From an uncultured delta proteobacterium (GTDB lineage Bacteria; Desulfobacterota; Desulfobaccia; Desulfobaccales; 0-14-0-80-60-11): 64,000 bases of DNA. This document shows, one piece after another, positions 1 to 64,000 of this stretch. The translations under genes were made by a program, and so were the position numbers. The notes under the pieces were generated by a model. It saw only the letters and a program-made list of their open reading frames with translations, did not search any database and had not been told where the DNA came from. The stretch lies in contig CAWETI010000002.1 in NCBI GenBank assembly GCA_963812015.1, forward strand, positions 368,381 through 432,380, in the 5' to 3' direction. Numbering within the stretch: position 1 is the first letter of the stretch; every line of letters begins with the position of its first letter.

Positions 1-27
1 AGACATTGATATAATTACTAAAAAAAA

Positions 28-43
28 TGGCATAACATTTGCT
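28..43 (+). promoter_or_regulatory. sigma-54 (RpoN) -24/-12 type promoter upstream of amtB
   Basis: tggcataacatttgct = TGGCAT-N5-TTGCT, matching TGGCAC-N5-TTGCW with GG-N10-GC spacing. It lies about 55 nt upstream of the amtB start. Nitrogen-assimilation operons are classically RpoN/NtrC dependent. Confidence 0.6.
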
Positions 44-96
44 TAACATTCACCATGAGCGCTCTCACAAAAAAAAATTAAGAGGGGAATATCACG

Positions 97-1710
97 GTGA
101 ATCATAAACGAGCAATGATCTTTATGGTGGTATGTTTGGTTGTTATGCTGGTAGTGCCGCCGTTGCTGGTATGGGCGGCGGATGAGGTGGCTCCGGCGGC
201 GCCCGCGGCGGCTGCCGCACCCGCCGTTACCGACGCCCCCGACCCCGGCGGCACGGTCGCCGGCAATGTTAAGGACGTGACCGCCAAAGAGGCGGGCAAG
301 CCCACCCTGGTGGAACTTATGGACGCGGTGGGCCATAACAAAATCTCCATCAATATTACCTGGACCTTGATCACCGGCTACCTGGTCATGTTCATGCAGC
401 TCGGTTTTGCCCTGGTGGAGACCGGCTTTACCCGGGCCAAGAACGCGGTGCATACCATGGGCATGAACATCATGATTTACGGTATCGGCATGCTGGGCTT
501 CTGGCTCTGCGGTTTTGCCTTCATGTTCGGCGGGGTGGGCCAGGTGGCTTCCCTGGGCATGGGCGCCAATTTAGGCAATGAAGTGACTTTTAATTTGTTC
601 GGCAAAGCCTTCGGCATCCTGGGCTACAAGGGTTTCTTCCTTTCCGGGAGTGCCTATGATGTCTCGGTGATGACCCTGTTCCTCTTCCAGATGGTCTTCA
701 TGGACACTGCGGCCACCATCCCCACCGGCGCCATGGCCGAGCGCTGGAAATTCCTATCCTTCGCGGTTTACGGCTTATTTATCTCCATGATTATCTATCC
801 CGTTTATGGCAACTGGGTCTGGGGCGGCGGCTGGATCTCCCAGTTGGGCACCAACTTCGGCCTGGGCCATGGCGGCGTAGACTTTGCCGGCTCCGGGGTG
901 GTCCACATGGTGGGCGGCGTGTGCTCCGTAGCCGGGGTCATGGTCTTGGGGCCCAGGCTCGGTAAGTATAAAAAGGACGGCACTTCCCGGGCCATCCCGG
1001 GCCATCATATCCCCATGGGGGTGGCGGGCGCCCTGATCCTGGCCTTCGGTTGGTTCGGGTTTAACCCCGGCTCCACCCTGGCGGGCACCGACCTCAGGAT
1101 CGGGGTCATCGCCGCCAACACTATGCTAGCCTCCGCGTCCGGGGCAGTGGTAGCCATGACCGTCATGTGGCTGAAGTTCGGGAAGCCCGACCTCACCATG
1201 TCCGCTAACGGCCTGCTGGCTGGCTTGGTGGCCATCACCGCGCCCTGCGCCTTTGTGCATCCCGTGGCTGCGGTTGCCATCGGCGCCATTGCCGGTGTCT
1301 TGGTGGTTTACAGTGTCTTAACGGTGGACCAGGTCTTTAAGCTGGATGACCCGGTGGGCGCCATCTCGGTGCACGGCGTCTGCGGCGCCTGGGGGGTCCT
1401 CGCTTTGGGGCTGCTGGCCGACGGCACTTACGGTGATAAATGGAACAGCGTCGAAGGCACGGTGAAGGGCCTCTTCTATGGTGATGGCGGGCAATTTGTG
1501 GCCCAGGTGATCAGTGTCTGCACCAACATCATCTGGGTCTTCTGCGCCTCCTGGGTGATATTCAAGCTGATCGATCTGGTCATCGGCATGCGCGTTTCTC
1601 CGGAGACGGAACTGGGCGGTCTGGATGTCCCCGAAATGGGTTCCCATGCTTACCCCGACTTTGCCATGGCTAAGACCGGCAGGACAGAAACGTCCAATGG
1701 CGAGATGTAA
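97..1710 (+). CDS. amtB: ammonium transporter (Amt family) with N-terminal signal/Ala-Pro-rich extension
   Basis: 537-aa ORF, multi-TM. Typical Amt motifs (DFAGSGVVHMVGG, FGWFGFNPGS, VHGVCGAWG). GTG start preceded by AAGAGGGG. Followed by a P-II gene. Confidence 0.95.
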   Translation: MNHKRAMIFMVVCLVVMLVVPPLLVWAADEVAPAAPAAAAAPAVTDAPDPGGTVAGNVKDVTAKEAGKPTLVELMDAVGHNKISINITWTLITGYLVMFMQLGFALVETGFTRAKNAVHTMGMNIMIYGIGMLGFWLCGFAFMFGGVGQVASLGMGANLGNEVTFNLFGKAFGILGYKGFFLSGSAYDVSVMTLFLFQMVFMDTAATIPTGAMAERWKFLSFAVYGLFISMIIYPVYGNWVWGGGWISQLGTNFGLGHGGVDFAGSGVVHMVGGVCSVAGVMVLGPRLGKYKKDGTSRAIPGHHIPMGVAGALILAFGWFGFNPGSTLAGTDLRIGVIAANTMLASASGAVVAMTVMWLKFGKPDLTMSANGLLAGLVAITAPCAFVHPVAAVAIGAIAGVLVVYSVLTVDQVFKLDDPVGAISVHGVCGAWGVLALGLLADGTYGDKWNSVEGTVKGLFYGDGGQFVAQVISVCTNIIWVFCASWVIFKLIDLVIGMRVSPETELGGLDVPEMGSHAYPDFAMAKTGRTETSNGEM

Positions 1711-2127
<417 letters not shown>

Positions 2128-2228
2128 GAACGGCGGGGAGGGAGGGGGCGACCTCTCTCCCCGTCGCCACTGCGGATACGTTCGCGCCCCGCGAACACAC
2201 TATAACCGAATAACCGAACAAAGGAGAA

Positions 2229-3113
2229 ATGGGTATGGAGAGCATAGGGGTAAAAGGCAAGTGGTTCACCGTCGTGGGTTTGATTCTCAGCCTCATGATC
2301 TGGTGGGCGCCGGCCGCCTTGGCGGATGATGTTAAGCCGGAGGCCAAAGCGGAAGAGGCCAAGGGGCCGGAGCTGCCGACCTGGAATGTGGGGGCCGACC
2401 TTCTCAGCCAATACGTCTGGCGCGGCCAAGCCTTGAGCAAGAACAGCGTGGTGCTGCAGCCGTCTATTACCGGGACTTACAAGGGGTTTTCGTTCAACTC
2501 CTGGAGCAACGTCGACACCAATGAACAAAATCCTTATGGCCATAATACCCATCGTGGATTTGTCGGCAATGAGATGGACCTGACCGCGTCCTACACCCGG
2601 GAAGTTTACACGAACTTTACTCTGACGGGCGGCTTAATCTATTACCTCCTGGATGGGAATAATAACCAATTCAATTCCGTAGAAATCTACGGCGGGGCCG
2701 ACTACAAATTGCCCTGGTTCAATTTTGGCGTTAATGTCTACCGGGAGGTGAATCACCTGCCTGGCACCTTTCTCCAGTGGTATATCCATCGTGCCATTGA
2801 TATCCCCTACCTGGTTGAGGGGATGAACCTGGATTTGCTGGCCAGTTGGAGCGCTGAATTTTCCAATGACAAGGCCGCCTATCCCGTGTTTAGCTCGTCC
2901 GGTCAACTAGAAAATAAATTTTACGATTCCCTCAATGCCGGTTTCATCGGCGCGTCCCTTAACATCCCGGTGGGCAAATATATAGTCGTTGCCCCCAAGG
3001 TCCAATACTGGTATGGCCTGGGGGGTCAGTCCACCGGCACCCTCAATGCCCTGTCGTGGGATGGGCAACATAACCATATCCTGGGCGGCGTCAATCTCAC
3101 CGTCAATTTTTAA
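2229..3113 (+). CDS. TorF/Gcw_chp-family putative outer-membrane porin
   Basis: Signal peptide (ALADD cleavage-like). Beta-barrel-like alternating pattern, C-terminal ...LTVNF. The motif QYVWRGQALS...LQPSIT is typical of this family. The alternative ATG at 2235 has better RBS spacing. Confidence 0.7.
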   Translation: MGMESIGVKGKWFTVVGLILSLMIWWAPAALADDVKPEAKAEEAKGPELPTWNVGADLLSQYVWRGQALSKNSVVLQPSITGTYKGFSFNSWSNVDTNEQNPYGHNTHRGFVGNEMDLTASYTREVYTNFTLTGGLIYYLLDGNNNQFNSVEIYGGADYKLPWFNFGVNVYREVNHLPGTFLQWYIHRAIDIPYLVEGMNLDLLASWSAEFSNDKAAYPVFSSSGQLENKFYDSLNAGFIGASLNIPVGKYIVVAPKVQYWYGLGGQSTGTLNALSWDGQHNHILGGVNLTVNF

Positions 3114-3140
3114 GTGCGTCAGCCCGGGGAAAGGGTAAAA

Positions 3141-3250
3141 CCAAGTTGCCGTCAAACGACTAATAATCTGCATTGTAGGGGCGGTTCGCGAACTGCCCCT
3201 ACAGGGGTTGCTATCATAAAGCCAGAATTACCTTTATGACGGCAACTTGG
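3141..3250. repeat. 110-bp palindromic (MITE/REP-like) element with perfect 14-bp terminal inverted repeats and a GGGGCGGTTCGCGAAC-type core
   Basis: CCAAGTTGCCGTCA (3141-3154) is the exact reverse complement of TGACGGCAACTTGG (3237-3250). The central palindrome tgtaggggcggttcgcgaactgcccctaca (3174-3203) recurs at 28754-28782. Confidence 0.8.
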
Positions 3251-3377
3251 CATCAGCCCCATTCCTGGCCTGATTCCTATCAGCCCTTGACCCAGCCGCG
3301 ATTTCAGGTTATTGACCGAAATACCGATGGGTGCCAATAAGCCGGAGGCATCCAGGGGTGCCGGGGTTGGATGTTCC

Positions 3378-3406
3378 TTGACGCCGTTCCTTTGGGAGCC
3401 TATAGT
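3378..3406 (+). promoter_or_regulatory. candidate sigma-70 promoter for the hydrogenase operon
   Basis: TTGACG - 17 nt - TATAGT, about 215 nt upstream of the first hydrogenase gene. Confidence 0.4.
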
Positions 3407-3488
3407 GTATCAAGGCACAGATTTCCCATGTGGGGATTGCGGCGGTTTTTCAGGCGGTTGAAAAGCTGCCAAACTCTTCCCCCGGCCG

Positions 3489-3554
3489 GTCTGAGCCCGG
3501 CGAAGCATCTAGTCATTATCATACGTTCTTGATCCCGCGCTTCATTCGGGATGA
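3489..3554. repeat. degenerate copy of the GTCAT..CTGAGC..GAAGCATCT / GATCC..GGATGAC inverted-repeat element
   Basis: ctgagcccggcgaagcatct ... gatcccgcgcttcattcgggatgac resembles the arms of the copies at 36313-36382 and 38431-38500. Confidence 0.5.
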
Positions 3555-3623
3555 CCACCAACCCGCTTGTCAATAGCCTGTCAGGGGCATGGTTCGCCTC
3601 GGGATAGGGAGACCCAAAAATCT

Positions 3624-4775
3624 ATGGCAACATCATCTTTAGAGGTCGGCGCACAGGTTCGGTTGGCAGCCGGAGATTTTCAGCATCTGCTGGACGTCCT
3701 GGCGGACCGGGGTTATCAGGTGATGGGCCCAACCCTGGAAGACGGCCATTTGATTTATGGGGAGATCGGCAAAGTTACGGATTTGCCCATCGGCTGGACC
3801 GCTTTCCAGGAGGGGGGGGCCTTTCGCCTGGGAAAACGGCCGGATCAGGCCTGGTTCGGCTTCGCCCCGGGACAGCAATCGTGGAAACAGTTCCTCTTTC
3901 CGCCGCACCATACCCTCTGGCAGGCCCAAGAGGAGGGCAGCGGTTGGCGCATCATCCCCCGGGCCGAGGCGGTCCCCAAATTCGCCTTTCTGGGGGTCCG
4001 ATCCTGCGAACTCCATGCCATGGCCGTCCAGGACCGGGTGTTTCTCCAGGGCCCCCATGTCGATCCCACCTATCGGGCCCGTCGGGAGCAGGCCTTCATC
4101 GTGGCCCTGAACTGCGCCCACCAGGACCCAGGGACGTGTTTCTGCGTCTCCATGGGAACCGGGCCCCGGGCCACTACGGGGTTCGACCTGGCCCTGACCG
4201 AGGTACTCCAGGAAGACGAGCATTACTTCCTCATGGAGGTCGGCAGCCTGCGGGGGGCCGAGATCATCCAGGCGCTGCCCGGGAGAACCGCGACGCCGGA
4301 GGAGATTGACGCGGCGAGCCGGGTGGTGGCGGCCATCGCCGCCAATATGGGCCGGGTGCTGGATACCACCGGGATTAAAGAATTATTCTACGCCAATTAT
4401 GAGCATCCCCGCTGGGATGAGGTGGCGGTCCGCTGCCTCAATTGCGGCAACTGCGCCATGGTCTGCCCCACCTGTTTCTGCCATACTCTGGAGGATTCCC
4501 TGGATTTGTCGGGGACGGTGGGGGAACGCCGGCGGCGTCTCGATCCCTGCTTCACCGTGGATTTCTCCTATCTGCATGGCGGCAGCATCCGCACCTCGCC
4601 GCGCTCCCGTTACCGCCAATGGTTGACCCACAAGCTGGCCACCTGGATCGACCAGTTTGGTACCTCGGGGTGCGTGGGCTGCGGGCGCTGCATCACCTGG
4701 TGCCCCGTGGGCATCGATATCACCGCAGAAGCTCAGGCCATCCGGGAGACGGCCCCAGGAGCCCTAAAGGAGTAG
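3624..4775 (+). CDS. group 3b [NiFe] hydrogenase beta-like subunit (4Fe-4S dicluster protein, HydB/AsrA-like)
   Basis: C-terminal [16 protein letters not shown] and [16 protein letters not shown] ferredoxin motifs. First gene of the hydrogenase cluster. ATG at 3624 chosen over the upstream TTG at 3567. Confidence 0.8.
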
Positions 4776-4779
4776 CACC

Positions 4780-5235
4780 ATGGAAACGATGGAACCCATT
4801 CTGGCGGCGCACCCCTTTTTTAAGGGCCTGGATTCCCGCTATCTCAAGCTCATCCTGGCATGCGCCTCCCGGGAGACCTTCACCCTGGGCCGATTTCTGT
4901 GCCGGGATAATGAAGAGGCCCGAAAGTTTTATGTGATCCATCACGGCCGGGTGGCGGTGGAAATCTACCGGGCCCGCCGGGGACCGGTCACCATCCAAAC
5001 CCTCGGAGAGGGCGAAGTGTTAGGATGGCTGTGGTTTGATAAGCCTTATCATTGGCACCTGGATGCCCGGGCCCTGGACCTGACCCGGGTCATCAGCCTG
5101 GATGTTACCTGCCTCCTCGACCGATGCAACCAGGACCATGATTTCGGTTATGAGCTCATGCGGCGCTACGCCCATCACCTGGCGGTGCAGTTCCGGGTGA
5201 CCAATCTCCAGCATGCCGATTTTTATGGCGATTGA
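4780..5235 (+). CDS. cyclic nucleotide-binding (Crp-effector-like) domain protein, stand-alone
   Basis: 151 aa. HPFFKGLD...F.LGRFL.R..E.A..FYVI..G.V.VEI.....G...I.TLGEGEVLGW is the cNMP-binding beta-roll pattern. No HTH domain follows. Confidence 0.75.
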   Translation: METMEPILAAHPFFKGLDSRYLKLILACASRETFTLGRFLCRDNEEARKFYVIHHGRVAVEIYRARRGPVTIQTLGEGEVLGWLWFDKPYHWHLDARALDLTRVISLDVTCLLDRCNQDHDFGYELMRRYAHHLAVQFRVTNLQHADFYGD

Positions 5236-5357
5236 CGGCACTGCCATGATATCGAGGAGCTCATTGTTCTCTCATAACCGACCATAAACGGATGACCTGG
5301 GGCTAGAGGTAATTCCCCCTGCCCCCTTATCATCAGGATTTACTACCGGGAAGCCCT

Positions 5358-6197
5358 ATGACAGCAAACCTGCCGGATCCAATGATACCGACCCCGTTCG
5401 TGGTCCAAAAAGTGAAGCGGGAGACCTCCGACACTTATACCCTGGAGCTGACTCGCCCCGACGCGGCGGCCGACTTTACCTTCGCCCCGGGGCAGTTCAA
5501 TATGCTCTATGCCTTCGGCGCCGGCGAAGTGCCCATCTCCATCAGCGGCGACCCGGCCCATCCCGAAACCCTGGTGCATACCGTGCGGGACGTGGGGAAT
5601 GTCACCCGGGCCATCTGCCGCCTGAAGCGGGGGGAAGTGTTGGGAGTGCGGGGTCCCTTCGGGGTCCCCTGGCCGGTGGACCGGATCGCGGGCGAGGACG
5701 TTCTGGTTATTGCCGGCGGCCTCGGGTTGGCGCCCTTGCGGCCGGCCTTATATTACCTGCTCCAGCATCGGGGCGAATTCGGCAACGTCGAGGTGATTTA
5801 CGGCGCCCGGACCCCCAAGGACCTGCTCTATCCCCGGGAACTGGAGCGCTGGCGGGGCCGCTTCGACCTCCGGGTGCACGTCACGGTGGACGCAGGCGAA
5901 GCCGATTGGCGCAGTAATGTGGGCGTGGTGACCAAAATCATCGACCGGGCCCGGTTTGATCCCCCCAGTAGCGCGGCCCTGGTCTGCGGCCCCGGGGTGA
6001 TGATGCGCTTCACCGTTCTGGAACTCCTGAACCACGGGCTTGAGCCCGAGCAAATCTACGTGTCCATGGAGCGCAACATGAAATGCGGCATCGGCTTGTG
6101 CGGCCACTGCCAGTGGGGGCCGGTCTTCGTCTGCAAAGACGGCCCGGTGTTCCGCTATGACCGCATCAAAGACTGGTTCGACCGGCGGGAGGTGTAA
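5358..6197 (+). CDS. group 3b hydrogenase gamma-like subunit (FAD/NAD(P)-binding, 2Fe-2S; HydG/AsrB/PyrK-like)
   Basis: Ferredoxin-reductase-type fold pattern ([15 protein letters not shown]). C-terminal [10 protein letters not shown]...FVCKDGPVF 2Fe-2S motif. Confidence 0.85.
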
Positions 6198-6198
6198 C

Positions 6199-6978
6199 AT
6201 GGCCCCGAAGCGCAAGCCGAAGCTGTCCGTGTGGAAATTCGCCTCGTGCGACGGCTGTCAGCTCTCCCTCCTGGATTGTGAAGACGAACTGCTCACCATC
6301 GCCGGGGCGGTGGAGATCGCCTATTTTGTGGAGGCCTCCCGGGCCATGGTGAAAGGCCCTTATGATTTGACCCTGGTGGACGGCTCCATCACCACGGCCC
6401 ATGACGCCGAGACGATCAAGCAGGTGCGCCGGGCCTCCAAGTATCTGGTGGCCCTGGGCACCTGCGCCAACTCCGGGGGCATCCAGGCCCTGCGCAATTT
6501 CAAGGACGTCAATGACTTCATCGGCGCGGTATACTCCCATCCGGAGTATATCCAGACCTTGAAGGAATCCACCCCCATCTCGGCCCACGTCAAGGTGGAT
6601 TATGGTCTGAACGGCTGCCCCATCAACAAGCACCAGCTCCTGTCGGTAATCAGCGCCTTCCTCCAGGGGCGACCCCCCATGGTCAGATCGCATAGTGTCT
6701 GCATTGACTGCAAAGTGCGGGGGAATGTTTGCGTGATGGTCACGGGCACTCCCTGCCTGGGACCGGTGACCCATGCCGGGTGCGGGGCGCTTTGCCCCAC
6801 CTATCAGCGCGGCTGTTATGGCTGTTACGGCCCTAAAGAAACTCCCAACACCGCAGCCTTGAGCGCCTGGTTCAGCCAAAAAATGGGGATGAGCGAGGCC
6901 AATTTGGTGCGGGCCTTCCGGACCTTTTACGCCAACGCCCCCGCCTTTCGCCAGGAGAGCGAAGCCCATGACCACTAA
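6199..6978 (+). CDS. [NiFe] hydrogenase small (delta) subunit, NAD(P)-linked type
   Basis: [16 protein letters not shown] ... [10 protein letters not shown] ... multiple Cys clusters typical of group 3 small subunits. The ATG follows the stop of the preceding gene by 1 nt. Confidence 0.85.
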
Positions 6979-8257
6979 AACCATCAACGTCAAATACCTG
7001 GCCCGGGTGGAAGGCGAAGGTGGCCTGAACATCCGGATCAAAGATGACGTCGTCACCGGGGTGCAGTTGAAGATCTTTGAGCCACCCCGCTTCTTCGAGG
7101 CTTTCCTGAAGGGGCGCAACTTCACCGAAGCGCCGGACCTTACCTGCCGCATCTGCGGCATCTGCCCCGTGGCCTATCAGATGAGCGCGGTGCACGCCAT
7201 GGAGAACGCTCTGGGGGTGACGGTGGCCGGCCCCATCCGGGCCCTGCGCCGGCTGCTCTACTGCGGCGAGTGGATCGAATCCCACGGCCTCCACGTCTTC
7301 ATGCTCCACGCCCCGGACTTTTTGGGCTACCAGGACGCCATCCAGATGGCCCAGGACCACCCGGACACGGTGAAAATGGGCTTGCGGCTGAAAAAAGTGG
7401 GCAATGACATCGTCTCCACCCTGGGCGGCCGGGAGATCCACCCCATCAACGTCCGGGTGGGGGGCTTCTATAAGGCCCCGGCCAAGCGGGACCTGGCCCC
7501 CCTGGCCGAAAGCCTCAAGTGGGCGAAGGACGCGGCCGTCAACGCGGTGCGTTGGGTGGGCGGCTTCACCTTTCCGGAGTTCGAGCGGGACTATGAGTTC
7601 GTGGCCCTCCGCCACGGGCAGGAATACCCCTTCAACGAAGGGCGGGTGGTGTCCAACAAGGGGCTGGACATTTCCGTACAGGACTACGAGCAGCACTTCG
7701 TGGAAGAGCAGGTGCGGCACTCCCACGCCCTCCACTCCTCTTTGAAGGAACGGGGCCGCTATTTTACCGGTCCCCTGGCCCGCTACAACCTGAACTTTGA
7801 TCTGCTTACCCCCCTGGCCCAGGCCGCAGCCCGGGAAGCCGGCTTGGGGCCCGTCTGCCGCAACCCCTTTCAGAGCATTATCGTCCGGGCCGTGGAATTG
7901 CTTTTTGCCGTGGAGGAGGCCCTGGCCATCATCGAGGCCTACGAGAAACCGGATCAGCCGGCGGCGCCGGTGGCGCCCCGGGCGGTGACGGCCTGCGCCG
8001 CCACCGAAGCCCCCCGGGGGTTGCTCTACCACCGCTACCGGATCGATGCCAACGGCGTCATCCTCGAGGCCAAGATCGTGCCCCCCACCTCCCAGAACCA
8101 GGGGACCATTGAGGACGATCTCCGTCAATTTGTGGGCCAGCGCCTGGATTTGCCTGACGAAAAACTCATCTGGCAGTGCGAACAGATGGTACGAAATTAT
8201 GACCCATGCATCTCCTGCGCCACGCATTTCTTGAAGGTCAACCTGGAGCGTCGGTAA
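6968..8257 (+). CDS. [NiFe] hydrogenase large (alpha) subunit
   Basis: N-terminal [10 protein letters not shown] (RxCGxC) and C-terminal DPCISCATH nickel-ligand motifs. Overlaps the small-subunit stop by 11 nt. Confidence 0.95.
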
Positions 8258-8424
8258 CCGGCAACGGAAAAAATGCCGTGAGGCGGCCTGAGTGCTGGGA
8301 CGATTCGTAACACGCTCACCACGAACAACGAAAATGTAGCACCGCCGCCCTCGGCGAGGCTCGGGAAAGGCCGGGTGTGTTTGGAAATCACCGGCGCACC
8401 TTAGCCTTAGCTGATGCTGTTTCC

Positions 8425-8949
8425 ATGGATACTCTCCTCAGAACCCAGATAAAGGTCATCGGCGTGGGCAATGAGTGGCGGGGTGACGATGCCGCTGGCA
8501 TCCTGGTGGCCCGCCGCCTCAAGGAAGACCGGCTGCCCCGGGTGCGGTTTTCCGAATGCCTGGGCACGGTGAGCGATATCCAAGACGCCTGGAAAGACGC
8601 CGCCGGGGCGATTGTGGTGGACGCCGTCTACTCCGGCGGTCCCCCGGGGACCATTTATCGGTTTGACGCCCATGGCGCCGGGATGCCGGTGGAGTTATCC
8701 CGGTCCCCATCTTCCCACGGCTGGGGGGTGGCCGAGGCCCTGGCCCTGGGCAAAGTCTTCCAGGAACTCCCCCCGTTTCTCATCATTTACGGCATTGCCG
8801 GAAAAGATTTCTCGCCGGGCCGGGGTTTGTCCCCGGAAGTGGCCGCGGCCGTTCCGGAAACGGTCCGGCGGCTCAAGCAGGAAATTTTAGCCTGGCTTGG
8901 GGGGGCGCCCCCCATGGGGCATCCCCTGAAAAACGGAGGACAGTCTTGA
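8425..8949 (+). CDS. hydrogenase maturation endopeptidase (HoxW/HycI-like)
   Basis: IKVIGVGNEWRGDDAAGILVARRL is the typical N-terminal motif of hydrogenase C-terminal processing proteases. Located after the large subunit. Confidence 0.85.
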   Translation: MDTLLRTQIKVIGVGNEWRGDDAAGILVARRLKEDRLPRVRFSECLGTVSDIQDAWKDAAGAIVVDAVYSGGPPGTIYRFDAHGAGMPVELSRSPSSHGWGVAEALALGKVFQELPPFLIIYGIAGKDFSPGRGLSPEVAAAVPETVRRLKQEILAWLGGAPPMGHPLKNGGQS

Positions 8950-10574
8950 TGAACCTGACCGAGAGTCTGGCCGCAATCTTTCCGGCCGAGTCGGATATCC
9001 CCGAGTTTTACCGCCTGGACCGCCCGGTTGACCAGCGCCAGTATCTGGTGAACGGGGAGTTGCGCCAGTGGTCCGGCCCCGTCCAGGAAGTCAAATCGCC
9101 GGTCTATGTGCAAACCGCCGGGGGGCTGGCCCCCAAGCGGGTGGGGTGCTATCCGCTCCTGGGTGAGGTGGAGGCCTTGGAAGCCCTGGCCGCGGCCGGC
9201 CGGGCCTATGATCACGGGCGCGGCTTGTGGCCGTCCCTGTCGGTGCGGGACCGCATCAGCCACCTGGAAGATTTCATCTTCCGCATCATCGCCACCCGGG
9301 AGGAAGTCGTCAAGATCCTGATGTGGGAGATCGGCAAGCCTTACGAGGAGTCGGCCAAAGAGTTCGACCGCACCGTGGCCTACATCAAGGCCACCCTCGA
9401 CGCCCTGAAGGACCTGGACCGCACCTCTTCCCGCTTCGTCATGGAGCAGGGCATCTTCGGCCAGATCCGGCGGGCGCCCCTGGGAGTGGTCCTGTGCATG
9501 GGGCCCTTCAATTACCCTCTCAACGAAACCTATACCTCGGTCATTCCCGCCCTGATCATGGGCAATACCGTCATCTTTAAGCCCCCGAAGCTGGGGGTGC
9601 TGCTCCATTATCCGTTTCTGGCGGCCTTTAAGGAGGCCTTCCCCCCCGGGGTGATCAATACGGTGTACGGCCGGGGTGCCCAGGTGGCGGGGCCCCTCAT
9701 GGCGTCGGGTAAGATCGACGTCCTGGCCTTTATCGGCACCAGCAAGGTAGCGGATATTTTGAAAAAACAGCATCCCAAGCCGCATCGCCTCCGGGCCGCC
9801 CTGGGGCTGGAAGCCAAGAACCCGGCCATTATTATGCCGGACGCCGACCTTGACCTCACCGTGGCCGAGTGCCTCTTGGGGGCGTTGTCGTTCAATGGCC
9901 AGCGCTGCACCGCCTTGAAGCTGCTGTTTGTGCATCGGCAGATCCTGCCCCAATTCCTGGAAAGATTCACCCGGGCCCTGGGTGAGCTGAAATTCGGCAT
10001 GCCCTGGGAGCCGGGGGCGACGGTGACGCCGCTCCCCGAGTCCAGCCGCCCGGCCTATTTGACCGAACTGGTGGAGGACGCCAGGGCCAAAGGAGCCCAA
10101 GTGGTGAACGAATCGGGCGGCGCGGTAAACCACAGCTTTTTTTATCCGGCCATCCTCTCTCCCGTGGATGAGCGCATGAAGATTTATCATGAGGAACAGT
10201 TCGGCCCGGTGATCCCGGTGGCCCCGTTTGATGACCTGGAAGCGGTGGTCAACAGCATCATAGCTTCGGAATATGGCCAGCAGGTAAGCATTTTCTCCCA
10301 AAACCCCGACACCATCGCCCGCCTGGTGGACCAACTGGTGACCCAGGTGGGGCGGGTGAACCTCAACAGCCAGTGCCAGCGGGGGCCAGACACCTTCCCC
10401 TTTACGGGGCGCAAGGATTCCGCCGAAGGGACCCTGTCGGTCCATGACGCCCTGCGGGTGTTTTCCCTGAGGACCCTGGTGGCTGCCAAAGAAACCGCAA
10501 CGAACAAAAACCTCGTCACCGATATCGTCCGGGAGCATAAATCGAGTTTTCTCTCCACGGATTTTATCCTGTAA
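8949..10574 (+). CDS. aldehyde dehydrogenase family protein, GapN-like (non-phosphorylating NADP-dependent glyceraldehyde-3-phosphate dehydrogenase type)
   Basis: ALDH superfamily pattern: GPFNYPLNE, catalytic region LGLEAKNPAII and FNGQRCTALK. The ATG overlaps the protease TGA (TTGATGA). Confidence 0.75.
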   Translation: MNLTESLAAIFPAESDIPEFYRLDRPVDQRQYLVNGELRQWSGPVQEVKSPVYVQTAGGLAPKRVGCYPLLGEVEALEALAAAGRAYDHGRGLWPSLSVRDRISHLEDFIFRIIATREEVVKILMWEIGKPYEESAKEFDRTVAYIKATLDALKDLDRTSSRFVMEQGIFGQIRRAPLGVVLCMGPFNYPLNETYTSVIPALIMGNTVIFKPPKLGVLLHYPFLAAFKEAFPPGVINTVYGRGAQVAGPLMASGKIDVLAFIGTSKVADILKKQHPKPHRLRAALGLEAKNPAIIMPDADLDLTVAECLLGALSFNGQRCTALKLLFVHRQILPQFLERFTRALGELKFGMPWEPGATVTPLPESSRPAYLTELVEDARAKGAQVVNESGGAVNHSFFYPAILSPVDERMKIYHEEQFGPVIPVAPFDDLEAVVNSIIASEYGQQVSIFSQNPDTIARLVDQLVTQVGRVNLNSQCQRGPDTFPFTGRKDSAEGTLSVHDALRVFSLRTLVAAKETATNKNLVTDIVREHKSSFLSTDFIL

Positions 10575-10855
10575 GTGGCCGGGGCATCCCCTTGGGCCAT
10601 CCCCCCAATCCCTCTTTACCCCAGGGGGACGGGTCTGCTTTCCCTGCAACAGATGCGTGAGGCAAATCAAACCGGCCAGGCCTTTATAACTTCCCAGTAA
10701 GAATTATTGGTAAATAGTTATTCTTAACCTCTTGAAAAATCTTCATCTGTTCTAAACTTATAAAGAATTGGCGGCAAACCCGGCGCCGGGCCTGGATTGA
10801 CCTGATGGTCGTCAGCCCCACGCCAGGGACAAGCGCTGTCGGAGGGCGACAGATA

Positions 10856-11701
10856 ATGATCGAACTGGCAAAACTTTTTACCCCGGTCAGTTCCATGGAT
10901 GCCGATGAGGCCAAAGACTACATGGCTCGGCGCCGGGAAGGGGAGTACACTTTACTGGACGTGCGCCAGCCCTGGGAATACGAAGACTCCCACCTCCCCG
11001 GGGCTAAACTCATGCCCCTGCCCCAGCTGGCTGACACCTATCAAGCCCTGGACCCGGACAAGCCCACCCTGGTGCACTGCGCCGTGGGCGGCCGCAGCCG
11101 GGTGGCGGCCCAGATGCTGAGCGGCTGGGGGTTCAAGGAGGTCTATAACCTGGCCGGCGGCATCAAGGCCTTTCACGGGCCCAAGGCCACCGGCCCCCGA
11201 GAGCTCAACCTGGACCTGGTCCGGGGCGATGCAACCCCGGAGCAGATCCTCGCCCTGGCCTATGGCATGGAGAAGGCCCTGCAGCTTTTTTATGAAACCC
11301 TCAAGGAGCAATCCCGGGATCAGGCAGTCAAGGACCTGTTCGAGAAACTGGCCCGGGTGGAAGTGGGCCATGAACAGCGGCTCTTTAAGGTGTACGGCCA
11401 GTTGACTGGCAGCCAGGACCTGAAGGCCTTTGAAGCCGGCGTCGTGCCCACTACCCTGGAAGGCGGCTTTAACGCCCAAGAGTTCCTGGAAACCAATCAA
11501 TCCCACTTGCAAACGACCCCCGAGGTCCTCGACTTGGCCATGATGCTGGAAACCCAGGCCCTGGACCTCTACCTCCGGTTTGCGGACCGTAGCGAACAGG
11601 CCCAAACCAAAGAGATCCTGTTCACCCTGGCCGGGGAGGAGAAGGCGCACCTGGCCAGCCTGGGGAGCCTGCTGGAAGAGAAGCTGGGGAAGCGAGACTG
11701 A
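10856..11701 (+). CDS. rhodanese domain fused to a ferritin-like/rubrerythrin-like four-helix domain
   Basis: Rhodanese active-site loop VHCAVGGRSRVAA. The C-terminal half has two E..H-like helices (ARVEVGHEQRL, AGEEKAHLASL) typical of ferritin-like diiron folds. Confidence 0.7.
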   Translation: MIELAKLFTPVSSMDADEAKDYMARRREGEYTLLDVRQPWEYEDSHLPGAKLMPLPQLADTYQALDPDKPTLVHCAVGGRSRVAAQMLSGWGFKEVYNLAGGIKAFHGPKATGPRELNLDLVRGDATPEQILALAYGMEKALQLFYETLKEQSRDQAVKDLFEKLARVEVGHEQRLFKVYGQLTGSQDLKAFEAGVVPTTLEGGFNAQEFLETNQSHLQTTPEVLDLAMMLETQALDLYLRFADRSEQAQTKEILFTLAGEEKAHLASLGSLLEEKLGKRD

Positions 11702-11706
11702 ACCCT

Positions 11707-12519
11707 ATGGCGATTACCGTTATGGAAGTGTTGAAAAATCTGCCCCGGACCAACTGCGGGGACTGCGGACAGGCGACCTGCCTGGCCTTTGCCACCCAGG
11801 TGATCAAGGAAGGGGAGGACCTGGGAAAATGTCCCCACCTCACCGGGGCGGGGGCCGACCTGGGGGAGGCGGTCCGGGCCCAGCAGCAGACGGGCGTTGG
11901 CCGGCGCCGGGAGTCCCTGGCCATCTCCCTGGAGGTCCTCCAGGAAAAGGTGGCTCCCCTGGATTTTGCGGCCCTGGCCGAGGGGCTGGGCGCCACTTAC
12001 GGCGAGGAGGCCCGCCGGCCGTATCTCAACCTGGCCTATTTCGGCCACTGCCTCCAGGTCTTTAAGGATGAGTTGCGCTATCCACCGGGAGCCCCGGCGG
12101 ACCCCTGGGACGCCATCCTCCTGTATAATTACATCGCCTCCCAGGGGCACGAGCTCCCCACGGGCCGGTGGATCGCCTATAATAGCCTGCCCAACTCGGT
12201 GTCTAAGGCCAAGACCCTGGCTCGCCTGGAACAGAAGCTGGCGGACCATTTCGCTGGCCAAGCGGCGGAACTCAAGGAGCGGGCCGCGCAGCTCGGGGGT
12301 GAAATGGCGGCCGTGGGCGGCGAGGACGCCGATGTGCAGGCGGCCTTTCTGCCCCTGCCCCGGGTGCCGCTGCTCCTGTCGTTTTGGGACGCCGAAGCCG
12401 AGGAAGGCTTCGCCCCCCAGGCGCGCTTCCTCTTCGACGCCGGCGTCACCCACTACCTGGACCTGGAAGCCATGCTCTTCCTGGTGGAACACCTGATGGA
12501 ACGGCTGATGTCGAGTTAG
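11707..12519 (+). CDS. putative Fe-S cluster domain + DUF3786 protein
   Basis: N-terminus LPRTNCGDCGQATCLAFATQVIKGE..L..CPHL matches the RnfC/CdhD-type 'putative Fe-S cluster' domain. The remainder resembles DUF3786. Confidence 0.65.
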   Translation: MAITVMEVLKNLPRTNCGDCGQATCLAFATQVIKEGEDLGKCPHLTGAGADLGEAVRAQQQTGVGRRRESLAISLEVLQEKVAPLDFAALAEGLGATYGEEARRPYLNLAYFGHCLQVFKDELRYPPGAPADPWDAILLYNYIASQGHELPTGRWIAYNSLPNSVSKAKTLARLEQKLADHFAGQAAELKERAAQLGGEMAAVGGEDADVQAAFLPLPRVPLLLSFWDAEAEEGFAPQARFLFDAGVTHYLDLEAMLFLVEHLMERLMSS

Positions 12520-12550
12520 AACTATAAGGATTTTGGGGGAAGGGGGCTAA

Positions 12551-12664
12551 GGGCTTTTTCGTAAGTGCCCCTACCCCTCCCCCCAAACCCCCCGCCCCCA
12601 ATCCCCTACAGGGGGTTGGGAGGGGAGTTTGAGGGGAGGGCGGGGGACTTATTGTCCCCCGGCC
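12551..12664. repeat. G/C-rich imperfect palindromic repeat element (copy A)
   Basis: tttttcgtaagtgcccct...acagggggttgggagggg..tgaggggagggcggggga..cccccggcc is shared with 29975-30064 in the same orientation. Sits between convergent genes. Confidence 0.8.
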
Positions 12665-12679
12665 TTACCCTCAACTTTT

Positions 12680-14173
12680 TCACACCCGCTCCGGGCCGGC
12701 GGTGATAGGTTTGCCGGTGGCGGCGGCAATGGATCGGAGCATGCCCTGGTAGACCATTTTGTGGAAAGGGTCCAGGCTATACCAGTAGAGGATGCCCAGG
12801 AGGCCCCGGGGGAGGAAGCGGGCAATCTGGGTGAGTTCGGTGCTGCCATCGGGCCGGGGGGTGAGGCGAAATTCCAGGGTGGCCTCCCCTGGCATCTTCA
12901 TTTCCGCCACCAGCAGCAGGCGTTGATTCGGCTCGATTTCCAGGACGCGAAAAAAATCCAGGGCATCGCCGGTTCGGAGTTCGACAGGGTGACGCCGGCC
13001 ACGCCGGAGCCCCGAACCCCCCAGGAGCCGGTCGGTCCAGCCCCGGATAGCCCACAGGGAGTCACCGTAGTACCAGCCCGTCCGGCCGCCGATCCGGGTG
13101 AGGGGCTGCCAGACCTCTGCCGGGGTGGCCTTGAGAAGAATCCGGTAGCCCAGGCTTAAGACGGTGCCGCCGGTGTAATCGGCGTCGCCGCAGGCGGCCC
13201 ATTCCGGGGGTCTGAGCTCACCGGCGTCGCTCCAGCAGGTTTCCACCCGCTGCTGTTCCACCCTTTGCAGGGCCAGCCGGATGGTCTGGCGACAGTCCAG
13301 CAACTCCTGGGGGATGAGGTCCCGGATACGGTTATCCAGGCAGACTACGGGGTTGGCCAGGCCTTCCGCCAGGGGCCGGGCCAGGGAGGCGGGGACCGGG
13401 GTCACCAGGTGGATCCAGTAGGAACTCAGCCGGGGAGTGAGCACCGGCGCCGGGATGACCAAACGCCGGGGGAGGTGCGCCTCTTCGGCATAGATATCCA
13501 TCAGTTGCCGGTAGGTCACCACTTCCGGGCCGCCGATGTCGAAGGTTTGCCCCCGGGTGTCGTCGCGGTCCAAGCAGCCCATCAGGTAGGTGAGGACGTT
13601 GCGGATGGCGATGGGTTGAACCGGGGTGTGGACCCAGCGGGGGGTGATCATCACCGGCAGGCGATCCACCAGGTAACGCAGGATTTCGAAGGCGGCGCCG
13701 CCGGAGCCCAAAATCATGGCGGCCCGGAGGAACGTGGTGGGGACGGCCCCCGACTGGAGAATCCGGGCTACCTCAAAGCGGGAGCGCAGGTGCTCGCTCA
13801 GGTTGGGGTCGTCCTGCCCCCCTAACCCCCCCAGGTAAATGATGCGGTCCAGGCCGGCTGCAGCCGCGGCCTGGGCCATGTTCCGGGCGGCCTGGCGGTC
13901 GGCTGCGGCGAAATCCCGGGCGGCCGCGTTCATGGAGTGGACCAGGTAAAAGGCGGCCCAGCACCCCTGGGCCGCCCGGCCCAGGGATTCTGCGTCCATA
14001 ACGTCGCCCGGGGCCAATTCGATGCGGGGATGGCTGCCCCAGGGACGGCTGCGCAACTTGCCCAGGGAACGCCCCAGGGCCCGGACCCGGTAGCCCGCGT
14101 CCAACAGGCGGGGCACCAGGCGTCCGCCCACATAGCCGGTGGCGCCGGTAACCAGAACCGGTTTTGGGTTCAT
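12680..14173 (-). CDS. SDR-family NAD(P)-binding oxidoreductase with C-terminal DUF2867-like domain
   Basis: MNPKPVLVTGATGYVGGRL Rossmann motif. ATG at 14173 preceded by GGAGG. The longer track ORF start at 14281 is rejected. Confidence 0.8.
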   Translation of the reverse strand: MNPKPVLVTGATGYVGGRLVPRLLDAGYRVRALGRSLGKLRSRPWGSHPRIELAPGDVMDAESLGRAAQGCWAAFYLVHSMNAAARDFAAADRQAARNMAQAAAAAGLDRIIYLGGLGGQDDPNLSEHLRSRFEVARILQSGAVPTTFLRAAMILGSGGAAFEILRYLVDRLPVMITPRWVHTPVQPIAIRNVLTYLMGCLDRDDTRGQTFDIGGPEVVTYRQLMDIYAEEAHLPRRLVIPAPVLTPRLSSYWIHLVTPVPASLARPLAEGLANPVVCLDNRIRDLIPQELLDCRQTIRLALQRVEQQRVETCWSDAGELRPPEWAACGDADYTGGTVLSLGYRILLKATPAEVWQPLTRIGGRTGWYYGDSLWAIRGWTDRLLGGSGLRRGRRHPVELRTGDALDFFRVLEIEPNQRLLLVAEMKMPGEATLEFRLTPRPDGSTELTQIARFLPRGLLGILYWYSLDPFHKMVYQGMLRSIAAATGKPITAGPERV

Positions 14174-14483
14174 GAGATATAACCTCCGAGCCAATTTCAC
14201 TGTAAGGGAAAATCTGGTAAGCCGCCATAAAAAAGCCGGGTTGCGAACCTCCCGGGCGGGCTGAGCCGTCGTCTGTCCCAATCCCGTCAGAAATGCCCAA
14301 CTCCCTTTCCGGGCCAGGTTTACTTCCGGCTCAGCGCCACAAAAAACGGTGAGTGAAAAACCGCGCCTTAACTTTTTCCCCGGCCATTGGTCAAATTCAA
14401 TGAAGACCGAACCACCCCTGGGTGGTCACAGATCAAGGACAATTCAGGGCTGGATTTCCTAACAAGGCCCGGAGGTTAGAGCA

Positions 14484-14846
14484 ATGAAAATCTGGACCAA
14501 AGGCATGGTGTCCGGCCTGCTGGCCGGCGTGGTCATCCTGGGGAGCCTCCCGGCTTTGGCGGGCCCCCAAGCCCCATACTTCGACCAGCGGCAAATGGAT
14601 CAGCAAAGCCGGATCAACCAGGGTGTGCAGTCGGGTCGGATTACTCCTGGGGAATATCGTCGCCTGCAAAACGAGCAGGAACGCATCCGCCAGACCGAGG
14701 CCATGATGCGGGCCAAAAACGGCCGCCTGACTCCCGGAGAAAAGGCCCAGCTTGCCCAGATGCAGGACCGGGCCAACCGGGACATTTACCGCTACAAGCA
14801 TAACAACAACTACCGGTCAGCCAACTGGAGACCGGGCTGGCGGTAA
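14484..14846 (+). CDS. small secreted protein with two (I/L)TPGE-x-repeat helices (function unknown, Spy/CpxP-like flavour)
   Basis: Signal peptide ...LPALAGP. Internal repeat GRITPGEYRRLQNEQ / GRLTPGEKAQLAQMQ. GGAGG RBS upstream. Confidence 0.6.
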   Translation: MKIWTKGMVSGLLAGVVILGSLPALAGPQAPYFDQRQMDQQSRINQGVQSGRITPGEYRRLQNEQERIRQTEAMMRAKNGRLTPGEKAQLAQMQDRANRDIYRYKHNNNYRSANWRPGWR

Positions 14847-14905
14847 TCCTCCGGAGAGGCAGAGCGGGAGGCAACCTGCCCATCGACCAGTTGCCGGCCG
14901 CACTG

Positions 14906-15334
14906 TTACACGTGATTCCGCAGCTGCAACTCCAGCGGATGGGGGTGGAGGTAAAACTGTTCTTTCAGATAAGGCTGGTGGTATTTCCGAACATAGTGAT
15001 TGATCAGGGTGACGGGCACCACCAGGGGCACGACGCCCTGGTGGTAATAAGCAATGATTTCCAGTAATTCCTGTTTTTCGTCAGGGGACAGATCCTTCTT
15101 GAAGTACCCCATCAGGTGGTACAAGACATTGGTGTTTTTCTTGGGGGTGGTTTTAAGGCGCAGGGCTTCCATGAGCTGAGCCTGATAGTGTGCGTAGAGT
15201 TCCTGGATCGGCGCCCCTTTGGCCTGGGCCACCAGGCGGCCGAGTTCCCGGTAATGCCTGGGGCTGTGGGCCAGGATAAGCAGCTTGTGCCGGGTATGGA
15301 AGGCCACCAAGTCGCCGAGGTTATCCCCGGGCCG
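14906..15334 (-). pseudogene. DUF1722 segment, apparently the 3' part of a frameshifted DUF523-DUF1722 gene
   Basis: LGDLVAFHTRHKLLILAHSP...YYHQG..PLVVP..L..HY is DUF1722 (YbgA-like). There is no own start or RBS. Its frame is offset by one nucleotide from the upstream DUF523 ORF at a CCCGGGG run (15325-15331). Confidence 0.6.
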
Positions 15335-15860
15335 CCAAAAGTTCCCGCCAGCGCTGCAACACGAAGATGCACTCGATGAAGTTCTCCCGGAGGACGGGGT
15401 CATGGAGTCGCCCCTCTTCTTCCACCGGCAGGAGAGGAAAGTGCTCCATAAAGGCCCGGGCAAACATCCCCACTCCCCGGGTCACCGGGGAGCCCGGGGC
15501 GTGTTCAGGGTAGACTTTGACCCGCTCCATGCCGCTACTGGGGGATTTGCTCTTGAAAATAAAGCCGCAGAGGTTCTCCTGCTCCAGTTCCTGCACCCGT
15601 TTTTTGGCCCAGGTGACCATGCGCTCGGTAAGATCAATCTTGGTGCGCACGGTCATCAGGCGGGGGGCCTCCGGGTCGCCCACCAGACGCATGGCCTCCC
15701 GGGGCACCCCCAGGCCGCACTCCACTTCGGGACACACCGGGACAAATTCCACATAGTTCCCCAGGGTCTCGGTGATAAAGCGGTCCCACCGGTGGCCGCC
15801 GTCAAACCGGACCTTCTGACCCAGCAGGCAGGCGCTGATTCCCAGCCGAATCTTTTGCAT
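15321..15860 (-). CDS. DUF523 (TudS/YbbK-like 4Fe-4S) domain protein, 5' part of a probable DUF523-DUF1722 fusion
   Basis: MQKIRLGISACLLGQKVRFDGGH...VPVCPEVECGLGVPRE is the DUF523 Cys signature. The ORF ends ...RWRELLAARG* exactly where fused homologues continue into DUF1722. Confidence 0.75.
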   Translation of the reverse strand: MQKIRLGISACLLGQKVRFDGGHRWDRFITETLGNYVEFVPVCPEVECGLGVPREAMRLVGDPEAPRLMTVRTKIDLTERMVTWAKKRVQELEQENLCGFIFKSKSPSSGMERVKVYPEHAPGSPVTRGVGMFARAFMEHFPLLPVEEEGRLHDPVLRENFIECIFVLQRWRELLAARG

Positions 15861-16078
15861 CAGCCTCGCGCTCCTATTTTTTACTATACAATAGATTGGG
15901 GCAAAAGCCGAAGGAGTCGGGGCCGGACCGCGACCCATGTCGTGGGGGCGAACTTCGACGGCGGCGCCACGTTGCAAGCGGTGGGGGCAATTTCTTTCTC
16001 GTGGGCATTCCAGTGGAGCATTTCATAATTAGATGGACATAAATGCAAGCTGGGAGTACCGGACTTGGCAGGTTAAGT

Positions 16079-16156
16079 CCCCCTTTGAAAAAGGGGGATT
16101 AGGGGGATTTCAGGCTCTTATAAAAATCCCCCCTGCCCCCCTTTAGTAAAGGGGGG
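16079..16156. repeat. nested hairpin repeat (CCCCCTTTGAAAAAGGGGG / GGGGGATTT..AAATCCCCC / CCCCCCTTTAGTAAAGGGGGG)
   Basis: Three adjacent perfect or near-perfect short palindromes. A related CCCCCCTTT-TTC-AAAGGGGGG hairpin is at 47535-47556. Confidence 0.7.
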
Positions 16157-16423
16157 TAAAAAAACCTGGTTTTCCCGTGTCACCTTAATTATGAAACACA
16201 CCCCTAGTCTCGCCAGGGATAAAACGCCCCGGGCCGTCCAGGTTAATCACGTCGGGCCAGCCCCGGTGGCCACTGGTAGAAAACTCACGCCATGATGATC
16301 CAGGTATGCACAATCAGCTAAAATCGTGATAAAATGCAACAGATTGTGAAATTATTCTCTTGACCTGGGTGTTAAAACGGGGAAAAGTAGTTGTGCGTTC
16401 CTGTTGAGGATAATGAGGCAGGT

Positions 16424-17335
16424 ATGGCTCAAGAGTTCTCCCACAAGCCGACGACAGAACCGTTGCTGACCGCCTGGATCAAGTGGACCATGGATTTTTG
16501 GGAAACCATGGCCCAGATGGGTCCCGCTCCGGCTGGGTCGGGTCGGGTCGGCGGCCAGGCCTATGCCGCGGCCGCCGCCCCAAAAGATCCCTGGGGCTCG
16601 TCCTTGAAATTGTGGCAGACATTTTTTGCGCTGCTGACGGTGCCGGGAAGCATGGCCGCAGTTTTTCAAGGCATCAAGGCGCCTTCGGAGATTATCTTGA
16701 GGATGGCCCAGGCAGGCTGGGGCGGGTATTTCCATCTGCACCGGCAATGGCTGGAGGGCTGGCAGGGAGGGGGAACTTGGGCCGGTGAATCCGGTTATGA
16801 AACCCTGGATCAAGAAATCTTCAAAATCTGCCATGAAATTTATGAGGATAACTTTAGCCAGTTATTGGACCTGCCGCACCTGCGCCTGACCGGTCTGCCC
16901 CAGGAGCGCATCAACCGGGCCATGGATAAATTCAACCAATTTCAGGCCGCCATGGCCGAATTCATCTATCTGCTCTTCCGGCCGGTGAAAAAATCCCTGC
17001 GAGCCATGAGGGGAGTGGGGGGCGATGGCAGGGAGGAAAATCCCCCCGAAGATTTCAAGGAGTACTATAAGGGGTGGCTGAGAATCCTGGAGGGGCATTA
17101 CATGACCCTCTTCCAGTCGGTGGAGTATACCCGGACCCTGAGCCAGACGCTCAACGCCCTGGAAGATTTCACCCTGGCCAAACAGGAACTGCTGGCCGAT
17201 GCCCTGGAAGCCCTGTCCCTGCCCAGCCGCCGTGACCTGGATGAGCTGTACCGGGAGATGTACCTGCTGAAGAAACGTAACAAAGTGATGGCCAAAAAAT
17301 TAGCCGAAATCGAGCCTTCCGGGGAGAAAGGTTGA
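16424..17335 (+). CDS. phaE: class III poly(R)-hydroxyalkanoate synthase subunit PhaE
   Basis: Position directly upstream of, and overlapping, class III phaC. W-rich N-terminus and coiled-coil C-terminus typical of PhaE. ATG at 16424. Confidence 0.7.
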   Translation: MAQEFSHKPTTEPLLTAWIKWTMDFWETMAQMGPAPAGSGRVGGQAYAAAAAPKDPWGSSLKLWQTFFALLTVPGSMAAVFQGIKAPSEIILRMAQAGWGGYFHLHRQWLEGWQGGGTWAGESGYETLDQEIFKICHEIYEDNFSQLLDLPHLRLTGLPQERINRAMDKFNQFQAAMAEFIYLLFRPVKKSLRAMRGVGGDGREENPPEDFKEYYKGWLRILEGHYMTLFQSVEYTRTLSQTLNALEDFTLAKQELLADALEALSLPSRRDLDELYREMYLLKKRNKVMAKKLAEIEPSGEKG

Positions 17336-18411
17336 TGGATCGACCCAAAATCCCGGTTGACCTGATCCTGGCCAAGCTGGCGGCGGACGCCGAAGCGGCC
17401 AGGCATCGCCTGGAAAAGGCCCGGGATATTTTCCTGGGGCCCCTGGCCACGGACATTGGGACCACCCCCTATGAACTGGTCTATCAGGAAGACCGGGTCA
17501 GGCTCAAATATTACCGGCCGGACACGGCCCGCCTGAAAACTCCGCTGCTCCTGGTGCCTTCCCTGTTCAACCGGGAAACCTTGCTGGACCTCCAACCGGA
17601 TCGGAGCATCGTGCAAAATCTCCTCAAGGAAGGAGTGGAGGTCTATCTGATTGATTGGGGCTCGCCGACCCGTATGGACCAGTTTTTCAGCCTGGATGAC
17701 CATATTAACGGCTATGTGGATAACATCGTGGATTTCATCCGGCGTCGCCAGGGGATTCCCCGGGTCAATCTCATGGGGGTGTGCCTGGGGGGGACCTTTG
17801 CGGTCATCTATGCGGCCCTCCACCCGGGCAAGGTCCGGAACTTGATCACCACCGTGGCGCCCATCCACTTTGATACCCCCAAGGGCTTGTTGCACATCTG
17901 GCTGAAGGAGATTGACGTCGACCGCCTGGTGGACACCTTTGGCAACCTGCCCGGCAACCTGGTGAACGTGGCCTTCCTGCTCCTGAATCCGCCCCGGCTC
18001 CTTTTGGATAAGTATCTTGGTTTTCTTGAGAATATGGATAACAAGGATTTTGTCGAAAATTTTATCCGCATGGAGAAATGGATTTTCAACAGCCCGGATG
18101 TGCCGGGGGAGACCTTGCGGCAGTTGATCAAAGACCTCTATCAGGAGAACCGGCTGGTGCAAGGCGAGATGGAGTTGGGGGGCCGCCGGGTGGACCTTGG
18201 GCAGGTCACTATGCCGCTCTTAAATATCTATGGTCAGTTTGACCACCTGGTGCCCCCGGAGGCCTGCGAAGTTTTGACGAAAAAGGCGGGGAGCCGGGAC
18301 ACCGAGGACATTTGTCTGGACACGGGACATATCGGCATTTATGTCAGTTCCCGGTTCCAGAAGGAGATCGTTCCCAAGATTGCTGCCTGGCTTCTGGCCC
18401 GGGAAGATTGA
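17335..18411 (+). CDS. phaC: class III poly(R)-hydroxyalkanoate synthase subunit PhaC
   Basis: About 358 aa alpha/beta hydrolase with lipase-box-like GVCLGG (G-x-C-x-G) and conserved D/H downstream. TGATG overlap with phaE. Confidence 0.9.
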   Translation: MDRPKIPVDLILAKLAADAEAARHRLEKARDIFLGPLATDIGTTPYELVYQEDRVRLKYYRPDTARLKTPLLLVPSLFNRETLLDLQPDRSIVQNLLKEGVEVYLIDWGSPTRMDQFFSLDDHINGYVDNIVDFIRRRQGIPRVNLMGVCLGGTFAVIYAALHPGKVRNLITTVAPIHFDTPKGLLHIWLKEIDVDRLVDTFGNLPGNLVNVAFLLLNPPRLLLDKYLGFLENMDNKDFVENFIRMEKWIFNSPDVPGETLRQLIKDLYQENRLVQGEMELGGRRVDLGQVTMPLLNIYGQFDHLVPPEACEVLTKKAGSRDTEDICLDTGHIGIYVSSRFQKEIVPKIAAWLLARED

Positions 18412-18475
18412 GTTCCACCGGGCCAGGCCCGAAACCGGTCAGCGCCATCCAATAACTCGAGCAGAGAGTGCTTCA

Positions 18476-19528
18476 ATGCCCGTAAGAATCGATTATTTTA
18501 AAAAGTTGAGCGAGCTCTGTCAGGCCTTTGGCACCGCCCGCAACCGCCGGGATCTCCTGGAGATGATCTTTGCCAGCGCCATGGATATCCTGGGGGGCAA
18601 GGCCGCGTGCCTCTACCTGATGGATGCAGGTAAAACCGAGCTGATGCCGGTGGCCCAGAAGGGCTTGTCCGAGAGCTATTTCCGTTCCCGGAAATCCATC
18701 CTGGCCCAAAAGATCTTGCCCCTGGTTTTGAAGAAAGGCTTTTTTTATTGCCGGGAGGCGGCGGCGGACCCCAAACTGGAGTATCCCGATGCCAAGCAGG
18801 CCGAAGGCATCGTCTCTATCCTGGCGGTGCCGGTGAAGGTCAAAGGCAGAAACATCGGGGTATTTTGCCTGTTTACCGACACACCCCGAGCTTTTTCCCC
18901 CGAGGAGAAAGAATTCTTATTGCTCTTGGCGCAACACGGGGGCGGGGTCATGGAGCATGCCCGTCTCATCGACCACCTCCACCGGGAGACCCAGCTCTTT
19001 TTCGACCTGGCCGTCAATCTCAGCGGCAGCCTGGAAGTTAAGGATATCTTGCGCACCATGACCGCGGACCTGGCCAAGGCCCTCAAGGTGAAGGGCGTCA
19101 GCCTCCGCCTCTTGAGTGAGAGTGCAGAAACCCTGGAATTGGTGGCATCCCATGGCTTGAGTAAGAAATTCCTGCAAAAGGGGCCGGTGTCCGCCCAAAA
19201 AAGCATCGCCCAGGCCCTGAAGACCGAAAAGCCGGTGATCATTGTCAATGCCGCCACCGACCGCCGGGTGCAATACCGGGACATGTGCAAAGAAGAAGGG
19301 ATTGTCACTATTTTAGCGGTGCCCATCAAGACCAAGGAGAAGGTAATCGGGGTGCTGCGGCTTTACAGCAAGGTGCTGCGCCATTTCACCCCTCAGGACA
19401 TCAAACTGGTGACCGCCCTGGCGTATCTAGGCGGGTTGGCCATCCAGAATGCCTCCTTGTACCTGATGTGCCAGAACGACATGCAGGACCTGCAAGCGGA
19501 GTTGTGGAGCCATCGGTCCTGGTTTTAA
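18476..19528 (+). CDS. stand-alone tandem GAF-domain protein
   Basis: Two repeats of the pattern ...A.LYL.D......L..VA..GLS.....R......G......PV.V.G..IGV..L..... with no output domain. Confidence 0.7.
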   Translation: MPVRIDYFKKLSELCQAFGTARNRRDLLEMIFASAMDILGGKAACLYLMDAGKTELMPVAQKGLSESYFRSRKSILAQKILPLVLKKGFFYCREAAADPKLEYPDAKQAEGIVSILAVPVKVKGRNIGVFCLFTDTPRAFSPEEKEFLLLLAQHGGGVMEHARLIDHLHRETQLFFDLAVNLSGSLEVKDILRTMTADLAKALKVKGVSLRLLSESAETLELVASHGLSKKFLQKGPVSAQKSIAQALKTEKPVIIVNAATDRRVQYRDMCKEEGIVTILAVPIKTKEKVIGVLRLYSKVLRHFTPQDIKLVTALAYLGGLAIQNASLYLMCQNDMQDLQAELWSHRSWF

Positions 19529-19756
19529 ACCGGATCAGGCTGGCAGGGAGATTGCTGGCCGGGGCGGGCCGCGCCGGGTCTTATCGGCTGGCGGCCGTTT
19601 GGCCGTCAAGGGCCGGCCGGCCCTCAGTTCCCCGAGGCTCGAAAACTAGATGAGCTGGCCACTTGGGTCTGAATGGCTCATGGCGGCCAAGCCATGAGCC
19701 CAGCGTATGTTCACCCCTCCACGACGGGCCCAGGAATTGGCCAACCCACCGGGAAC

Positions 19757-20419
19757 TTAATCAATGTGCTCGTGGATGTAATAGAGTACCTTAAACTTGC
19801 TCTCCAGTTCTTTCCGGAGGGTTTTTTCATCCTTTACCTCTTTGGTCCGGATAAATACTCGCCTGAAGCCCTCCGGGGCTCCTTCATATCCCGTTAAGAT
19901 ACTGGCGATCCGGCCGCCGTGGGCCCGGATCACATCGGTGACATTTTTAATCGACCCCGGCTGGTCTGCCAATTCAACGCCCATGGCCAGGGCTCCTTGA
20001 TAAATCCCCGAGATGGAGACAAAAGCCCGAAATATGTCGCCCTTGGTGAGAATTCCGGCTAAGGCGCCGTGCGGGTCCACCACCGGCAAGGCCGAGATAT
20101 GGTGTTTGAGCATGACGGCCGCGGCTTTTTCCACGGTGTCTCCGGGGGCGATCGTATGGAGCTGTTTCGGCATCAGGCTTTTGACCGACACCTTGTCCAG
20201 CAGATAGTACATTTCGTGGATATCCAGAGTGGTGGCCTTGGAAGGCGTGGCCTCTTTCAGGTCCCGGTCAGACACGATGCCCACGAGGCGTCCCTTTTTC
20301 AGAACCGGCAAGTGTTGAATATCATTTTGCTTCATCACCTTGGAGGCCTTCATAATGGAAGTATTCTCGTCAACGGTGATCAAATCTTTGCTCATCCAAT
20401 CCTGCACCGGCATGACCAA
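19757..20419 (-). CDS. CBS-pair + ACT domain protein (AcuB-like)
   Basis: Two CBS repeats (MSKDLITV..., MPKQLHTIAP...) followed by an ACT-like C-terminus. GGAGG RBS. Confidence 0.8.
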   Translation of the reverse strand: MVMPVQDWMSKDLITVDENTSIMKASKVMKQNDIQHLPVLKKGRLVGIVSDRDLKEATPSKATTLDIHEMYYLLDKVSVKSLMPKQLHTIAPGDTVEKAAAVMLKHHISALPVVDPHGALAGILTKGDIFRAFVSISGIYQGALAMGVELADQPGSIKNVTDVIRAHGGRIASILTGYEGAPEGFRRVFIRTKEVKDEKTLRKELESKFKVLYYIHEHID

Positions 20420-20431
20420 CCTCCTCTTCTG

Positions 20432-20502
20432 AGTTCAAGGTTCAAAGTTAAAAGTTAAAGGTTTTTTCTTGAACCTTGAACCTTGAACTTTGAACTTTGA
20501 AC
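20432..20502. repeat. long imperfect hairpin built from tandem 8-nt units (GTTCAARG / CYTTGAAC)
   Basis: Left arm agttcaaggttcaaagttaaaagttaaaggtt, loop tttttc, right arm ttgaaccttgaaccttgaactttgaactttgaac. By hand alignment, 28 of 32 arm positions are complementary. Confidence 0.8.
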
Positions 20503-21212
20503 TAAATGCCCAGATAGGTGCGGCGCACCTCGTCGTTTTTGCTGAGTTCCCGGGCCGGGCCTTCCAGGTGAACCTTGCCTTCGGCCAGGACGTAGGCATA
20601 ATCGCTCACCGCCAGGGCCATGGTGACATTTTGCTCCACCAGGAGCATGGTCAGGCCGGTTTTTTTGAGGCGAGACAGGGCCTCAAACAGGGTGAGGGCC
20701 AGCAAGGGGGAGAGCCCCAGGGAAAGCTCATCCAGCATCAGCACTTCCGGCTCGGCCATCAAGCCCCGACCCACGGCCACCATTTGCTGTTCTCCGCCGC
20801 TCAAGGTGCCGGCCTTCTGGCGGGTCCGTTCTTTGAGGCGGGGAAAGAGTTCGTAGACCTTTTCCAGGTTTTGATTAAAGGTGGCCCGGGCCCGGGGGGA
20901 GAAGGCCCCCATTTCCAGGTTTTCATAAATGGTCATTTCGGTGAACAGTTGGCGGCCTTCGGGCACCAGGACCATGCCGGCCTTGGCCCGGGCATGGGCG
21001 GACAGGTTGGTGACGTCTTCCCCCTGGAAGGATACCGACCCATCGATGGGCCGCATCAGCCCCATCACGGTTTTGAGTAAGGTGGTCTTGCCCACACCGT
21101 TGGAGCCCACCAGGGTGGTGAGTTTGCCCGGTTCCAGCTTGAGGTTGACCCCCCAGAGGATCTGGACGCCTTCGTAGCCCGAGGTAATGTTGTTAACTTC
21201 TAATATAGCCAT
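20502..21212 (-). CDS. livF: branched-chain amino acid ABC transporter ATP-binding protein
   Basis: Walker A GSNGVGKTT, signature LSGGEQQMVA, Walker B LMLDELS. Last gene of the liv-type operon. Confidence 0.9.
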   Translation of the reverse strand: MAILEVNNITSGYEGVQILWGVNLKLEPGKLTTLVGSNGVGKTTLLKTVMGLMRPIDGSVSFQGEDVTNLSAHARAKAGMVLVPEGRQLFTEMTIYENLEMGAFSPRARATFNQNLEKVYELFPRLKERTRQKAGTLSGGEQQMVAVGRGLMAEPEVLMLDELSLGLSPLLALTLFEALSRLKKTGLTMLLVEQNVTMALAVSDYAYVLAEGKVHLEGPARELSKNDEVRRTYLGI

Positions 21213-21217
21213 GGAAT

Positions 21218-21970
21218 CTACTCCGCCAACAGTTGCGCCGTTATTTTGGGATCGCCCAGATAGGCCTCGATTACCAAAGGATTGTTGGCCACAGCTTCGG
21301 GCGCACCGGTGGCGATCAAGGTGCCGTAATCCAGGACCAGGAGCTGATCGGAAATGGACATGATCGCCTGCATGACGTGCTCGATCATGAGGATGGTGAT
21401 CCCTTCATCCCGGATGCCCCGGACCGTTTCCATCATGGCGGCAATCTCCGAAGGGTTGAGGCCGGCCAGAACTTCATCCAGCAGGATCAAATAGGGTTTG
21501 GCGGCCAGGGCCCGGGCCATCTCCAGGCGCTTTTTCTGGGCCACGTTGAGGCTCCCCGCCGGCTGGTCGGCCCGGTCGATCAGGCCCACCTGGGTCAAGG
21601 CGCCATCGGCCAGGCGGGCTGAGGCGCGCAGACCGTGCCGTTCCCGGCCGAAACAGGCTCCCACCATAACGTTTTCCCGGACCGTGAGATCGGTGAGGGG
21701 GCGCACCACCTGGTGGGCCCGAGCCATGCCCCGCCGGGCCACCTCATAGGAGGGCAGGCGGGTGATATCCTCGCCCCGGAAGATTACCTGGCCGCGCTCC
21801 GGAGTATAGACCCCATTGATGACGTTAAACAGGGTAGTTTTGCCGGCGCCGTTGGGTCCGATGAGGCCCAAGATCTGCCCTTCCGGTAGATCAAAGGTGA
21901 CATCGGTCAGGGCCTGGAGGCCGCCGAACCTTTTGGAGACTTCCTTGACCTGCAGCATGGCGGCACTCAT
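21218..21970 (-). CDS. livG: branched-chain amino acid ABC transporter ATP-binding protein
   Basis: Walker A GPNGAGKTT, LivG-type C-terminal extension, Walker B ILLDEVLAG. Confidence 0.9.
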   Translation of the reverse strand: MSAAMLQVKEVSKRFGGLQALTDVTFDLPEGQILGLIGPNGAGKTTLFNVINGVYTPERGQVIFRGEDITRLPSYEVARRGMARAHQVVRPLTDLTVRENVMVGACFGRERHGLRASARLADGALTQVGLIDRADQPAGSLNVAQKKRLEMARALAAKPYLILLDEVLAGLNPSEIAAMMETVRGIRDEGITILMIEHVMQAIMSISDQLLVLDYGTLIATGAPEAVANNPLVIEAYLGDPKITAQLLAE

Positions 21971-22935
21971 TCCAGCACCCTCCGGAGGCGCGGGAAGCGC
22001 TCCCGCAGCCAGCCCACCGCCCCTCCCGGCACAAAGAGCACGATGACCAAAAGGATGCCCCCGGACAGGGCCAGGTGGAGGTTCTTGAAGAGCGGGCTGA
22101 CCAACAGGTAACCCCGCAGCCGTTCATAGGCGAAGGCTCCCACAACGGGCCCCAGCACCAGACCTTTGCCCCCCAGCATCACCATCACCAGGATTTCTAA
22201 AGACATCTGAAAGCGGAAGGCATCCTCCGGTTCCACGTTACCGTTTTTGAAGAAGTATAACGTCCCGACCAAACCGGGAAAAAACGCCGACAGGGCAAAA
22301 GCCTTGGTTTTATCCCAGGGGGCTTTCACCCCCATCACCATGGCGGCGTCCTCGTCCTCCCGGATGGCGATCAGACCCAGGCCGAAGCGGGAATGTTTCA
22401 CCAGGTAGCTGACCACCACGGTACCAATGGCAACGAGCCAGAGGAGGGTGAAAATCCACCACAAGGCCGGGCCGGCGCCGCCATACTTATCGTAAGCCGA
22501 AAAATTGACATACAATCCGGTGGAGCCGCCGAAGGGCTCGAAATTGGCCACAAAGGCCCGGGCCGCCTCATTAATGCCGATGGTGGCCAGGGCGAAGTAA
22601 GCGCCCCTAAGCCGCAGCACCGCGCTCCCGATGGCAATGGCCACAACGACCGACAGGCACCCCCCACCCAACATGGACAGGTACAGCGGCCACCCCTGTT
22701 CGCTGAGCAGATAAAAACCGAAATACCCGCCCAGGCCGAAAAAGACGATGTGGCCGAAATTTACATAGCCGGTGTAACCCATGATGATGTTGAGGCTGGA
22801 GGCCAGAGCCACAAACATGAGCACCGTGAAGGCGGTCTCTCGCAGGGTGTCCTGACGGATGATGAGGACAATGGCCCCGCCCACGGTGACTAAAAGAATA
22901 TTCAGCCAGAAGCCTGGTTGTCGCCAGAAGTTCAT
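21967..22935 (-). CDS. livM: branched-chain amino acid ABC transporter permease
   Basis: Polytopic membrane protein with the LivM pattern (GYTGYVNFGHIVFFGLGGY). Overlaps livG by 4 nt. Confidence 0.9.
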   Translation of the reverse strand: MNFWRQPGFWLNILLVTVGGAIVLIIRQDTLRETAFTVLMFVALASSLNIIMGYTGYVNFGHIVFFGLGGYFGFYLLSEQGWPLYLSMLGGGCLSVVVAIAIGSAVLRLRGAYFALATIGINEAARAFVANFEPFGGSTGLYVNFSAYDKYGGAGPALWWIFTLLWLVAIGTVVVSYLVKHSRFGLGLIAIREDEDAAMVMGVKAPWDKTKAFALSAFFPGLVGTLYFFKNGNVEPEDAFRFQMSLEILVMVMLGGKGLVLGPVVGAFAYERLRGYLLVSPLFKNLHLALSGGILLVIVLFVPGGAVGWLRERFPRLRRVLE

Positions 22936-23793
22936 TTACTTGGCTCCCATAATCCCGGTGGGCCGGACCACCAAGACCAGGACGAAGAGGCCAAATTCCA
23001 CCACCGGCACCCAACTGACCGGCATAAAGATGGGCACGATGCCCTCCAGACCGCCCAAGATCAGCCCACCGAAGAGGGCCCCTAGGGGATTGCCCAAGCC
23101 GCCCAGGACGCAGATGACGAAGGACTTCAACTGGTAAGTGCTGCCGCTCAAGATGGTAAAGGGGAAAAAGGTGGAGGTCAAACCGCCGGCCACTGCCGCG
23201 AGCATGGTCCCCAAACCAAAGGTCAGGGCCAGGATCTTGGCGGAGGGGATGCCCATCAACTCCGCCGCGGCCCGATTATCGGAGACGGCGCGAATGGCCT
23301 TGCCCGGCCGGGTAAAATAGAGAAACAGGTAAAGGGCTCCCGTCATGACCAGAGAGGCCGCGGCCGCCAACAGTCGAGTCCCTTGCAGGATTATGGGCCC
23401 CAAAACAATGGAACCCAAAGAAAAATCTACATTTTGAGGCGAAGTGCTGAATACCGTGGTCCCGATGCCGATAATGATCATATTGACGGCAAAGGTGCCT
23501 AATAAGGTATACAGGTAGCCGGCCTGGATGACCCGAGCCAGCGACACGATATAAACGATGACCCCAAAAATCAGGGCCATGACCACCAGCAGCAGCAACC
23601 CGATATAGGGGTTAACTCTCGCACCGGTAAAGAGGAGGTAGATGGTAAACATCCCCAGGGCCATGGTGGCGCCATGGGCCAGGTTGATCACCCGCATTAC
23701 TCCCCAGATTAACGACAGACCCATGGCGGCGATGCCGTAGACAAAGCCGATGAGCAAACCATCCACAACCGAAGCTGTTATCTGTCCAAACAC
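22936..23793 (-). CDS. livH: branched-chain amino acid ABC transporter permease
   Basis: LivH pattern (INLAHGATMALGMF, DNRAAAELMGI). Abuts livM. Confidence 0.9.
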   Translation of the reverse strand: MFGQITASVVDGLLIGFVYGIAAMGLSLIWGVMRVINLAHGATMALGMFTIYLLFTGARVNPYIGLLLLVVMALIFGVIVYIVSLARVIQAGYLYTLLGTFAVNMIIIGIGTTVFSTSPQNVDFSLGSIVLGPIILQGTRLLAAAASLVMTGALYLFLYFTRPGKAIRAVSDNRAAAELMGIPSAKILALTFGLGTMLAAVAGGLTSTFFPFTILSGSTYQLKSFVICVLGGLGNPLGALFGGLILGGLEGIVPIFMPVSWVPVVEFGLFVLVLVVRPTGIMGAK

Positions 23794-23863
23794 GATGAAT
23801 TCCTTTCCCAGGGCTGCCCTGCCACTATCGGGCTTGATAATGGCAGGGCAGGCAGGCTAAGGG

Positions 23864-25129
23864 CTAGCGGGCCGGAAGGAGGAAAGGCGACCCGGTTGCT
23901 GCGGCCGGCGGCCAAACGGCTACTTTTTCCGGTTTGCCTTGCTTATCCTTCTGCCATTGGATGTAGATCATTTCGTGGCCTTCCTGGAGGCCGTGAAGTT
24001 TGCCGGTGTTGAACTTGATGCGGCCATAGAAGGTATACATATCTTCCTTATCAATGGCGGCCTTGACTTTCTCCGTGTCGGTGGAGCCGGCGCTCTCGAT
24101 GGCTTTCTGCAGGATCAAGCCGGCGGCATAGCCTCCGGCGCTGTGGTAGGACGGTTCTTCCTTCCCGTATTTAGCCTCATACAGCTTGAGGAATTCCGGG
24201 ACGGTGGGGCCGAACCACTCGATATTCTCCGCCTTGGCGGCCTCAGGGGTGTACTTGGCCATAGGTTCCCACTGGCTGGAGCCGATCACCCCAATACAGG
24301 CTTCTCCCAATTCGGCAAACTTGGGCTCCGGCGGGGCCACCAGCAAGGCGATCATCTTGGTGGGGACCTTTTTCTCATAGAGCTGCCGGGCAAAGGTGGT
24401 GGTGTCGGCAAAGTGGCCGCCGCCCATCACCGCGTCGCCCCCGGCGGGAATCTTGTTGATGAAGGGGGCGAAGTCGGTGGTGCCGCTGTCATAACCTTCA
24501 AACAGCGGTACCTGCATGCCTTTACCTTCCGCATATTTCTTCAGGCCATTCACCACGTCGGTGGAGAACTTGTCGTTCTCATGGATGATGGCCATCTTTT
24601 TGGCCTTGGGGTCGAGCTTGAGCAAAAGATCCACGGCGCCGGTCAGGTAGCGGCTGGCGGGGGTATAGGTCATGTAGACCAAAGTGTAGCCTTTTTTATA
24701 GGTGGAATCGGAGGATGCCCCCGTGGCTATCATAATTTTCTTATACTGTTGGGCGATGACCGCGGCCGCATCGGCCAGACCGCTGCTGTAGGGGCTGATC
24801 AGGAAGTCGGACTTGTCGGTGCTGATGAGCCGGGTATAGAGTTCCTGCACCCGGTCCTTATTGCTCTCATCATCATAATACTTGGTCTCCACCTTGATTT
24901 TGGAGCCGTCGGGCATCTTGATGCCCCCGGCCTTGTTGACCTGCTCGACCCATAAGTTCAAGCCGTTGATCTGGCGGGTGGCTTCTACATTGAGCTTACC
25001 GGTCTTGGAGGCGGTAAAGCCGATGAGGATGGTTTTATCTGCGGCGGTGGCAGGGTTTGGTGCGGTTGTGGTTCCCAGTACTAAGCCCAAGGCAACTATG
25101 CAGGCAACGAATACCAGCGACCGTTTCAT
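23864..25129 (-). CDS. ABC transporter periplasmic substrate-binding protein (LivK/amide-urea family type I PBP)
   Basis: Signal peptide. 421 aa with a type I periplasmic binding-protein pattern. First gene of the liv operon. Confidence 0.85.
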   Translation of the reverse strand: MKRSLVFVACIVALGLVLGTTTAPNPATAADKTILIGFTASKTGKLNVEATRQINGLNLWVEQVNKAGGIKMPDGSKIKVETKYYDDESNKDRVQELYTRLISTDKSDFLISPYSSGLADAAAVIAQQYKKIMIATGASSDSTYKKGYTLVYMTYTPASRYLTGAVDLLLKLDPKAKKMAIIHENDKFSTDVVNGLKKYAEGKGMQVPLFEGYDSGTTDFAPFINKIPAGGDAVMGGGHFADTTTFARQLYEKKVPTKMIALLVAPPEPKFAELGEACIGVIGSSQWEPMAKYTPEAAKAENIEWFGPTVPEFLKLYEAKYGKEEPSYHSAGGYAAGLILQKAIESAGSTDTEKVKAAIDKEDMYTFYGRIKFNTGKLHGLQEGHEMIYIQWQKDKQGKPEKVAVWPPAAATGSPFLLPAR

Positions 25130-25234
25130 ATTCCCTCCTTATTTATGAGTGTTGACTGGTTAACCTCCGTCCAGTAAGGCTGCGGAATTGTCCGGCCAAA
25201 ACCCCGCTCTATCTTTAAGTCATTAAGTCATTTG

Positions 25235-25264
25235 TATATACCCCATTGATGGAATTTTTATCAA
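25235..25264 (-). promoter_or_regulatory. candidate sigma-70 promoter of the liv operon
   Basis: On the minus strand: TTGATA - 18 nt - TATATA, about 100 nt upstream of the binding-protein gene. Confidence 0.3.
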
Positions 25265-25357
25265 GAGAAACTTGCCCAAAATTATGGTTAGAGGGCCAAT
25301 CCATGGAGCCGGGACTTGCATGAGAGGGGCTGATGCCCCCGGCCGCGGCAAACCGGC

Positions 25358-25897
25358 TCACCGCAGGTAGGGGCGCAGAAAGTCCATGCCTTTCTGGGGG
25401 GTGGCCTCCCCCTGGAATTTGAAGGGAATGGGGATAATACCTCCCATTACGGAAGCAAGGCGGAAGCTGCCGGCGATCTGGTAGTGAAACGGGCGTTGCT
25501 GTTGCTGCTTTTGCAGCATGGGGAGGAACTGGGGCAAGAGCCCCATGACTGCGGGCAGCTTCACCAAAATGGGGACCCTGGCCACCGTCTGGCCGCCGGC
25601 CGGCAGGTCCACCGCCTCTTCACTGGCCCCCTGGGCCACGGGCTGGCCTTCCAGTTGCAACTCATAATCGTAGCCCTTGAGGTTAAGGGGCTGGGCGTTG
25701 GGATTGGTCAGGAGGAGCGTCACGGCCAGGGGCCAGCCCCGGGAGGTGGGCTGGCCTACGGTAAGTCCCTGCCAGCTCACTTTCGGGGGCTGGATTTCCC
25801 CGGTGGTCAGTTGCCGGACTCCGCAGGCCGGAATGGTCGCCAGGAGCATCAGCCCCAGGAAAGTCGCGAGATAGGTTCGCCGAAGACGGGAGTGCAT
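25358..25897 (-). CDS. LEA_2 (LEA14/WHy-like) domain lipoprotein
   Basis: Lipobox LLATIPAC. Pattern L.V.NPN...L.L.G.DY.L.L.G..VA.G typical of the LEA_2 family. ATG at 25897. Confidence 0.65.
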   Translation of the reverse strand: MHSRLRRTYLATFLGLMLLATIPACGVRQLTTGEIQPPKVSWQGLTVGQPTSRGWPLAVTLLLTNPNAQPLNLKGYDYELQLEGQPVAQGASEEAVDLPAGGQTVARVPILVKLPAVMGLLPQFLPMLQKQQQQRPFHYQIAGSFRLASVMGGIIPIPFKFQGEATPQKGMDFLRPYLR

Positions 25898-26084
25898 CGC
25901 GGTGGATAACTCCTCTAAGCAACCGGGGCCATGCGCCTGTGGGCCTGACCCCATAAGTTACCTGAGGAGTATATCACATTGAGACTTCTGAAGAAGTGTC
26001 TTGCGGGAAGGGCCGGCAATGTTTCCCCTGGACTTTTCGGCCCTTCCCCTTATGAGACGGGCGCTGGGATATAACCAAACGGTA

Positions 26085-26459
26085 TTATTTGCTTCTCGCA
26101 GCCGCTGCCATGGCCGGGGTGACGGCCGGGGCCCGGTTTGACCAGGCCTGCCGGATGTAGGTCACCACCGCCGCAATCTGCTGGTCGTTGAGCGTATCTT
26201 TCCAAGTCGGCATCTGCCCCAGAAGCCCTTTGCGACCTTTCAGGACGGTGGCGATCACCGCCTTGGGGTCACCCGCCACGAAAGGATTTTTATTCAAGGC
26301 CGGAAAGGTGGCGGGGAGCCCCTGGCCATTGCTGCGGTGGCACTGGGCGCAATTATCCTCAAAGACCGTCTTGCCTTGGCTGGCCAGGTCACCGGGTTCC
26401 TGGGCCCAGGCGCCTGAGATCGCGAGCATCAGGCTCGCCAGGATGAGAAATGTCCTCAT
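26085..26459 (-). CDS. class I monohaem c-type cytochrome (c553/c6-like)
   Basis: Signal peptide, single CAQCH haem motif, distal Met region (GQMPTW). ATGA overlap with the nrfA stop. Confidence 0.85.
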   Translation of the reverse strand: MRTFLILASLMLAISGAWAQEPGDLASQGKTVFEDNCAQCHRSNGQGLPATFPALNKNPFVAGDPKAVIATVLKGRKGLLGQMPTWKDTLNDQQIAAVVTYIRQAWSNRAPAVTPAMAAAARSK

Positions 26460-27955
26460 TTTGCTGCCACCGGCAGCCCCAGGGAAGCCGGAGGAGTCAG
26501 CATATTCTGGATTCCGAAAGGATCCTTGAACTCCTCAGCAGGCTTGAAGTTCAGCTTCTTCACCCCCCGGTTCTGGAGGTATTTGGCCAGGTCAAGTTGC
26601 ACGTCCACCGGCTCCGGCACCCCCGCTTGGGCTAGCGCCTGGCGCAGCAGGGCGCTGCTCTTTTCCGCAAAGGCCACCGAGTCGCCGCAGATGCGGGAGG
26701 CTTCCACGGGGTTGTGGAAGCCCGCCGAATTTTCGGCGCCGATGAAATTCAACCGGTAAAAGGCTTCCAGGTACAGGTCTTTGGCCTGGTCGTACATACC
26801 CTTGTCAATATTCTTCCCGTCGGCCTGGGCCTTGTGCACCGCCTCAAAGAGCCTGGCCGCCACTGCGTTGGCGTAGCCCGCCCGGAGCAACAGCGAGGTA
26901 ACACGATCCTGAATGGCCAGGACCCGGGCCTTCAGCCAGTCGGCGGACTCGGCGTGGCACTGCTGGCAGGCCACCATCCCCTGCCACAGGGGGCTGCCCA
27001 CGTTGTGGTTGGAAATCTTGTTGACACCCACCCGGGTGTACTGCATGTGGCAGTCGGCGCAGGCCACGTTGGCGTTCCAGTGCGTGCTGTTCCTGCTATA
27101 CAACTCAAACTCGGGATGACGACAAAAGGCCAGCTTGAAACCGGTGACATTCTGCTTCCACTCCAGGAGGGCGGGATCGCTTTTGAGAATCTTGATGATG
27201 TTCTCGATGGAGATGTTCCCCATCTTGCTGCCTTTCCAGGGGAAAAAGACCCCCACGGACTTCATGTCCTTGTCTTTGGGGATGTTGTAGGTCACGTGGC
27301 ATTGGGCGCACACCAGGCTCCGTTTTTCCTGGCGGCTGGCGGTGACCGGGTCGAAGTTCATGTCCTTGAGGGCATTATCCAGGGTCCACCGGGAAATCCT
27401 CAGGTCCATGGTCTTGTTGTCGTGGCAGTCGATGCACATCACCCCCATGCGCTGGTACTGGGCCGGGATCTTGGCGTGGACGTCCATGTAGGGGTCTTTG
27501 AAATAGTTGACCCCCATCTCCTTCATAAACTTGGGAGCAAAGGGGGTCTTGCAGGTGAGGCAGACGCCGCCGGCCTTGAGCCGGGAAGGGTCGATCTCCA
27601 GCTGATCGATGAGCATGTAATAATGGCCCCGGATCTCGTTGTACTCGACGCCGAAGCCCCAGCCGTTGAAGAGCAAGGCCATGAACGGGTATTCGCTCAG
27701 TTTGTCGAATTTTTCGCCGCCGGTCCAACCCTTGCGGTATTTGCTCAACCCCGGAGGATTGGGGTCTTTGCTTTTGAGCCAGGAATCATACTCCAGGGGA
27801 TAGGCCTGGCCCCACACCGCGGGGTCGTATTCGCCGTCGGGAATGCTCACCGTCTTCACCGGCTCGGACTTGGGCGGCGAGCACGTGCCCGCCAGGACTA
27901 CCATGCCAGCCAGGATCACTACCCAGATAGCCAAGCTAACGGCCTTCCGTTTCAT
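26456..27955 (-). CDS. nrfA: ammonia-forming pentahaem cytochrome c nitrite reductase
   Basis: Diagnostic CLTCK (CxxCK) active-site haem motif plus CIDCH, CAQCH, CADCH, CQQCH. Signal/anchor MKRKAVSLAIWVVILAG. Alternative starts at 27967/27973. Confidence 0.9.
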   Translation of the reverse strand: MKRKAVSLAIWVVILAGMVVLAGTCSPPKSEPVKTVSIPDGEYDPAVWGQAYPLEYDSWLKSKDPNPPGLSKYRKGWTGGEKFDKLSEYPFMALLFNGWGFGVEYNEIRGHYYMLIDQLEIDPSRLKAGGVCLTCKTPFAPKFMKEMGVNYFKDPYMDVHAKIPAQYQRMGVMCIDCHDNKTMDLRISRWTLDNALKDMNFDPVTASRQEKRSLVCAQCHVTYNIPKDKDMKSVGVFFPWKGSKMGNISIENIIKILKSDPALLEWKQNVTGFKLAFCRHPEFELYSRNSTHWNANVACADCHMQYTRVGVNKISNHNVGSPLWQGMVACQQCHAESADWLKARVLAIQDRVTSLLLRAGYANAVAARLFEAVHKAQADGKNIDKGMYDQAKDLYLEAFYRLNFIGAENSAGFHNPVEASRICGDSVAFAEKSSALLRQALAQAGVPEPVDVQLDLAKYLQNRGVKKLNFKPAEEFKDPFGIQNMLTPPASLGLPVAAK

Positions 27956-27975
27956 AGCCTTTTCCATCCTCATGC

Positions 27976-28443
27976 TTAGGGGTTTCGAGTCTCTATGGTG
28001 CCGGTAAGCTTGTGGGACATGCGGCGATGGCAATCCCAACAGCGACGGTTTTCGTTGATCCGGGCCAGGAGTTCGGCATGGCAGCGGCGGCAATTAGCCT
28101 CCACCACCGCGGCGCCGCGCTCGGAGATGCGGATGGTTTCGGAGATGCGGCCCGTATGAAAAGCCAGGGTGTCCTGGACGCCTTCCACCGACTTCCAAAA
28201 CAGGTGGTTCGCCAGATTGTTGTTAGGCAGGTGGCAATCAATGCACTTGATGTTTTGATGGGCGCCGGAGTGAAACCAGGACTCGTATTCCGGCTGCAAC
28301 ACGTGGCAACTGCCGCAGAACTCCGGACTCTCGGATTTGGCATAGAGGCCTGGGGAGCCAAAGGCCACGTAGGCGCCGACAACCGCCATGGCCACCACGG
28401 CGGCCAGCACCGAGAGAAGGAATTTTTTTTGAGAAAGGGCCAT
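27976..28443 (-). CDS. nrfH: NapC/NirT-family tetrahaem cytochrome c quinol dehydrogenase
   Basis: N-terminal TM helix and four CxxCH motifs (CGSCH, CIDCH, CRRCH, CWDCH). Immediately upstream of nrfA. Confidence 0.9.
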   Translation of the reverse strand: MALSQKKFLLSVLAAVVAMAVVGAYVAFGSPGLYAKSESPEFCGSCHVLQPEYESWFHSGAHQNIKCIDCHLPNNNLANHLFWKSVEGVQDTLAFHTGRISETIRISERGAAVVEANCRRCHAELLARINENRRCWDCHRRMSHKLTGTIETRNP

Positions 28444-28753
28444 GAGAATTCCTTCAGTTGAGTCGGGAGAGCCGGACCGGCGGTTAGAGGCCTGAGACGC
28501 CTCTCCGGCCAGCCATCCATGAATCGGTCAGCCGGGATATCCCTTATCGGGCCTGATGATCGGCCACGGAAGAAGATACCGGGAGACCCTCTCAGGTGGA
28601 AGCAGGATACTGCACCCCCCGCGTAAAGGCAAATATATTTTCAATTATGGGTACTATTGTGTAGGGAAAGTGCCGATGGGGGCTCTTTAAATAAACAGTA
28701 TATTAAGATAGTTACCCAGATAGACCGGGGCTGGTGGCATCCCCGGAGGCTGT

Positions 28754-28782
28754 TATAGGGGCGGTTCGCGAACCGACCTACA
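28754..28782. repeat. second copy of the TAGGGGCGGTTCGCGAAC..CCTACA palindromic core
   Basis: tataggggcggttcgcgaaccgacctaca versus tgtaggggcggttcgcgaactgcccctaca at 3174-3203. Confidence 0.75.
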
Positions 28783-28836
28783 AAAACCTCCCAAACATGG
28801 GGAAAAATTTTTGAAAGATATACCTGGGACGCAACC

Positions 28837-30093
28837 CTAGTCGCCCACTTCCTCCCCAAACCACAGGGGCAGGCCATCGGCCACCACCAGGCCCTGGGCG
28901 GTGGCTCGGACCCGGCCCGCCTCTAGCCGTACCAGCCCCGCGTGGGTAAGCTCGGCAACGATGGCCTCTCCCTGGGGGTGGGCCCGGATGGTCTCGAGAC
29001 TGACCCCCGCTTGGGTCCGGAACCCCAGGTAGAGGGCCTCCAGCCAGAGTTGGGCCGGGGTGAGGCTTTCGGCCCCCGCCACCGGGACCCCACCCCCCTT
29101 CAGGGAGGCGCAATAGGCCTCCACGGACGAAACATTCCACCAGCGGCGCCCGCCCTGAAAGGAGTGGGCCGCCGGGCCCAGCCCCAGGTAAGGGACGTGG
29201 GTCCAGTACTTCAGGTTGTGGCGGCACCGATACTCTTGCCCCCGGGCGAAATTGGCGACTTCGTAGTGGAGATACCCTTGCGCTTTAAGGAATTGTCCGG
29301 TGAGCAGGAAAAACTCCCGCTGGGTTTCTTCGTCCGGAAGTAGCACCTGGCCCGCGGCCACCCTTTGCTCCAGGGGGGTGGCATCGGCCACGGTGAGCTG
29401 GTAACAGGAGAGGTGTTCGGGGTTGAAGCGTAAGGCCGTTTTCAGGGTGTTAATCCAGGCGTCGGGTCTCTGACCCGGCAGCCCGTAGATCAGGTCCAAC
29501 CCCAGGTTGGTGAACCCCGCGGCCCGGATCAGCTCTATGCCTGCCTCGGTCTGGCGGGCGGTGTGGCGGCGCTGCAGGAAGATAAGCTCCGCCTCGTCGA
29601 AGGACTGGACTCCGAGGCTCAGGCGGTTGATGCCCAGGTCTTGTAAGAGCGCTAGCTTGTCGGCGGTGAGGTCGTCCGGGTTGGCTTCGATGGTGACCTC
29701 GGAGTCCGGGGCAAAGGGGAAATGCCGCCGCAGGTTTTTCATCAGGTCGGCAAGGTGCGCCTCACCGAGCCACGAGGGGGTGCCGCCCCCCAGAAAGAGG
29801 GAGTCGAAGGCAGAGAATTGGTCCCGGTAGAGCCGGGCTTCGGCGTCCAGGGCCACCAGAAAATCCGGAATCTGGCTCGTCGCATTAATTGAGTAAAAAT
29901 CGCAGTAGGGGCACTTTGTTTTGCAGAAGGGAATGTGGATATAGAGGCCGGGCTGACTGGGGACAGGGGCGAGGGGTTTTTTCGTATGTGGCCCCTCCCC
30001 CAACCTCTGACAGGGGGTTGGGAGGGGTCTGAGGGGAGGGCGGGGGAGTTGCCCTCCCCCGGCCCTCCCCTCAAAAATATCAAAATCACTCAT
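28837..30093 (-). CDS. hemW: radical SAM haem chaperone HemW (HemN-like, oxygen-independent coproporphyrinogen oxidase family) with an unusual repeat-encoded N-terminal extension
   Basis: LYIHIPFCKTKCPYCDFYS radical-SAM CxxxCxxC, GGGTPS, HemN_C-like tail. The only canonical well-placed start is the ATG at 30093, overlapping the lepA stop by 8 nt. Confidence 0.85.
   Translation of the reverse strand: MSDFDIFEGRAGGGQLPRPPLRPLPTPCQRLGEGPHTKKPLAPVPSQPGLYIHIPFCKTKCPYCDFYSINATSQIPDFLVALDAEARLYRDQFSAFDSLFLGGGTPSWLGEAHLADLMKNLRRHFPFAPDSEVTIEANPDDLTADKLALLQDLGINRLSLGVQSFDEAELIFLQRRHTARQTEAGIELIRAAGFTNLGLDLIYGLPGQRPDAWINTLKTALRFNPEHLSCYQLTVADATPLEQRVAAGQVLLPDEETQREFFLLTGQFLKAQGYLHYEVANFARGQEYRCRHNLKYWTHVPYLGLGPAAHSFQGGRRWWNVSSVEAYCASLKGGGVPVAGAESLTPAQLWLEALYLGFRTQAGVSLETIRAHPQGEAIVAELTHAGLVRLEAGRVRATAQGLVVADGLPLWFGEEVGD
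29975..30064. repeat. G/C-rich imperfect palindromic repeat element (copy B), lying inside the hemW ORF
   Basis: ttttttcgtatgtggcccctcccccaacctctgacagggggttgggaggggtctgaggggagggcgggggagttgccctcccccggcc aligns with copy A at 12551-12664. Confidence 0.8.
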
Positions 30094-31882
30094 TTTCCGT
30101 CTTGAGCACCGCCACGAAGGCGCTCTGGGGGATTTGGACCGCGCCCACCATCTTCATGCGCTTCTTGCCGGCCCGCTGTTTTTCCAGGAGTTTGCGTTTC
30201 CGGGTGATGTCGCCGCCGTAGCACTTGGCGGTGACGTCCTTCCGGAAGGCCGAGATGGTGGAGCGGGAGATGATCTGGCCCCCCACGGCCCCCTGGATGG
30301 CGATCTTGAACTGCTGCCGGGGAATTTCGTCCTTGAGGCGGTCGCACACCCTGACCCCCCATTCCCGGACCCGGTCCCGGTGGACGATCATGGAAAGGGC
30401 GTCCAGCTTCTCGCCGTTCACCAGGATATCCAGCTTCAGCAGATTGGTCTCCCGGTAGTCCAGCAGTTCGTAATCGAAGGAGCCGTAGCCCTGGGTGATG
30501 GTCTTGAGGCGGTCGTAGAAGTCGATGATGACTTCGGCCAGGGGCATGTCGAAGTTGATCTCCACCCGGCCCGGGGAGGGGTAGTTGAAGCGGGAGTTGC
30601 TCCCCCGGCGCTCCAGGCAGAGCTTCATCATCGCGCCCACGAAGCGTTCGGGGATGAGGATGGAGGTCCGGATAAACGGCTCCTCCTCAAGCTTGATGCT
30701 GCTGGGGTCGGGGTAGTATAGGGGATTGTCTACGGTGATGACGTGGCCGTCCATGAGGGTGAAGCGGTACCGGACCCCGGGCACGGTCATAATGATGGAC
30801 TGGTTGTACTCCCGTTCCAGGCGCTCCTGGACGATCTCCAGGTGCAGCAGCCCCAGGAAGCCGCAGCGGAAGCCCTGGCCCAGGGCGGCGGAGGAGTCCT
30901 TCTGGTAGACCAGGGAGGCGTCGTTGAGCTTAAACTTTTCCAGGGCGTCGGCCAGGTCCTGGTAATCGTCGTTCCCCACCGGGTAGATGGAGGCGAAAAC
31001 TACGGGCTTCACTTCCTTGAAGCCGGGCAACGGCCCGGCCGCGGGATTGGCCTCCAGGGTGACGGTATCGCCGATGCGGGTGTCGCTCACCGTCTTGATG
31101 CCGGCGATGAGATAGCCCACCATGCCGGCGGAGAGCTCTTTCCGGGGCTCGCGGGTCAGCCGGAAGATGCCGGTCTCCTCCACCTTGTGGGTGGTCTTGT
31201 TATACATCAAGCGGATGATGTCCCCGGGCTTGACCGCGCCGTCGAAGACCCGGCAGGAGACCACGGTCCCCCGGAAGGAGTCGTAATGGGCGTCGAAGAT
31301 GAGGGCCGAAAGGGGTTGGGCCGGGCTGCCGGTGGGCGGCGGGATCCGGGTGACGATGGCCTCCAGGACCTCGTCGATGCCGATGCCTTCCTTGGCGGAA
31401 CACAGGATGACGTGGTCTGCATCCAGGCCCAGCTCCCGTTCGATCTGCTCCTTGACCCCCGGAATATCAGCGGCGGGCAGGTCGATCTTGTTGATCACCG
31501 GGATGATGGTGAGGTCGTGCTCCATGGCCAGATAGAGGTTGGCCACGGTCTGGGCCTCCACCCCCTGGGAGGCGTCCACCAACAGCAGCACCCCCTCGCA
31601 GGAAGCCAGGGCCCGGGAGACCTCGTAGGAGAAATCCACGTGGCCCGGGGTGTCGATGAGGTTGAGTTCGTATTCGACGCCGTCGGCGGCGGTGTAGGGC
31701 AGGGAAATGGTGTTGCTCTTGATGGTGATGCCCCGCTCCCGTTCCAGGTCCATGGTGTCCAGGATCTGGTCCCGAAACTGGCGGTCCTCCACCATGCCGG
31801 TCCACTGGATGAGGCGGTCCGCCAGGGTGGACTTGCCGTGGTCGATATGGGCGATGATGCTAAAATTGCGGATGTTGGACAT
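30086..31882 (-). CDS. lepA: translation elongation factor 4
   Basis: MSNIRNFSIIAHIDHGKSTLADR G1 motif, DTPGHVDF, NKIDL. 598 aa with LepA-specific C-terminus. Confidence 0.97.
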   Translation of the reverse strand: MSNIRNFSIIAHIDHGKSTLADRLIQWTGMVEDRQFRDQILDTMDLERERGITIKSNTISLPYTAADGVEYELNLIDTPGHVDFSYEVSRALASCEGVLLLVDASQGVEAQTVANLYLAMEHDLTIIPVINKIDLPAADIPGVKEQIERELGLDADHVILCSAKEGIGIDEVLEAIVTRIPPPTGSPAQPLSALIFDAHYDSFRGTVVSCRVFDGAVKPGDIIRLMYNKTTHKVEETGIFRLTREPRKELSAGMVGYLIAGIKTVSDTRIGDTVTLEANPAAGPLPGFKEVKPVVFASIYPVGNDDYQDLADALEKFKLNDASLVYQKDSSAALGQGFRCGFLGLLHLEIVQERLEREYNQSIIMTVPGVRYRFTLMDGHVITVDNPLYYPDPSSIKLEEEPFIRTSILIPERFVGAMMKLCLERRGSNSRFNYPSPGRVEINFDMPLAEVIIDFYDRLKTITQGYGSFDYELLDYRETNLLKLDILVNGEKLDALSMIVHRDRVREWGVRVCDRLKDEIPRQQFKIAIQGAVGGQIISRSTISAFRKDVTAKCYGGDITRKRKLLEKQRAGKKRMKMVGAVQIPQSAFVAVLKTENE

Positions 31883-31936
31883 AAATTTTTTTAGAACATT
31901 GGTTTCTCAAGGATATAGCTTCAATGGTAATTTTTT

Positions 31937-31965
31937 ATTATACTACGACTGCTTCCTGGCGTCTA
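31937..31965 (-). promoter_or_regulatory. candidate sigma-70 promoter of lepA-hemW
   Basis: Minus strand: TAGACG - 17 nt - TATAAT, about 55 nt upstream of the lepA ATG. Confidence 0.35.
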
Positions 31966-32113
31966 CCTTTAGATTGCCGCGGCTCACCGGCAGCCCCGGT
32001 TAGAGGATCGGGTTATGGACTTCTCCCGCCTGAGTATGGCGCCGGTAAGGGCGGATAGGCGGGGTTGCCCCTAAAGCTATGGTCGGAAGGGGCGAAGCTC
32101 GGCCCCAGGCGCA

Positions 32114-32142
32114 TTGACACCGGGGCCGGGCCAGAGTATAAA
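32114..32142 (+). promoter_or_regulatory. candidate sigma-70 promoter
   Basis: TTGACA - 17 nt - TATAAA, 45 nt upstream of the 32187 ORF. Confidence 0.5.
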
Positions 32143-32186
32143 GAAATGAAGGGGTTATCTTGCTGAAGGGGTGAAACGGAGGGCTC

Positions 32187-32531
32187 ATGTTCAAGGATCT
32201 GCTCAAACGGTCGGTTACCGGGATTTTGGTGGGGGCCGGGGTGGTGCTCCTGGCGCCCATCGTGCTGCCGGCGGCGGCCCGGGCTGCCCGCCCCCTGGCG
32301 AAAGCCGCCCTCCACGGTTATTTTGACCTGATGGACTGGCTGAAGTCCCTGACGGCGGACGACGAGAAAAAAATCACCCCCGTGGTGGGTCATCTGCTGA
32401 CCGCCGGAGTGGAGGAAGTCGCGACCGCCGGGGTTGAGGAGGCCGTGGCCGCCGCCAGTGAGGGGGCGGTGGAAGAAGGGGTGACCGAAGCCATCGTGGC
32501 GGGCGTGACCAGCGCCCTGGAAGGGGTGTAA
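32187..32531 (+). CDS. small membrane-anchored protein, DUF5132-like, with acidic AGVEE-type C-terminal repeats
   Basis: N-terminal pattern MFKDLLK..VTGILVGAGVVLLAP...P.A+..A+A.L resembles DUF5132. The C-terminus repeats AGVEEV/AGVEEA/GAVEEG. Confidence 0.5.
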   Translation: MFKDLLKRSVTGILVGAGVVLLAPIVLPAAARAARPLAKAALHGYFDLMDWLKSLTADDEKKITPVVGHLLTAGVEEVATAGVEEAVAAASEGAVEEGVTEAIVAGVTSALEGV

Positions 32532-32638
32532 TTCCGGGGGCAGGGCCGGGAGCGGTTACGCTTTTTCTTGATTTCCTTGGGGGGATGCCCCGCCCTCAAA
32601 CCTAACCGGCCGCCCCGCCCCTAGCCGGGGCCGGAGGC

Positions 32639-33184
32639 TCACCGGGGCGGCGGGGCCGGTTGCCGCTCCTGGGGTTCGTCGGTCCGCTCGAGACCTTCCA
32701 AAATGGCGCTCACAAACTTGTGGGCGTACGCCACGTAGTCGCCTTCCACCACGTAGCTATACCTGATGTAACTTTCGGGGAAATTCACCCGGACATTCTT
32801 GATGATGAGATAGATGTTGGGGTTGATGCCGCTCCGGCCGGGGTACTGGTAGTAGAGGTTGGGGACCTGGCGGGCGATGATGACCAGGCCGCTTTCATCC
32901 AGGATGGTCAGCTTCGGGTAAATCTTGATCCCGGGGTCAGGTGCTTCGATGACCGCGCCTTTGGCAATAAGGCCGCACTTGTCCCGGTTGAGCTTTTGGA
33001 GGGTGGCGTCGATCTTGGCCAGGATCTTCTCTTTTTCCGGGATGGGGATCTTCTGGTACTGATAAAAATAGCTGGTGGGGAAATTTTTGGCCTTGACCGA
33101 GGCTTCTTCGGCCCGGAGGGGGATGACCCCAAAGATGAGGCCTGGAAAGAGGAGCGCCAGGGAGAGTAGGATTCTTATGGGCAT
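32639..33184 (-). CDS. secreted hypothetical protein
   Basis: Signal peptide MPIRILLSLALLFPGLIFGVIPLRAEE, balanced composition, 22 nt downstream of the DUF4389 gene. Confidence 0.55.
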   Translation of the reverse strand: MPIRILLSLALLFPGLIFGVIPLRAEEASVKAKNFPTSYFYQYQKIPIPEKEKILAKIDATLQKLNRDKCGLIAKGAVIEAPDPGIKIYPKLTILDESGLVIIARQVPNLYYQYPGRSGINPNIYLIIKNVRVNFPESYIRYSYVVEGDYVAYAHKFVSAILEGLERTDEPQERQPAPPPR

Positions 33185-33206
33185 GGGGGCGGCTTGGGGC
33201 CGGGCT

Positions 33207-33515
33207 TTACTCAAACCTGACCGCCTCGTCGGGGAGTTCGATCTCGGCGGGGAACTCGGAGAATGGAAAGGGACGCTGGTTTTCATTGAGGGTCAGGTAG
33301 CGCATGAGCCGGTAGCCATAGGTGGCCACCTGGTTGGCGAAGGTTCTGGCGGCCTCATTGTGCCGCAACGTGACCAACAGGAAGAAATATTCAAACACGG
33401 TGATCAGCAGGATGATGGTTTTTACCACCTCAAAGATGGCCACATAGAGGAGAGTGTAGAGCAAACGAATCGCCACCTGTTTGCGGGACGGGATAATCTG
33501 GATGTCGTCGGGCAT
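33207..33515 (-). CDS. DUF4389-like small membrane protein
   Basis: QVAIRLLYTLLYVAIFEVVKTIILLITVFEYFFLL.T...N......F.NQV..Y.YR...YL pattern typical of DUF4389. ATG at 33515. Confidence 0.55.
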   Translation of the reverse strand: MPDDIQIIPSRKQVAIRLLYTLLYVAIFEVVKTIILLITVFEYFFLLVTLRHNEAARTFANQVATYGYRLMRYLTLNENQRPFPFSEFPAEIELPDEAVRFE

Positions 33516-33780
33516 GGCTCCTCCGGCGCTGACGTTACGCCATGGTAATGGTGAGCACTGGGCTCCGCAAAGTATTTTTTTAGTATATGAACGGACCCCT
33601 GGTTTGGCAAGGCCATAGCCGGGGCCGATGCCCGGTCGCCCCGGGTGCGCAGGTCTTGGGGGCAGCAAGGGGAAATCTTTGGCGTCCCGGGGTTAATTAT
33701 GGTATTTCTGAGCCGGATGGGAAGCGCATCCCCGGGGTTCCTTGCGGAACCTGAGGCACTAAGCGGAGGTATCGGTAAAA

Positions 33781-34155
33781 GTGCATGAATATTCACTCAT
33801 GGAGCAGGTGATCGCCCATATCCTGGCAGAACTCAAAAAGCAGGAAGGCCCGCCCCCCGGCAGCTCACTGGAGGTGGCCCTGAAAGTGGGGGCCCTGGCG
33901 GTGCACTCCGAGGCCGCCACCCGGCAGGCCTACCAGGTTTTGGTCAAAGGGACGCCCCTGGAGAATTCCCGGCTGGACCTGAGGATTGAACCGGTGACCT
34001 TGACCTGCGCAAGCTGCAGCTACCAGGGACCTTTGCCGATGGACGCCGTCGATCCCCACGACCAGTCCCCCCTGGTGGAGTGCCCCCGGTGTGGGGCCGT
34101 GTGCCCGGTGCAGGGAGGCCGCGGGGTGGAGTCCATCGAACTCAGGTGGGAATAA
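33781..34155 (+). CDS. hypA: hydrogenase nickel-insertion protein HypA
   Basis: MHEYSLMEQV N-terminus (MHE nickel site) and the zinc motifs CASC...CPRCG. GTG start. Confidence 0.85.
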   Translation: MHEYSLMEQVIAHILAELKKQEGPPPGSSLEVALKVGALAVHSEAATRQAYQVLVKGTPLENSRLDLRIEPVTLTCASCSYQGPLPMDAVDPHDQSPLVECPRCGAVCPVQGGRGVESIELRWE

Positions 34156-34274
34156 GGCCTTAAGGCTGGAAGGCGCCCGCCGACCCTCTCCCCTCTATCA
34201 AGGGCCGGGGTTGAGAGGCCAGCCGAGGTTGCCCGGGCCAAGAGAGGGCGGCCCCGAAAGACCGCGGCGACGGC

Positions 34275-34775
34275 TCAACCCGATCCCTCCTCCCGGATGG
34301 CCGCCAGGAGGCGCTCACAGGCGGGGTCGATGGCGCTCAGCATGGCCGCAGACAAACCCGGCTTCACCTCGTCGGGGATGGCCTCAACCTGGGCCACAAG
34401 GATCTTGATGTCGATCCGGCTGTGCTCCTTGAGCTCCTGGAGCATATTGACCGTGGGAAATTGGTGCAGGGAAAAGTCGGAGGTCTTTTTGTCCGGGATG
34501 CCTTCCACCGGGATTTCGAAGACCTCACCCGGCTTCCGGTCAGGATATTCCACCGCGTCGACGATGAAAATCTTCTTGGGCTTCTTTTCACTCAAAACCA
34601 GGTCGAAAAGAATATCCCGGATGCTGGTCCCCACATCCATCGCCAGGACGTCGTCTGACAGGTGGTAGCGTTCTTGCAAAGCCTGAATGACGGCGGGCCC
34701 AAACCCGTCATCGCCCCACAGGATGTTGCCGCAGCCAAAGATCAAGACAGGTTTCTCGAACAATTCTGATAGCAT
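34275..34775 (-). CDS. second hydrogenase maturation endopeptidase (FrhD/HyaD family)
   Basis: VLIFGCGNILWGDDGFGPAVIQAL... and the HQF motif typical of the family. Confidence 0.8.
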   Translation of the reverse strand: MLSELFEKPVLIFGCGNILWGDDGFGPAVIQALQERYHLSDDVLAMDVGTSIRDILFDLVLSEKKPKKIFIVDAVEYPDRKPGEVFEIPVEGIPDKKTSDFSLHQFPTVNMLQELKEHSRIDIKILVAQVEAIPDEVKPGLSAAMLSAIDPACERLLAAIREEGSG

Positions 34776-34862
34776 AAATTTTTACACTCCTGGGCCAAGC
34801 CCACCGCTAGAGGCCGTGATCCTCACGGTGGCGTGGGGGACCCTTAAGGATTAAGGATTATT

Positions 34863-35405
34863 TTACCGATTTGACCAGCCGAGAGTCTTATACTTGATGG
34901 CCACGGCTTGCGTGTTTGCAGATGGGGCCAAGCCGGGGAGCCCTGGATTCAGCCCCGGCTGACAGATGATGATGGCATCGGCGCCAATCTCCCGGGCTTT
35001 ACTCTGCAAGCCTGCCATCACCGCGTCCGGGGTGGCGTTCGCCCCAGATGCACATTCCAGCACCGCAAAGGATTTATAGGGCACAGCGGGCGGTTGCTTC
35101 AGGACATCCACCTTGAGGGTGGGTGGATATTGAACGCCGGCCAAATGGGCATAGGCGGACAGGTCGGCGGAACCGGGGGAGAGACAGAGGGCGCCTAACA
35201 TATCCGCTTCGTGGCCAGCCACAAAAAAAGTTTTAACCTCTGGGGCTGGAGACTTCAAACTGTATTCGGCACACCCGGAGAAAACCATGCCGGCCGTGGC
35301 CAGGAACAAAAAAAGCCTCAGGGCATACGCGAGGTCAGGGGAGAAATTTTTCGGTGAGGCCCAATTCATAAACGCGGCTTGAGAAGCATCCTTCCGGCTC
35401 GACAT
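34863..35405 (-). CDS. hypothetical lipoprotein
   Basis: Lipobox MVFSGC. Start uncertain (35405 or 35369). No recognisable family. Confidence 0.45.
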   Translation of the reverse strand: MSSRKDASQAAFMNWASPKNFSPDLAYALRLFLFLATAGMVFSGCAEYSLKSPAPEVKTFFVAGHEADMLGALCLSPGSADLSAYAHLAGVQYPPTLKVDVLKQPPAVPYKSFAVLECASGANATPDAVMAGLQSKAREIGADAIIICQPGLNPGLPGLAPSANTQAVAIKYKTLGWSNR

Positions 35406-35506
35406 GACGCCCTTGATAATAGTACAGCAAGGCGAGAAAGGGAAATGGAAACTTTTTGCGGCCAAGAGTTTCAGGATAGGAGAACCGCGGCCAACGTCCC
35501 GGTGGC

Positions 35507-36244
35507 TTAGAAGCATGGTTCCCCTTGGATGATTTTCTCAGGTATGTCGTGGACCATGGCCCGGGCGCGTTTTTCTCCCACCAGTCGGGTTAATTCAATG
35601 AGCGCCGGGCTCAGCACGGGGGGGCGATTCCTAAGGTTGTGGGTATCCGTGGCCAAGAGGTGAATGTACCCCAACTTGACCAATTGTCGAGCCAGCTTTT
35701 TGACGCCGCGGCCAAACCAACCGGTTAAGCTGTTGCCGGTCATTTGGGCCAGGCAGCCCAGGTCAATCAAACGTTTGAGCTTATGGGGCATCTGTTGAAT
35801 AATCATGTGCCGCTCAGGATGGGTAAGGATGGGAGTTATGCCCTTGGATAGCAACCGAAAACAGATTTCCTCCGTCGCCGGGGGTAGGGAGGTGTCAGGC
35901 AACTCCAAGAGGAGATAGCGGTTGGCGTCATTAATGGTTAACACCTGGCCGTTTTCTAAAAGCTGCAGTGATTCGAAACCCAGGGGAAAATCACAACCCG
36001 GGATGATTTCCAAAGGGATTTTTTCTTCCAACAACTTTTGTCTCAATTCATCAATATGCTGGAGGATCATTTTTTTATGGTTAATCTGTTTCAGATCGAT
36101 ACTTCTCGTTTTAAAGAGGTGGGGAGTGGCCACCATGGTCTTGATGCCATCCTCCATCGCCAGGCGCGCCATTTGCAGGGATTGTTTCCAGGTTTTGGCC
36201 CCGTCGTCCAAACCAGGCAGGATATGGGCATGAATATCAATCAT
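35507..36244 (-). CDS. PHP-domain protein-tyrosine phosphatase (CpsB/CapC/YwqE family)
   Basis: MIDIHAHILPGLDDGAKT...ATPH...THPER...ATDTHN metal-ligand motifs of CpsB-type phosphatases. Confidence 0.8.
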   Translation of the reverse strand: MIDIHAHILPGLDDGAKTWKQSLQMARLAMEDGIKTMVATPHLFKTRSIDLKQINHKKMILQHIDELRQKLLEEKIPLEIIPGCDFPLGFESLQLLENGQVLTINDANRYLLLELPDTSLPPATEEICFRLLSKGITPILTHPERHMIIQQMPHKLKRLIDLGCLAQMTGNSLTGWFGRGVKKLARQLVKLGYIHLLATDTHNLRNRPPVLSPALIELTRLVGEKRARAMVHDIPEKIIQGEPCF

Positions 36245-36312
36245 GGTCAGTAGGTTCCGTTCACGATCAAGGCGATTGGCAGGCTGTTGAAAAACCACAA
36301 TTTCCCCAGTTT

Positions 36313-36382
36313 GTCATTCTGACCGAAGGGAAGAATCTCGTATTTTCAGGTAGATGAGATCCTGCGCGGCGCTCAGGATGAC
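36313..36382. repeat. GTCATTCTGA..GAAGAATCTC / GAGATCC..CTCAGGATGAC inverted-repeat element
   Basis: The arms are mutually complementary (imperfectly). Homologous copy at 38431-38500 and a degenerate copy at 3489-3554. Confidence 0.75.
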
Positions 36383-37004
36383 AAAAAAGCCGATTTTTCA
36401 ACCGCCTGTTAGCGGCATTCCTTGCCATTATCCATGGCGGCTTTGAGGTCCGGGCGGGGTGGCCCCTGCAAGGGATCTCCTCCATGGCGTTCCTGAAAGA
36501 CCCCCCGGGTAGTTTCTTTGCGGAATAATATCAGGTTTTGCTGGGAAAGGGTATTTCCAGGGAGTTTTCGGTTTCCGTGACAGCCCGGGAAGCCGTTGAG
36601 CAGAAATCTAAATTCTGGAGCGGGCATCATCGGTTTGGCCCCTGATAAAATATCCTGGCCTGGGGAGAAAATCAACTCCCAACGGGCCAAGGCAGCGCAG
36701 CTCAACCCCCGGCGGCGTTGCCCGGGCCTACCCAGTAATGGTGATGAGGTCCAGGCCCGGCGCCACCTGGTCCTGAGGGGGATTGTTCTGCTGCACGTTT
36801 GAGATTGATGCGCAAATGCTTAAAAAAACCATTTGGCCTAATCTCGCTCTCATGGTCAAGAGTAGAACCCAACTCGACTAACGTGATCTCATTGAACAAA
36901 AAAATATCAAAAATAATAGACAATAAGGGAGGAGACAATAAAAAAGAGTTGATTTTTTATGAAAATGCTATTTAAATCGGTCAACTTAGTTTGGCGAGTC
37001 CGAT

Positions 37005-38324
37005 ATGCTGCGCTTCTTGGTAATGTCATTGATGTGTAGCCCCGGTAAAGTATCCGGGCATGGGAATAGTGCTATGTTGATATTAGTGCTCGCACTGTCG
37101 ATTTTGTATTGGTGCACTTCCCCGGCCTGGGGGTCCGGTTTTGCCCTGATGCAGCAGGGGACGGCGGCCATGGGGCAAGCTAACGCCTTCGTGGCCGATG
37201 CCAGCGACGCCTCGGCCATCTTTTATAACCCCGCCGGCCTCAATCAGCTCAAACGGGCCCAAGTTTATCAGGGAGTTTTTTTAAATTATCCCAATCGGGA
37301 ATATAGTAGCGACGGCCAGGACTCGCAAACCTATCACCGTATATACAAGAGCCTGACGGCCTATATCGCCATTCCCTTGCATGATCGGGTAGCCGTGGGC
37401 ATCGGCTTTTTTTCGCCTTTCGGGATGGGAACGGCTTGGCCGCCAGGCTGGGCCGGACGCTATCTCACCACCTATTCCAGTATGCAAACCTACACTCTCA
37501 ATCCGGCGATCTCCGTCAAACTTCTGGAAAACCTCTCGGTGGCGGCGGGGTTCGATGCCATGTGGTCCAAAGTGGACCTCAAGCGCAAGACCCCCGTGAC
37601 TTTCCGGGGTACGAGCCTCCCGGATGGCGAAATCGACCTGAGCGGCGATGGCCATGGGGTGGGCTACAACTTCGGGCTCCTTTACGAAGCGGTGACTGGG
37701 GTTAAACTGGGGGCTTCTTACCGCAGTCAAATCAAAGTGGATCACTCGGGTGACTTGACCACCACTCTGCCGGCGCCGCTACCGTATTCCCCCAGCACCA
37801 CGGGTTCGGCCACCATTGTCTATCCCGCGTCGTTGACCACGGGCGCCTCCTACAGCCGGTTCAAACCCTTCACGTTCGAGTTTGATACTACCTGGACGAA
37901 CTGGTCCTCGTATAAGGCGCTGAAGGTCAATTTAGACGCCCCGCTTTTGGTCAACGGGGTCCTGAACTCAACCATCACCACCCCCAAGAGCTGGCATGAT
38001 AGTTGGGCCTTCCGCTTCGGGGGCAATTATGAAATCAAGGAAGGGCTGAAGATCCGGGCCGGATATATCTATGACCTTACCCCGGTGCCGAATTCCAGCT
38101 TTGACCCCCAGGTGCCCGACGCTAACCGTCACGTCTTTACGGTGGGCGGAGACATTAAGATCATGCGATTTACCCTGGGCATCGCCTACAATTACGTTTT
38201 GTGCGAAAGCCGCATCAAAAACAACACCATTCCGGTCAACGGGGTTGCGTCCCCCTTCCAAGCCAACGGGCGCTATAACAGCGATACCCAATCCCTCGGA
38301 CTGAGCTGGTCGTTTCAATTTTAG
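37005..38324 (+). CDS. OmpP1/FadL/TodX-family outer-membrane hydrophobic-compound transporter
   Basis: GSGFALMQQGTAAMGQANAFVADASDASAIFYNPAGL is the family N-terminal hatch motif. C-terminal ...LGLSWSFQF. Start may be 37074. Confidence 0.85.
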   Translation: MLRFLVMSLMCSPGKVSGHGNSAMLILVLALSILYWCTSPAWGSGFALMQQGTAAMGQANAFVADASDASAIFYNPAGLNQLKRAQVYQGVFLNYPNREYSSDGQDSQTYHRIYKSLTAYIAIPLHDRVAVGIGFFSPFGMGTAWPPGWAGRYLTTYSSMQTYTLNPAISVKLLENLSVAAGFDAMWSKVDLKRKTPVTFRGTSLPDGEIDLSGDGHGVGYNFGLLYEAVTGVKLGASYRSQIKVDHSGDLTTTLPAPLPYSPSTTGSATIVYPASLTTGASYSRFKPFTFEFDTTWTNWSSYKALKVNLDAPLLVNGVLNSTITTPKSWHDSWAFRFGGNYEIKEGLKIRAGYIYDLTPVPNSSFDPQVPDANRHVFTVGGDIKIMRFTLGIAYNYVLCESRIKNNTIPVNGVASPFQANGRYNSDTQSLGLSWSFQF

Positions 38325-38430
38325 CGGCTGATTACGGCAGGGATTGAGAGGGGGGAAGGTCAAGCTTCCCGCTCGTCTTCGGTTTCCCCAAAACTTTACC
38401 AGCTAGGGCAAAACCTCGCATCGCAGCATG

Positions 38431-38500
38431 GTCATGCTGAGCATGGGGAAGCATCTCAAAATTTTATCGCATTGAGATCCGTCACTACGTCCAGGATGGC
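38431..38500. repeat. second copy of the GTCAT..CTGAGC..GAAGCATCTC / GAGATCC..CCAGGATGGC inverted-repeat element
   Basis: gtcatgctgagcatggggaagcatctc-N16-gagatccgtcactacgtccaggatggc. Confidence 0.75.
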
Positions 38501-38634
38501 AGGCAATAAGTTCTCCGATTTAATCTCATCATTGTGCGCCGCGGGCCGCTGCGCCGCATCCAAACCTTAGGCTCTAGATAACCCACCGGGTAAAACGGCT
38601 TAAAATAATCTCTCATAAACTCAGGCCCACGCTC

Positions 38635-39771
38635 CTAGTGAGTGGTCTCCACGGAGTGGGAAACGGCCAGCTCATCCAGGGCGCTCACCACGACTTCAAT
38701 CCCCAAACCAGGGCCGGGCAGCTCGTAGGCCAGGCCGCCGCCATTAAAGGCCACCGGCTGGGAGACGACGTCCCGGACCAGCAGGTACGGAGAGAATGAG
38801 CCCTCCACGTAGGATAACTGCGGAACGGTTAAACCGAACTGGCGGCCGGCGGCCGAGAGGATGCTGGTTTCCCCCACCTGACAACCCACCTGGCATAAAA
38901 TCCCGGCTGCTTCGGCCATGTGTCTGATGCGGGTGGCGGCACCCAGGCCGCCACATTTGGACAGACGGATATTAAAAATCCGGCAGGCCTTGAGGTCGAT
39001 CAAGCGGCGGGCATCCTCTTCGGTGCATAAGGATTCATCGGCGATAACCGGGATCGGCACCGCCTCACTCACCTGCTGCATTCCGGCAAAGTCGGCCTTA
39101 GCCACCGGCTGCTCCACGGCGCTGATGCGGTAAGGTTGCATTTCCCTCAGGCGCGCGATCGCCTCGGTGGGCGTCCAAGCCGAGTTGGCATCCACCCGGA
39201 TATCGACCTCGAAGCCCAAGAGGTCCCGGGCCAGTCGCAAGGTCTCCAGGTCGGAGTCGGTTCCCACCTTAAGTTTGACAAAGTGCATGCGGTTCATTTT
39301 GACCAGGTTCAAAAGGTGCCGCATCGGCTCCGGAGACATCAGGGGGATAACGGCGCTATACTCCAGGCTGGTTCTCAGCTTAGGTGCGATGAGCCCGACC
39401 ATCGGCACCTTCCAGGTCCGGCTGGCGGCATCCAGGAGGGCCGTTTCCATGGCACAAAAGGCGGCAGGGTGACGCGGGGCTGGCAGGGATTGATAGAGGT
39501 CCGCCACGGCTTTGACCAGCGCCGCGGGAGAAGGAAAACCCCGGGATAGGATTGCCGGGGCCAGAACCTCTCGGAGGAAGACGAGGCTGTCGTGGAGCAC
39601 CTCGCCGGTGACAAAGACCCGGGGGACGCCCTCTCCATACCCGGTGATCGCATCATCAGTGGTTACTCTGAGGACGATGTTGTCGGAACCCTCGTGAGTC
39701 GCCAGGTTATGCTTGATTGGGGACTGAAAGCCCAATTTCAGGTGCCAGATATCCAGTTTCTTGACGATCAT
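38635..39771 (-). CDS. enolase-superfamily enzyme, muconate-lactonizing-enzyme subgroup (dipeptide epimerase / N-acylamino-acid racemase-like)
   Basis: KxK motif (FVKLKVG), metal ligands RVDAN / VEQP / IADES, second catalytic Lys NIRLSKCGG. Confidence 0.8.
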   Translation of the reverse strand: MIVKKLDIWHLKLGFQSPIKHNLATHEGSDNIVLRVTTDDAITGYGEGVPRVFVTGEVLHDSLVFLREVLAPAILSRGFPSPAALVKAVADLYQSLPAPRHPAAFCAMETALLDAASRTWKVPMVGLIAPKLRTSLEYSAVIPLMSPEPMRHLLNLVKMNRMHFVKLKVGTDSDLETLRLARDLLGFEVDIRVDANSAWTPTEAIARLREMQPYRISAVEQPVAKADFAGMQQVSEAVPIPVIADESLCTEEDARRLIDLKACRIFNIRLSKCGGLGAATRIRHMAEAAGILCQVGCQVGETSILSAAGRQFGLTVPQLSYVEGSFSPYLLVRDVVSQPVAFNGGGLAYELPGPGLGIEVVVSALDELAVSHSVETTH

Positions 39772-40705
39772 GCTCGACCTCAAAGTGAGATTTTATCATC
39801 TTACCAAACTTCTTCCATTGGTACCATTGCTCCGGGGCATCTTCCACCGCCGTCTCGAGCACGCTTAAGCATTGCTCGTGAATGGGCGGGTGCAGTGCGG
39901 CGGCCCCATTCCCCACCGCAGTCAGGTTGCAGGTATAAGCCTTCTGGCCTTCCCGTTTCATCAAGGCCGTGATGATCTGGGCGCCCGAGCGTTTCCGCAA
40001 CAGCTCCAGGGTCCGGTCCGAAGGCAGCCGGCAGTTCAGAAAGGAGCTATCCCGGTGGGGATCAGGCCGCCATGCATCGAATTCGTCGCACTCGGTGATG
40101 AGAATCCGGCCTTGCTTAAGCGCCTTCATGGCGGCCAGAATGATATTGCCCTCATCCGCGTCAATGAGTTGCAGGCCGACCGCTTCGGCCCGCTTCCCCA
40201 TGGATTCCCGCAGGCGAGTGGTCTGGAAACGGCAGATCATGGAAGTGGGATAACCATTCAACGCCAGGGCCCCGGGCAAAAACTCCACTGCGCCGAAGTG
40301 ACCGGTGACCAGGATGACCCCCTTGCCGTCCTCTAAGGCTGACTGGAGATGATCCACACCGGCAAACCTGACGTGGGTTCTCAAGAACTTCAGCAGCTTG
40401 GGGAAATGAGAATACCCAACGAACAGTTTCTCATGGTAATGGTCCAAGATCCCTTTGAAGGCGGCGTTGATTTTTTGGTTCAGCTGGGCAGCCGGAAACT
40501 TTCTTTTGAAAACATGCTTAATGGTGTTCCGAATCAGGGCTTTTTCCCCCCAGTTCAGGAGAAAGTAAAGCCTTCCCAGGGCCATGAGATAACCTCGGGA
40601 GACTGCGAAAGGCAAAAAGCGAAACAGGAAGCTGTTTAATTTCATTTGGAGAAATTTACTCAGGCTGAGAGAGAGCTTGGGAAGCCGGAACCTTGCGGAA
40701 ACCAT
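39707..40705 (-). CDS. LpxL/HtrB-type (lipid A biosynthesis-like) lysophospholipid acyltransferase family protein
   Basis: N-terminal membrane anchor. VILVTGHFGAVEFLP (HxxxxE/D acyltransferase motif). Strong AAGGAG RBS. Its 3' end overlaps the next gene by 65 nt. Confidence 0.7.
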   Translation of the reverse strand: MVSARFRLPKLSLSLSKFLQMKLNSFLFRFLPFAVSRGYLMALGRLYFLLNWGEKALIRNTIKHVFKRKFPAAQLNQKINAAFKGILDHYHEKLFVGYSHFPKLLKFLRTHVRFAGVDHLQSALEDGKGVILVTGHFGAVEFLPGALALNGYPTSMICRFQTTRLRESMGKRAEAVGLQLIDADEGNIILAAMKALKQGRILITECDEFDAWRPDPHRDSSFLNCRLPSDRTLELLRKRSGAQIITALMKREGQKAYTCNLTAVGNGAAALHPPIHEQCLSVLETAVEDAPEQWYQWKKFGKMIKSHFEVEHDRQETGYLAPEIGLSVPNQA

Positions 40706-40772
40706 GACCGTGCTCCTTTCAAGAAAATTAGGTAAATCTTCTAAAATATTAACATCTAGAATAAAATAGAAT

Positions 40773-40809
40773 CAGGGTTTCCCTAATAGGAGTTTCCCAA
40801 TCTCCTATT
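40773..40809. promoter_or_regulatory. two adjacent inverted repeats (cAGGGTTTCCCTa and AATAGGAG-N9-CTCCTATT), candidate operator
   Basis: Member of the TAGGG-N3-4-CCCTA motif set seen upstream of the kinase/regulator genes. Lies in a 0.9-kb non-coding region. Confidence 0.3.
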
Positions 40810-41144
40810 TTTGGCGTCTAAATTCCTAATTTTATGGGGGAAAGAGGCAGGCGTCCCCCAGTCCCCCGAAAGTGGAAACACTATTAAATAAATAATATCA
40901 ATATGTTATCTAAACAGTTTCCGAGCCCACACCTTTCCCTCTCAAGCTTTAAGAAAATGGAGAAATATTCACTATAACCGCCTTTTATGTGAGAATTACA
41001 AGATCTGCATTAATTTTTCCCCTACAAAAACCTGATTGCGGGGTTGATTTCCTCACTCAGCCAGCACCTGTCCCAGTAAAAACCCAGACGCCCAACGATA
41101 GCTAAGTTGAGCAATCAGGACAATCAGGAAACATCTTGATTGCA

Positions 41145-41160
41145 TAGGGGAAAACCCTAA
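41145..41160. promoter_or_regulatory. TAGGGGAAAACCCTAA inverted repeat, candidate operator
   Basis: Perfect TAGGG/CCCTA arms, about 200 nt upstream of the candidate kinase promoter. Confidence 0.3.
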
Positions 41161-41352
41161 TTTGCTTTGGGAAAATGGATTAAGCCGCTGAGAGGTAATC
41201 GGGCTGGGTCTCTTGGTAAAATGGTTTGGCGTCGCCGTGGTCGGGTTGTTGAGGCCTGAGTCAGGCAAGCTGCAAGCCGGCGGGTGTTTGAAATGGAAGG
41301 GGGAGAGGTGCAATCGTAACCTGGTAATAAGGATAGACCATTGGGCTTTCTC

Positions 41353-41380
41353 TTGACTTTTGCACCTAGTTCTTTATTAT
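41353..41380 (+). promoter_or_regulatory. candidate sigma-70 promoter of the kinase/regulator operon
   Basis: TTGACT - 16 nt - TATTAT, about 250 nt upstream of the kinase start. Confidence 0.4.
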
Positions 41381-41632
41381 GCGCCTATGGGGTATCAGGT
41401 AAAAATCCAGTTTGAACGTAATTACGGGTAATTAAGGTTATAGCTTCCGGCCTTCCCGGTCCGACGGCAAGGGGCTAGGAGGGAAGCAGCCCCGGGGATC
41501 ACCGGTTCCCTGGCAGGTTTTATCCGGGCGCCAGGGACGATTCCAAGGGTCAATACGAGTAAAGGCAAGAGGCTTGGCCGGCACCAGGTGAGACTAAAAA
41601 GCGAAGCCTGAAGAGTGGGGTCCGATACCGAG

Positions 41633-44290
41633 ATGGAGAAGCATCATAGCTGCCTTAATACCCGGGCGATAATTGAGTATTTCCAAGAAAATGCGCCGGG
41701 AGAAGTGTATCGGCTCTTTACGGGTCTGGGCCCGGAAATTGAAGACCTGGCCAACCCCCAAGAATTTTTGATGGAGATTAATAATTGGGTGTCCAGCGAT
41801 GTGGTCACCAAGATGTTTGATAATGCCAAAGCCATAACCAAGGATGATGAAGTTGCATTTAAAATAGGGTTCGAATCGGCGGCAAGAAAAAAGTTAGGCT
41901 ATGTTCAGAGAATTATTATGTTTGCTCATAAAAACCCCAGACGTACTTTGAAAAGAGTTCAAGCTATTAATGATAAATTTAATAAAAATAAAATTATTGA
42001 ATTAATAGAAGCCAGAGGTGACAATGCGGTTATTCGGCTGCATTGGTTCAAAGAAATCCCCGGCACCATAGATTATTGTTTTTTTAATAAAGGGATATAC
42101 TCAGGGATTCCCACTATCTGGAACCTGCCGCCTGCTGATCTGGAAGAAACCAAATGTTATTTCAAAGGGGATGATTATTGCGAATACCATTTTAAATGGC
42201 AGAGAAATTTTTCTTTAAGGGAAGGCTTGTTGAGGCTGCTGGTGCCCTGGCGGGCGCTCAATTATACCATTGAGGAACTGGAGCGTGATAAAGAACTCCT
42301 GAAAAAGAAGTTTGATGAAATTCACCGATTAAATATTCAATTAAAAGAAAAGATCGATCAGCTCATCTGCATGCAGGAAACCAGCACCGCGGCGCTCTCG
42401 GTCCTTAACCTGGAGAAATTGCTCCAAGTAACGTTGCGACTGCTCATCAACTCGGCCAAACTGGATCGGGCCGGGATTCTGCTCCTGGACGAAAAAGGGG
42501 AGGTGCTGGAGCTGAACTATGCGGAGGGAATCGCCCCGGAACTTTTTGAACAGGTGCGGAACTATAAAATTTCCATTACGAAAGTGGATAACGTCATTGC
42601 CCGGGTAGCCATGACCGGCATCCCGGTGGTGATCCAAGATGTAGCCCGCAGCAAACTAAACATGAACAACGCCTTGATCCGATTTTTCAAGCCCAAGGCC
42701 TTCATTTTGGTCCCCCTCACGGTAAGGGGCAAGGTGATCGGGGTGCTCATGGCCGATCGAGTCCACGAGGATGCGATGATCACCGATGGCGACCGGGAGT
42801 TTATTGTGAGTTTCGCCAACCAGATTGCCATAGCCCTGGAAAATGCCGTGCTCTATCACAAGCTGGAGGTGTCGGAACGGAAATACCGTGAATTGGTGGA
42901 AAATGCTCACGAGGGGATCTGGATTATCGATGATAAAGGCCGGATCAAATTTGCCAACCGCAGGATGCGAGAGATTACCGGCCACGACACCCTGGAAAAT
43001 CACCATATTTCCGACCTGGCGGACCGGGACAATCAGAAGCGGTTAGCAGACATCATGGTTCAGAACCGGATGAACAATGTGGCGCAACAGGAATTGGATA
43101 TCATGTGCAAGGACGGGGGATCGGCCTCGGTTATCATGAGTTCGGTGCCATTGTTTGAAGACGGCCAGTTCGTGGGCGCTTTTGCCATGTTTAGTGACAT
43201 CACGGCATTGCGGGAAACGGAGGAGCGATTTCAGAAAATCTTTGAAGAAGCTGGCATCGGCATGGCTCTGGTGGATTTGACCGGCCACCTCTTGGATGCC
43301 AACCCGGCTTTCCTCAACATGCTGGGATATAATAAGAGTGAAGTAATCCGGAAATCTTTTAAGGATTTCATTCATCCGGAAGATATCCGGATAAGCGGCA
43401 GGCTGTTCAGGGAATTGGGGGAGGGTAAACGAGATTCCTACTCCCGGGAGAATCGTTACCTGCATAAAGAGAACCGGGTGGTCTGGGGCCAGGCGACCGT
43501 GTCCGTGCTCCGGGGCGCTGGAGGCGTACCGCAGTTTGCCATCGCCATGATCGCCGATATTACCGATCGGAAACAGGCAGAGGAAGACATTCGCACCTAT
43601 CAGGTGCAGCTCCAATCATTGGCCTCGGAATTGTCCCTGACCGAAGAGCGCGAACGGCGGCGCCTGGCTACAGATCTGCACGATCATATCGGTCAAGCCC
43701 TGGCCCTCTCCAAGATCAAACTGGGGGTACTCCAAAAAACCGTCATTGTGGAGAACCAGGCTAACTCTTTGGGCGAGGTGCGGGAGCTCATCGAGCAGAT
43801 GATCCAGGACACCAGATCCTTAACCTTTGAACTGAGCCTCCCGGTGCTTTACGAGCTTGGCTTTGAAGCGGCAGTGGAGTGGTACGCCAAGCATGTCCGG
43901 GCGCAGCACGGCATCAAGGTGGACGTCCAGCAAGACATGCTGCCCATTCCCATGGATGATGAAATCAAAGTCCTGCTTTTCCGTTCGGTGCGAGAGTTGA
44001 TGATTAATATTGTTAAGCATGCCCAGGCCCGCAATGCCCGGGTCACCATAAGGAGGGCAGGGGACGACGTCAACATCGAAGTGGAAGACGACGGGGTGGG
44101 AATTAAAGACGTCCGGCGAGATCAAAGGCTCAAAAGCAACGGCGGCTTTGGACTGTTCAGCATTAGAGAGCGCTTGCATTATCTTGGAGGCCAGGTGCAG
44201 GTGGAATCCGGGAAGACCCAGGGAACCAGGATTACTCTGATAGTACCCCTCCAACATGCCAGGAAGGCCCAATTGGAGATTGCGAGATGA
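41633..44290 (+). CDS. multidomain sensor histidine kinase: V4R-like N-terminal domain, coiled coil, GAF, two PAS, HisKA_3, HATPase_c
   Basis: N-domain ends ...LEETKCYFKGDDYCEYHF (V4R-type C..GD..C motif). GAF (VPLTVRGKVIGVLMAD). PAS (ENAHEGIWIID; FEEAGIGMALVD). H-box LATDLHDHIGQAL (HisKA_3/NarX type). G-boxes DDGVGI, GGFGL. GTG at 41615 is an alternative start. Confidence 0.9.
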   Translation: MEKHHSCLNTRAIIEYFQENAPGEVYRLFTGLGPEIEDLANPQEFLMEINNWVSSDVVTKMFDNAKAITKDDEVAFKIGFESAARKKLGYVQRIIMFAHKNPRRTLKRVQAINDKFNKNKIIELIEARGDNAVIRLHWFKEIPGTIDYCFFNKGIYSGIPTIWNLPPADLEETKCYFKGDDYCEYHFKWQRNFSLREGLLRLLVPWRALNYTIEELERDKELLKKKFDEIHRLNIQLKEKIDQLICMQETSTAALSVLNLEKLLQVTLRLLINSAKLDRAGILLLDEKGEVLELNYAEGIAPELFEQVRNYKISITKVDNVIARVAMTGIPVVIQDVARSKLNMNNALIRFFKPKAFILVPLTVRGKVIGVLMADRVHEDAMITDGDREFIVSFANQIAIALENAVLYHKLEVSERKYRELVENAHEGIWIIDDKGRIKFANRRMREITGHDTLENHHISDLADRDNQKRLADIMVQNRMNNVAQQELDIMCKDGGSASVIMSSVPLFEDGQFVGAFAMFSDITALRETEERFQKIFEEAGIGMALVDLTGHLLDANPAFLNMLGYNKSEVIRKSFKDFIHPEDIRISGRLFRELGEGKRDSYSRENRYLHKENRVVWGQATVSVLRGAGGVPQFAIAMIADITDRKQAEEDIRTYQVQLQSLASELSLTEERERRRLATDLHDHIGQALALSKIKLGVLQKTVIVENQANSLGEVRELIEQMIQDTRSLTFELSLPVLYELGFEAAVEWYAKHVRAQHGIKVDVQQDMLPIPMDDEIKVLLFRSVRELMINIVKHAQARNARVTIRRAGDDVNIEVEDDGVGIKDVRRDQRLKSNGGFGLFSIRERLHYLGGQVQVESGKTQGTRITLIVPLQHARKAQLEIAR

Positions 44291-44937
44291 TCAAGGTCAT
44301 ATTGGCGGACGACCACCAGATTGTGCGTCACGGGCTCCGCAGTCTACTGTCCGCGGAACCCGACATCGAGGTCGTGGGGGAAGCTGACAATGGGCGAGCC
44401 GTGGTCCGGATGGTCCAGGAACTCTCGCCTCAGGTGGTGATCATGGACATTTCCATGCCCGACCTGAATGGCATTGAAGCCACCCGCCAGATATTGAGCG
44501 ATACTACCGGGGTCAAGGTTATTGCCCTGTCGATGCATTCCGACAGTCTCTTCGTATTGAACATGTTCCAAGCGGGAGCTTCGGGGTACCTATTGAAAGA
44601 TTGCGCCCTGGAGGAGTTGGTCAAGGCCGTGCGCACGGTCATGAACCGCAAGATCTATCTCAGCCCCGGTATTTCCGATATCGTGATCAAAGACTTCGTC
44701 CTCGGGTGGTCTTCAACCGACTCCTCAGCCTATTCGATCCTGACCGCCAGGGAACGGGAAGTGCTGCAGTTAATGGCCGAAGGCAAGACCACCAATCAGA
44801 TCGCCGAAAACCTGTGCGTCAGTGTCAAGACGGTGGAGGCCCATCGCAAACAAATGATGAACAAGCTGGATATCCACAGCGTGGCCGAACTCACCAAGTA
44901 CGCCATACGCCAAGGACTGACTTCCCTGGAAGTTTGA
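44287..44937 (+). CDS. NarL/FixJ(LuxR)-family response regulator, paralogue 1
   Basis: REC (ADDH...IMDISMPDLNG...K) + LuxR HTH (LTAREREVLQLMAEGKTTNQIAENLCVSVKTVEAHR). ATGA overlap with the kinase. Confidence 0.95.
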   Translation: MIKVILADDHQIVRHGLRSLLSAEPDIEVVGEADNGRAVVRMVQELSPQVVIMDISMPDLNGIEATRQILSDTTGVKVIALSMHSDSLFVLNMFQAGASGYLLKDCALEELVKAVRTVMNRKIYLSPGISDIVIKDFVLGWSSTDSSAYSILTAREREVLQLMAEGKTTNQIAENLCVSVKTVEAHRKQMMNKLDIHSVAELTKYAIRQGLTSLEV

Positions 44938-45011
44938 GCCCGTCCCCAGCGCGGCGTTAGGAATTTCTCATCTCTAGAAGGTAAAAAATCAGGCATTGCG
45001 AACCGCAAAAT

Positions 45012-45024
45012 CAGGGAATCCCCG
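45012..45024. promoter_or_regulatory. CAGGGAATCCCCG imperfect inverted repeat, candidate operator upstream of regulator paralogue 2
   Basis: Related to the TAGGG-N3-4-CCCTA motif. Followed by CTAAGTGTAT as in the 45966-46002 region. Confidence 0.25.
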
Positions 45025-45231
45025 ACTAGAAGAGCCCTGGCACTAAGTGTATAAGATAATGAAGAAAATCTTAGGTGAGTGCTGAGGGGGCGAATCGGGG
45101 GAGAGGTATCCCTCGGTCCCGGCCAGGGAGAGGCCTAAAAGCGACTTCACCAACCCCAAGGCGGCCGACGTTGGCGCCAGGAAAGCATCGAGGGAATTAC
45201 CATGGGCCAAAGAAAAAGTCCATTTCATGGC

Positions 45232-45891
45232 ATGAACAGACCTATTAGGATCATCCTGGCGGATGACCACCAGATTGTGCGTCAGGGGCTGCGCATTCTC
45301 CTGCATGCGGAGTCTGACATGGAGATCATCGCCGAAGCCGATAACGGGCGCAAGGTGCTCAAACTGGCCCAGGAATTGTTGCCCGATGTTATCATTATGG
45401 ATCTGTCCATGCCCGAGCTGAATGGCATTGAGGCGACTCGGCAGATCTTGTCCGGGGCTCCTGATGTCAAGGTGGTGGCCCTATCGATGCATTCCGACAG
45501 CCTCTTCGTGCTCAACATGATCAAGGCCGGCGCCTCGGGCTATCTGCTGAAAGACTGCGCCCTGGAAGAACTGGTCAAAGCCATCCGTACCGTGGTCAAT
45601 CACAAAACCTACTTGAGTCCCGGGGTCTCGGACATCGTGATCCGGGATTTCGTGACCGGATGGCAGACTACGGGCACCTCGGCCTTTTCCGTCCTGTCGC
45701 CCCGAGAACGGGAAGTGCTGCAACTCATGGCGGAAGGCAAAACGACCAACCAAATTGCCGATGGCCTCTGTGTCAGCGTCAAGACCATAGAAGCCCACCG
45801 CAAACAGGTTATGACTAAATTGGGGATTCACAGTGTGGCTGAACTTACCAAGTACGCCATCCGCCAAGGATTGACCTCTTTGGAGGTCTAA
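45232..45891 (+). CDS. NarL/FixJ(LuxR)-family response regulator, paralogue 2
   Basis: Collinear with paralogue 1 over the full length, with long identical stretches (ALSMHSDSLFVLNM, AGASGYLLKDCALEELVKA, REREVLQLMAEGKTTNQIA, HSVAELTKYAIRQGLTSLEV). Confidence 0.95.
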   Translation: MNRPIRIILADDHQIVRQGLRILLHAESDMEIIAEADNGRKVLKLAQELLPDVIIMDLSMPELNGIEATRQILSGAPDVKVVALSMHSDSLFVLNMIKAGASGYLLKDCALEELVKAIRTVVNHKTYLSPGVSDIVIRDFVTGWQTTGTSAFSVLSPREREVLQLMAEGKTTNQIADGLCVSVKTIEAHRKQVMTKLGIHSVAELTKYAIRQGLTSLEV

Positions 45892-45965
45892 ACCTGCCTG
45901 AGGATCCCAGGCCGAAGCAGTACCTTTCTTGTAATTTCAAAAATAAGGTTTTTCGGAAATAAAAA

Positions 45966-46002
45966 TTAGGGATTCCCTAAGTGTATTTTAGGGGAATCCC
46001 TA
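45966..46002. promoter_or_regulatory. tandem pair of inverted repeats TTAGGGATTCCCTAA and TAGGGGAATCCCTA, candidate operator upstream of regulator paralogue 3
   Basis: Two perfect TAGGG/CCCTA palindromes 8 nt apart, about 115 nt upstream of the 46117 ATG. Confidence 0.4.
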
Positions 46003-46116
46003 TATTTTTATGCCCAGAGTGTTGTGCAAGCTGAGGGTGTTGGCCTGATGGCCGGAAAGTTGCCGCCTCGATCATATCCCGGCGCCACCAGGTCGACAGG
46101 TTGCCTTGGAGGCCGA

Positions 46117-46566
46117 ATGACCATCAAGATTGTTTTGGCGGATAATCACCCCATCGTACGCCATGGCCTGTCCTTGCTCCTGGCCGGGGAACCTGATATG
46201 TGCGTGGTGGGTGAAGCAGAAGATGGCGGCGCCACCATAAAGCTCACCCAAGAACTTGCCCCGGACGTGGTGATCATGGATATTTCCATGCCCGACTTAA
46301 ACGGGGTTGAAGCGACTCGCCAGATCTTGTCTCACTATCCCCAGGTCAAAGTAATCGCCCTGTCCATGCACTCCGATAGTCTTTTTGTCCTCAATATGCT
46401 CAACGCCGGAGCCTCAGGCTACCTGCTGAAGGATTGCGCCCTGGAAGAACTGGTCAAGGCCATTCGGACGGTGGTAACCCGGAAAATCTATCTCAGCCAC
46501 AGCTTATCTAACCTGCTGGTCGCGGATCTGGCCAATAAATTCTCTCTTGACAATTTTAAGCAATGA
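46117..46566 (+). CDS. receiver-domain-only protein: truncated third paralogue of the NarL-type regulators (HTH lost)
   Basis: REC domain collinear with paralogues 1/2 up to ...RKIYLS. It then diverges (HSLSNLLVADLANKFSLDNFKQ*) and stops, with no LuxR HTH. Confidence 0.85.
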   Translation: MTIKIVLADNHPIVRHGLSLLLAGEPDMCVVGEAEDGGATIKLTQELAPDVVIMDISMPDLNGVEATRQILSHYPQVKVIALSMHSDSLFVLNMLNAGASGYLLKDCALEELVKAIRTVVTRKIYLSHSLSNLLVADLANKFSLDNFKQ

Positions 46567-46721
46567 TGGCTTGAGGATCAGGCGCTCCGGGGGGCGCTGA
46601 ACTCGACCGGACCCGTGCGGGCATAAGCCGGGCACGGCAAGGGGCTTGGGCCGGGGGCGCCTCGGCATCCAGCCAGGTGCGGTTGCCGGGGCGCCGGTGC
46701 CTTCGTCCCCCCCGGCCGATC

Positions 46722-47435
46722 TCAGTAGCCCACCGGTAGCCGGAAGAGGATATCCGCCAGTTCCTCGGCGCATTGGAGGGGCTGCGCGGTTTCGCCATGC
46801 AGCTGCAAGCATTCGGACCACAAGCCCGGCAAATCCCGGCCGGCCGGTTCCCAGTCCACGTCCAGGGGAAAAAGGGGATTTGCCTGGCTGGCCGCCTCCC
46901 AGGCGGCAAAGTCGGCGAACCGGGGGTCCAGGCCCTGGGCCCGTTCGAAGGCGCTGTGGGCAATATCTTGGTTGAAACCGGTGCTCCAGAAGAACTCGAT
47001 GAGGCCCGGCACCGACTCGGCCAGGGGCACACCTTCCAGCATCTCCGGGCGGTAGCGCAGGCAAACCCGTTGGCTGCCGTGGTGACCCGGCTCCCCCCGG
47101 ACGTTGGGCAGGTTGGTATGGTACAGGGTATCTTCCAGCGAACTCAGGGCGCGGTTCCGGAAGAACATCTTCATTTCCTCGAAGCCGTCCCGGTAAAAGG
47201 TCAAGACATAGATGATGTAAGGGAAGGCCAGGCGGTGGGCCTGGTAATCGTTCGCCCCTTTTTTGCCGCCGCTGACCCGGAGAGTGCGGCATTGGGGGGG
47301 ATGTTCCACCACCAGGTAAAGCAGGTCTTTCTTCCGGCAGAGCCAGCGGGTGCCCGGGGGTAAGAGCGGCAACGGCGGCGGCATGACTCGGGCCACGTAA
47401 CGCAACACCGCGTCCAGGGGCGCCCGGCGGCTCAC
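46722..47435 (-). CDS. hypothetical protein, possible E2/UBC-fold-like protein (tentative)
   Basis: 237-aa ORF with balanced composition, whereas the overlapping alternative frames are R/P/G-rich. Helix, four-strand-like segment, then LYHTNLPNV-x11-RVCL, then helices. GTG start is uncertain. Confidence 0.55.
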   Translation of the reverse strand: MSRRAPLDAVLRYVARVMPPPLPLLPPGTRWLCRKKDLLYLVVEHPPQCRTLRVSGGKKGANDYQAHRLAFPYIIYVLTFYRDGFEEMKMFFRNRALSSLEDTLYHTNLPNVRGEPGHHGSQRVCLRYRPEMLEGVPLAESVPGLIEFFWSTGFNQDIAHSAFERAQGLDPRFADFAAWEAASQANPLFPLDVDWEPAGRDLPGLWSECLQLHGETAQPLQCAEELADILFRLPVGY

Positions 47436-47534
47436 CCGCCCCGGCCCGGCCCCAGCCTCCTCCTGAAGGATTATCTCACTGCCCTCAATGACGATCTTGT
47501 CTCGGATGGCTATTTTTTTCCTTGCTTCTTGATT

Positions 47535-47556
47535 CCCCCCTTTTTCAAAGGGGGGG
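47535..47556. repeat. CCCCCCTTT-TTC-AAAGGGGGG hairpin repeat
   Basis: Perfect 9-bp stem. Same family as the hairpins at 16079-16156. Confidence 0.7.
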
Positions 47557-47582
47557 AAAAACCCGCTGCATTGTATGCAATA

Positions 47583-47813
47583 TTAGGCTTTTTTCCCTTT
47601 GCCGATGATCGCACAAATGAAGTTATAAAGCTGGTTTTCGAGGTCTTCCATTGTTTCCCAAACGATATGGTTATATTGACGCGTATCGAAGTGAACGTCT
47701 TTAAGGTCGTCCTTTCTCACGCACCATATTACCGGCAATCCCAAACCAAGGGCATATCCTGCTTCAAAGTATACTCCGCGCCGCAAATTGGCCTATAGGA
47801 CAAATTTTTTCAT
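47583..47813 (-). pseudogene. decayed nucleoside 2-deoxyribosyltransferase-like / TIR-like (Rossmannoid) gene remnant
   Basis: ATG AAA AAA TTT GTC CTA TAG, then in the same frame ANLRRGVYFEAGYALGLGLPVIW...HFDTRQYNHIVWE (the YFE.GYA.GLG.PVI motif of the family). Only about 70 codons remain and there is no proper start. Visibly AT-rich. Confidence 0.5.
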
Positions 47814-47869
47814 TTAAATCTTCATTCATTTTTGTTTTGTACCTATCTCTTTTTCATAATTGATCCAGA

Positions 47870-49621
47870 TTAATCTTCCTCCCTCTCTTCCCCCGGTGCG
47901 GCCCAGGCCCAGACCCGGTCCGGCACAAAGCGCCGGGAGGAGCACTGGTTCAGGGCCAGCCGCTCCATGTGCCGCAGCACCTCCATCTGGTGGGGAGGCA
48001 GAAAGTCGTCAATCACCCGGTGGAAATCTGCCTGGCTGACTGCTTCCCGGCCCGCCAGGCGCGCCTCGCGGTAGGCCCGGAAGACCAGCTCCTCGATGTC
48101 CCCGCCGGTGATCAGCTCCGGGTGCCGAGCCTCCAAGTAGCGGGTGACGTCGGCAAAATCCGGAAAATCGCAGGCAATGTGGCTACGCTTCGCCACCACC
48201 GTGAAAATGTGACACTTTTCGGTGAAATCCGGCATGAAGAAGGGGATGCGTTCGCTGGAACGGCCTGAGCGCAGGTCCGCTTTGTCCAGGCGATCCGGGC
48301 GGTTGGTAATCCTGATCCACAGGACCTTGCCCTGGATGGCGGGGTCGCCCATAAAGTCAAAACGCATCTGCCGGAGGCGGTTACCCACCCCCGTATCGCC
48401 GGAGTACTCATCCCGGCTGTGCTCGCTCTGGTCGGCTTCGTCTTCCAGGACCACCACGGGGGTGAGACTGCGGAGAGTGGCGAGGGCCTTAAAAAAATTG
48501 CGTTCGCTTTCTCCCACCCACTTAGTCCGGGGATTGAGCAGCTTGACGAAATTAAAGCCCGCATCCCGGGCCAGGGCTTCCGCCAGGGCGGTTTTGCCCA
48601 CTCCCGGGGGCCCCATCAGGGTGATGCCCCGGGGGACCAGTTTGTGGTCGCCGGCATGGATGGCCTGGGCAATCTGGCTGAAGTAGGCCTTGATGGGTTC
48701 CAACCCGCCGATTTCCTCGAGGCCGAAGCGGGGTTCGATGACTTCGATGAGCCCCACCAGTTCCTGGCGGAGCAGATCCTTCTTTTTGCGGCGGACCATC
48801 TCCGGGGTGAGGGGGGCGCGCCGGGACTGGCGCAAGAGGGCCTGCAGCACCCTCAGGCTGAGGCCGGCCGCCAGGTTGGCCAATCCCTGGGTGGTCAGTT
48901 CCAGGCGGTAGGCGCCGGAAGACAAGAGATATTCGATAAAATGGAGGCGGTCCGTCTGGTCCGGCGGCGGCACTTCGATGATTTGGGCCCCATGGCGGCT
49001 GAGCAGCAGATTGGGGTTCAACTCGGCCAGATTGCCGGTGGTCAGGAAAATGAGATGGCCCTGCTCCACCAGTTCCCGCTGCCGGGCCCAGCGCAGCAAG
49101 GTCACCAGGGAGGCCCGGTCCGGCTCCCCCATGGAGCCCAGGTCCACCGCCGGCACGATGGTCTCGGCGTACTCCAGGATCAGGGCCAGGGGCTGGGTCA
49201 GGCCGCCCTGCTGGCACGGCGCGGTCATGACCCGCTCCGCCAGTTGGAGCACTTCCCGGGGACTTTGGGGCAGGGGTTTGGCAGAGGGCGGTTGCCCCAG
49301 GGCCCGCAAGGCCCGGGCCCGGACCCGGGAAACCTCTTCGGCGTCGTCCGCTTCCCGGGGGGGAGGCTCCTCGAGGGCCAGTCTGAAGGCATTTTCCCCC
49401 GGGGCGTCCCAGAACTCCAGCCCCAGGCCGAGATTATAGGAGACCACATGGTGGGTCTGGGCCAGCCATTGACCCAGAAAATGGCGAAACGGCAGGTAAG
49501 CCCCATTCACCCGGATATAATCGAAGACCTGCCCATGGAGGATAAAGAGGGCCGATTCGCCTTCCTGAAGGTGCTCCGCCAATTCTTGGGCCCATTCCGG
49601 GAGGTTTTGCCAGGGCCCCAT
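47870..49621 (-). CDS. classical-clade AAA+ ATPase with a degenerate (Walker-less) N-terminal half
   Basis: C-terminal module: Walker A GPPGVGKT, Walker B VVVLEDEAD, second region of homology ITNRPDRLDKADLRSGRSSERIPF. The N-terminal ~300 aa lack nucleotide motifs. GAGGAG RBS. Confidence 0.85.
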   Translation of the reverse strand: MGPWQNLPEWAQELAEHLQEGESALFILHGQVFDYIRVNGAYLPFRHFLGQWLAQTHHVVSYNLGLGLEFWDAPGENAFRLALEEPPPREADDAEEVSRVRARALRALGQPPSAKPLPQSPREVLQLAERVMTAPCQQGGLTQPLALILEYAETIVPAVDLGSMGEPDRASLVTLLRWARQRELVEQGHLIFLTTGNLAELNPNLLLSRHGAQIIEVPPPDQTDRLHFIEYLLSSGAYRLELTTQGLANLAAGLSLRVLQALLRQSRRAPLTPEMVRRKKKDLLRQELVGLIEVIEPRFGLEEIGGLEPIKAYFSQIAQAIHAGDHKLVPRGITLMGPPGVGKTALAEALARDAGFNFVKLLNPRTKWVGESERNFFKALATLRSLTPVVVLEDEADQSEHSRDEYSGDTGVGNRLRQMRFDFMGDPAIQGKVLWIRITNRPDRLDKADLRSGRSSERIPFFMPDFTEKCHIFTVVAKRSHIACDFPDFADVTRYLEARHPELITGGDIEELVFRAYREARLAGREAVSQADFHRVIDDFLPPHQMEVLRHMERLALNQCSSRRFVPDRVWAWAAPGEEREED

Positions 49622-49784
49622 AGATGCTCCTCGCTGGTTGAATGGCCTGGAGTGGGGGAGGAGAGCGATCGTTACCTGCTCAGGCCGCTGCTCCCGCCCC
49701 GTCGCATATTTTGGACACCTACCGTCAAGGCCGGCTCGATTGCCTAGTGGGGATGGTAATTAAGGTGAATAGACTTAGGGCCTA

Positions 49785-50291
49785 TTACAGCAAGGGTTCG
49801 ATCAATTTCATGAAAACGGCTTTTTTCCGGGTGCCCTCGATCCTTTGGGCGATGTTGCCCTGCTTGTCGATGATTACGGTGGTGGGCACGACCGCGATGC
49901 TCCCATAGGCATCGCTCACCTTGTCATTGCCGATGAGCACCGGGTATTGCAGGCCCAATTGTTTCACCAGGAACCGGATTTGGGTAGGGTCGGAGCTCAG
50001 GGCGATCCCGAAGGTTTGCAGGCCCTTGCCCTTGAGTTCGTCATTGATCTTGCTCAGGTCCGGCATCTCATCCCGACACGGACCGCAAAAAAAGGTGAAA
50101 AAGTTGAGCACGACCACCTTGCCTTTGAACTGGCTGAGGGAGTAATCTTTGCCCGTGAGCACGTCTTTTAGGGTAAAGTCAGGGGCAGATTTTTCGGCCC
50201 CCCAGCCTGGAGACGCCAAGGCCAGGACGCAGACGGCTACCAGCAGCATCCGAGCGGTGGTCCAGGAAATGCGAAATGACTTTTGAGCCAT
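49785..50291 (-). CDS. TlpA/ResA-family periplasmic thiol:disulfide oxidoreductase
   Basis: Signal anchor plus thioredoxin fold with FCGPC active site. AAGGAGGG RBS before the ATG at 50291. Confidence 0.85.
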   Translation of the reverse strand: MAQKSFRISWTTARMLLVAVCVLALASPGWGAEKSAPDFTLKDVLTGKDYSLSQFKGKVVVLNFFTFFCGPCRDEMPDLSKINDELKGKGLQTFGIALSSDPTQIRFLVKQLGLQYPVLIGNDKVSDAYGSIAVVPTTVIIDKQGNIAQRIEGTRKKAVFMKLIEPLL

Positions 50292-50528
50292 TACAACCCT
50301 CCTTGCTCTGAGGATAAAGTGCCTCTTTTCTGCCTTAACCATATCAAAAAGGCCCCCAGCCTGCAATTTTTTACTCGGAGGAGAAAACCGGCGGCCTTCG
50401 CCCCTCTGGCCCTCAGAAATGGCCTGCCCGAAATTTTCTCCGGGTTGACATCTCTTACCCGCAATCTTACCTATTTTCTATGAGTGAGCTCATAAATGTC
50501 TAAAAACACCAGGAAGGAGTCGAAGCTT

Positions 50529-50975
50529 ATGCGCAAGCACTGTAGGTTTTTGAGTCTGGTCATGGCAGGCATCTTGCTGTGCGCGGCGGCCGCGGCCCAG
50601 GCCGATGACAACCCCATCTATCCCATCGGTGAAGTGACCATTGAAGCCAGGCAGGTGGCCGCCGGGGTGGGCTATAGTTGGGGTGACGGCGTGATGAAAT
50701 TCCAGGGCAAAGAGTATCGTTTCACCGTCAAGGGCCTCAATGTCGCGGCAGTGGGGATTGCGAAGATCAACGCCGTCGGGGACGTCTACAATCTGAAAAC
50801 GGCCGGGGATTTGGCCGGTAAATATGTGTCGGTGAGCGCCGGCCTGAGCCTGGCCAAGGGCGCCTCCGGCTTGAGCATGAGGAACAACCAAGGGGTGGTC
50901 ATCAACCTGAGGGCGGCCCAGCAGGGGGTGCAACTGAATCTGGGGGTGGATGGCTTCGTCATCGAGATGAAATAG
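50529..50975 (+). CDS. secreted Gly/Val-rich beta protein (DUF992-like)
   Basis: Signal peptide ...AAAAQADD. Pattern GVGYSWGDG...G.Y.F...G......G......G.VYNL....D..G.Y....AG resembles DUF992. GGAAGGAG RBS. Confidence 0.5.
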   Translation: MRKHCRFLSLVMAGILLCAAAAAQADDNPIYPIGEVTIEARQVAAGVGYSWGDGVMKFQGKEYRFTVKGLNVAAVGIAKINAVGDVYNLKTAGDLAGKYVSVSAGLSLAKGASGLSMRNNQGVVINLRAAQQGVQLNLGVDGFVIEMK

Positions 50976-51108
50976 GGCTCTCACCGATTACGGGCACACC
51001 CAATCTTGTCAGGCCAGGGGCTTGGCGGCGGGCGATGGAGAACATCGCCCGTTTTTTTTGCGCGGCCGCGAGGTTTTCTCTGGTCCGCTCCGGTTCAGCG
51101 GCATTGCC

Positions 51109-51999
51109 CTATCCTCCGGCCGCGCCCTCCGGCTTGTCCAGGGTGGGGCCGACGGCGATGCGCAAACCGGCGCCGGCCTGCTCCAGGAAACCCTCCTGAA
51201 TCAGGGTGTGGATGAGCCCGGTGGTGCGAGCCGGGCTTTTCCCCAGGGTGTCCACCAGGGCCTCGACGGAGAGAGCTGGGGTTGCCAGGAGGGTTTTGAG
51301 GATCAGGCCCCGGATCTGGCGATCGGAATCGGCAAAGGGGGCCTGGCGTTGGTGGTGGGCACTCCTCCGGTTGGGGTTGGGGGCGGCGCGCTTGAGCATG
51401 GCCCCGTAATCCATCAGGGCATAGTACCAGAGGCGCGGCTGCTCCCGGTCCAAGATCTGGTCCACCAGGGGCAGGATCTCCCGATCCTTCACCCCGGTGC
51501 GGCCGGGAAAGAAGCAGTGGAGGAAGACCCGGCGAATGTTGGTCTCGATGAACACCACCGGCTGGTTGAAGGCGAAGGCGGCCAGGGCCCCGGCGGTGGC
51601 CTCGCCAATCCCGGGAAAGGTGCGGAGGGTCGCAACCGCGGCGGGGAGGCGCCCGCCGAACTCCGCCACCACCCGTTGGGCGAGGCGCTGCAGGGCCAGG
51701 GCCCGGCGGTTGTAACCCAGCCCCTGCCACCTGCCCATGATCTCCCGCAGGGGGGCCCGGGCCAGGGACAGCAGGTCGGGGAAGGCCTTGATAAAGGGCT
51801 CATACTTGAGGGCGACGCGCTCCACCTGGGTCTGTTGCAGCATGATTTCGGAGACGAGGATGTGATAAGGGTCAGCCGTGTCCCGCCAGGGCATCCGGCG
51901 CCCCTGGTCATGAAAAAACCGGTATATGTGCCGGCGGAAGCGGCGGACGGCGGCGGGAGTGACCCGGCTCGCCTCGAAGGTCTCGGCAAAGGGCTCCAC
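51109..51999 (-). CDS. HhH-GPD DNA glycosylase (MutY/EndoIII-like) lacking the Fe-S cluster loop, with a winged-helix-like tail
   Basis: PWRDT.DPYHILVSEIMLQQTQV, LGYNRRA, FPGIGEATAGA (HhH-GPD). No Cys-x6-Cys-x2-Cys-x5-Cys after DYGAML. GTG start. Confidence 0.75.
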   Translation of the reverse strand: MEPFAETFEASRVTPAAVRRFRRHIYRFFHDQGRRMPWRDTADPYHILVSEIMLQQTQVERVALKYEPFIKAFPDLLSLARAPLREIMGRWQGLGYNRRALALQRLAQRVVAEFGGRLPAAVATLRTFPGIGEATAGALAAFAFNQPVVFIETNIRRVFLHCFFPGRTGVKDREILPLVDQILDREQPRLWYYALMDYGAMLKRAAPNPNRRSAHHQRQAPFADSDRQIRGLILKTLLATPALSVEALVDTLGKSPARTTGLIHTLIQEGFLEQAGAGLRIAVGPTLDKPEGAAGG

Positions 52000-52615
52000 G
52001 CTTAAGGTTCTCCGGTGAGGCTGGTTTTCGCAGGGGCCCGGCCCTGAAAGCGCAGTCGCTCATGAGCCTGGGGCTCACCCGTAAATCATGAAAAGCTGCT
52101 CAGGGCAGGGCCTGCCGTGCCCCCTCGTAACGTCGATCCCGGCGTAGGAGCACCGGGCGCGGTGCCCCCGGAAAATCGCCCGAGGAACTTTTCTTAACAG
52201 GGAACTCTCTTGCCAGATGATACCTCAGTTCGGCCGGCGGCAAAAGGGCCGGCGGCGATTCAGCCCTTAAGGCGCTGTTTTCGCACCATTTCCCCGGCAG
52301 GGCGCTGAAGTCGCCAGGGCCAGGGCTTCCCAAGCCCGGCGGCATGGCGGCATGATCACCCGCTGGCAGGCTGTAACCGGCCAGCCGGAGGGAGATCGCT
52401 GGCCGGGGCATAGGCAACGAGCTTCAAGGGGGCCAGGCGCCATCTCATTTGGTTAAAAACTATTTTAATTATATTAATTATTTTTGTAACCTTCCGGGCC
52501 GCGGTGGCGACACTAAAGGTAAGGATGCTTGATACCCGCGCGCCATCCGTAACCCCGGTGATGCAAACCGGAACCTGCACGGATCAAGGATCATGACCTT
52601 CAGGGAGGAAACAGA

Positions 52616-53263
52616 ATGAGCATCAAGATTCTGATTGTCGATGATCACCAGATCACCAGAGAGGGCATTCGCAGCATGCTGGAACGAGAACCAGACATGA
52701 AAGTTTTGGGAGAGGCTGAGGATGGTCGCTCTGCCACGAGAATGGCAAGGGAATTAGGCCCGGACATCATAGTGATGGATGTATGTATGCCTGAGATGAA
52801 CGGCATCTTGGCCACGAGCGTAATCATTGCCGAGTCCCCCAAGATAAAGGTGCTCGCCCTCTCTATGCTCGCAGATAGGCGATTTGTCTATAATATGTTG
52901 CGGGCTGGTGCGTCAGGGTATCTGATCAAGGATTGTTCTTTCAAGGAGTTGGTCCGAGCCATTCGCGTGGTGATGGCAAATAGAACTTACCTCAGCCCTG
53001 GAATAATGGATGTGGTAGTGAAAGACTACGTGAAGCCTTCGGCCTATTCCGATTCGCCATCTTCCTCCAATTTAACTATCCGCGAAAGTGAAGTGTTGCA
53101 GATGGTCGCTGAAGGGCATTCTACCTCTCAAATTGCCAAGCGTCTGCATTTGAGCGTAAAGACCATAGAGACTCATCGGCAAAAACTTATCGCAAAAATA
53201 AATGCCAAAGGCATTGCCGGGCTCACCAAATATGCCATTCGGGAGGGATTGACTTCTGCATGA
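52616..53263 (+). CDS. NarL/FixJ(LuxR)-family response regulator (fourth, more divergent paralogue)
   Basis: REC + LuxR HTH (LTIRESEVLQMVAEGHSTSQIAKRLHLSVKTIETHR). AGGGAGG RBS. Confidence 0.95.
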   Translation: MSIKILIVDDHQITREGIRSMLEREPDMKVLGEAEDGRSATRMARELGPDIIVMDVCMPEMNGILATSVIIAESPKIKVLALSMLADRRFVYNMLRAGASGYLIKDCSFKELVRAIRVVMANRTYLSPGIMDVVVKDYVKPSAYSDSPSSSNLTIRESEVLQMVAEGHSTSQIAKRLHLSVKTIETHRQKLIAKINAKGIAGLTKYAIREGLTSA

Positions 53264-53396
53264 ATTAGTGCATTATGGTTGGGAAAAGATAGGGTTGGTT
53301 CGAAATCAGACTCTTTTTGGTAAGCGAGAGTATCCGGCCTTATTGTGGTCCGTCTTTTCCAAGTGGGGCCACAATCTTATTTTTTCCCCTGTCGAG

Positions 53397-53987
53397 ATGA
53401 ACTTCACAGACAATGCTCCTGACGATGCCTTGGTTATCGATAATATCCTTAGGGGGAATATTAACTCCTTTGAAATTTTGATGGACAGATACCAAGACCA
53501 TGTGTCTCGAATCGTCAGGAACCATGTACCCAGGGATTACGCGCCGGAAGTGGCCCACGAAACCTTTGTCCAGGCCTACCAATCTTTAGGAGGTTTTAAA
53601 GAAACCGGTCCGTTTAAACACTGGCTTTCCAAAATTGCCATAAGGTGTTGCCATGATTTCTGGCGTGGTTATTATCAAAAACAGGAGAACCGGGTGTGTC
53701 CCCTCCCCGATGATTGCCGAGACTGGGTTGACCATCTTCTATCGGATCAATCGGCGGAGCGGGACGCGGAGAGGGTGGAGGCCAGGGATCTGTTGGAGTG
53801 GGGCTTGGGTCAATTGTCGGCTTCGGAAAGAACGGTGCTGACCCTGACCCACCTGAATGAATACTCGGCGACCGAGGCGGCGGAACTTCTGGATTGGAGC
53901 GTCATCAGGATAAAGGTCCAATCTTACCGGGCCCGGAAGAAGCTCCGGAAGATTCTTGGGAAAATTCTCCCCCAAGGGATAGCATGA
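53397..53987 (+). CDS. ECF-type RNA polymerase sigma-70 family factor
   Basis: Region 2 (FEILMDRYQDHVSRIV...AHETFVQAYQSL..F......HWLSKIAIRCCHDFWR) and region 4 (LSASERTVLTLTHLNEYSATEAAELLDWSVIRIKVQSYRARKKL). Confidence 0.9.
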   Translation: MNFTDNAPDDALVIDNILRGNINSFEILMDRYQDHVSRIVRNHVPRDYAPEVAHETFVQAYQSLGGFKETGPFKHWLSKIAIRCCHDFWRGYYQKQENRVCPLPDDCRDWVDHLLSDQSAERDAERVEARDLLEWGLGQLSASERTVLTLTHLNEYSATEAAELLDWSVIRIKVQSYRARKKLRKILGKILPQGIA

Positions 53988-54601
53988 AGCCCTCCAAAAA
54001 ACACCTGGATAAAATAGAAGAAGCGCTGATTGCGGTTTACCGTAAGCAGGAGGATCCCCAATTCCCTCCGGACTGGCGGCAACAGGTGATGCAGGATATC
54101 AGTTCGATGGCCGGGCCCACGGCTTTTCCCCAAGAAAAGAAGATCAGGACCATGATCCCCAGGAGAATCGGGGTCCTTGCCGGGGTGGCCCTGGCCGCCA
54201 TCGTGGGGTGGCTGATCCTGGCAAACCTGGACTGGTATGATCCCTGGATCACTTTGAAACCAGACCTGGCCGCTCTGGAATCCCACGGGGCGTTCTGGCT
54301 GGAAGCCGGAGATATAGATAGCGGGTTAAGGAGCGTCAAGGTGATCGTTGTCCAGAAGGAAGTGCGAGCGGAAGTGCTGTCCAAAGACCTTGAACCTCCA
54401 GGGGGGATTTGGGCCGGCACAAGCCATGCGGTCAAAAAAGCAGATTTCCCTTTGGAGGTGGATGCCCAGGCCTTAGGACTGCACGAAGGGAAGGCCACCA
54501 TCGTCGTTACGGTTCGTGACTTATCCTGGAGAAACTGGTTTAAAGGACGGGCCACCACCCTGAAAAGGGAAATGGTTATTTATTATAAAAAATCCCCCTG
54601 A
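53984..54601 (+). CDS. membrane-anchored putative anti-sigma factor with an extracytoplasmic domain resembling the N-terminal region of M23-peptidase proteins
   Basis: ATGA overlap with the sigma gene. One TM helix (IGVLAGVALAAIVGWLILA). DIDSGLRSVKVIVVQ...LGLHEGKATIVVTVRDLSWRNW pattern. Confidence 0.6.
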   Translation: MKPSKKHLDKIEEALIAVYRKQEDPQFPPDWRQQVMQDISSMAGPTAFPQEKKIRTMIPRRIGVLAGVALAAIVGWLILANLDWYDPWITLKPDLAALESHGAFWLEAGDIDSGLRSVKVIVVQKEVRAEVLSKDLEPPGGIWAGTSHAVKKADFPLEVDAQALGLHEGKATIVVTVRDLSWRNWFKGRATTLKREMVIYYKKSP

Positions 54602-54703
54602 ATTGAAGTGAACCACCCGTATAATCGTTATCTCTAACCCTCCCATACACAGGTTCTTGGTTTTGGCTTTTGGCAAAGATAGGCGGCTTGCAAAAAGACG
54701 GCC

Positions 54704-54940
54704 TCAAGCCGGGGACCGCCCCGGGGCCTGGCCCTCCGGGGAGCCGCTCCGGTCTTCGCATTGACACGGTCCGTGCTTGTGGACCAGTCGGTTGAGCCTG
54801 GCGCAATAAAGCGCCGCAAAGGTTCTGCAGGACCCGGACCCATCAACCGCCTCAGTCCGGGGAAATGAGGCATGCTCACAAGATAAGTCACACCACTTCA
54901 CGGGGTTCCCTCCTGCCACCCGTTGATTTAGCCGCATCAT
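54704..54940 (-). CDS. small Cys-rich protein (KWCDLSC...GSGSC...LYC...GPC)
   Basis: 78-aa 3' portion of the 284-aa track ORF. Only this part lies outside the sulfotransferase gene and has a protein-like, Cys-patterned sequence. Tandem ATG start. Confidence 0.45.
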   Translation of the reverse strand: MMRLNQRVAGGNPVKWCDLSCEHASFPRTEAVDGSGSCRTFAALYCARLNRLVHKHGPCQCEDRSGSPEGQAPGRSPA

Positions 54941-55172
54941 CTGCCAAAAATCAAGTTTTTTACTCCGGTCGGGACACCTTGAGCGGTGGGAGACCCACCG
55001 ACCCCGCGGCCCGGGGTGGCGGGCAGCCCCAGCAGCATCATCCGGTTGCTTAAAGCCGGCTGAGATTTTCTCGATTTTTTCTGAACCAGGTTGTAGAATA
55101 CCCCAGGCACGGTTACAATCAAAAAACATCGGAGTAAGGCCTCGGATAACCGGCCTCAAACCACCGCCGACC

Positions 55173-56432
55173 ATGATTTCGCCCATGACGAAACCGCCTG
55201 ACCGCCTCAATGGTTCGATGATATTGCACCTGATCAATGCCGCCGGCCGTCGGTTTGTGGGAAATGGGCTCAAATGGCTGAGCCTGGATGAACAGCTCCT
55301 GCTGGACAGGGCCTGCGAAGGCACCGGCCTGGATGACTTCGGAGACGACTCGTTCCGGGAAGGCTTGAGGGTCTTGTTACGGTCATATGAACTCGACGCC
55401 GAGTTCAGCTTTGTGGGCCGCATCTGCGTCAACGGCGACACGGTCCGGTTGCTGAGCAACCGGCTCCGGCTGGTGGCGGACCGCCGGCGCCATCCGGGCA
55501 TTGCGGCTGAAGTCATCCGACGGCCGCTGTTCATTACCGGGCTGCCCCGTAGCGGCACGACCTTTTTGCACGCCCTGCTGGCCCAGGACCCGGCCCATCG
55601 CGCCCCCCAGGTTTGGGAAGTGATGCACCCGTCCCCCCCGCCCGAAAAAGCGTCCTACGCCACCGATCCCCGCATCGCCACCACGGATAGGCAACTGAAG
55701 TGGGTCGACATCCTGATGCCGGATTTCAAAAAGGTGCACATGATCGGCGCCAGGCTGCCCCAAGAGTGCATCGCCATTACCAGCCACGACTTCCGCAGTT
55801 ATTCCTTCGAAACCATGGCGGCGGTGCATTCCTACCGGGCCTGGCACGACCGCCAGGACAAGCGCCCCGAATATGAGTTTCACCGGCAATTCCTGCAACA
55901 CTTGCAGTGGCGCTGCCCCGGCCAAAGGTGGGTGCTCAAGGCGCCCGGCCACCTGCTGGCCCTGGAGGCGCTGTTGCAGGTCTATCCCGATGCCTGCGTC
56001 CTGATGACGCATCGCGACCCCCTTAAGGTCCTGGCTTCGTGCGCCAGCTTCACCGAGGTATTGCGGAGCGCCTTCAGCGATCGGGTGGACAAGGTGTCGA
56101 TGGCCCGGCAAGTGGGGCAACGGTGGGAAGAAGGCGCCGGGCTGGCGGTGAAGTATCGGCAGGCAGGGAACCTGGGGGGCCAGTTGTTTGACGTCCAGTA
56201 CTTAGAATTGGTGCGGGACCCCATCTCCATGGCGCGGCGCATTTATGAACATTTCGACCTGGAGTTGACCGCGGCGGCGGAAACGGCTATGCAGCGGTTT
56301 CTGGCGGAGAACCCCCAGAACAAAGGCGGGGTGCACCGCTATTCCCTGGAAGAATTCGGGTTTAACCGCGAGGAGGAAAGACGTCGCTTTCAAGCCTACC
56401 TGGATTGTTTCGGCATTGAGCCGGAGAGCTGA
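55173..56432 (+). CDS. sulfotransferase family protein
   Basis: 5'-PSB motif FITGLPRSGTTFLHALL and a downstream RDP...S pattern of PAPS-dependent sulfotransferases. Confidence 0.8.
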   Translation: MISPMTKPPDRLNGSMILHLINAAGRRFVGNGLKWLSLDEQLLLDRACEGTGLDDFGDDSFREGLRVLLRSYELDAEFSFVGRICVNGDTVRLLSNRLRLVADRRRHPGIAAEVIRRPLFITGLPRSGTTFLHALLAQDPAHRAPQVWEVMHPSPPPEKASYATDPRIATTDRQLKWVDILMPDFKKVHMIGARLPQECIAITSHDFRSYSFETMAAVHSYRAWHDRQDKRPEYEFHRQFLQHLQWRCPGQRWVLKAPGHLLALEALLQVYPDACVLMTHRDPLKVLASCASFTEVLRSAFSDRVDKVSMARQVGQRWEEGAGLAVKYRQAGNLGGQLFDVQYLELVRDPISMARRIYEHFDLELTAAAETAMQRFLAENPQNKGGVHRYSLEEFGFNREEERRRFQAYLDCFGIEPES

Positions 56433-56510
56433 TGAACCGGGGGGCGGGGGGAGGGTGGTAAATCGGGGCGCGACCGGCAGGTTCAGGCCCCATCGTACCT
56501 CAGACCAGCA

Positions 56511-56536
56511 AAAAGCGGCCGCAAGGCCGCTTTTTT
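56511..56536. terminator. bidirectional rho-independent terminator
   Basis: AAAA-GCGGCC-GCAA-GGCCGC-TTTTTT. Confidence 0.7.
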
Positions 56537-56799
56537 GGATCAGTGGGGTTGGGCCGGACCGGCCGGGTCGGTCTCGGGCAGGCTATCCAGGTCTGAGGCG
56601 TCAGTCCCCAGTATCTCTTCGGCCCCCAGCATCTCTTCCGACCCGGGCATCCCCTCCTCGGCTTCCGACAACGGGGCTTTGCCCTGGCGGCGTTTCATCT
56701 TGTCGTCGTTCTTCTGTTTCCGGGCTAATTCTTTGGCGCGCTTTTTGCCAGCCGTAACGATTTCGGGCCAAATTGATCCTCCCTGGGGCTTAAAATGCC

Positions 56800-56833
56800 A
56801 GAACTCCGGAAGTCCGGAGACCGCCGGAGTTCT
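56800..56833 (-). terminator. intrinsic terminator downstream of cspA
   Basis: Perfect 10-bp stem AGAACTCCGG/CCGGAGTTCT. On the transcribed strand it is followed by GGCAUUUUAA. Confidence 0.55.
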
Positions 56834-56852
56834 GACTCTCAGGCTTTGCAGT

Positions 56853-57056
56853 CTAGAGTTTTACCACGTTTTGGGCCTGAGCCCCTTTGGGACCCTGGAC
56901 CACCTCAAACTCCACTTCCTGGTCTTCCGCCAGGGAGCGGAAGCCGTCGCCCTGGATGGCACTGTGATGCACAAATACATCCGGACCGCTCTCCCGGGTG
57001 ATGAAGCCAAAGCCCTTGGAGTCATTAAACCATTTTACTCTGCCAGTTTCCTTCAT
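56853..57056 (-). CDS. cspA: cold-shock protein (CspA family)
   Basis: [15 protein letters not shown] (RNP1) and VFVHHS (RNP2). 67 aa. Confidence 0.97.
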
Positions 57057-57218
57057 TGCTGAAAAACCTCCTACGGATGCTACAGTAATTTTCCCGCTAA
57101 AAAAGCAGGGAGCCAGCAGTCAGGCAAAAAAAAATCGGCAGAGGACTTAGCATCCCCGTCCGATTTCCGTCCAGGACTTATGGCCCTGCTTTCAGTCTGA
57201 CATGCTAAACTTCATTAA

Positions 57219-57246
57219 ATTTTATCAAAGAATTAACGCTTGTCAA
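57219..57246 (-). promoter_or_regulatory. candidate sigma-70 promoter of cspA with a long 5' UTR
   Basis: Minus strand: TTGACA - 16 nt - TAAAAT, about 160 nt upstream of the cspA ATG. Confidence 0.5.
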
Positions 57247-57750
57247 GTGAATAATAGACCGCCCCGATATTCTCCGGTGGTCCAGTCGGCTTCAGCGGTC
57301 ATGGGCCCCCCACCCCGCTGGCCTGGACTTGATGCCAGCCTGGTCTCCGCCTCAAGGGGAGCAAGAGAAAACTCCCCCAAAACCCCGGCGAAACGGGGTG
57401 GGGGCTGATGGTTCAAATTTAGGCCCGGACTCTGGGGGGAAAATTCCTGGGTCTCGGCGAATTCTCTAGGCGCGGTTCCCCAAATGGCGAAAATCTATTC
57501 CCAAAAAAATTTATTTCCCGGCGGCGATTTTTCTCCCTTTTGGGGTTCTATAAAGCAAGGCGGGATCATCATTGAATCCCAACAGGTTCGCGGCGATCAA
57601 GAGGTCAAGGGTATTCCGTACGATCAGCACTTGGTGATTTGTAACCTAATCCTCAAGATGCCCCCCTGGGGCTAAATGATTCTTTAAGTTTCTGGTCAGT
57701 TTGGATACTTGGGGGCGCCCTTGGCTCCCACATTAACGAAGCCCACTTTT

Positions 57751-57763
57751 TAGGGAAACCCAA
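57751..57763. promoter_or_regulatory. TAGGGAAACCCAA half-degenerate copy of the TAGGG-N3-4-CCCTA motif upstream of mdtA
   Basis: Sequence similarity to the motif copies at 40774, 41145 and 45966. Right arm imperfect. Confidence 0.2.
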
Positions 57764-58002
57764 CCCACAAATAGGGTTGGCTAGAGCCTTTTCAGGGTGA
57801 AAATTCGTTCGGTTACAGCCAGAATGCCCTTGGCAGTCGAGTCTTGGGAACTATCTTCTTCCCTAACCTTAAGAATATCGTTATGTTTATAATTTATGTA
57901 TCCTACGCCTGGCGCGGGAACAGCGACACTATTTTTCAACGGCCAGTCGGGCTAGTTGGCTCATTGCAGATCATCTAAGGGATTCGAAGTGAGACCATCA
58001 CT

Positions 58003-59220
58003 ATGACGTTCAGACCATACACCGAGAAAAATGCTCTATCGGAGCGCCTTACCCCGGGGGGTTGGCTCAATCGCTGGTGGATTTGGCTCCTGGCGGCCAG
58101 TCTTTTAGGGATCGTGGCCTACACCCAGTTAAGCAAGCCGGCCAAGCTGACCGGAGGCTTAGCCAAGCAAGGGGTTTCCCCGGCGCCCCAAAGTGTTCCG
58201 GTTACAGCAGCAGCGGCGAAGCGGGGAGATATCCCCATATATCTCACTGGGCTCGGCTCCGTCACCCCGCTCCGTACCGTCACCGTAAAGAGCCGGGTGG
58301 ATGGAGAGCTGATGCGGGTCTCGTACAAGGAGGGACAGATTGTCGGCAAGGGCTATCTCTTGGCGGAAATCGACCCCCGACCATACGAAGCCCAATTGAC
58401 CCAGACCCAGGGTCAGATGGTCCGCGACCAGGCCTTACTGAAGAACGCCAGAGTGGACCTGGAGCGCTACCGGGTCCTATCCGGCCAGGATTCCGTCGCC
58501 AAACAGATATACGATACCCAAAAATCCCTGGTGCGTCAGCTTGAGGGCACCGTCAAGTTCGATCAGGGCCAGATCGACAATGCCAAACTGCAGCTCATTT
58601 ATGCACGGATCACCGCCCCCGTCAGCGGGCGCATCGGCCTGCGGGCCGTGGACCCGGGCAACATCATTCACGCCACCGATACCACTGGGCTCGCCGTGAT
58701 CACGCAACTCGAACCCATCACGGTCATCTTTACCATCCCCGAGGACAACCTGCCCGAGGTGCTCGCCAAGCTCAGAGCCGGAGACCGCCTGGCAGTGGAT
58801 GCCTATAACCGCGAGCAAAGCAAAAAACTCGCCACGGGGTCTTTGCTGACGGTCGATAACCAGATCGATCCGAACTCCGGCACGGTCCGACTCAAGGCGG
58901 AGTTCCCCAACAAAGATCATGGGCTTTTCCCCAACCAGTTCGTCAATGCCCGCCTGCTTCTGGACACCAGGCGGGGAACCACGGTGATACCCACCGCCGC
59001 CATCCAGCGAAGCCCCCAGGCGACTTTCGTCTTTCTGGTCAAGGCCGATCAGACCGTCACGGTCCGCCAGGTGCGCCTCGGACCCACGGCAGGGGATCAG
59101 GTCTCCGTCGACGAGGGCCTCTCACCCGGTGATCTCGTGGTGGTGGAGGGCGCAGAGAGGCTGCGTGAGGGGAGCAAGATCGAGTTAAAAAGCCCCGGGA
59201 ACTCGGGGAAAGCCAAGTAA
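58003..59220 (+). CDS. mdtA: RND efflux membrane-fusion (periplasmic adaptor) protein
   Basis: TM anchor, then a lipoyl/hairpin/beta-barrel pattern ([24 protein letters not shown]). Followed by two tandem RND pumps as in mdtABC. Confidence 0.9.
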
Positions 59221-62200
59221 TGAACCCTTCCCGCACTTTCATCCTGCGTCCGGTGGCGACCACCCTGCTGATGGCGGCCATCATTCTGGCCGGGGCGGTG
59301 GCCTACTACCAGTTGCCGGTTTCGGCCCTGCCCCAGGTGGATTACCCGACTATCCAGGTGCTCACCTTTTTCCCGGGCGCCAGCCCCGATGTCATGGCTT
59401 CATCCATCACCGCCCCTCTGGAGCGTCAGTTCGGCCAAATGCCGGGGCTCAAGCAGATGACGTCCAACAGTTCCGGGGGCAGTTCGGTCATCATCCTGCA
59501 ATTCGGTCTGGCCCTCAGTCTGGACGTGGCCGAACAGGAGGTCCAGGCGGCTATCAATGCGGCCGCGACCTTTTTGCCGAAAGACCTGCCCAATCCACCG
59601 GTCTACAGCAAGGTCAATCCGGCGGATGCGCCGATCCTGACGCTGGCTCTCACTTCAGAGACTCTGCCGCTGCCCAAAATCGAAGACCTGGCGGATACCC
59701 GACTCGCCCAGAAGATCTCCCAACTGCCGGGGGTGGGCCTCGTCAGTATCAGCGGCGGACAGCGGCCGGCGGTGCGGATTCAGGCCAACCCCACGGCTCT
59801 GGCTGCTTACGGCCTCACCCTGGAAGACCTGCGCACCGCTATTGGGGTGGCCAACACCAACCAGGCGAAAGGTGGCTTTGACGGTCTACGCCAGTCATCC
59901 ATCATCGGGGCGAACGATCAGCTCTTTACCGGCAAGGAGTATCTGCCGCTGATCATCGCCTATGTCAATGGCGCCCCCGTGAAGCTAGGCGACGTGGCCG
60001 ACGCCATCGACGACGCCGAAAACGTGCGGCAGGCAGCCTGGATGAACGATGTGCCGGCGGTGATCGTCAACGTTCAGCGGCAACCGGGCTCCAACGTCAT
60101 CGAGGTCGTCGACCGCGTAAAAAGCCTGCTGCCGCAGTTGCAAAGTGCTCTGCCGCCTGCGGTGCACGTCTCCGTGCTCACCGACCGCACCGTGACCATC
60201 CGCGCTTCTGTCCATGGAGTCCAGTTCGAGATGATGCTGGCAGTGGCCCTGGTGGTGCTGGTGATCTTTTTATTTCTGCGGAACCTCCGGGCCACGATCA
60301 TTCCGAGCGTGGCCGTGCCGCTCTCCCTGGTGGGCACCTTCGGGGTGATGTATCTGCTGGGATTCAGCCTGAACAATCTGTCGTTGATGGCCCTCACCAT
60401 TGCCACCGGCTTCGTGGTGGACGACGCCATCGTCATGATCGAAAATGTCTCTCGATACCTCGAACAGGGAGATCCACCCCTGCAGGCGGCCCTCAAAGGC
60501 TCGGAGCAAATCGCCTTCACCATCCTGTCCCTGACTGTGTCGCTGATCGCCGTGCTGATTCCGGTCCTGTTCATGGGCGAGGTGGTGGGCCGGTTATTCC
60601 GGGAGTTTGCCATTACCCTCGGCGTGACGATTCTCCTCTCTGCCGTGGTGTCCCTCACCCTGACCCCGATGATGTGCGCCCGGCTACTGCGGCATACGCC
60701 GGAAGAACAGCAGAGTCGGCTCTTTCTCTCCTCCCAGCGGGTCTACGACCGGATTATCGAGTTCTACGCCTCGACGCTGCGCTGGGTGCTGAAGCACCAG
60801 ACGGGGACGCTCCTGGTCGCGGTGGCAACCCTGGTCATGACGGTGCTTCTGTACGTCATCGTTCCCAAGGGCTTTTTTCCGGTTCAAGACACCGGCATCA
60901 TCCTGGGCATTTCCGAGGCCCCGCAAAGGATCTCGTTTGCGGCCATGGCGGAGCGCCAGCAGGTCCTGGCGAAGGAAATCCTCCAGGACCCGGCCGTCGA
61001 AAGCCTCTCCACCTTCATCGGCGTGGACGGAACCAATACCACCCTCAACAGCGGGCGGGTGCTCATCAACCTTAAGCCCTTGGAAGAGCGCCGCATAAGC
61101 GCCAGCGAGATCATCCGCCGCCTGCAGCCGCGGCTCGCCAAGCTCGAGGGCATCACCCTCTTCATGCAGCCGGTGCAAGACCTCTCGGTGGAGGATCGCG
61201 TCAGCCGGACGCAATACCAGTATAGCCTCGAGGATCCTGATAGCAACGAATTGAACCGCTGGGCTCCCAGGTTGGTTGAAGCTCTCCGGAAACGGCCCGA
61301 ACTTCGGGAGGTGAGCAGCGATCAACAGGACGAGGGGCTGCAGGTTTACCTGACCATCGACCGCAGCACCGCGTCGCGCCTCGGCATCACGCCCCAGCTC
61401 ATCGATGACACCCTCTACGACGCCTTCGGCCAGCGCCAGGTGTCCACGATCTTCACCCAGTTGAACCAGTATCGCGTCGTTTTAGAGGTCAAGCCCGACT
61501 TTCAGCGAACCCCCGACAAACTGGAGGCGATTTATATCCGCAGTATCGGCGGCGGCAAAGTGCCGTTGAGCGCCATCACCCGGGCCGAAGAGACGACCGG
61601 CCCCCTCGTCATCAGCCACCAGGGGCAGTTTCCGGCCACGACCCTGTCGTTCAATCTGGCTCCGGGGGTTTCCCTGGGTGGAGCGGTGGAGCTCATGGAG
61701 GCGACTACGAAGCAGCTGGGACTGCCGCCCAGCATCCGGGGCAGTTTTCAGGGCACGGCCCGGGCCTTCCAGGCCTCCCTGGCCAACGAACCGCTGTTGA
61801 TCCTGGCAGCCCTGGTGACGGTCTACATCGTCTTGGGAGTGTTGTACGAGAGCTATATCCACCCCATCACCATCATCTCGACCCTCCCTTCGGCCGGAGT
61901 CGGGGCGATTCTCGCGCTTCTCCTCTGCCGCACCGAGTTCAGCGTCATCGCCCTCATCGGCATCATTTTGTTGATCGGCATCGTCAAGAAAAACGGCATC
62001 ATGATAGTGGACTTTGCCCTGGATGCCGAGCGCAAGGGAGGGAAGCCTCCGGAGGAGGCGATCTATCAGGCCTGCCTGTTGAGATTCCGGCCGATCATGA
62101 TGACGACCATGGCGGCCCTTTTGGGGGCGCTGCCCCTGGCCATAGGGACCGGATTGGGGTCCGAGCTGCGTCATCCCCTGGGCATCTCCATCGTCGGCGG

Positions 62201-62333
62201 GCTGATTTTCAGCCAGGTGCTCACCCTCTACACGACTCCGGTCATCTACCTCTGGTTTGATCGGCTGGCAGGACGCCTGGGCAAGGGTCGCTCGGCAGAC
62301 TCGCAGCAAGGGGACTTCACGGAACCGGCATGA
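59220..62333 (+). CDS. mdtB: RND multidrug efflux permease
   Basis: 1037 aa. N-terminus RPVATTLLM...[48 protein letters not shown] closely follows E. coli MdtB as remembered. Confidence 0.93.
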
Positions 62334-64000
62334 ACATCACGGCCCCCTTCATCAAAAGGCCGGTGGCCACGACCCTGCTCACCGTCGGCATGGCGCTGGC
62401 CGGGATCATAGCCTTTCATTTCTTGCCCGTATCTCCCCTGCCCCAGGTGGATTTCCCGACGATCCAGGTCTCGGCAAGCCTGCCGGGGGCCGACCCCGAA
62501 ACCATGGCTACTTCGGTGGCGGCGCCTTTGGAACGGCAATTCGGACACATTGCCGGGGTGACCGAGATGACCTCGTCCAGTTACCGGGGGATAACCAATG
62601 TCGTGTTGCAGTTCGATTTGAACCGCAACATCGACGGGGCCGCCCGGGACGTCCAGGCCGCCATCAATGCGGCGCAAAGTTATCTGCCGTCGACGCTGCC
62701 CAACCTCCCCACCTACCGCAAGGTCAACCCGGCCGATGCCCCGATTCTCATCGTGTCTCTCACCTCCGACACGGTGGACAGGGCGCGCATGTATGATGCG
62801 GCTTCCACCATTCTCCAGCAAAAAATCTCCCAGGTGGAGGGAGTCGGCACGGTGTTCGCGGGAGGCGGTTCTTTGCCGGCGGTCCGGGTGGAACTGAACC
62901 CTACGGCGGTGCACAAATACGGGATCGGCCTTGAGGATGTGCGCAGTCTGTTGGGTAACACCAACGTCAACCGGCCCAAGGGACAACTGGCGGATGGAAC
63001 CAAAAGCCGGGAGATCAGGACCAACGATCAACTCTTCAAGGCCGAGCAGTACCGGGATCTGATCGTAACTTACAGCTCCGGGGCGCCGGTCCGGTTGGCG
63101 GATCTGGGCGAGGTCGATGACTCAGTTGAGGATGTGCGAGCCGAGGGGCTGATGAACGGCAAGACCGCGGTGATGCTGGTCATTTTTAGAAGCCCCGGGG
63201 CCAACATTATCGACACGGTGGATCGGATTCGCGGCCTGATGCCGCAGTTGCAAGCCTCCATTCCCCAGGGGATCAATCTGTCGGTCGTGGTGGACCGAAG
63301 TCCGCCCATCCGCAGTTCACTCAAGGATGTCGAATTCACCCTGGTGATTTCGGGCACCCTCGTCATTCTGGTGGTGTTCGCCTTCCTGCGGAATATCCGG
63401 GCCACCCTCATCCCGGGGGTGGCGGTGCCGGTGTCCCTCATCAGCACCTTCGGGGTGATGTATCTGCTGGGCTACAGCGTGGACAACCTCTCCCTCATGG
63501 CCCTCACGATTGCGACGGGCTTTGTGGTGGACGACGCCATTGTGGTGATAGAGAACATCACCCGTTACATCGAAAAAGGAGATTCCCCCCGGGAGGCGGC
63601 GTTCCTGGGAGCAAAGGAGATCACCTTTACGGTCGTATCCATGAGCGCCTCTCTGGTGGCGGTGTTCATCCCGCTCCTGTTGATGGGCGGTATGGTCGGC
63701 CGTCTGTTTCGCGAGTTCTCCGTGACGCTTTCCGCGGCTATCTTGATTTCTCTGCTAGTGTCCCTGACGACCACCCCCATGATGTGCGCCGCCCTCCTCA
63801 GGTCAGAGAAAGGCCGGGCTCACGGGCGCATCTACCGGGCCAGCGAGTGGATGTTCGAACTGCTGCGCCACACCTACGATATCAGCCTGGGCTGGGCCTT
63901 GCGGCACCCTCGCTTTATGCTCTCTCTGATGCTGCTCACGGTGGGATTGAATATCGGCCTGTTCCTTTACATTCCCAAGGGTTTCTTCCCCGAGCAGGAT
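62330..64000 (+). CDS. mdtC: RND multidrug efflux permease (partial, runs off the window end)
   Basis: ATGA overlap with mdt[73 protein letters not shown]. Frame open to 64000. Confidence 0.9.

Follow-up and report, generated by a model that had tools for sequence, protein, structure and literature searches.

A Cdc48/p97-like AAA+ ATPase paired with a divergent E2-like protein in Desulfobaccales: a possible reduced form of a bacterial Ubl tag-and-unfold system

[quoted passage not shown] The pair lies in a stretch of 64,000 nt (the window) of contig CAWETI010000002.1, from an uncultured Desulfobaccales delta proteobacterium (assembly GCA_963812015.1). Directly observed here are homology, domain architecture, sequence motifs, the order of the genes and their conservation. 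Three open reading frames were verified on the minus strand, namely the AAA+ gene (47870-49621), a 237-aa frame whose product is X (46722-47435) and a 67-aa frame (47583-47786); L-numbers denote the loci of relatives. The AAA+/X unit has no name in the databases and we found no description of it in the literature, in keeping with a previous sequence-only reading of this DNA, which matched the unit to no known system.

The larger protein had been read as a classical AAA+ ATPase, and its coordinates and its Pfam AAA match (E 2.4e-22, residues 334-461) agree with this. The best NCBIfam matches, CDC48 and PAN, were both partial. Alignment revealed a degenerate D1 (residues ~20-290) from which the P-loop/Walker A is absent and a D2 with Walker A (GPPGVGKT, 337-344), Walker B (D394-E395), a pore loop (K367-W-V-G370) and Arg fingers (R451/R454); with every catalytic and pore motif in place, D2 is predicted to be an active classical AAA domain. 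The profile and structure searches proposed for this protein gave a full-length match to p97: for the AF2 model (pLDDT 78), the top Foldseek matches were p97/VCP D1D2, Drg1/AFG2, NVL and Pex1/6, over ~600 columns with E ~1e-18. By sequence and model, the protein is thus assigned as a Cdc48/p97-like unfolding ATPase with a degenerate D1 and a D2 predicted to be active. It has in common with eukaryotic and archaeal Cdc48/p97 (VCP), which acts on ubiquitin- or SAMP-tagged proteins, the tandem D1-D2 AAA fold, the aromatic pore loop and a coupling to Ubl, E1, an E2-like protein and a JAB/Rpn11-type peptidase, this coupling being read solely from gene order. Unlike Cdc48/p97, it has no Cdc48 N-domain, has lost the D1 P-loop and shows 17-22% sequence identity, and no gene for a Ufd1/Npl4-type adaptor or a proteasome lies near the pair.

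X could not be assigned to a family in the earlier reading, and this stands for direct database matches, as nothing was found in Pfam (E <=0.1), NCBIfam or PADLOC; the superfamily of X, however, reaches Pfam Prok-E2_D. X has 121 close homologues, its profile retrieves 1854 representative proteins, and 24 of the 105 superfamily members sampled match Prok-E2_D (best E 7.6e-8, 32.7 bits against a 25-bit cut-off), two of them passing the gathering score within the region aligned to X. The motif NLxN...C is invariant in the X alignment, with N111 and C125 (237-aa numbering) in a long loop following a beta-meander. The structure and profile searches that had been suggested for X were productive in part: the AF2 model (pLDDT 81) has the E2-like order of elements, a helix, the beta-meander, the long Cys loop and C-terminal helices, but direct comparison with E2s gave no significant match in Pfam, in hhalign against five eukaryotic E2s, in a PDB sequence search or in Foldseek, where the hits were weak (E >0.2, TM 0.34-0.37). 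The best reading of the transitive homology, the motif and the model topology is that X is a divergent, Prok-E2_D-like member of the E2/UBC superfamily. Its gene very probably starts at an ATC codon at 47507, upstream of the listed GTG at 47435, and would then span 46722-47507 and encode 261 aa rather than 237. No canonical start codon lies upstream of the conserved N-terminus, and both the ATC and a Shine-Dalgarno-like motif are conserved among relatives. In the window this motif is AAGGA (47519-47523, minus strand), 11 nt upstream of the ATC, and AAGGA or AGGAA precedes the conserved Ile codon in most of 50 Desulfobaccales loci, as judged by eye and uncounted.

Are the two proteins true partners? 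The sequence-only reading had proposed to look for X homologues beside this AAA+ subtype, and the two are adjacent in >55 loci of at least two phyla (37 in Desulfobaccales and ~20 in Methylomirabilota/Acidobacteriota); the genes for AAA+, X and JAB follow one another in L083 and L085 either without a gap or with an overlap of 1-4 nt. A functional pair is supported by these comparisons. The adjacency is not obligatory, since in the closest relative, L087, LMWPc and ADP-ribosylglycohydrolase genes come after the AAA+ gene and X is absent from the 8 kb that follow, and L032 and L036 have X with no AAA+ within 10 kb. All close homologues of the window's two genes belong to Desulfobaccales, where the chromosomal position is constant and the order Redoxin-AAA+-spacer-X-regulators is syntenic in ~40 species-level genomes (37 of the species-representative loci fetched). 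Across dozens of species identity is 66-88% for X and 72-96% for AAA+, and neither frame is truncated, each matching its orthologues from one end to the other. The segment had been described as inserted-looking; the conserved order in 37 loci indicates instead that the pair is old, vertically inherited and under selection.

In Methylomirabilota and Acidobacteriota the orthologues head a tight operon, AAA+-X-JAB-E1(ThiF)-Ubl. Its JAB scores 26.4 bits against Pfam Prok-JAB, whose cut-off is 25, and has an intact HxHx7SxxD motif, its E1 matches ThiF with E 8e-20, and its last product, of 89-92 aa, terminates in LAGEKG, which is the exact C-terminal end in L083. Context, size, the C-terminal Gly and a weak ThiS similarity (E 0.008 for the Desulfobaccales orthologue) make this small protein a candidate Ubl. 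Besides X, the operon holds no candidate E2. X also stands beside Ubl in two further architectures, X-Ubl-(MoxR-VWA)-X' and, without AAA+, X-E1-Ubl-JAB. Neither JAB, E1 nor Ubl occurs in the 64-kb window, in line with the earlier remark that the unit has no such partners, and 870 kb of sequence from 53 Desulfobaccales loci and their surroundings yielded no JAB or E1. The pair is therefore an orphan locally but not as a family, given that these partners accompany its orthologues in other phyla. Ubl itself lies <=10 kb from the pair in 24 Desulfobaccales loci, at ~5 kb in many genomes, and in these 24 loci it retains 55-70% identity and the LAGEKG ending.

How might such a system work? In the full operon, Ubl would be adenylated by the ThiF-type E1, with the JAB peptidase either uncovering or recycling its C-terminal glycine (...LAGEKG). 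The invariant cysteine of X may then carry the activated Ubl as a thioester and hand it on to its protein targets. The AAA+ protein, presumably a Cdc48/p97-type hexamer with an inactive D1 ring, an active D2 ring and an aromatic pore loop, would act on proteins so tagged, or on X~Ubl itself, by unfolding or extraction. Desulfobaccales would have a reduced form, in which AAA+ and X occupy a constant place on the chromosome and Ubl lies ~5 kb off in many genomes; since neither a JAB nor an E1 dedicated to it is encoded close by, Ubl would need to be activated by a housekeeping ThiF/MoeB enzyme acting as a generic E1. Because the synteny is stable, a proteostasis function of a housekeeping or regulatory kind seems likelier than mobile defence. 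Conjugation in the window's organism is unproven because the window has no JAB, E1 or Ubl and the Desulfobaccales loci have no JAB or E1 near them. Could the pair then do without Ubl altogether? In that case JAB and E1 would have been lost in Desulfobaccales, nothing would be covalently tagged, and X would be a non-catalytic adaptor (UEV/RWD-like) or a regulator which delivers clients to the unfoldase. The missing JAB and E1 fit this idea, as do the physical separability of the Ubl gene from AAA+/X and the origin of all 146 JAB-family matches whose context was examined, each from an AAA+-X-JAB-E1 operon of another phylum. We nevertheless think it unlikely, as the candidate catalytic Cys and NLxN are invariant in Desulfobaccales X and Ubl with its LAGEKG ending is kept near the pair in 24 loci.

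[quoted passage not shown] The operon JAB has an extra N-terminal domain and matches PRTRC_A (E 4e-8), the short ThiF-type E1 matches PRTRC_ThiF over its full length (E 1.4e-14), X falls into the Prok-E2_D superfamily and Ubl is likewise small. The JAB and E1 scores are, however, far under the NCBIfam cut-offs, the AAA+/X operons have neither ParB nor the alpha-helical partner, X has no conserved His after the Cys as in type 6d, and a tandem AAA+ is added, the window holding only the E2-like gene and the AAA+. PRTRC also resides on ICEs and plasmids, whereas the AAA+/X system keeps a syntenic place on the chromosome. The FtsH ternary vWA-MoxR conflict systems, which include a Ubl-conjugation module (Kaur, Burroughs, Iyer, Aravind 2020, PMC7159879), genetically link JAB, E1, E2 and Ubl to a protein that has a pair of classical AAA domains, of which the N-terminal is inactive. 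The Methylomirabilota sister architecture similarly joins X and Ubl to MoxR-VWA, but the window and the operon of five genes lack MoxR, vWA, RING E3, EAD1 adaptor and caspase-like effector, Ubl and E2 are separate proteins, and the phyletic pattern is vertical and untied to multicellular taxa. With the actinobacterial Pup-Mpa-proteasome system the likeness is one of concept, in that a hexameric AAA+ unfoldase reads a tag that is itself a small protein; neither the chemistry nor the folds are related, Pup being disordered and ligated by PafA/Dop and Mpa having coiled-coil and OB domains, and our AAA+ reaches NCBIfam pup_AAA only with E 2e-7 (30 bits against a 505-bit cut-off).

Ubl-conjugation modules act in defence in Bil and in CBASS Cap2/3, and the sequence-only reading had suggested here a horizontally acquired anti-phage cassette, which would have brought AAA+, X and an NDT/TIR-like effector into the row of regulators. 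Like Bil, Bub and CBASS Cap2/Cap3, the full operon unites E1, E2 and a deconjugating peptidase (with Ubl too in Bil and Bub), and its E1 weakly matches BilD and CBASS E1-E2 (PADLOC E ~2e-6). The AAA+ is weakly similar to IetA and TRIP13 in PADLOC, and the TIR-like domain of an intact 318-aa neighbour in relatives, a spacer into which DUF559 nuclease genes also enter and the raised GC would fit such a cassette too. X, JAB and Ubl, on the other hand, have no PADLOC matches, no CD-NTase or effector accompanies them, an AAA+ unfoldase is present, and the locus lies outside any mobile or defence-island context. PADLOC gave no match at system level, and neither plasmids nor IMG/VR viral contigs yielded a relative; with the same locus and order in ~40 species, the pair being 66-96% identical, we regard a defence cassette as rather improbable. 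The decayed NDT/TIR-like gene is real: the 67-aa frame (Pfam Nuc_deoxyrib_tr E 0.036, PADLOC TIR effector E 1.9e-4) corresponds to the 3'-terminal 64 codons of a gene for a zinc-ribbon/TIR-like protein of 318 aa, intact in L010, whose residues 253-316 are 86% identical to it (tblastn); the intact protein matches the PADLOC TIR effector (E 5.4e-12) and Nuc_deoxyrib_tr (E 1.7e-4). This gene was taken for a component of the system, but whether it is intact, decayed or absent does not depend on the pair, the AAA+-X operons of other phyla lack it, and it shares the spacer, evidently a hot spot, with DUF559 endonuclease genes which are also variably present. Since both come and go there, the remnant looks like a passenger, the debris of a separate small gene. 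Relative to L021, the window misses ~795 nt of the 5' part of the 318-aa gene and a DUF559 gene of ~400 nt, with homology resuming at 47780; the AT-rich junction between the AAA+ gene end and the remnant (47787-47889) contains the deletion scar and the breakpoint against the closest relative, L087/L088, whose 95% nucleotide identity ends at 47889.

The third tandem response regulator (46117-46566, plus strand) aligns with its paralogues up to ~46498 and then, as previously noticed, lacks the HTH domain, only Pfam Response_reg being matched. It had been suggested that a recent acquisition split this gene and that relatives without the segment might have it full length. The receiver-only form, C-terminal tail included, is 77-83% identical in at least 11 relatives (tail ...IYLSxSLSNLLVxDLANKFSLDD in L017-L019, L021, L023, L024, L026, L027, L030, L056 and L063), and relatives with just two full-length regulators nevertheless carry the pair; by these comparisons the receiver-only regulator is a conserved form rather than a gene that the AAA+/X segment disrupted. 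The shift in composition was correctly seen, with GC of 0.64-0.65 in X and AAA+, 0.52-0.55 in the adjoining regulator and redoxin genes and 0.45 in the remnant. It lends no support to acquisition, as ~65% GC is common to every Desulfobaccales orthologue and the window's housekeeping HhH-GPD gene is richer still (0.68).

Another reading is a sulfur-carrier or biosynthetic pathway, in which the ThiS-like protein, E1 and JAB would follow CysO/MoeZ/Mec or ThiS/ThiF chemistry, X would carry a persulfide or acyl group on its cysteine, and the AAA+ would be accessory. It would agree with the ThiS/MoaD-like Ubl, with an E1 nearest to ThiF/MoeB adenylyltransferases and with TENA/THI-4 and radical SAM genes downstream in one operon. 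These neighbours vary between loci, no sulfurtransferase or rhodanese is present, such pathways have no known role for a substrate-threading Cdc48-like unfoldase or an E2-superfamily protein, and for JAB and E1 the nearest profiles belong to the conjugation-type PRTRC cassette, so we give this explanation little credence. That both frames are non-functional leftovers of a lost operon, as the locally absent partners, the visibly decayed adjoining gene and the lack of a canonical start for X might suggest, is scarcely credible given full-length frames, strong amino-acid conservation over dozens of species and a start and Shine-Dalgarno-like motif which are themselves conserved.

Finally, the palindromic repeat that had been noted beside the remnant, TCCCCCCTTTTTCAAAGGGGGGGA, lies at 47534-47557 between the remnant and X. 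This REP-like sequence has one copy in the window, where none is expected by chance; it flanks the DUF559 slot in L021 and recurs at the same site upstream of X in ~30 relatives, with further copies elsewhere in their loci.

The 237-aa protein encoded at 46722-47435 on the minus strand, here called X, is labelled 'hypothetical protein' at NCBI, and we consider it quite likely that it is a divergent, Prok-E2_D-like member of the E2 superfamily. We assign it to this superfamily because of transitive homology, a conserved motif, its topology and its operon context, although the direct tests were negative or weak. Family searches with X itself (Pfam at E 0.1 or better, NCBIfam and PADLOC) gave no match, a profile search of the X alignment against PDB sequences returned chance-level matches only, the best being a DsbA at E 0.017, and comparison of the alignment by hhalign with five eukaryotic E2s gave no match either. 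When the X model was compared with the PDB using Foldseek, the E2s 6jky_E, 2aak and 2e2c were found at non-significant E values of 0.4-1.9. The X family profile, on the other hand, retrieved 1854 representative proteins at E<=1e-3 (1080 at E<=1e-10), many of them multidomain proteins of 500-790 aa with the X domain at the C-terminus. Pfam Prok-E2_D was matched by 24 of the 105 representatives that were scanned, which fit the X profile at E<=1e-28 and in which the Prok-E2_D match falls in the same region; no other family recurs. In the representatives P0273 and P0345 the score within the X-aligned region (32.7 and 28.5 bits) exceeds the Prok-E2_D gathering score of 25. From the X protein of the window to the remote members of the family (alignment A8), the motif NLxN-(13)-C does not vary; N111 and C125 are invariant in alignments A2 and A4, and the cysteine is kept in at least 90% of 105 members. 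As expected of an E2, this conserved cysteine lies in a loop after the beta-meander and is preceded by an Asn-containing, HPN-like motif. In the AF2 model of X (pLDDT 81), a hairpin at the N-terminus is followed by a helix, a meander of six strands, the long Asn/Cys loop and C-terminal helices; apart from this hairpin and two additional strands, the elements come in the order of the UBC fold. A likely fold and role can be given in this way to a largely unannotated superfamily; it comprises these 1854 representative clusters, and only about a quarter of the sampled members are seen by Pfam. In P0268, P0273, P0285, P0345 and other long proteins with a C-terminal X/Prok-E2_D-like domain, the N-terminal regions are hydrophobic and probably membrane-spanning, and they look coiled-coil-like by eye.

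The partner of X is a 583-aa AAA+ ATPase (47870-49621, minus strand), labelled 'ATP-binding protein' at NCBI; the sequence-only reading had placed both genes at these positions. On the evidence of its structural model, the ATPase is a predicted type II AAA+ unfoldase with a degenerate D1 and without the Cdc48 N-domain. The classical AAA domain, residues 334-461 (Pfam AAA, E 2.4e-22), has all the features of an active D2: Walker A (GPPGVGKT), Walker B (D394-E395), sensor 1 (N440), the second region of homology with its Arg fingers (R451/R454) and an aromatic pore loop (K-W-V-G), and these are invariant in the AAA+ alignment A6. In D1 (residues ~20-290) the same alignment shows that the AAA-like strand and helix motifs are kept and that there is no Walker A/P-loop (…LFILHGQVFDY…). 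Comparison of the AF2 model (pLDDT 78) with PDB structures, together with A6, shows two stacked AAA domains in one chain, and Foldseek aligned the model over ~600 columns with p97/VCP D1D2, Drg1/AFG2, NVL and Pex1/6 (E ~1e-18, TM 0.5-0.6). The best partial NCBIfam matches were CDC48 and PAN. The protein is not an orthologue of CDC48, its score for TIGR01243 being 89 bits against a cut-off of 803 and confined to the D2 region, and the chain begins straight with D1 and has no double-psi barrel. The same layout of a degenerate D1 and an active D2 occurs in the AAA+ proteins of FtsH-ternary systems, which are associated with Ubl-conjugation genes (Kaur et al. 2020, PMC7159879).

Methylomirabilota (NC10), a Candidatus Sulfotelmatobacter MAG and unclassified MAGs carry full-length orthologues of this AAA+ with 47-51% identity, and each orthologue examined opens a tight operon. 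It is followed by an X homologue (259-267 aa, 40-45% identical), a JAB protein (221-223 aa), a ThiF-type E1 (223-248 aa) and a small, putatively ubiquitin-like protein (Ubl) of 89-92 aa, which in L011 (L-numbers denote homologous loci in relatives) is called with 129 aa and has extra C-terminal residues. Neighbouring genes in many cases adjoin directly or share 1-4 nt, and the tight packing of AAA+, X and JAB suggests a physical complex. The JAB protein exceeds the cut-off of Prok-JAB in Pfam and its HxHx7SxxD motif is intact, the E1 matches ThiF at E 8e-20 and has a conserved AEMSCEEL cysteine motif, and the Ubl ends in LAGEKG, with a few extra residues in some copies and an exact glycine end in L083. 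X also occurs in other contexts, as X-Ubl-(MoxR-VWA)-X' in NC10 and as X-E1-Ubl-JAB without the AAA+ in L082. In the Methylomirabilota loci L002, L003, L061, L064, L068, L071 and L072 two X paralogues flank the Ubl, in some cases together with MoxR (AAA_5) and VWA genes, and downstream come a TPR protein and several conserved unknowns (121, 121 and 454 aa). Neither an E1 nor a JAB nor a classical AAA+ was detectable in these two-X loci. For the genes of unknown function in L002 and L060, which are of the MoxR-VWA type, Pfam gave TPR and hydrolase matches only, with no E1 or JAB. Some MAGs hold both this architecture and the AAA+-X-JAB-E1-Ubl operon.

Linked E1, JAB and Ubl genes, found in the orthologous operons of Methylomirabilota and Acidobacteriota, do not accompany the pair studied here. 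No JAB, E1 or Ubl was found in the 64 kb of the window by tblastn with queries from three operons, and the window carries just the two-gene reduced form. In 24 Desulfobaccales loci the neighbourhood of the pair (~5 kb away, inside 10 kb) encodes a Ubl orthologue (55-70% identical, ThiS match at E 0.008) that ends in LAGEKG and a short tail. It belongs to a cluster of an FlK-like thioesterase, a 264-270-aa unknown, the Ubl and rpoZ (24-30 loci; in L004 at 876-3815), which the window also lacks; beyond its redoxin gene the window is different and matches L088. A 317-aa unknown, transcribed divergently, adjoins the cluster. Neither the 264-270-aa nor the 317-aa protein matched any Pfam or PADLOC model, and these unknowns might substitute for the missing JAB and E1 functions. 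When the flanks of 53 Desulfobaccales loci (870 kb) were searched at low stringency for JAB and E1, a single chance-level match came up. The JAB family gave 146 matches, none of the 120 listed source names mentions Desulfobaccales, and the two JAB contexts that were looked up were both AAA+-X-JAB-E1 operons. As far as sequence searches go, this suggests, and does not prove, that Desulfobaccales are without an orthologous JAB.

What could such a system do? Gene linkage, domain identities, catalytic motifs and conservation are the parts that we count as established. In the full system, JAB would expose or recycle the glycine of the Ubl, and the Ubl would be adenylated by the E1. C125 of X would then carry the Ubl, as a thioester, and hand it over to targets, and the tagged proteins would be threaded through the D2 pore of a hexameric AAA+. 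In the present organism X and the unfoldase may still serve a Ubl encoded elsewhere, together with a general ThiF/MoeB E1. The sequence-only reading had seen here a possible anti-phage system. The AAA+ matches the IetA and TRIP13 models of PADLOC v2 weakly and generically, the E1 of the operon gives weak BilD and E1-E2 matches, and the TIR effector model is matched only by an unrelated 318-aa spacer gene; X, JAB and Ubl match no model, and no known defence system is recognized. No relatives of X were found on PLSDB plasmids (tblastn) or in IMG/VR. The stable chromosomal position, the vertical inheritance and the lack of relatives on plasmids and viral contigs make a housekeeping or regulatory role more likely, in our view, than one in defence. 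Our broadest reading, which we regard as possible rather than probable, is that several phyla possess a chromosomal, vertically inherited Ubl-conjugation system (AAA+-E2-JAB-E1-Ubl) tied to a Cdc48/p97-type segregase, which would be a counterpart of the eukaryotic ubiquitin-Cdc48 axis in housekeeping turnover or remodelling. Desulfobaccales would then retain a minimal form, with an E2-like protein and an unfoldase at a fixed site, a borrowed general E1 and a conserved AUC start that throttles translation of the E2-like protein.

To our knowledge, ubiquitin-like conjugation in bacteria has been seen mainly in mobile defence systems (CBASS Cap2/3, Bil, Bub) and in uncharacterised PRTRC-type cassettes, and the only bacterial coupling of a tag to an unfoldase that we know of is the unrelated Pup-Mpa. 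A conserved chromosomal operon of E1, E2-like protein, JAB, Ubl and Cdc48-like tandem AAA+ would offer an experimentally tractable bacterial model of tagging followed by unfolding, and it would bear on the origin of the link between ubiquitin and Cdc48/proteasome. The nearest families are the PRTRC/type 6d Ubl-JAB-E1-E2 cassettes, the eukaryotic and archaeal Cdc48 pathways, the FtsH-ternary systems and Bil/Bub/CBASS, and the locus does not have the features that define membership in any of them. The PRTRC models (TIGR03735-03737) are a case in point: PRTRC_A and PRTRC_ThiF are the nearest NCBIfam models of the operon JAB and E1, and their scores lie far below the cut-offs (33 bits against 101.8 and 54 against 144.75). 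PRTRC_B is not matched by X and reaches 17-22 bits against 131 in remote X members, and ParB is in no locus gene table. No description of the AAA+-X-JAB-E1-Ubl operon was found in the literature, where the nearest accounts are those of Kaur et al. 2020 and Iyer et al. 2006.

The analysis also points to a probable conserved non-AUG start codon. Ahead of the listed GTG of X, 28 codons encode a conserved beta-hairpin (…AIRDKIVIEGSEIILQEE…) which aligns with the N-termini of the NC10 proteins, and Met1 of the latter is aligned to an invariant Ile codon (ATC in 42, ATT in 5 and ATA in 3 of 50 Desulfobaccales loci). In most loci an AAGGA-type Shine-Dalgarno motif, judged by eye and uncounted, precedes this codon; in the window the ATC and the AAGGA-like motif lie at 47505-47523 on the minus strand, the same position as in L001-L057. 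There is an in-frame stop upstream of the Ile codon in 34 of the 50 loci, with no ATG, GTG or TTG between, and four of these have no canonical start as far as the GTG position of the window (47435). L038 and L044, in which no in-frame stop occurs within 150 nt, have no start codon at the GTG position either. Because the invariant Ile corresponds to NC10 Met1, stops lie upstream and canonical starts are missing, X is probably translated from a non-canonical AUC at 47507, and gene callers accordingly shorten it to 220-250 aa. A frameshift at the poly-A run 47513-47519, which would cut X off from a TTG start, was also considered; it was dropped after the 50-locus comparison because of the conserved in-frame Ile (ATC), the Shine-Dalgarno-like motif and the frequent upstream stops.

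The abrupt end of homology in the third of three response-regulator paralogues and the change in composition had been read as signs that the segment was inserted. Comparison with relatives does not bear out an insertion. X has 121 homologues, nearly all in MAGs of Desulfobaccales (Thermodesulfobacteriota) at 66-88% identity, and the AAA+ homologues in this order are 72-96% identical. Among 53 Desulfobaccales loci mapped by gene tables and tblastn a single order recurs, namely Redoxin, AAA+, variable spacer, X and then opposite-strand regulators with a GAF/PAS histidine kinase, and AAA+ and X are adjacent in 37 species-representative loci. The third regulator (46117-46566, plus strand) consists of a receiver domain alone, and its DNA alignment with its siblings ends near 46498. 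In L004 and L008, which have two full-length regulators only, X directly adjoins a full-length regulator, and in a three-regulator subclade the third copy is likewise receiver-only; at least 11 genomes share its tail (IYLSxSLSNLLVxDLANKFSLDD), with an amino-acid identity of 77-83%. Since two-regulator genomes carry X and the receiver-only copy is conserved, the regulator was not split by the segment and is, to judge from these sequences, an old, maintained stand-alone receiver. The GC content is 0.64-0.65 in X and AAA+, 0.45 in the spacer remnant and 0.52-0.55 in the flanking regulator and redoxin genes. The ~65% GC of X and AAA+ (GC3 0.80) is found in every Desulfobaccales orthologue, with neighbours at 52-58%, i.e. 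7-12 points lower, so the raised GC is uninformative about recent acquisition here. Either an old transfer from a GC-rich lineage or a constraint on composition could underlie this lasting bias of the two genes. For annotation, the message is that the locus is neither an insertion nor a defence island. The linkage of the pair does have exceptions: L032 and L036 have X and no AAA+ within 10 kb, and in the closest relative (L087, 95% nucleotide identity over window 47889-56000) X is absent within 8 kb of the AAA+, which is followed by unrelated genes (LMWPc, ADP-ribosylglycohydrolase) that make up a spacer of at least 8 kb.

The spacer between AAA+ and X (47508-47869) is a rearrangement hot spot with small genes in L001-L057. 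A 67-aa ORF in it (47583-47786, minus strand), with a weak NDT/TIR likeness, was rightly recognized as a decayed gene: it matches residues 253-316 of a 318-aa protein at 86% identity, and the gene for that protein is intact in L010, L016, L017, L020, L021, L023, L035 and L046. That protein has an N-terminal zinc ribbon, found by reading the sequence, and a C-terminal TIR/NDT-like domain; an intact relative matches the TIR effector model of PADLOC at E 5.4e-12 and Pfam Nuc_deoxyrib_tr at E 1.7e-4 (22 bits against a cut-off of 28.8). Just 64 C-terminal codons are left in the window, which thus has no intact NDT/TIR-like domain, and relative to L021 it is without ~795 nt of the 5' part of this gene and a ~400-nt DUF559 gene. 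The 318-aa gene lies between AAA+ and X, and as a rule one or two DUF559 (Vsr/restriction-endonuclease-like) genes come after it; in other genomes the spacer is empty or contains a DUF559 gene by itself, short remnants or other sequence. The idea that the NDT/TIR-like gene is part of the system is not borne out, as it is intact, decayed or absent across genomes and missing from the operons of other phyla. In our reading the gene and its remnant are passengers of the spacer and do not belong to the AAA+/X pair. The spacers of L019, L025 and L027 contain 1.2-1.7 kb without a match to the DUF559 or 318-aa gene queries. A REP-like palindrome of 24 nt, TCCCCCCTTTTTCAAAGGGGGGGA (47534-47557), is kept just upstream of X in ~30 relatives (L001-L057), ~120 nt upstream of the GTG position, and comparison with L021 shows that it brackets or marks the DUF559 slot. 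It was considered as an intrinsic terminator and rejected, as no T-run follows it on either strand and it was not called by the terminator scan. Relatives carry further copies at other places in their loci, for example five in L030.

Some further features of the region were observed. The NarL/GerE-type response regulators form a tandem triplication (44287-46566, plus strand) downstream of the GAF/PAS histidine kinase gene (41615-44290), and a fourth paralogue lies with a sigma-70-family (ECF-type) factor at 52616-53987. The MAG SEr3G3H3I bin_140 (GCA_052139855.1) contains two versions of the AAA+ locus, L023 and L087, 86% and 96% identical to the window, which points to a bin that mixes two related populations.

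Follow-up and report, generated by a model that had tools for sequence, protein, structure and literature searches.

Operons of the 'Ubl, JAB, E1, E2' kind were listed as type 6d by Iyer, Burroughs and Aravind, with an E2 that is devoid of the His of the HPN motif (Iyer et al., 2006; PMC1779556). Prok-E2_D is apparently the E2 of these type 6d operons, a possible identification that is inferred from the gene set and from the taxa, which belong to the B. cereus group. The bacterial E1/E2/Ubl pathways that have been studied experimentally, namely CBASS Cap2, Bil and Bub, operate in phage defence, and no unfoldase has been described with them; the term 'AAA' does not occur in the text of PMC10557695. 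The C-terminal residues of BilA that follow the Gly are removable (PMC10557695), and Bub uses serine/oxyester chemistry (PMC11601596). No biochemical evidence was found for Prok-E2_D or PRTRC in the literature searched, nor is there any for a member of the branch described below.

The window, by which the whole 64-kb stretch of DNA analysed is meant, carries the gene of an E2-like protein in the company of an AAA+ ATPase gene. The evidence tips, by no wide margin, towards an E2-type Ubl carrier of the Prok-E2_D lineage that is paired with a Cdc48/VAT-D2-like ATPase and translated from an AUC start, its catalysis being inferred.

The E2-like gene, its family and its start

The gene and its two predicted key residues are placed as follows; Cys125 and Asn111 are counted from the GTG, Cys149 and Asn135 from the ATC.

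46722..47507, minus strand: E2-like gene as re-modelled, 261 codons from ATC plus stop, supported by an N-terminal extension kept in all clades, coding periodicity and Prok-E2_D homology
46722..47435, minus strand: the same gene in the gene-finder version, 237 aa from GTG
47061..47063, minus strand: codon of Cys125 (Cys149 from ATC), the predicted catalytic Cys, from conservation and alignment to the Prok-E2_D Cys
47103..47105, minus strand: codon of Asn111 (Asn135 from ATC) in the NLxN[VI] motif, counterpart of the HPN Asn, aligned with the NV of the Bacillus Prok-E2_D protein

The gene is real and strongly conserved, since its product has about 120 clusters of homologues (41–88% identity) and a clear third-codon-position wobble pattern runs across it. 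At 50% identity the family falls into at least 1,836 clusters, and those members that the searches returned with a name are all labelled hypothetical. At E <= 1 the window protein, whether in its 237-, 263- or 286-aa version, matched no Pfam or NCBIfam family, and no PADLOC model matched it at the same threshold. Its homology to Prok-E2_D was shown by other routes. BLASTP against P0395, a protein with the Pfam PF14460 (Prok-E2_D) annotation, gave an E-value of 3e-32 over 233 aa with the Cys aligned. A diverse family alignment, named A4 (27 sequences at 25–40% identity), was compared by hhalign with a Bacillus mycoides 'prokaryotic E2 ligase family D protein', with 94.5% probability and an E-value of 7.4e-8; the LPxG, AFPY, NV, VC and FWxSxFNxD segments are aligned and the cysteines coincide. 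Among 123 family representatives, Prok-E2_D (PF14460) was matched by 28, just one of them above the gathering score (P0152, 32.7 bits for a cut-off of 25), and PRTRC_B (TIGR03737) by six; these two alone recur among the curated-family matches, and no unrelated family does. A profile search of PDB sequences returned a chance-level DsbA segment (E 0.0022) and weak 8-oxoguanine glycosylase matches, both dismissed as noise. The protein thus probably belongs to a large unnamed branch of the Prok-E2_D/PRTRC_B lineage, and its reading as an E2 is supported.

The conservation of the putative catalytic residues is likewise shown. Cys125 is invariant in A4 and is present in 134 of 153 family representatives, eight exceptions being gaps or fragments; the paralogues checked all retain it, save one L076 copy that has an alignment gap at the Cys column. 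Position 111 is Asn in 134 of the 153 (about 88%) and His in 14, and the His of HPN is not conserved in the family. Throughout the Desulfobaccales clade, Cys125, Asn111 and the whole Cys loop are conserved. Two AlphaFold models (pLDDT 83 and 87, pTM 0.72 and 0.76) both predict the order helix, beta-meander, Cys loop, helices, with the helix modelled at LDAVLRYVARV, six strands, and then a long loop that bears the Asn and the Cys. In Foldseek searches nothing reached E <= 1e-3 for either model. Eukaryotic E2s were the best matches of both (E >= 0.19, best TM-scores 0.36–0.39), and E2s made up 12–13 of the top 50 per model, weak matches that are suggestive only.

The original prediction, made from the sequence alone, had described a 237-aa ORF with a series of listed motifs. 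This held: the ORF, its GTG start and every quoted segment of the 237-aa translation were confirmed (APLDAVLRYVARV, DLLYLVVEH, CRTLRVS, HRLAFPYIIYVLTFY, EEMKMFFRN and LYHTNLPNVRGEPGHHGSQRVCLRY). Its tentative call of an E2/UBC-like protein is now supported by homology, by the invariant Cys and by the operons of orthologues, and the likeness to Prok-E2/PRTRC-B proteins held through relatives, a direct Pfam or NCBIfam match being absent. A confident hit to an unrelated family, which would have refuted the call, was looked for and none was found, the recurrent families being Prok-E2_D and PRTRC_B. The claim that the Asn-to-Cys spacing is longer than in eukaryotic E2s was right (14 residues versus about 8), and of the two features whose conservation was to be checked, the Cys proved invariant in A4 and the Asn of N-x-V is kept at about 88%. 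The proposed layout was roughly correct, in that the order of helix and loop held, with six strands modelled rather than four; the suggested AlphaFold and Foldseek check returned a UBC-like order of elements and a list led by E2s, none of them significant. Of the three conditions that the prediction had named as refuting the call, all were checked and none overturned it, the structural one carrying little weight by itself.

The start of the gene involves four further features.

47505..47507, minus strand: proposed non-canonical start ATC (AUC), an Ile codon in 44 of 45 Desulfobaccales loci
47433..47435, minus strand: the GTG that ORF finders take as start, more probably a Val codon inside the gene that might also act as a secondary start
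47519..47523, minus strand: Shine-Dalgarno-like AAGGA, 11 nt upstream of the ATC, read from the sequence
47535..47556, minus strand: C7-TTTGAAAAA-G6 hairpin in the 5' leader, repeated in the window and across loci

The original prediction had also called the start odd, and the suspicion was correct, for comparative analysis places the likely start upstream of the GTG. It was exactly right that the frame is open for 49 codons above the GTG with no ATG, GTG or TTG (YCIQCSGFF...KKIAIRDKIVIEGSEIILQEEAGAGPGR), and it held too that this open stretch reaches the stop of an NDT-like remnant in the same frame and crosses a repeat hairpin, the C7/G6 hairpin at 47535..47556. Across 45 Desulfobaccales loci, the codon at the proposed start is ATC in 38, ATT in 4 and ATA in 2 (ATH in 44 of 45). 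Most of these loci are without an in-frame ATG, GTG or TTG upstream of it, and an in-frame stop lies merely 1–4 codons upstream in L023, L038, L014, L044 and L006. The entropy of codon positions 1/2/3 is 1.60/1.53/1.55 bits upstream and 0.60/0.43/1.13 bits from the ATH onward, and the wobble pattern shows that the 24 codons between the ATH and the GTG are under coding constraint. The I-x-I-x-G hairpin of this N-terminus comes after a normal ATG in Methylomirabilota and many other clades, and AlphaFold predicts the extension as part of a beta-sheet packed on the rest of the protein (pLDDT 85–87). Because the N-terminal segment is shown to be coding and has an ATH as its first codon in 44 of 45 loci, the ATC at 47507..47505 (261 aa), and not the GTG, is the likely start, by comparative sequence inference and without any measurement of initiation. 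The GTG position reads GTG in 39 of the 45 loci, and ATA, GTA, GTT or ATC in the other six; where kept, it could conceivably serve as a second start. A non-canonical start would explain the conflicting lengths given by gene finders (about 237 to 295 aa among full-length calls), several database entries being called at 237 aa.

A GGA or AGG stands 8–11 nt from the ATH, at the place equivalent to the AAGGA, in most loci. The leader hairpin has two further copies in the window (16079..16097 and 16137..16155), versus 0.19 expected, and in 26 of the 45 loci, whichever gene is upstream, it precedes the ATH by 23–43 nt (69 nt in L043). No Rfam family matches it; a known RNA element was rejected for the leader on that ground and on an unremarkable hairpin fold (z = -1.8). 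The stop of the NDT remnant in the window, and that of the ATPase gene in L008 and L004, are in frame with the E2-like gene, which had prompted the idea of stop-codon readthrough or of a fusion with the upstream gene. This idea was rejected as well: the upstream gene and its frame vary among loci, with L016 and L019 out of frame, and in several loci two or more stops separate that gene from the E2-like gene.

Gene neighbourhoods in Desulfobaccales and other lineages

Three features stand beside the E2-like gene.

49785..50366, minus strand: AhpC/TSA-type redoxin with an N-terminal hydrophobic segment, first gene of the Redoxin-AAA-E2 string, from Pfam families
47870..49621, minus strand: AAA+ ATPase gene (583 aa; Pfam AAA, PF00004, 2.4e-22), lying upstream of the E2-like gene as its conserved partner
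47583..47786, minus strand: remnant of an NDT/TIR-like gene, C-terminal 67 aa, between the ATPase gene and the E2-like gene

The ATPase has a single ATPase domain, preceded by some 290 aa of N-terminal sequence; residues 294–556 best match, among PDB sequences, the D2 domains of VAT, p97 and Cdc48 (7.8e-43), a pore-loop-like KWVGESE motif can be read in the sequence, and the N-terminal 290–300 aa or so match no family. It is 49.6% identical to the ATPase of a Methylomirabilota operon, and PADLOC returned generic and weak AAA matches only (IetA 1.8e-8, TRIP13 2e-5). It is probably Cdc48-like and not a Cdc48 orthologue. The redoxin, the ATPase and the E2-like gene stay together, as in the window, in 36 of 38 Desulfobaccales loci; the redoxin may accordingly be a conserved companion of the ATPase-E2 pair, with no cooperation shown.

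The NDT remnant, where GC falls to 0.49–0.51, has a weak Pfam Nuc_deoxyrib_tr match (E 0.036) and a PADLOC TIR-effector match (1.9e-4), and full-length NDT/TIR-like copies, some 315 aa long, are found at this place in L006, L007, L010, L011, L013, L025 and L036, with a shorter match in L031. The spacer between the AAA and E2 genes repeatedly holds small defence-like genes of this kind (NDT/TIR-like, DUF559 nuclease), and such inserts are absent from 18 of 36 loci. A TIR gene occurs close by in locus L001 and a HEPN gene in L052. Around the locus as a whole, the same ordinary genes (redoxin, FMN reductase, rpoZ, two-component regulators) recur in syntenic order throughout a clade of order rank.

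By tblastn no homologue of E1, JAB or Ubl was found in the 64-kb window, and 45 Desulfobaccales loci show neither an E1 nor a JAB within 10 kb; in the genome of the window these components therefore act in trans or have been lost. The original prediction had remarked on the absence of E1, Ubl and JAB genes nearby, which is true of the window and is offset by orthologues that stand directly beside a JAB, a ThiF-type E1 and a Ubl. An orthologous Ubl gene was found within 10 kb, a few kb off, in 19 of 29 Desulfobaccales loci, its LEFVRLAGEKG end intact; in many of them the Ubl has short C-terminal extensions that would need trimming by a peptidase. Candidates for a hidden E1 or JAB next to it were set aside: a 229-aa ORF (L037 5146..5835) is a spurious-looking translation with no family match, and the called 270-aa and 317-aa genes have no Pfam or NCBIfam match. 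A homologue search with a Methylomirabilota E1 was uninformative on a Desulfobaccales E1, its list of 120 being saturated by Methylomirabilota.

In Methylomirabilota and a gammaproteobacterium, the order AAA-E2-JAB-E1-Ubl is found (L004, L065, L066, L068–L072), and loci L049, L051, L057 and L058 are otherwise of the AAA-E2-JAB-E1 type with no Ubl detected. The JAB of these operons is PRTRC_A-like, and the E1 is PRTRC-ThiF-like, short and single-domain (about 237 aa). The gammaproteobacterial locus has four E2 paralogues with AAA, JAB, E1 and Ubl. At a second Methylomirabilota locus, MoxR and VWA genes accompany E2 paralogues and a Ubl, and a Paceibacterota genome has E2-JAB-ThiF-Ubl between dnaK and dnaJ, downstream of grpE. 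Methylomirabilota E2/Ubl loci without a local E1 coexist with the complete operon. Action in trans is plausible because one MAG holds both an E1-less E2/Ubl locus and a complete operon (L047 and L065). These neighbourhoods are shown; what they imply for function is inferred.

The canonical Prok-E2_D cassette of Bacillus, reached through P0395, is plasmid-borne. A tblastn search of plasmids with the E1, for PRTRC cassettes, gave distant ThiF genes only, the annotated loci contain no ParB-like gene, and of the PRTRC proteins one can recognise, in relatives only, just counterparts of A (JAB), B (E2) and ThiF. With no ParB and no full protein set on a mobile element, the locus is probably not a PRTRC cassette and was not assigned to one. 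In IMG/VR viral contigs no relative was found, in a limited search with two peptide patterns.

Proposed mechanism and rival explanations

In the preferred reading, a ThiF-type E1 would adenylate the C-terminal Gly of the Ubl, of about 90 aa and ending LEFVRLAGEKG, which would then become thioester-linked to Cys125, Asn111 in the NLxNV loop serving as the HPN Asn does; the E2-like protein would then transfer the Ubl to target proteins. Both catalysis and thioester formation are inferred. The AAA+ ring would engage the tagged proteins and unfold or extract them, and the JAB peptidase would mature and recycle the Ubl. The handover to the ATPase and the role in protein quality control are inferences too, and gene neighbourhood is all that connects the ATPase with Ubl tagging. 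The AUC start, behind the Shine-Dalgarno-like AAGGA and the G/C hairpin, would probably hold the E2 at a low or regulated level, an effect that is again inferred.

Could the protein be no E2 at all, and instead an unrelated cysteine enzyme or binding protein of superficial E2 resemblance? The absence of a direct curated-model match and of any significant structural match, with a chance-level DsbA segment (E 0.0022) as the sole PDB profile match, speaks for this. It is nevertheless very improbable in view of sequence matches to Prok-E2_D and PRTRC_B that are significant, agree with one another and align the Cys, of the E2 position that the gene holds in operons with a PRTRC_A-like JAB, a PRTRC-type ThiF and a Ubl, and of the E2s that top the weak fold matches for two independent models. 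It is also unlikely that the ORF-finder model is right, with a GTG start at 47435, 237 aa and an upstream stretch conserved as an RNA element or a short upstream peptide. The GTG is kept in 39 of 45 loci, a G-rich run precedes it, several database entries have 237 aa, and AUC initiates very poorly in those bacteria that have been studied. Against this stand the coding wobble of the 24 upstream codons (0.60/0.43/1.13 versus 1.6/1.5/1.55 bits farther upstream), the six loci with ATA, GTA, GTT or ATC in place of the GTG, the I-x-I-x-G hairpin behind a normal ATG in Methylomirabilota and many clades, and the extension that AlphaFold packs as a beta-sheet on the protein with pLDDT 85–87. An E2 translated from the ATC remains the preferred reading.

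Two further rivals accept the family and dispute the role. The Desulfobaccales protein may be a relic of the five-gene system, now a non-catalytic adaptor or substrate-recognition subunit of the ATPase, comparable to UEV/RWD proteins; no E1 or JAB lies within 10 kb in the 45 Desulfobaccales loci or in the 64-kb window, the AAA-E2 pair is the only invariant core, and the Ubl gene is missing from the window. This is doubtful, however, given that Cys125, Asn111 and the entire Cys loop are conserved clade-wide, that a Ubl with an intact LEFVRLAGEKG end is kept a few kb off in 19 of 29 loci, and that trans action is plausible (compare L047 and L065). Alternatively, the AAA-E2 pair, with Ubl, E1 and JAB where present, may be an anti-phage or conflict system like CBASS Cap2/Cap3, Bil and Bub. 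In favour of it, the characterised bacterial E1/E2/Ubl systems all act in phage defence (PMC11601596, PMC10557695), the AAA-to-E2 spacer holds NDT/TIR-like and DUF559 nuclease genes, TIR and HEPN genes lie close by in L001 and L052, and the canonical Prok-E2_D cassette is plasmid-borne. There is little to recommend it over the preferred reading, however: the E2-like protein has no PADLOC match and the ATPase generic AAA matches only, the Paceibacterota cassette sits between dnaK and dnaJ, and no IMG/VR relative was found with the patterns used. The locus also looks vertically inherited, because the same synteny with ordinary genes is stable across an order-level clade, and the spacer inserts, being variable and absent in 18 of 36 loci, are therefore not part of the system.

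The preferred reading, an E2-type Ubl carrier beside its ATPase, can be extended to a bolder one, for which doubt outweighs conviction: a housekeeping system of Ubl tagging and a Cdc48-like segregase in several phyla, a counterpart and possible antecedent of the ubiquitin-p97 axis, distinct from the roles in phage defence. It would operate in Methylomirabilota, Desulfobaccales, some Gammaproteobacteria and Paceibacterota, with DnaK/DnaJ replacing the ATPase in the last of these. A Prok-E2_D-type E2 would load the GEKG Ubl on damaged or regulated proteins, a single-ring AAA+ unfoldase would process them, and the clade-wide AUC start would hold the Desulfobaccales E2 at low dosage.

The family links a cysteine E2, a ThiF-type E1, a JAB and a Ubl to a Cdc48-D2-like ATPase in three lineages; at a second locus the family has MoxR/VWA as partners, and in a Paceibacterota genome DnaK/DnaJ/GrpE. 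Should this association prove functional, bacteria would possess a 'tag, then unfold' kind of protein quality control that relies on true E1/E2 chemistry. The five-gene operon of Methylomirabilota is compact and lends itself to in vitro reconstitution, as a means of asking how ubiquitin signalling came to be tied to machines of the Cdc48 type. On comparative inference, an AUC/AUU/AUA start kept in 44 of 45 species would be an unusually clean natural case of non-canonical initiation.

Comparison with described systems

In common with BilABCD (types I and II), Bub (6E) and CBASS Cap2/Cap3, the relatives follow the logic of Ubl, E1, E2 and JAB. As in BilA, the C-terminal Gly of the Ubl is conserved, and in many loci a few residues that could be cleaved off come after it. 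In contrast, the E2 is of another family, and the E1 is a short ThiF in these relatives and multidomain or an E1-E2 fusion there; a cysteine, whose catalysis is inferred, distinguishes the protein from Bub. Those systems lie in defence contexts and are not described with an AAA+ unfoldase.

The resemblance to Cdc48/p97 and archaeal VAT resides in an ATPase domain nearest to their D2 (7.8e-43), in the KWVGESE motif and in the genetic coupling to a Ubl-conjugation set. There is one ATPase domain here and two there, the N-terminal 290 aa or so match no known family, no Ufd1/Npl4-like adaptors or proteasome genes are nearby, and the functional coupling is inferred only. By analogy, the Pup-Mpa-proteasome system of Actinobacteria also has a small-protein tag that is genetically linked to a classical-clade AAA+ unfoldase, whereas Pup is disordered and ligated by the glutamine-synthetase-like PafA, not by E1/E2, and the tagging parts are non-homologous.

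As for the start, E. coli infC (IF3) and pcnB use AUU start codons. Similarly, initiation at the conserved AUH start would be weak and possibly sensitive to IF3. The cases differ in that AUC is the commonest codon here and the gene has no relation to infC or pcnB; any effect on expression is inferred only.

The nearest relatives are Prok-E2_D and PRTRC_B. The window protein differs from them in being unrecognised by both curated models, in an additional three-stranded beta unit at its N-terminus and in a longer helical part at its C-terminus, which bears an invariant W...F.L...W motif. It is chromosomal and syntenic, not on plasmids or ICEs, and has a Cdc48-D2-like ATPase as partner. Shared with them are the homologous core (hhalign 94.5%, BLASTP 3e-32), the missing HPN His and, among the relatives, the partners: a PRTRC_A-like JAB, a PRTRC-type ThiF and a small beta-grasp protein.

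The E2-like gene and its family

The E2-like gene is real and conserved, and by homology its product belongs to the E2 superfamily. Its place in the window is as follows:

46722..47435, minus strand: E2-like ORF, 237 aa, called by the ORF finder from a GTG start
47870..49621: AAA+ ATPase gene, 583 aa, upstream of the E2-like gene, itself preceded, farther upstream, by a redoxin gene

The ORF listing and the upstream translation confirmed in full what the original prediction had observed: all the peptide segments it quoted were found in the translation of 46722..47435, and the frame, which it described as open upstream, continues for 49 further sense codons (YCIQCSGFFPPFEKGGNQEARKKIAIRDKIVIEGSEIILQEEAGAGPGR) without ATG, GTG or TTG, reaching the stop codon of the 67-aa NDT-like remnant (47583..47786) in the same frame.

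A search of a 5.8-billion-protein collection returned 121 matches to the window protein, its own entry counted, with identities of 66–88% for most and about 41–44% for four. Where the source names organisms, the former are from Desulfobaccales or "Deltaproteobacteria" MAGs; every named match is labelled "hypothetical protein", and none of the 121 has a Pfam domain on record. When 1.84 billion 50%-identity representatives were searched exhaustively with a profile, 1,836 relatives passed E <= 1e-3 and 1,073 passed E <= 1e-10; many of them are C-terminal domains within proteins of 450-790 aa.

The window protein itself lies outside the reach of curated family models, with no match at E <= 1 in Pfam, NCBIfam or PADLOC. 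Several independent lines converge on the Prok-E2_D / PRTRC_B side. In a one-by-one Pfam scan, Prok-E2_D (PF14460) was matched at E <= 0.01 by 28 of 123 family representatives (best E 7e-8; the collection protein P0152 reached 32.7 bits where the gathering score is 25), and no other Pfam family recurred among them; NCBIfam PRTRC_B was matched by 6 of the 123. The collection protein P0395 (226 aa, PF14460 on record) aligned to the window protein by BLASTP with E 3e-32 and 31% identity over 233 residues, placing NLPNV opposite NLANV and RVCL opposite EICT. Another link comes from Bacillus mycoides, where a plasmid gene with the annotation "prokaryotic E2 ligase family D protein" has MPN/JAB, ThiF and ORFs of 56 and 133 aa as cassette partners. 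The family profile matched its product with an hhalign probability of 94.5% (E 7.4e-8), and since the motifs LPxG, AFPY, NV, VC and FWxSxFNxD are in register, the cysteines of the two correspond. Judging by its B. cereus-group host and gene set, this cassette would fit the operon type "6d", which comprises Ubl, JAB, E1-like and E2-like genes with an E2 lacking the classical His (PMC1779556).

The original prediction had named conservation of the cysteine among homologues as a check on the E2 reading, and the outcome was in favour of that reading. In a 27-sequence alignment (25-40% identity), P50, P96, L133, C149, F178, W203, F213 and W219 are invariant, numbered from the ATC start discussed below; C149 is Cys125 of the 237-aa model. 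Cys125 is kept in 134 of 153 representatives, 8 of the remainder being gaps or fragments, and Asn111 is likewise kept in 134 of 153, with His instead in 14. The cysteine is also present in every paralogue checked, save one copy in the gammaproteobacterial locus L076, which has an alignment gap at that column. Two AlphaFold2 models built from different input alignments (pLDDT 83.1, pTM 0.72; pLDDT 87.0, pTM 0.76) share a three-stranded N-terminal beta unit, the helix LDAVLRYVARV, six antiparallel strands, a 45-residue loop with the Asn and Cys, and six helices. Foldseek against the PDB gave nothing at E <= 1e-3 for either; the best-ranked recognisable fold for both was the eukaryotic E2 (UBE2S, UbcH7, E2-C, Rad6, UBE2D3, Ubc13, Ubc9, UBE2L6), with 12-13 of the top 50 places per model and TM-scores of 0.29-0.39 normalised to the E2. 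As predictions, the models are compatible with an E2 fold and not decisive alone.

Start codon and leader

The upstream extension belongs to the E2-like protein. The motif I-x-I-x-G-x-x-[VI]-x-L, modelled by AlphaFold as beta-sheet packing on the core, is kept in Desulfobaccales and through to the remotest stand-alone relatives, and in distant relatives an ordinary ATG stands a few codons before it (MERIEIEG, MDEVIEIEG, METIIQIEG). An alignment of 45 Desulfobaccales loci shows, opposite window 47507..47505, ATC in 38, ATT in 4 and ATA in 2 (together ATH), the sole exception being a frameshifted copy. In the majority of these loci, no ATG, GTG or TTG occurs in frame after the last stop ahead of this codon, and in L023, L038, L014, L044 and L006 that stop is merely 1-4 codons away. 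Averaged over the 16 codons preceding ATH, entropy at codon positions 1/2/3 is 1.60/1.53/1.55 bits, and over the 16 codons from ATH onward it is 0.60/0.43/1.13 bits; coding constraint therefore starts at ATH or one codon earlier. The leader elements in the window are:

47519..47523: AAGGA in Shine-Dalgarno position, with GGA or AGG 8-11 nt upstream of ATH in most loci
47535..47556: C7-TTTGAAAAA-G6 hairpin, within the 49-codon upstream stretch
16079..16097 and 16137..16155: further hairpin copies (0.19 expected by chance)

From this comparative evidence we infer that the best gene model is likely 46722..47507, 261 aa, initiated at AUC. Two other accounts of the 5' end were considered. The GTG that the ORF finder chose is kept in 39 loci and cannot be a universal start, because 6 loci have ATA, GTA, GTT or ATC there; it could still serve as a secondary start. 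Readthrough from the upstream gene is ruled out, as that gene and its frame differ among loci.

Full-length gene calls among collection entries P0002-P0092 conflict, from about 237 to 295 aa, because callers pick the nearest chance ATG, GTG or TTG; such conflict is probably the signature of a non-canonical start.

A C5-7/G5-7 hairpin is found upstream of ATH in 26 of 45 loci, independent of the gene farther upstream, at 23-43 nt in all but L043 (69 nt), and no Rfam family matched the leader. The hairpin belongs to a dispersed repeat with a T-rich loop (CCCCCTTTTTCAAAGGGGG), of which the window has three copies, two of them in the same intergenic region at a distance of 40 nt; the repeat is possibly REP-like.

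Gene neighbourhoods

In all, 71 genome loci and several metagenome loci were annotated by phmmer, using as queries the window proteins and those of one Methylomirabilota (NC10) locus. The window order, Redoxin-AAA-E2-like followed by LuxR-type response regulators, recurs in 36 of 38 Desulfobaccales loci with enough flank, and no E1 or JAB was detected within 10 kb in Desulfobaccales loci. A Ubl orthologue (E 1e-16 to 1e-24) is encoded 3-9 kb off on the opposite strand in 19 of 29 of them and is absent from the window; it ends LEFVRLAGEKG, which in many loci is followed by a few more residues ahead of the stop. In the loci with gene calls (L077, L078), the string reads FMN-reductase / FlK / 270-aa unknown / Ubl / rpoZ.

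This Ubl string (L077 4228..5442, minus; L037 4679..4960, minus; about 19 other Desulfobaccales loci), whose FlK gene encodes a thioesterase, is divergent from Redoxin-AAA-E2. The 93-aa Ubl is preceded by the conserved 270-aa protein, which has no family match and is possibly a further component of the system, and is followed by rpoZ. The window has three tandem paralogous NarL/LuxR-type response-regulator genes (44287..46566), preceded upstream by a GAF/PAS histidine kinase gene (41615..44290); a receiver domain is present in the third regulator (46024..46566), which apparently lacks the C-terminal HTH, and a fourth paralogue lies at 52616..53263. In most Desulfobaccales loci these regulators likewise lie beside the E2-like gene.

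Residues 294-556 of the ATPase best match the D2 domains of archaeal VAT and p97/Cdc48 (E 7.8e-43), and no family matched its N-terminal 300 residues. It holds GPPGVGKT and KWVGESE; going by what is generally known of AAA motifs, we take the latter, as read from the sequence, to resemble Cdc48 pore loop 1.

The ATPase-to-E2 spacer (window 47508..47869; its equivalent in L001-L046) is a hot spot for insertions. Among 36 loci, 18 have no insert, 7 have DUF559 (Vsr-like nuclease), 5 have NDT-like plus DUF559, 1 has NDT-like alone, and in 5 the inserts are of other kinds and 0.8-1.6 kb long; DUF559 is present twice in L028 and in L038. The 67-aa NDT-like ORF (47583..47869 region) is a C-terminal remnant of a protein of roughly 315 aa with a zinc-ribbon-like N-terminal part and an NDT/TIR-like C-terminus, found at the same position in L006, L007, L010, L011, L013, L025, L031 and L036 and intact in most (the L031 match is shorter). 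The window lacks about 750 bp of this gene, and GC is about 0.50 at the remnant against 0.62-0.68 in flanking genes. In the long-read MAGs L014, L030, L044 and L045 the ATPase or E2-like gene is broken into several ORFs, which are likely assembly indel errors and not pseudogenes.

In Methylomirabilota, identity to the window's proteins is 41% for the E2-like orthologue and 49.6% for the neighbouring ATPase, and L004, L065, L066 and L068-L072 carry a tight five-gene string:

Gene 1: AAA+ ATPase, 560-586 aa
Gene 2: E2-like gene
Gene 3: JAB peptidase, HSHx7Sx2D intact (Prok-JAB 8e-5, PRTRC_A 3e-10)
Gene 4: ThiF E1, 237 aa (ThiF 9e-17, PRTRC_ThiF 1e-17)
Gene 5: protein of roughly 90 aa, ending ...LEFVRLAGEKG and weakly similar to SAMP2/ThiS

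In L049, L051, L057 and L058 the string is AAA-E2-JAB-E1 with no Ubl detected; L005, L056, L061, L070 and L074 are shortened by contig ends. A second Methylomirabilota locus type (L002 7788..12496; L052 6619..14120; L050, L055, L059, L063, L064) has two E2-like paralogues and a Ubl with MoxR-type AAA+ and VWA genes and no local E1, L052 adding alpha/beta-hydrolase, TPR and HEPN genes. One MAG (JBHIAH01) has both this type and a complete AAA-E2-JAB-E1-Ubl operon.

In the gammaproteobacterial MAG L076 (4302..12344), the ATPase gene sits amid four E2-like paralogues, and JAB, E1 and Ubl come next; the cysteine is kept in at least three of the paralogues. In a Paceibacterota genome (L081 5976..13249, on a 742-kb contig), genes for an E2-like protein (462 aa), JAB (PRTRC_A-like, 5e-11), ThiF and a ThiS-like protein stand between dnaK and dnaJ, downstream of grpE, an arrangement that ties a ubiquitin-like conjugation set to the Hsp70 operon.

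Proposed role and known systems

What is established is that the protein is homologous to an E2 family and keeps the conserved Cys and Asn, that the pairing of its gene with that of a Cdc48-D2-like ATPase is conserved, and that complete operons with E1, JAB and Ubl contain orthologues. The mechanism we propose is inferred: the E1 would adenylate the Ubl glycine, the Ubl would pass to Cys125 as a thioester and then to target proteins, the AAA+ ring would unfold or extract the tagged proteins, and the JAB would mature and remove the Ubl. The main gap in this tagging scheme is the lack of a local E1 and JAB, both in Desulfobaccales and in the window. As to role, proteostasis is favoured over defence, an inference with no test data behind it, because the family recurs beside AAA+, MoxR/VWA and Hsp70-system genes, because the Desulfobaccales locus is syntenic and looks vertically inherited, and because there is no PADLOC match and a scan of viral contigs, limited to two peptide patterns, found no relative.

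In the literature searched, there was no account of an E1/E2/JAB/Ubl cassette that is coupled with a Cdc48-like AAA+ ATPase or lies inside a dnaK operon, and prior mention is not excluded. The PRTRC cassette differs in that the E2-like loci have neither ParB nor a mobile-element context, which rules out that identity. Bil, Bub and CBASS differ from them in E2 family and E1 architecture, and, by inference, the chemistry of the E2-like system would be cysteine-based (PMC11601596, PMC10557695); on these three points, identity with Bil, Bub or CBASS is ruled out.
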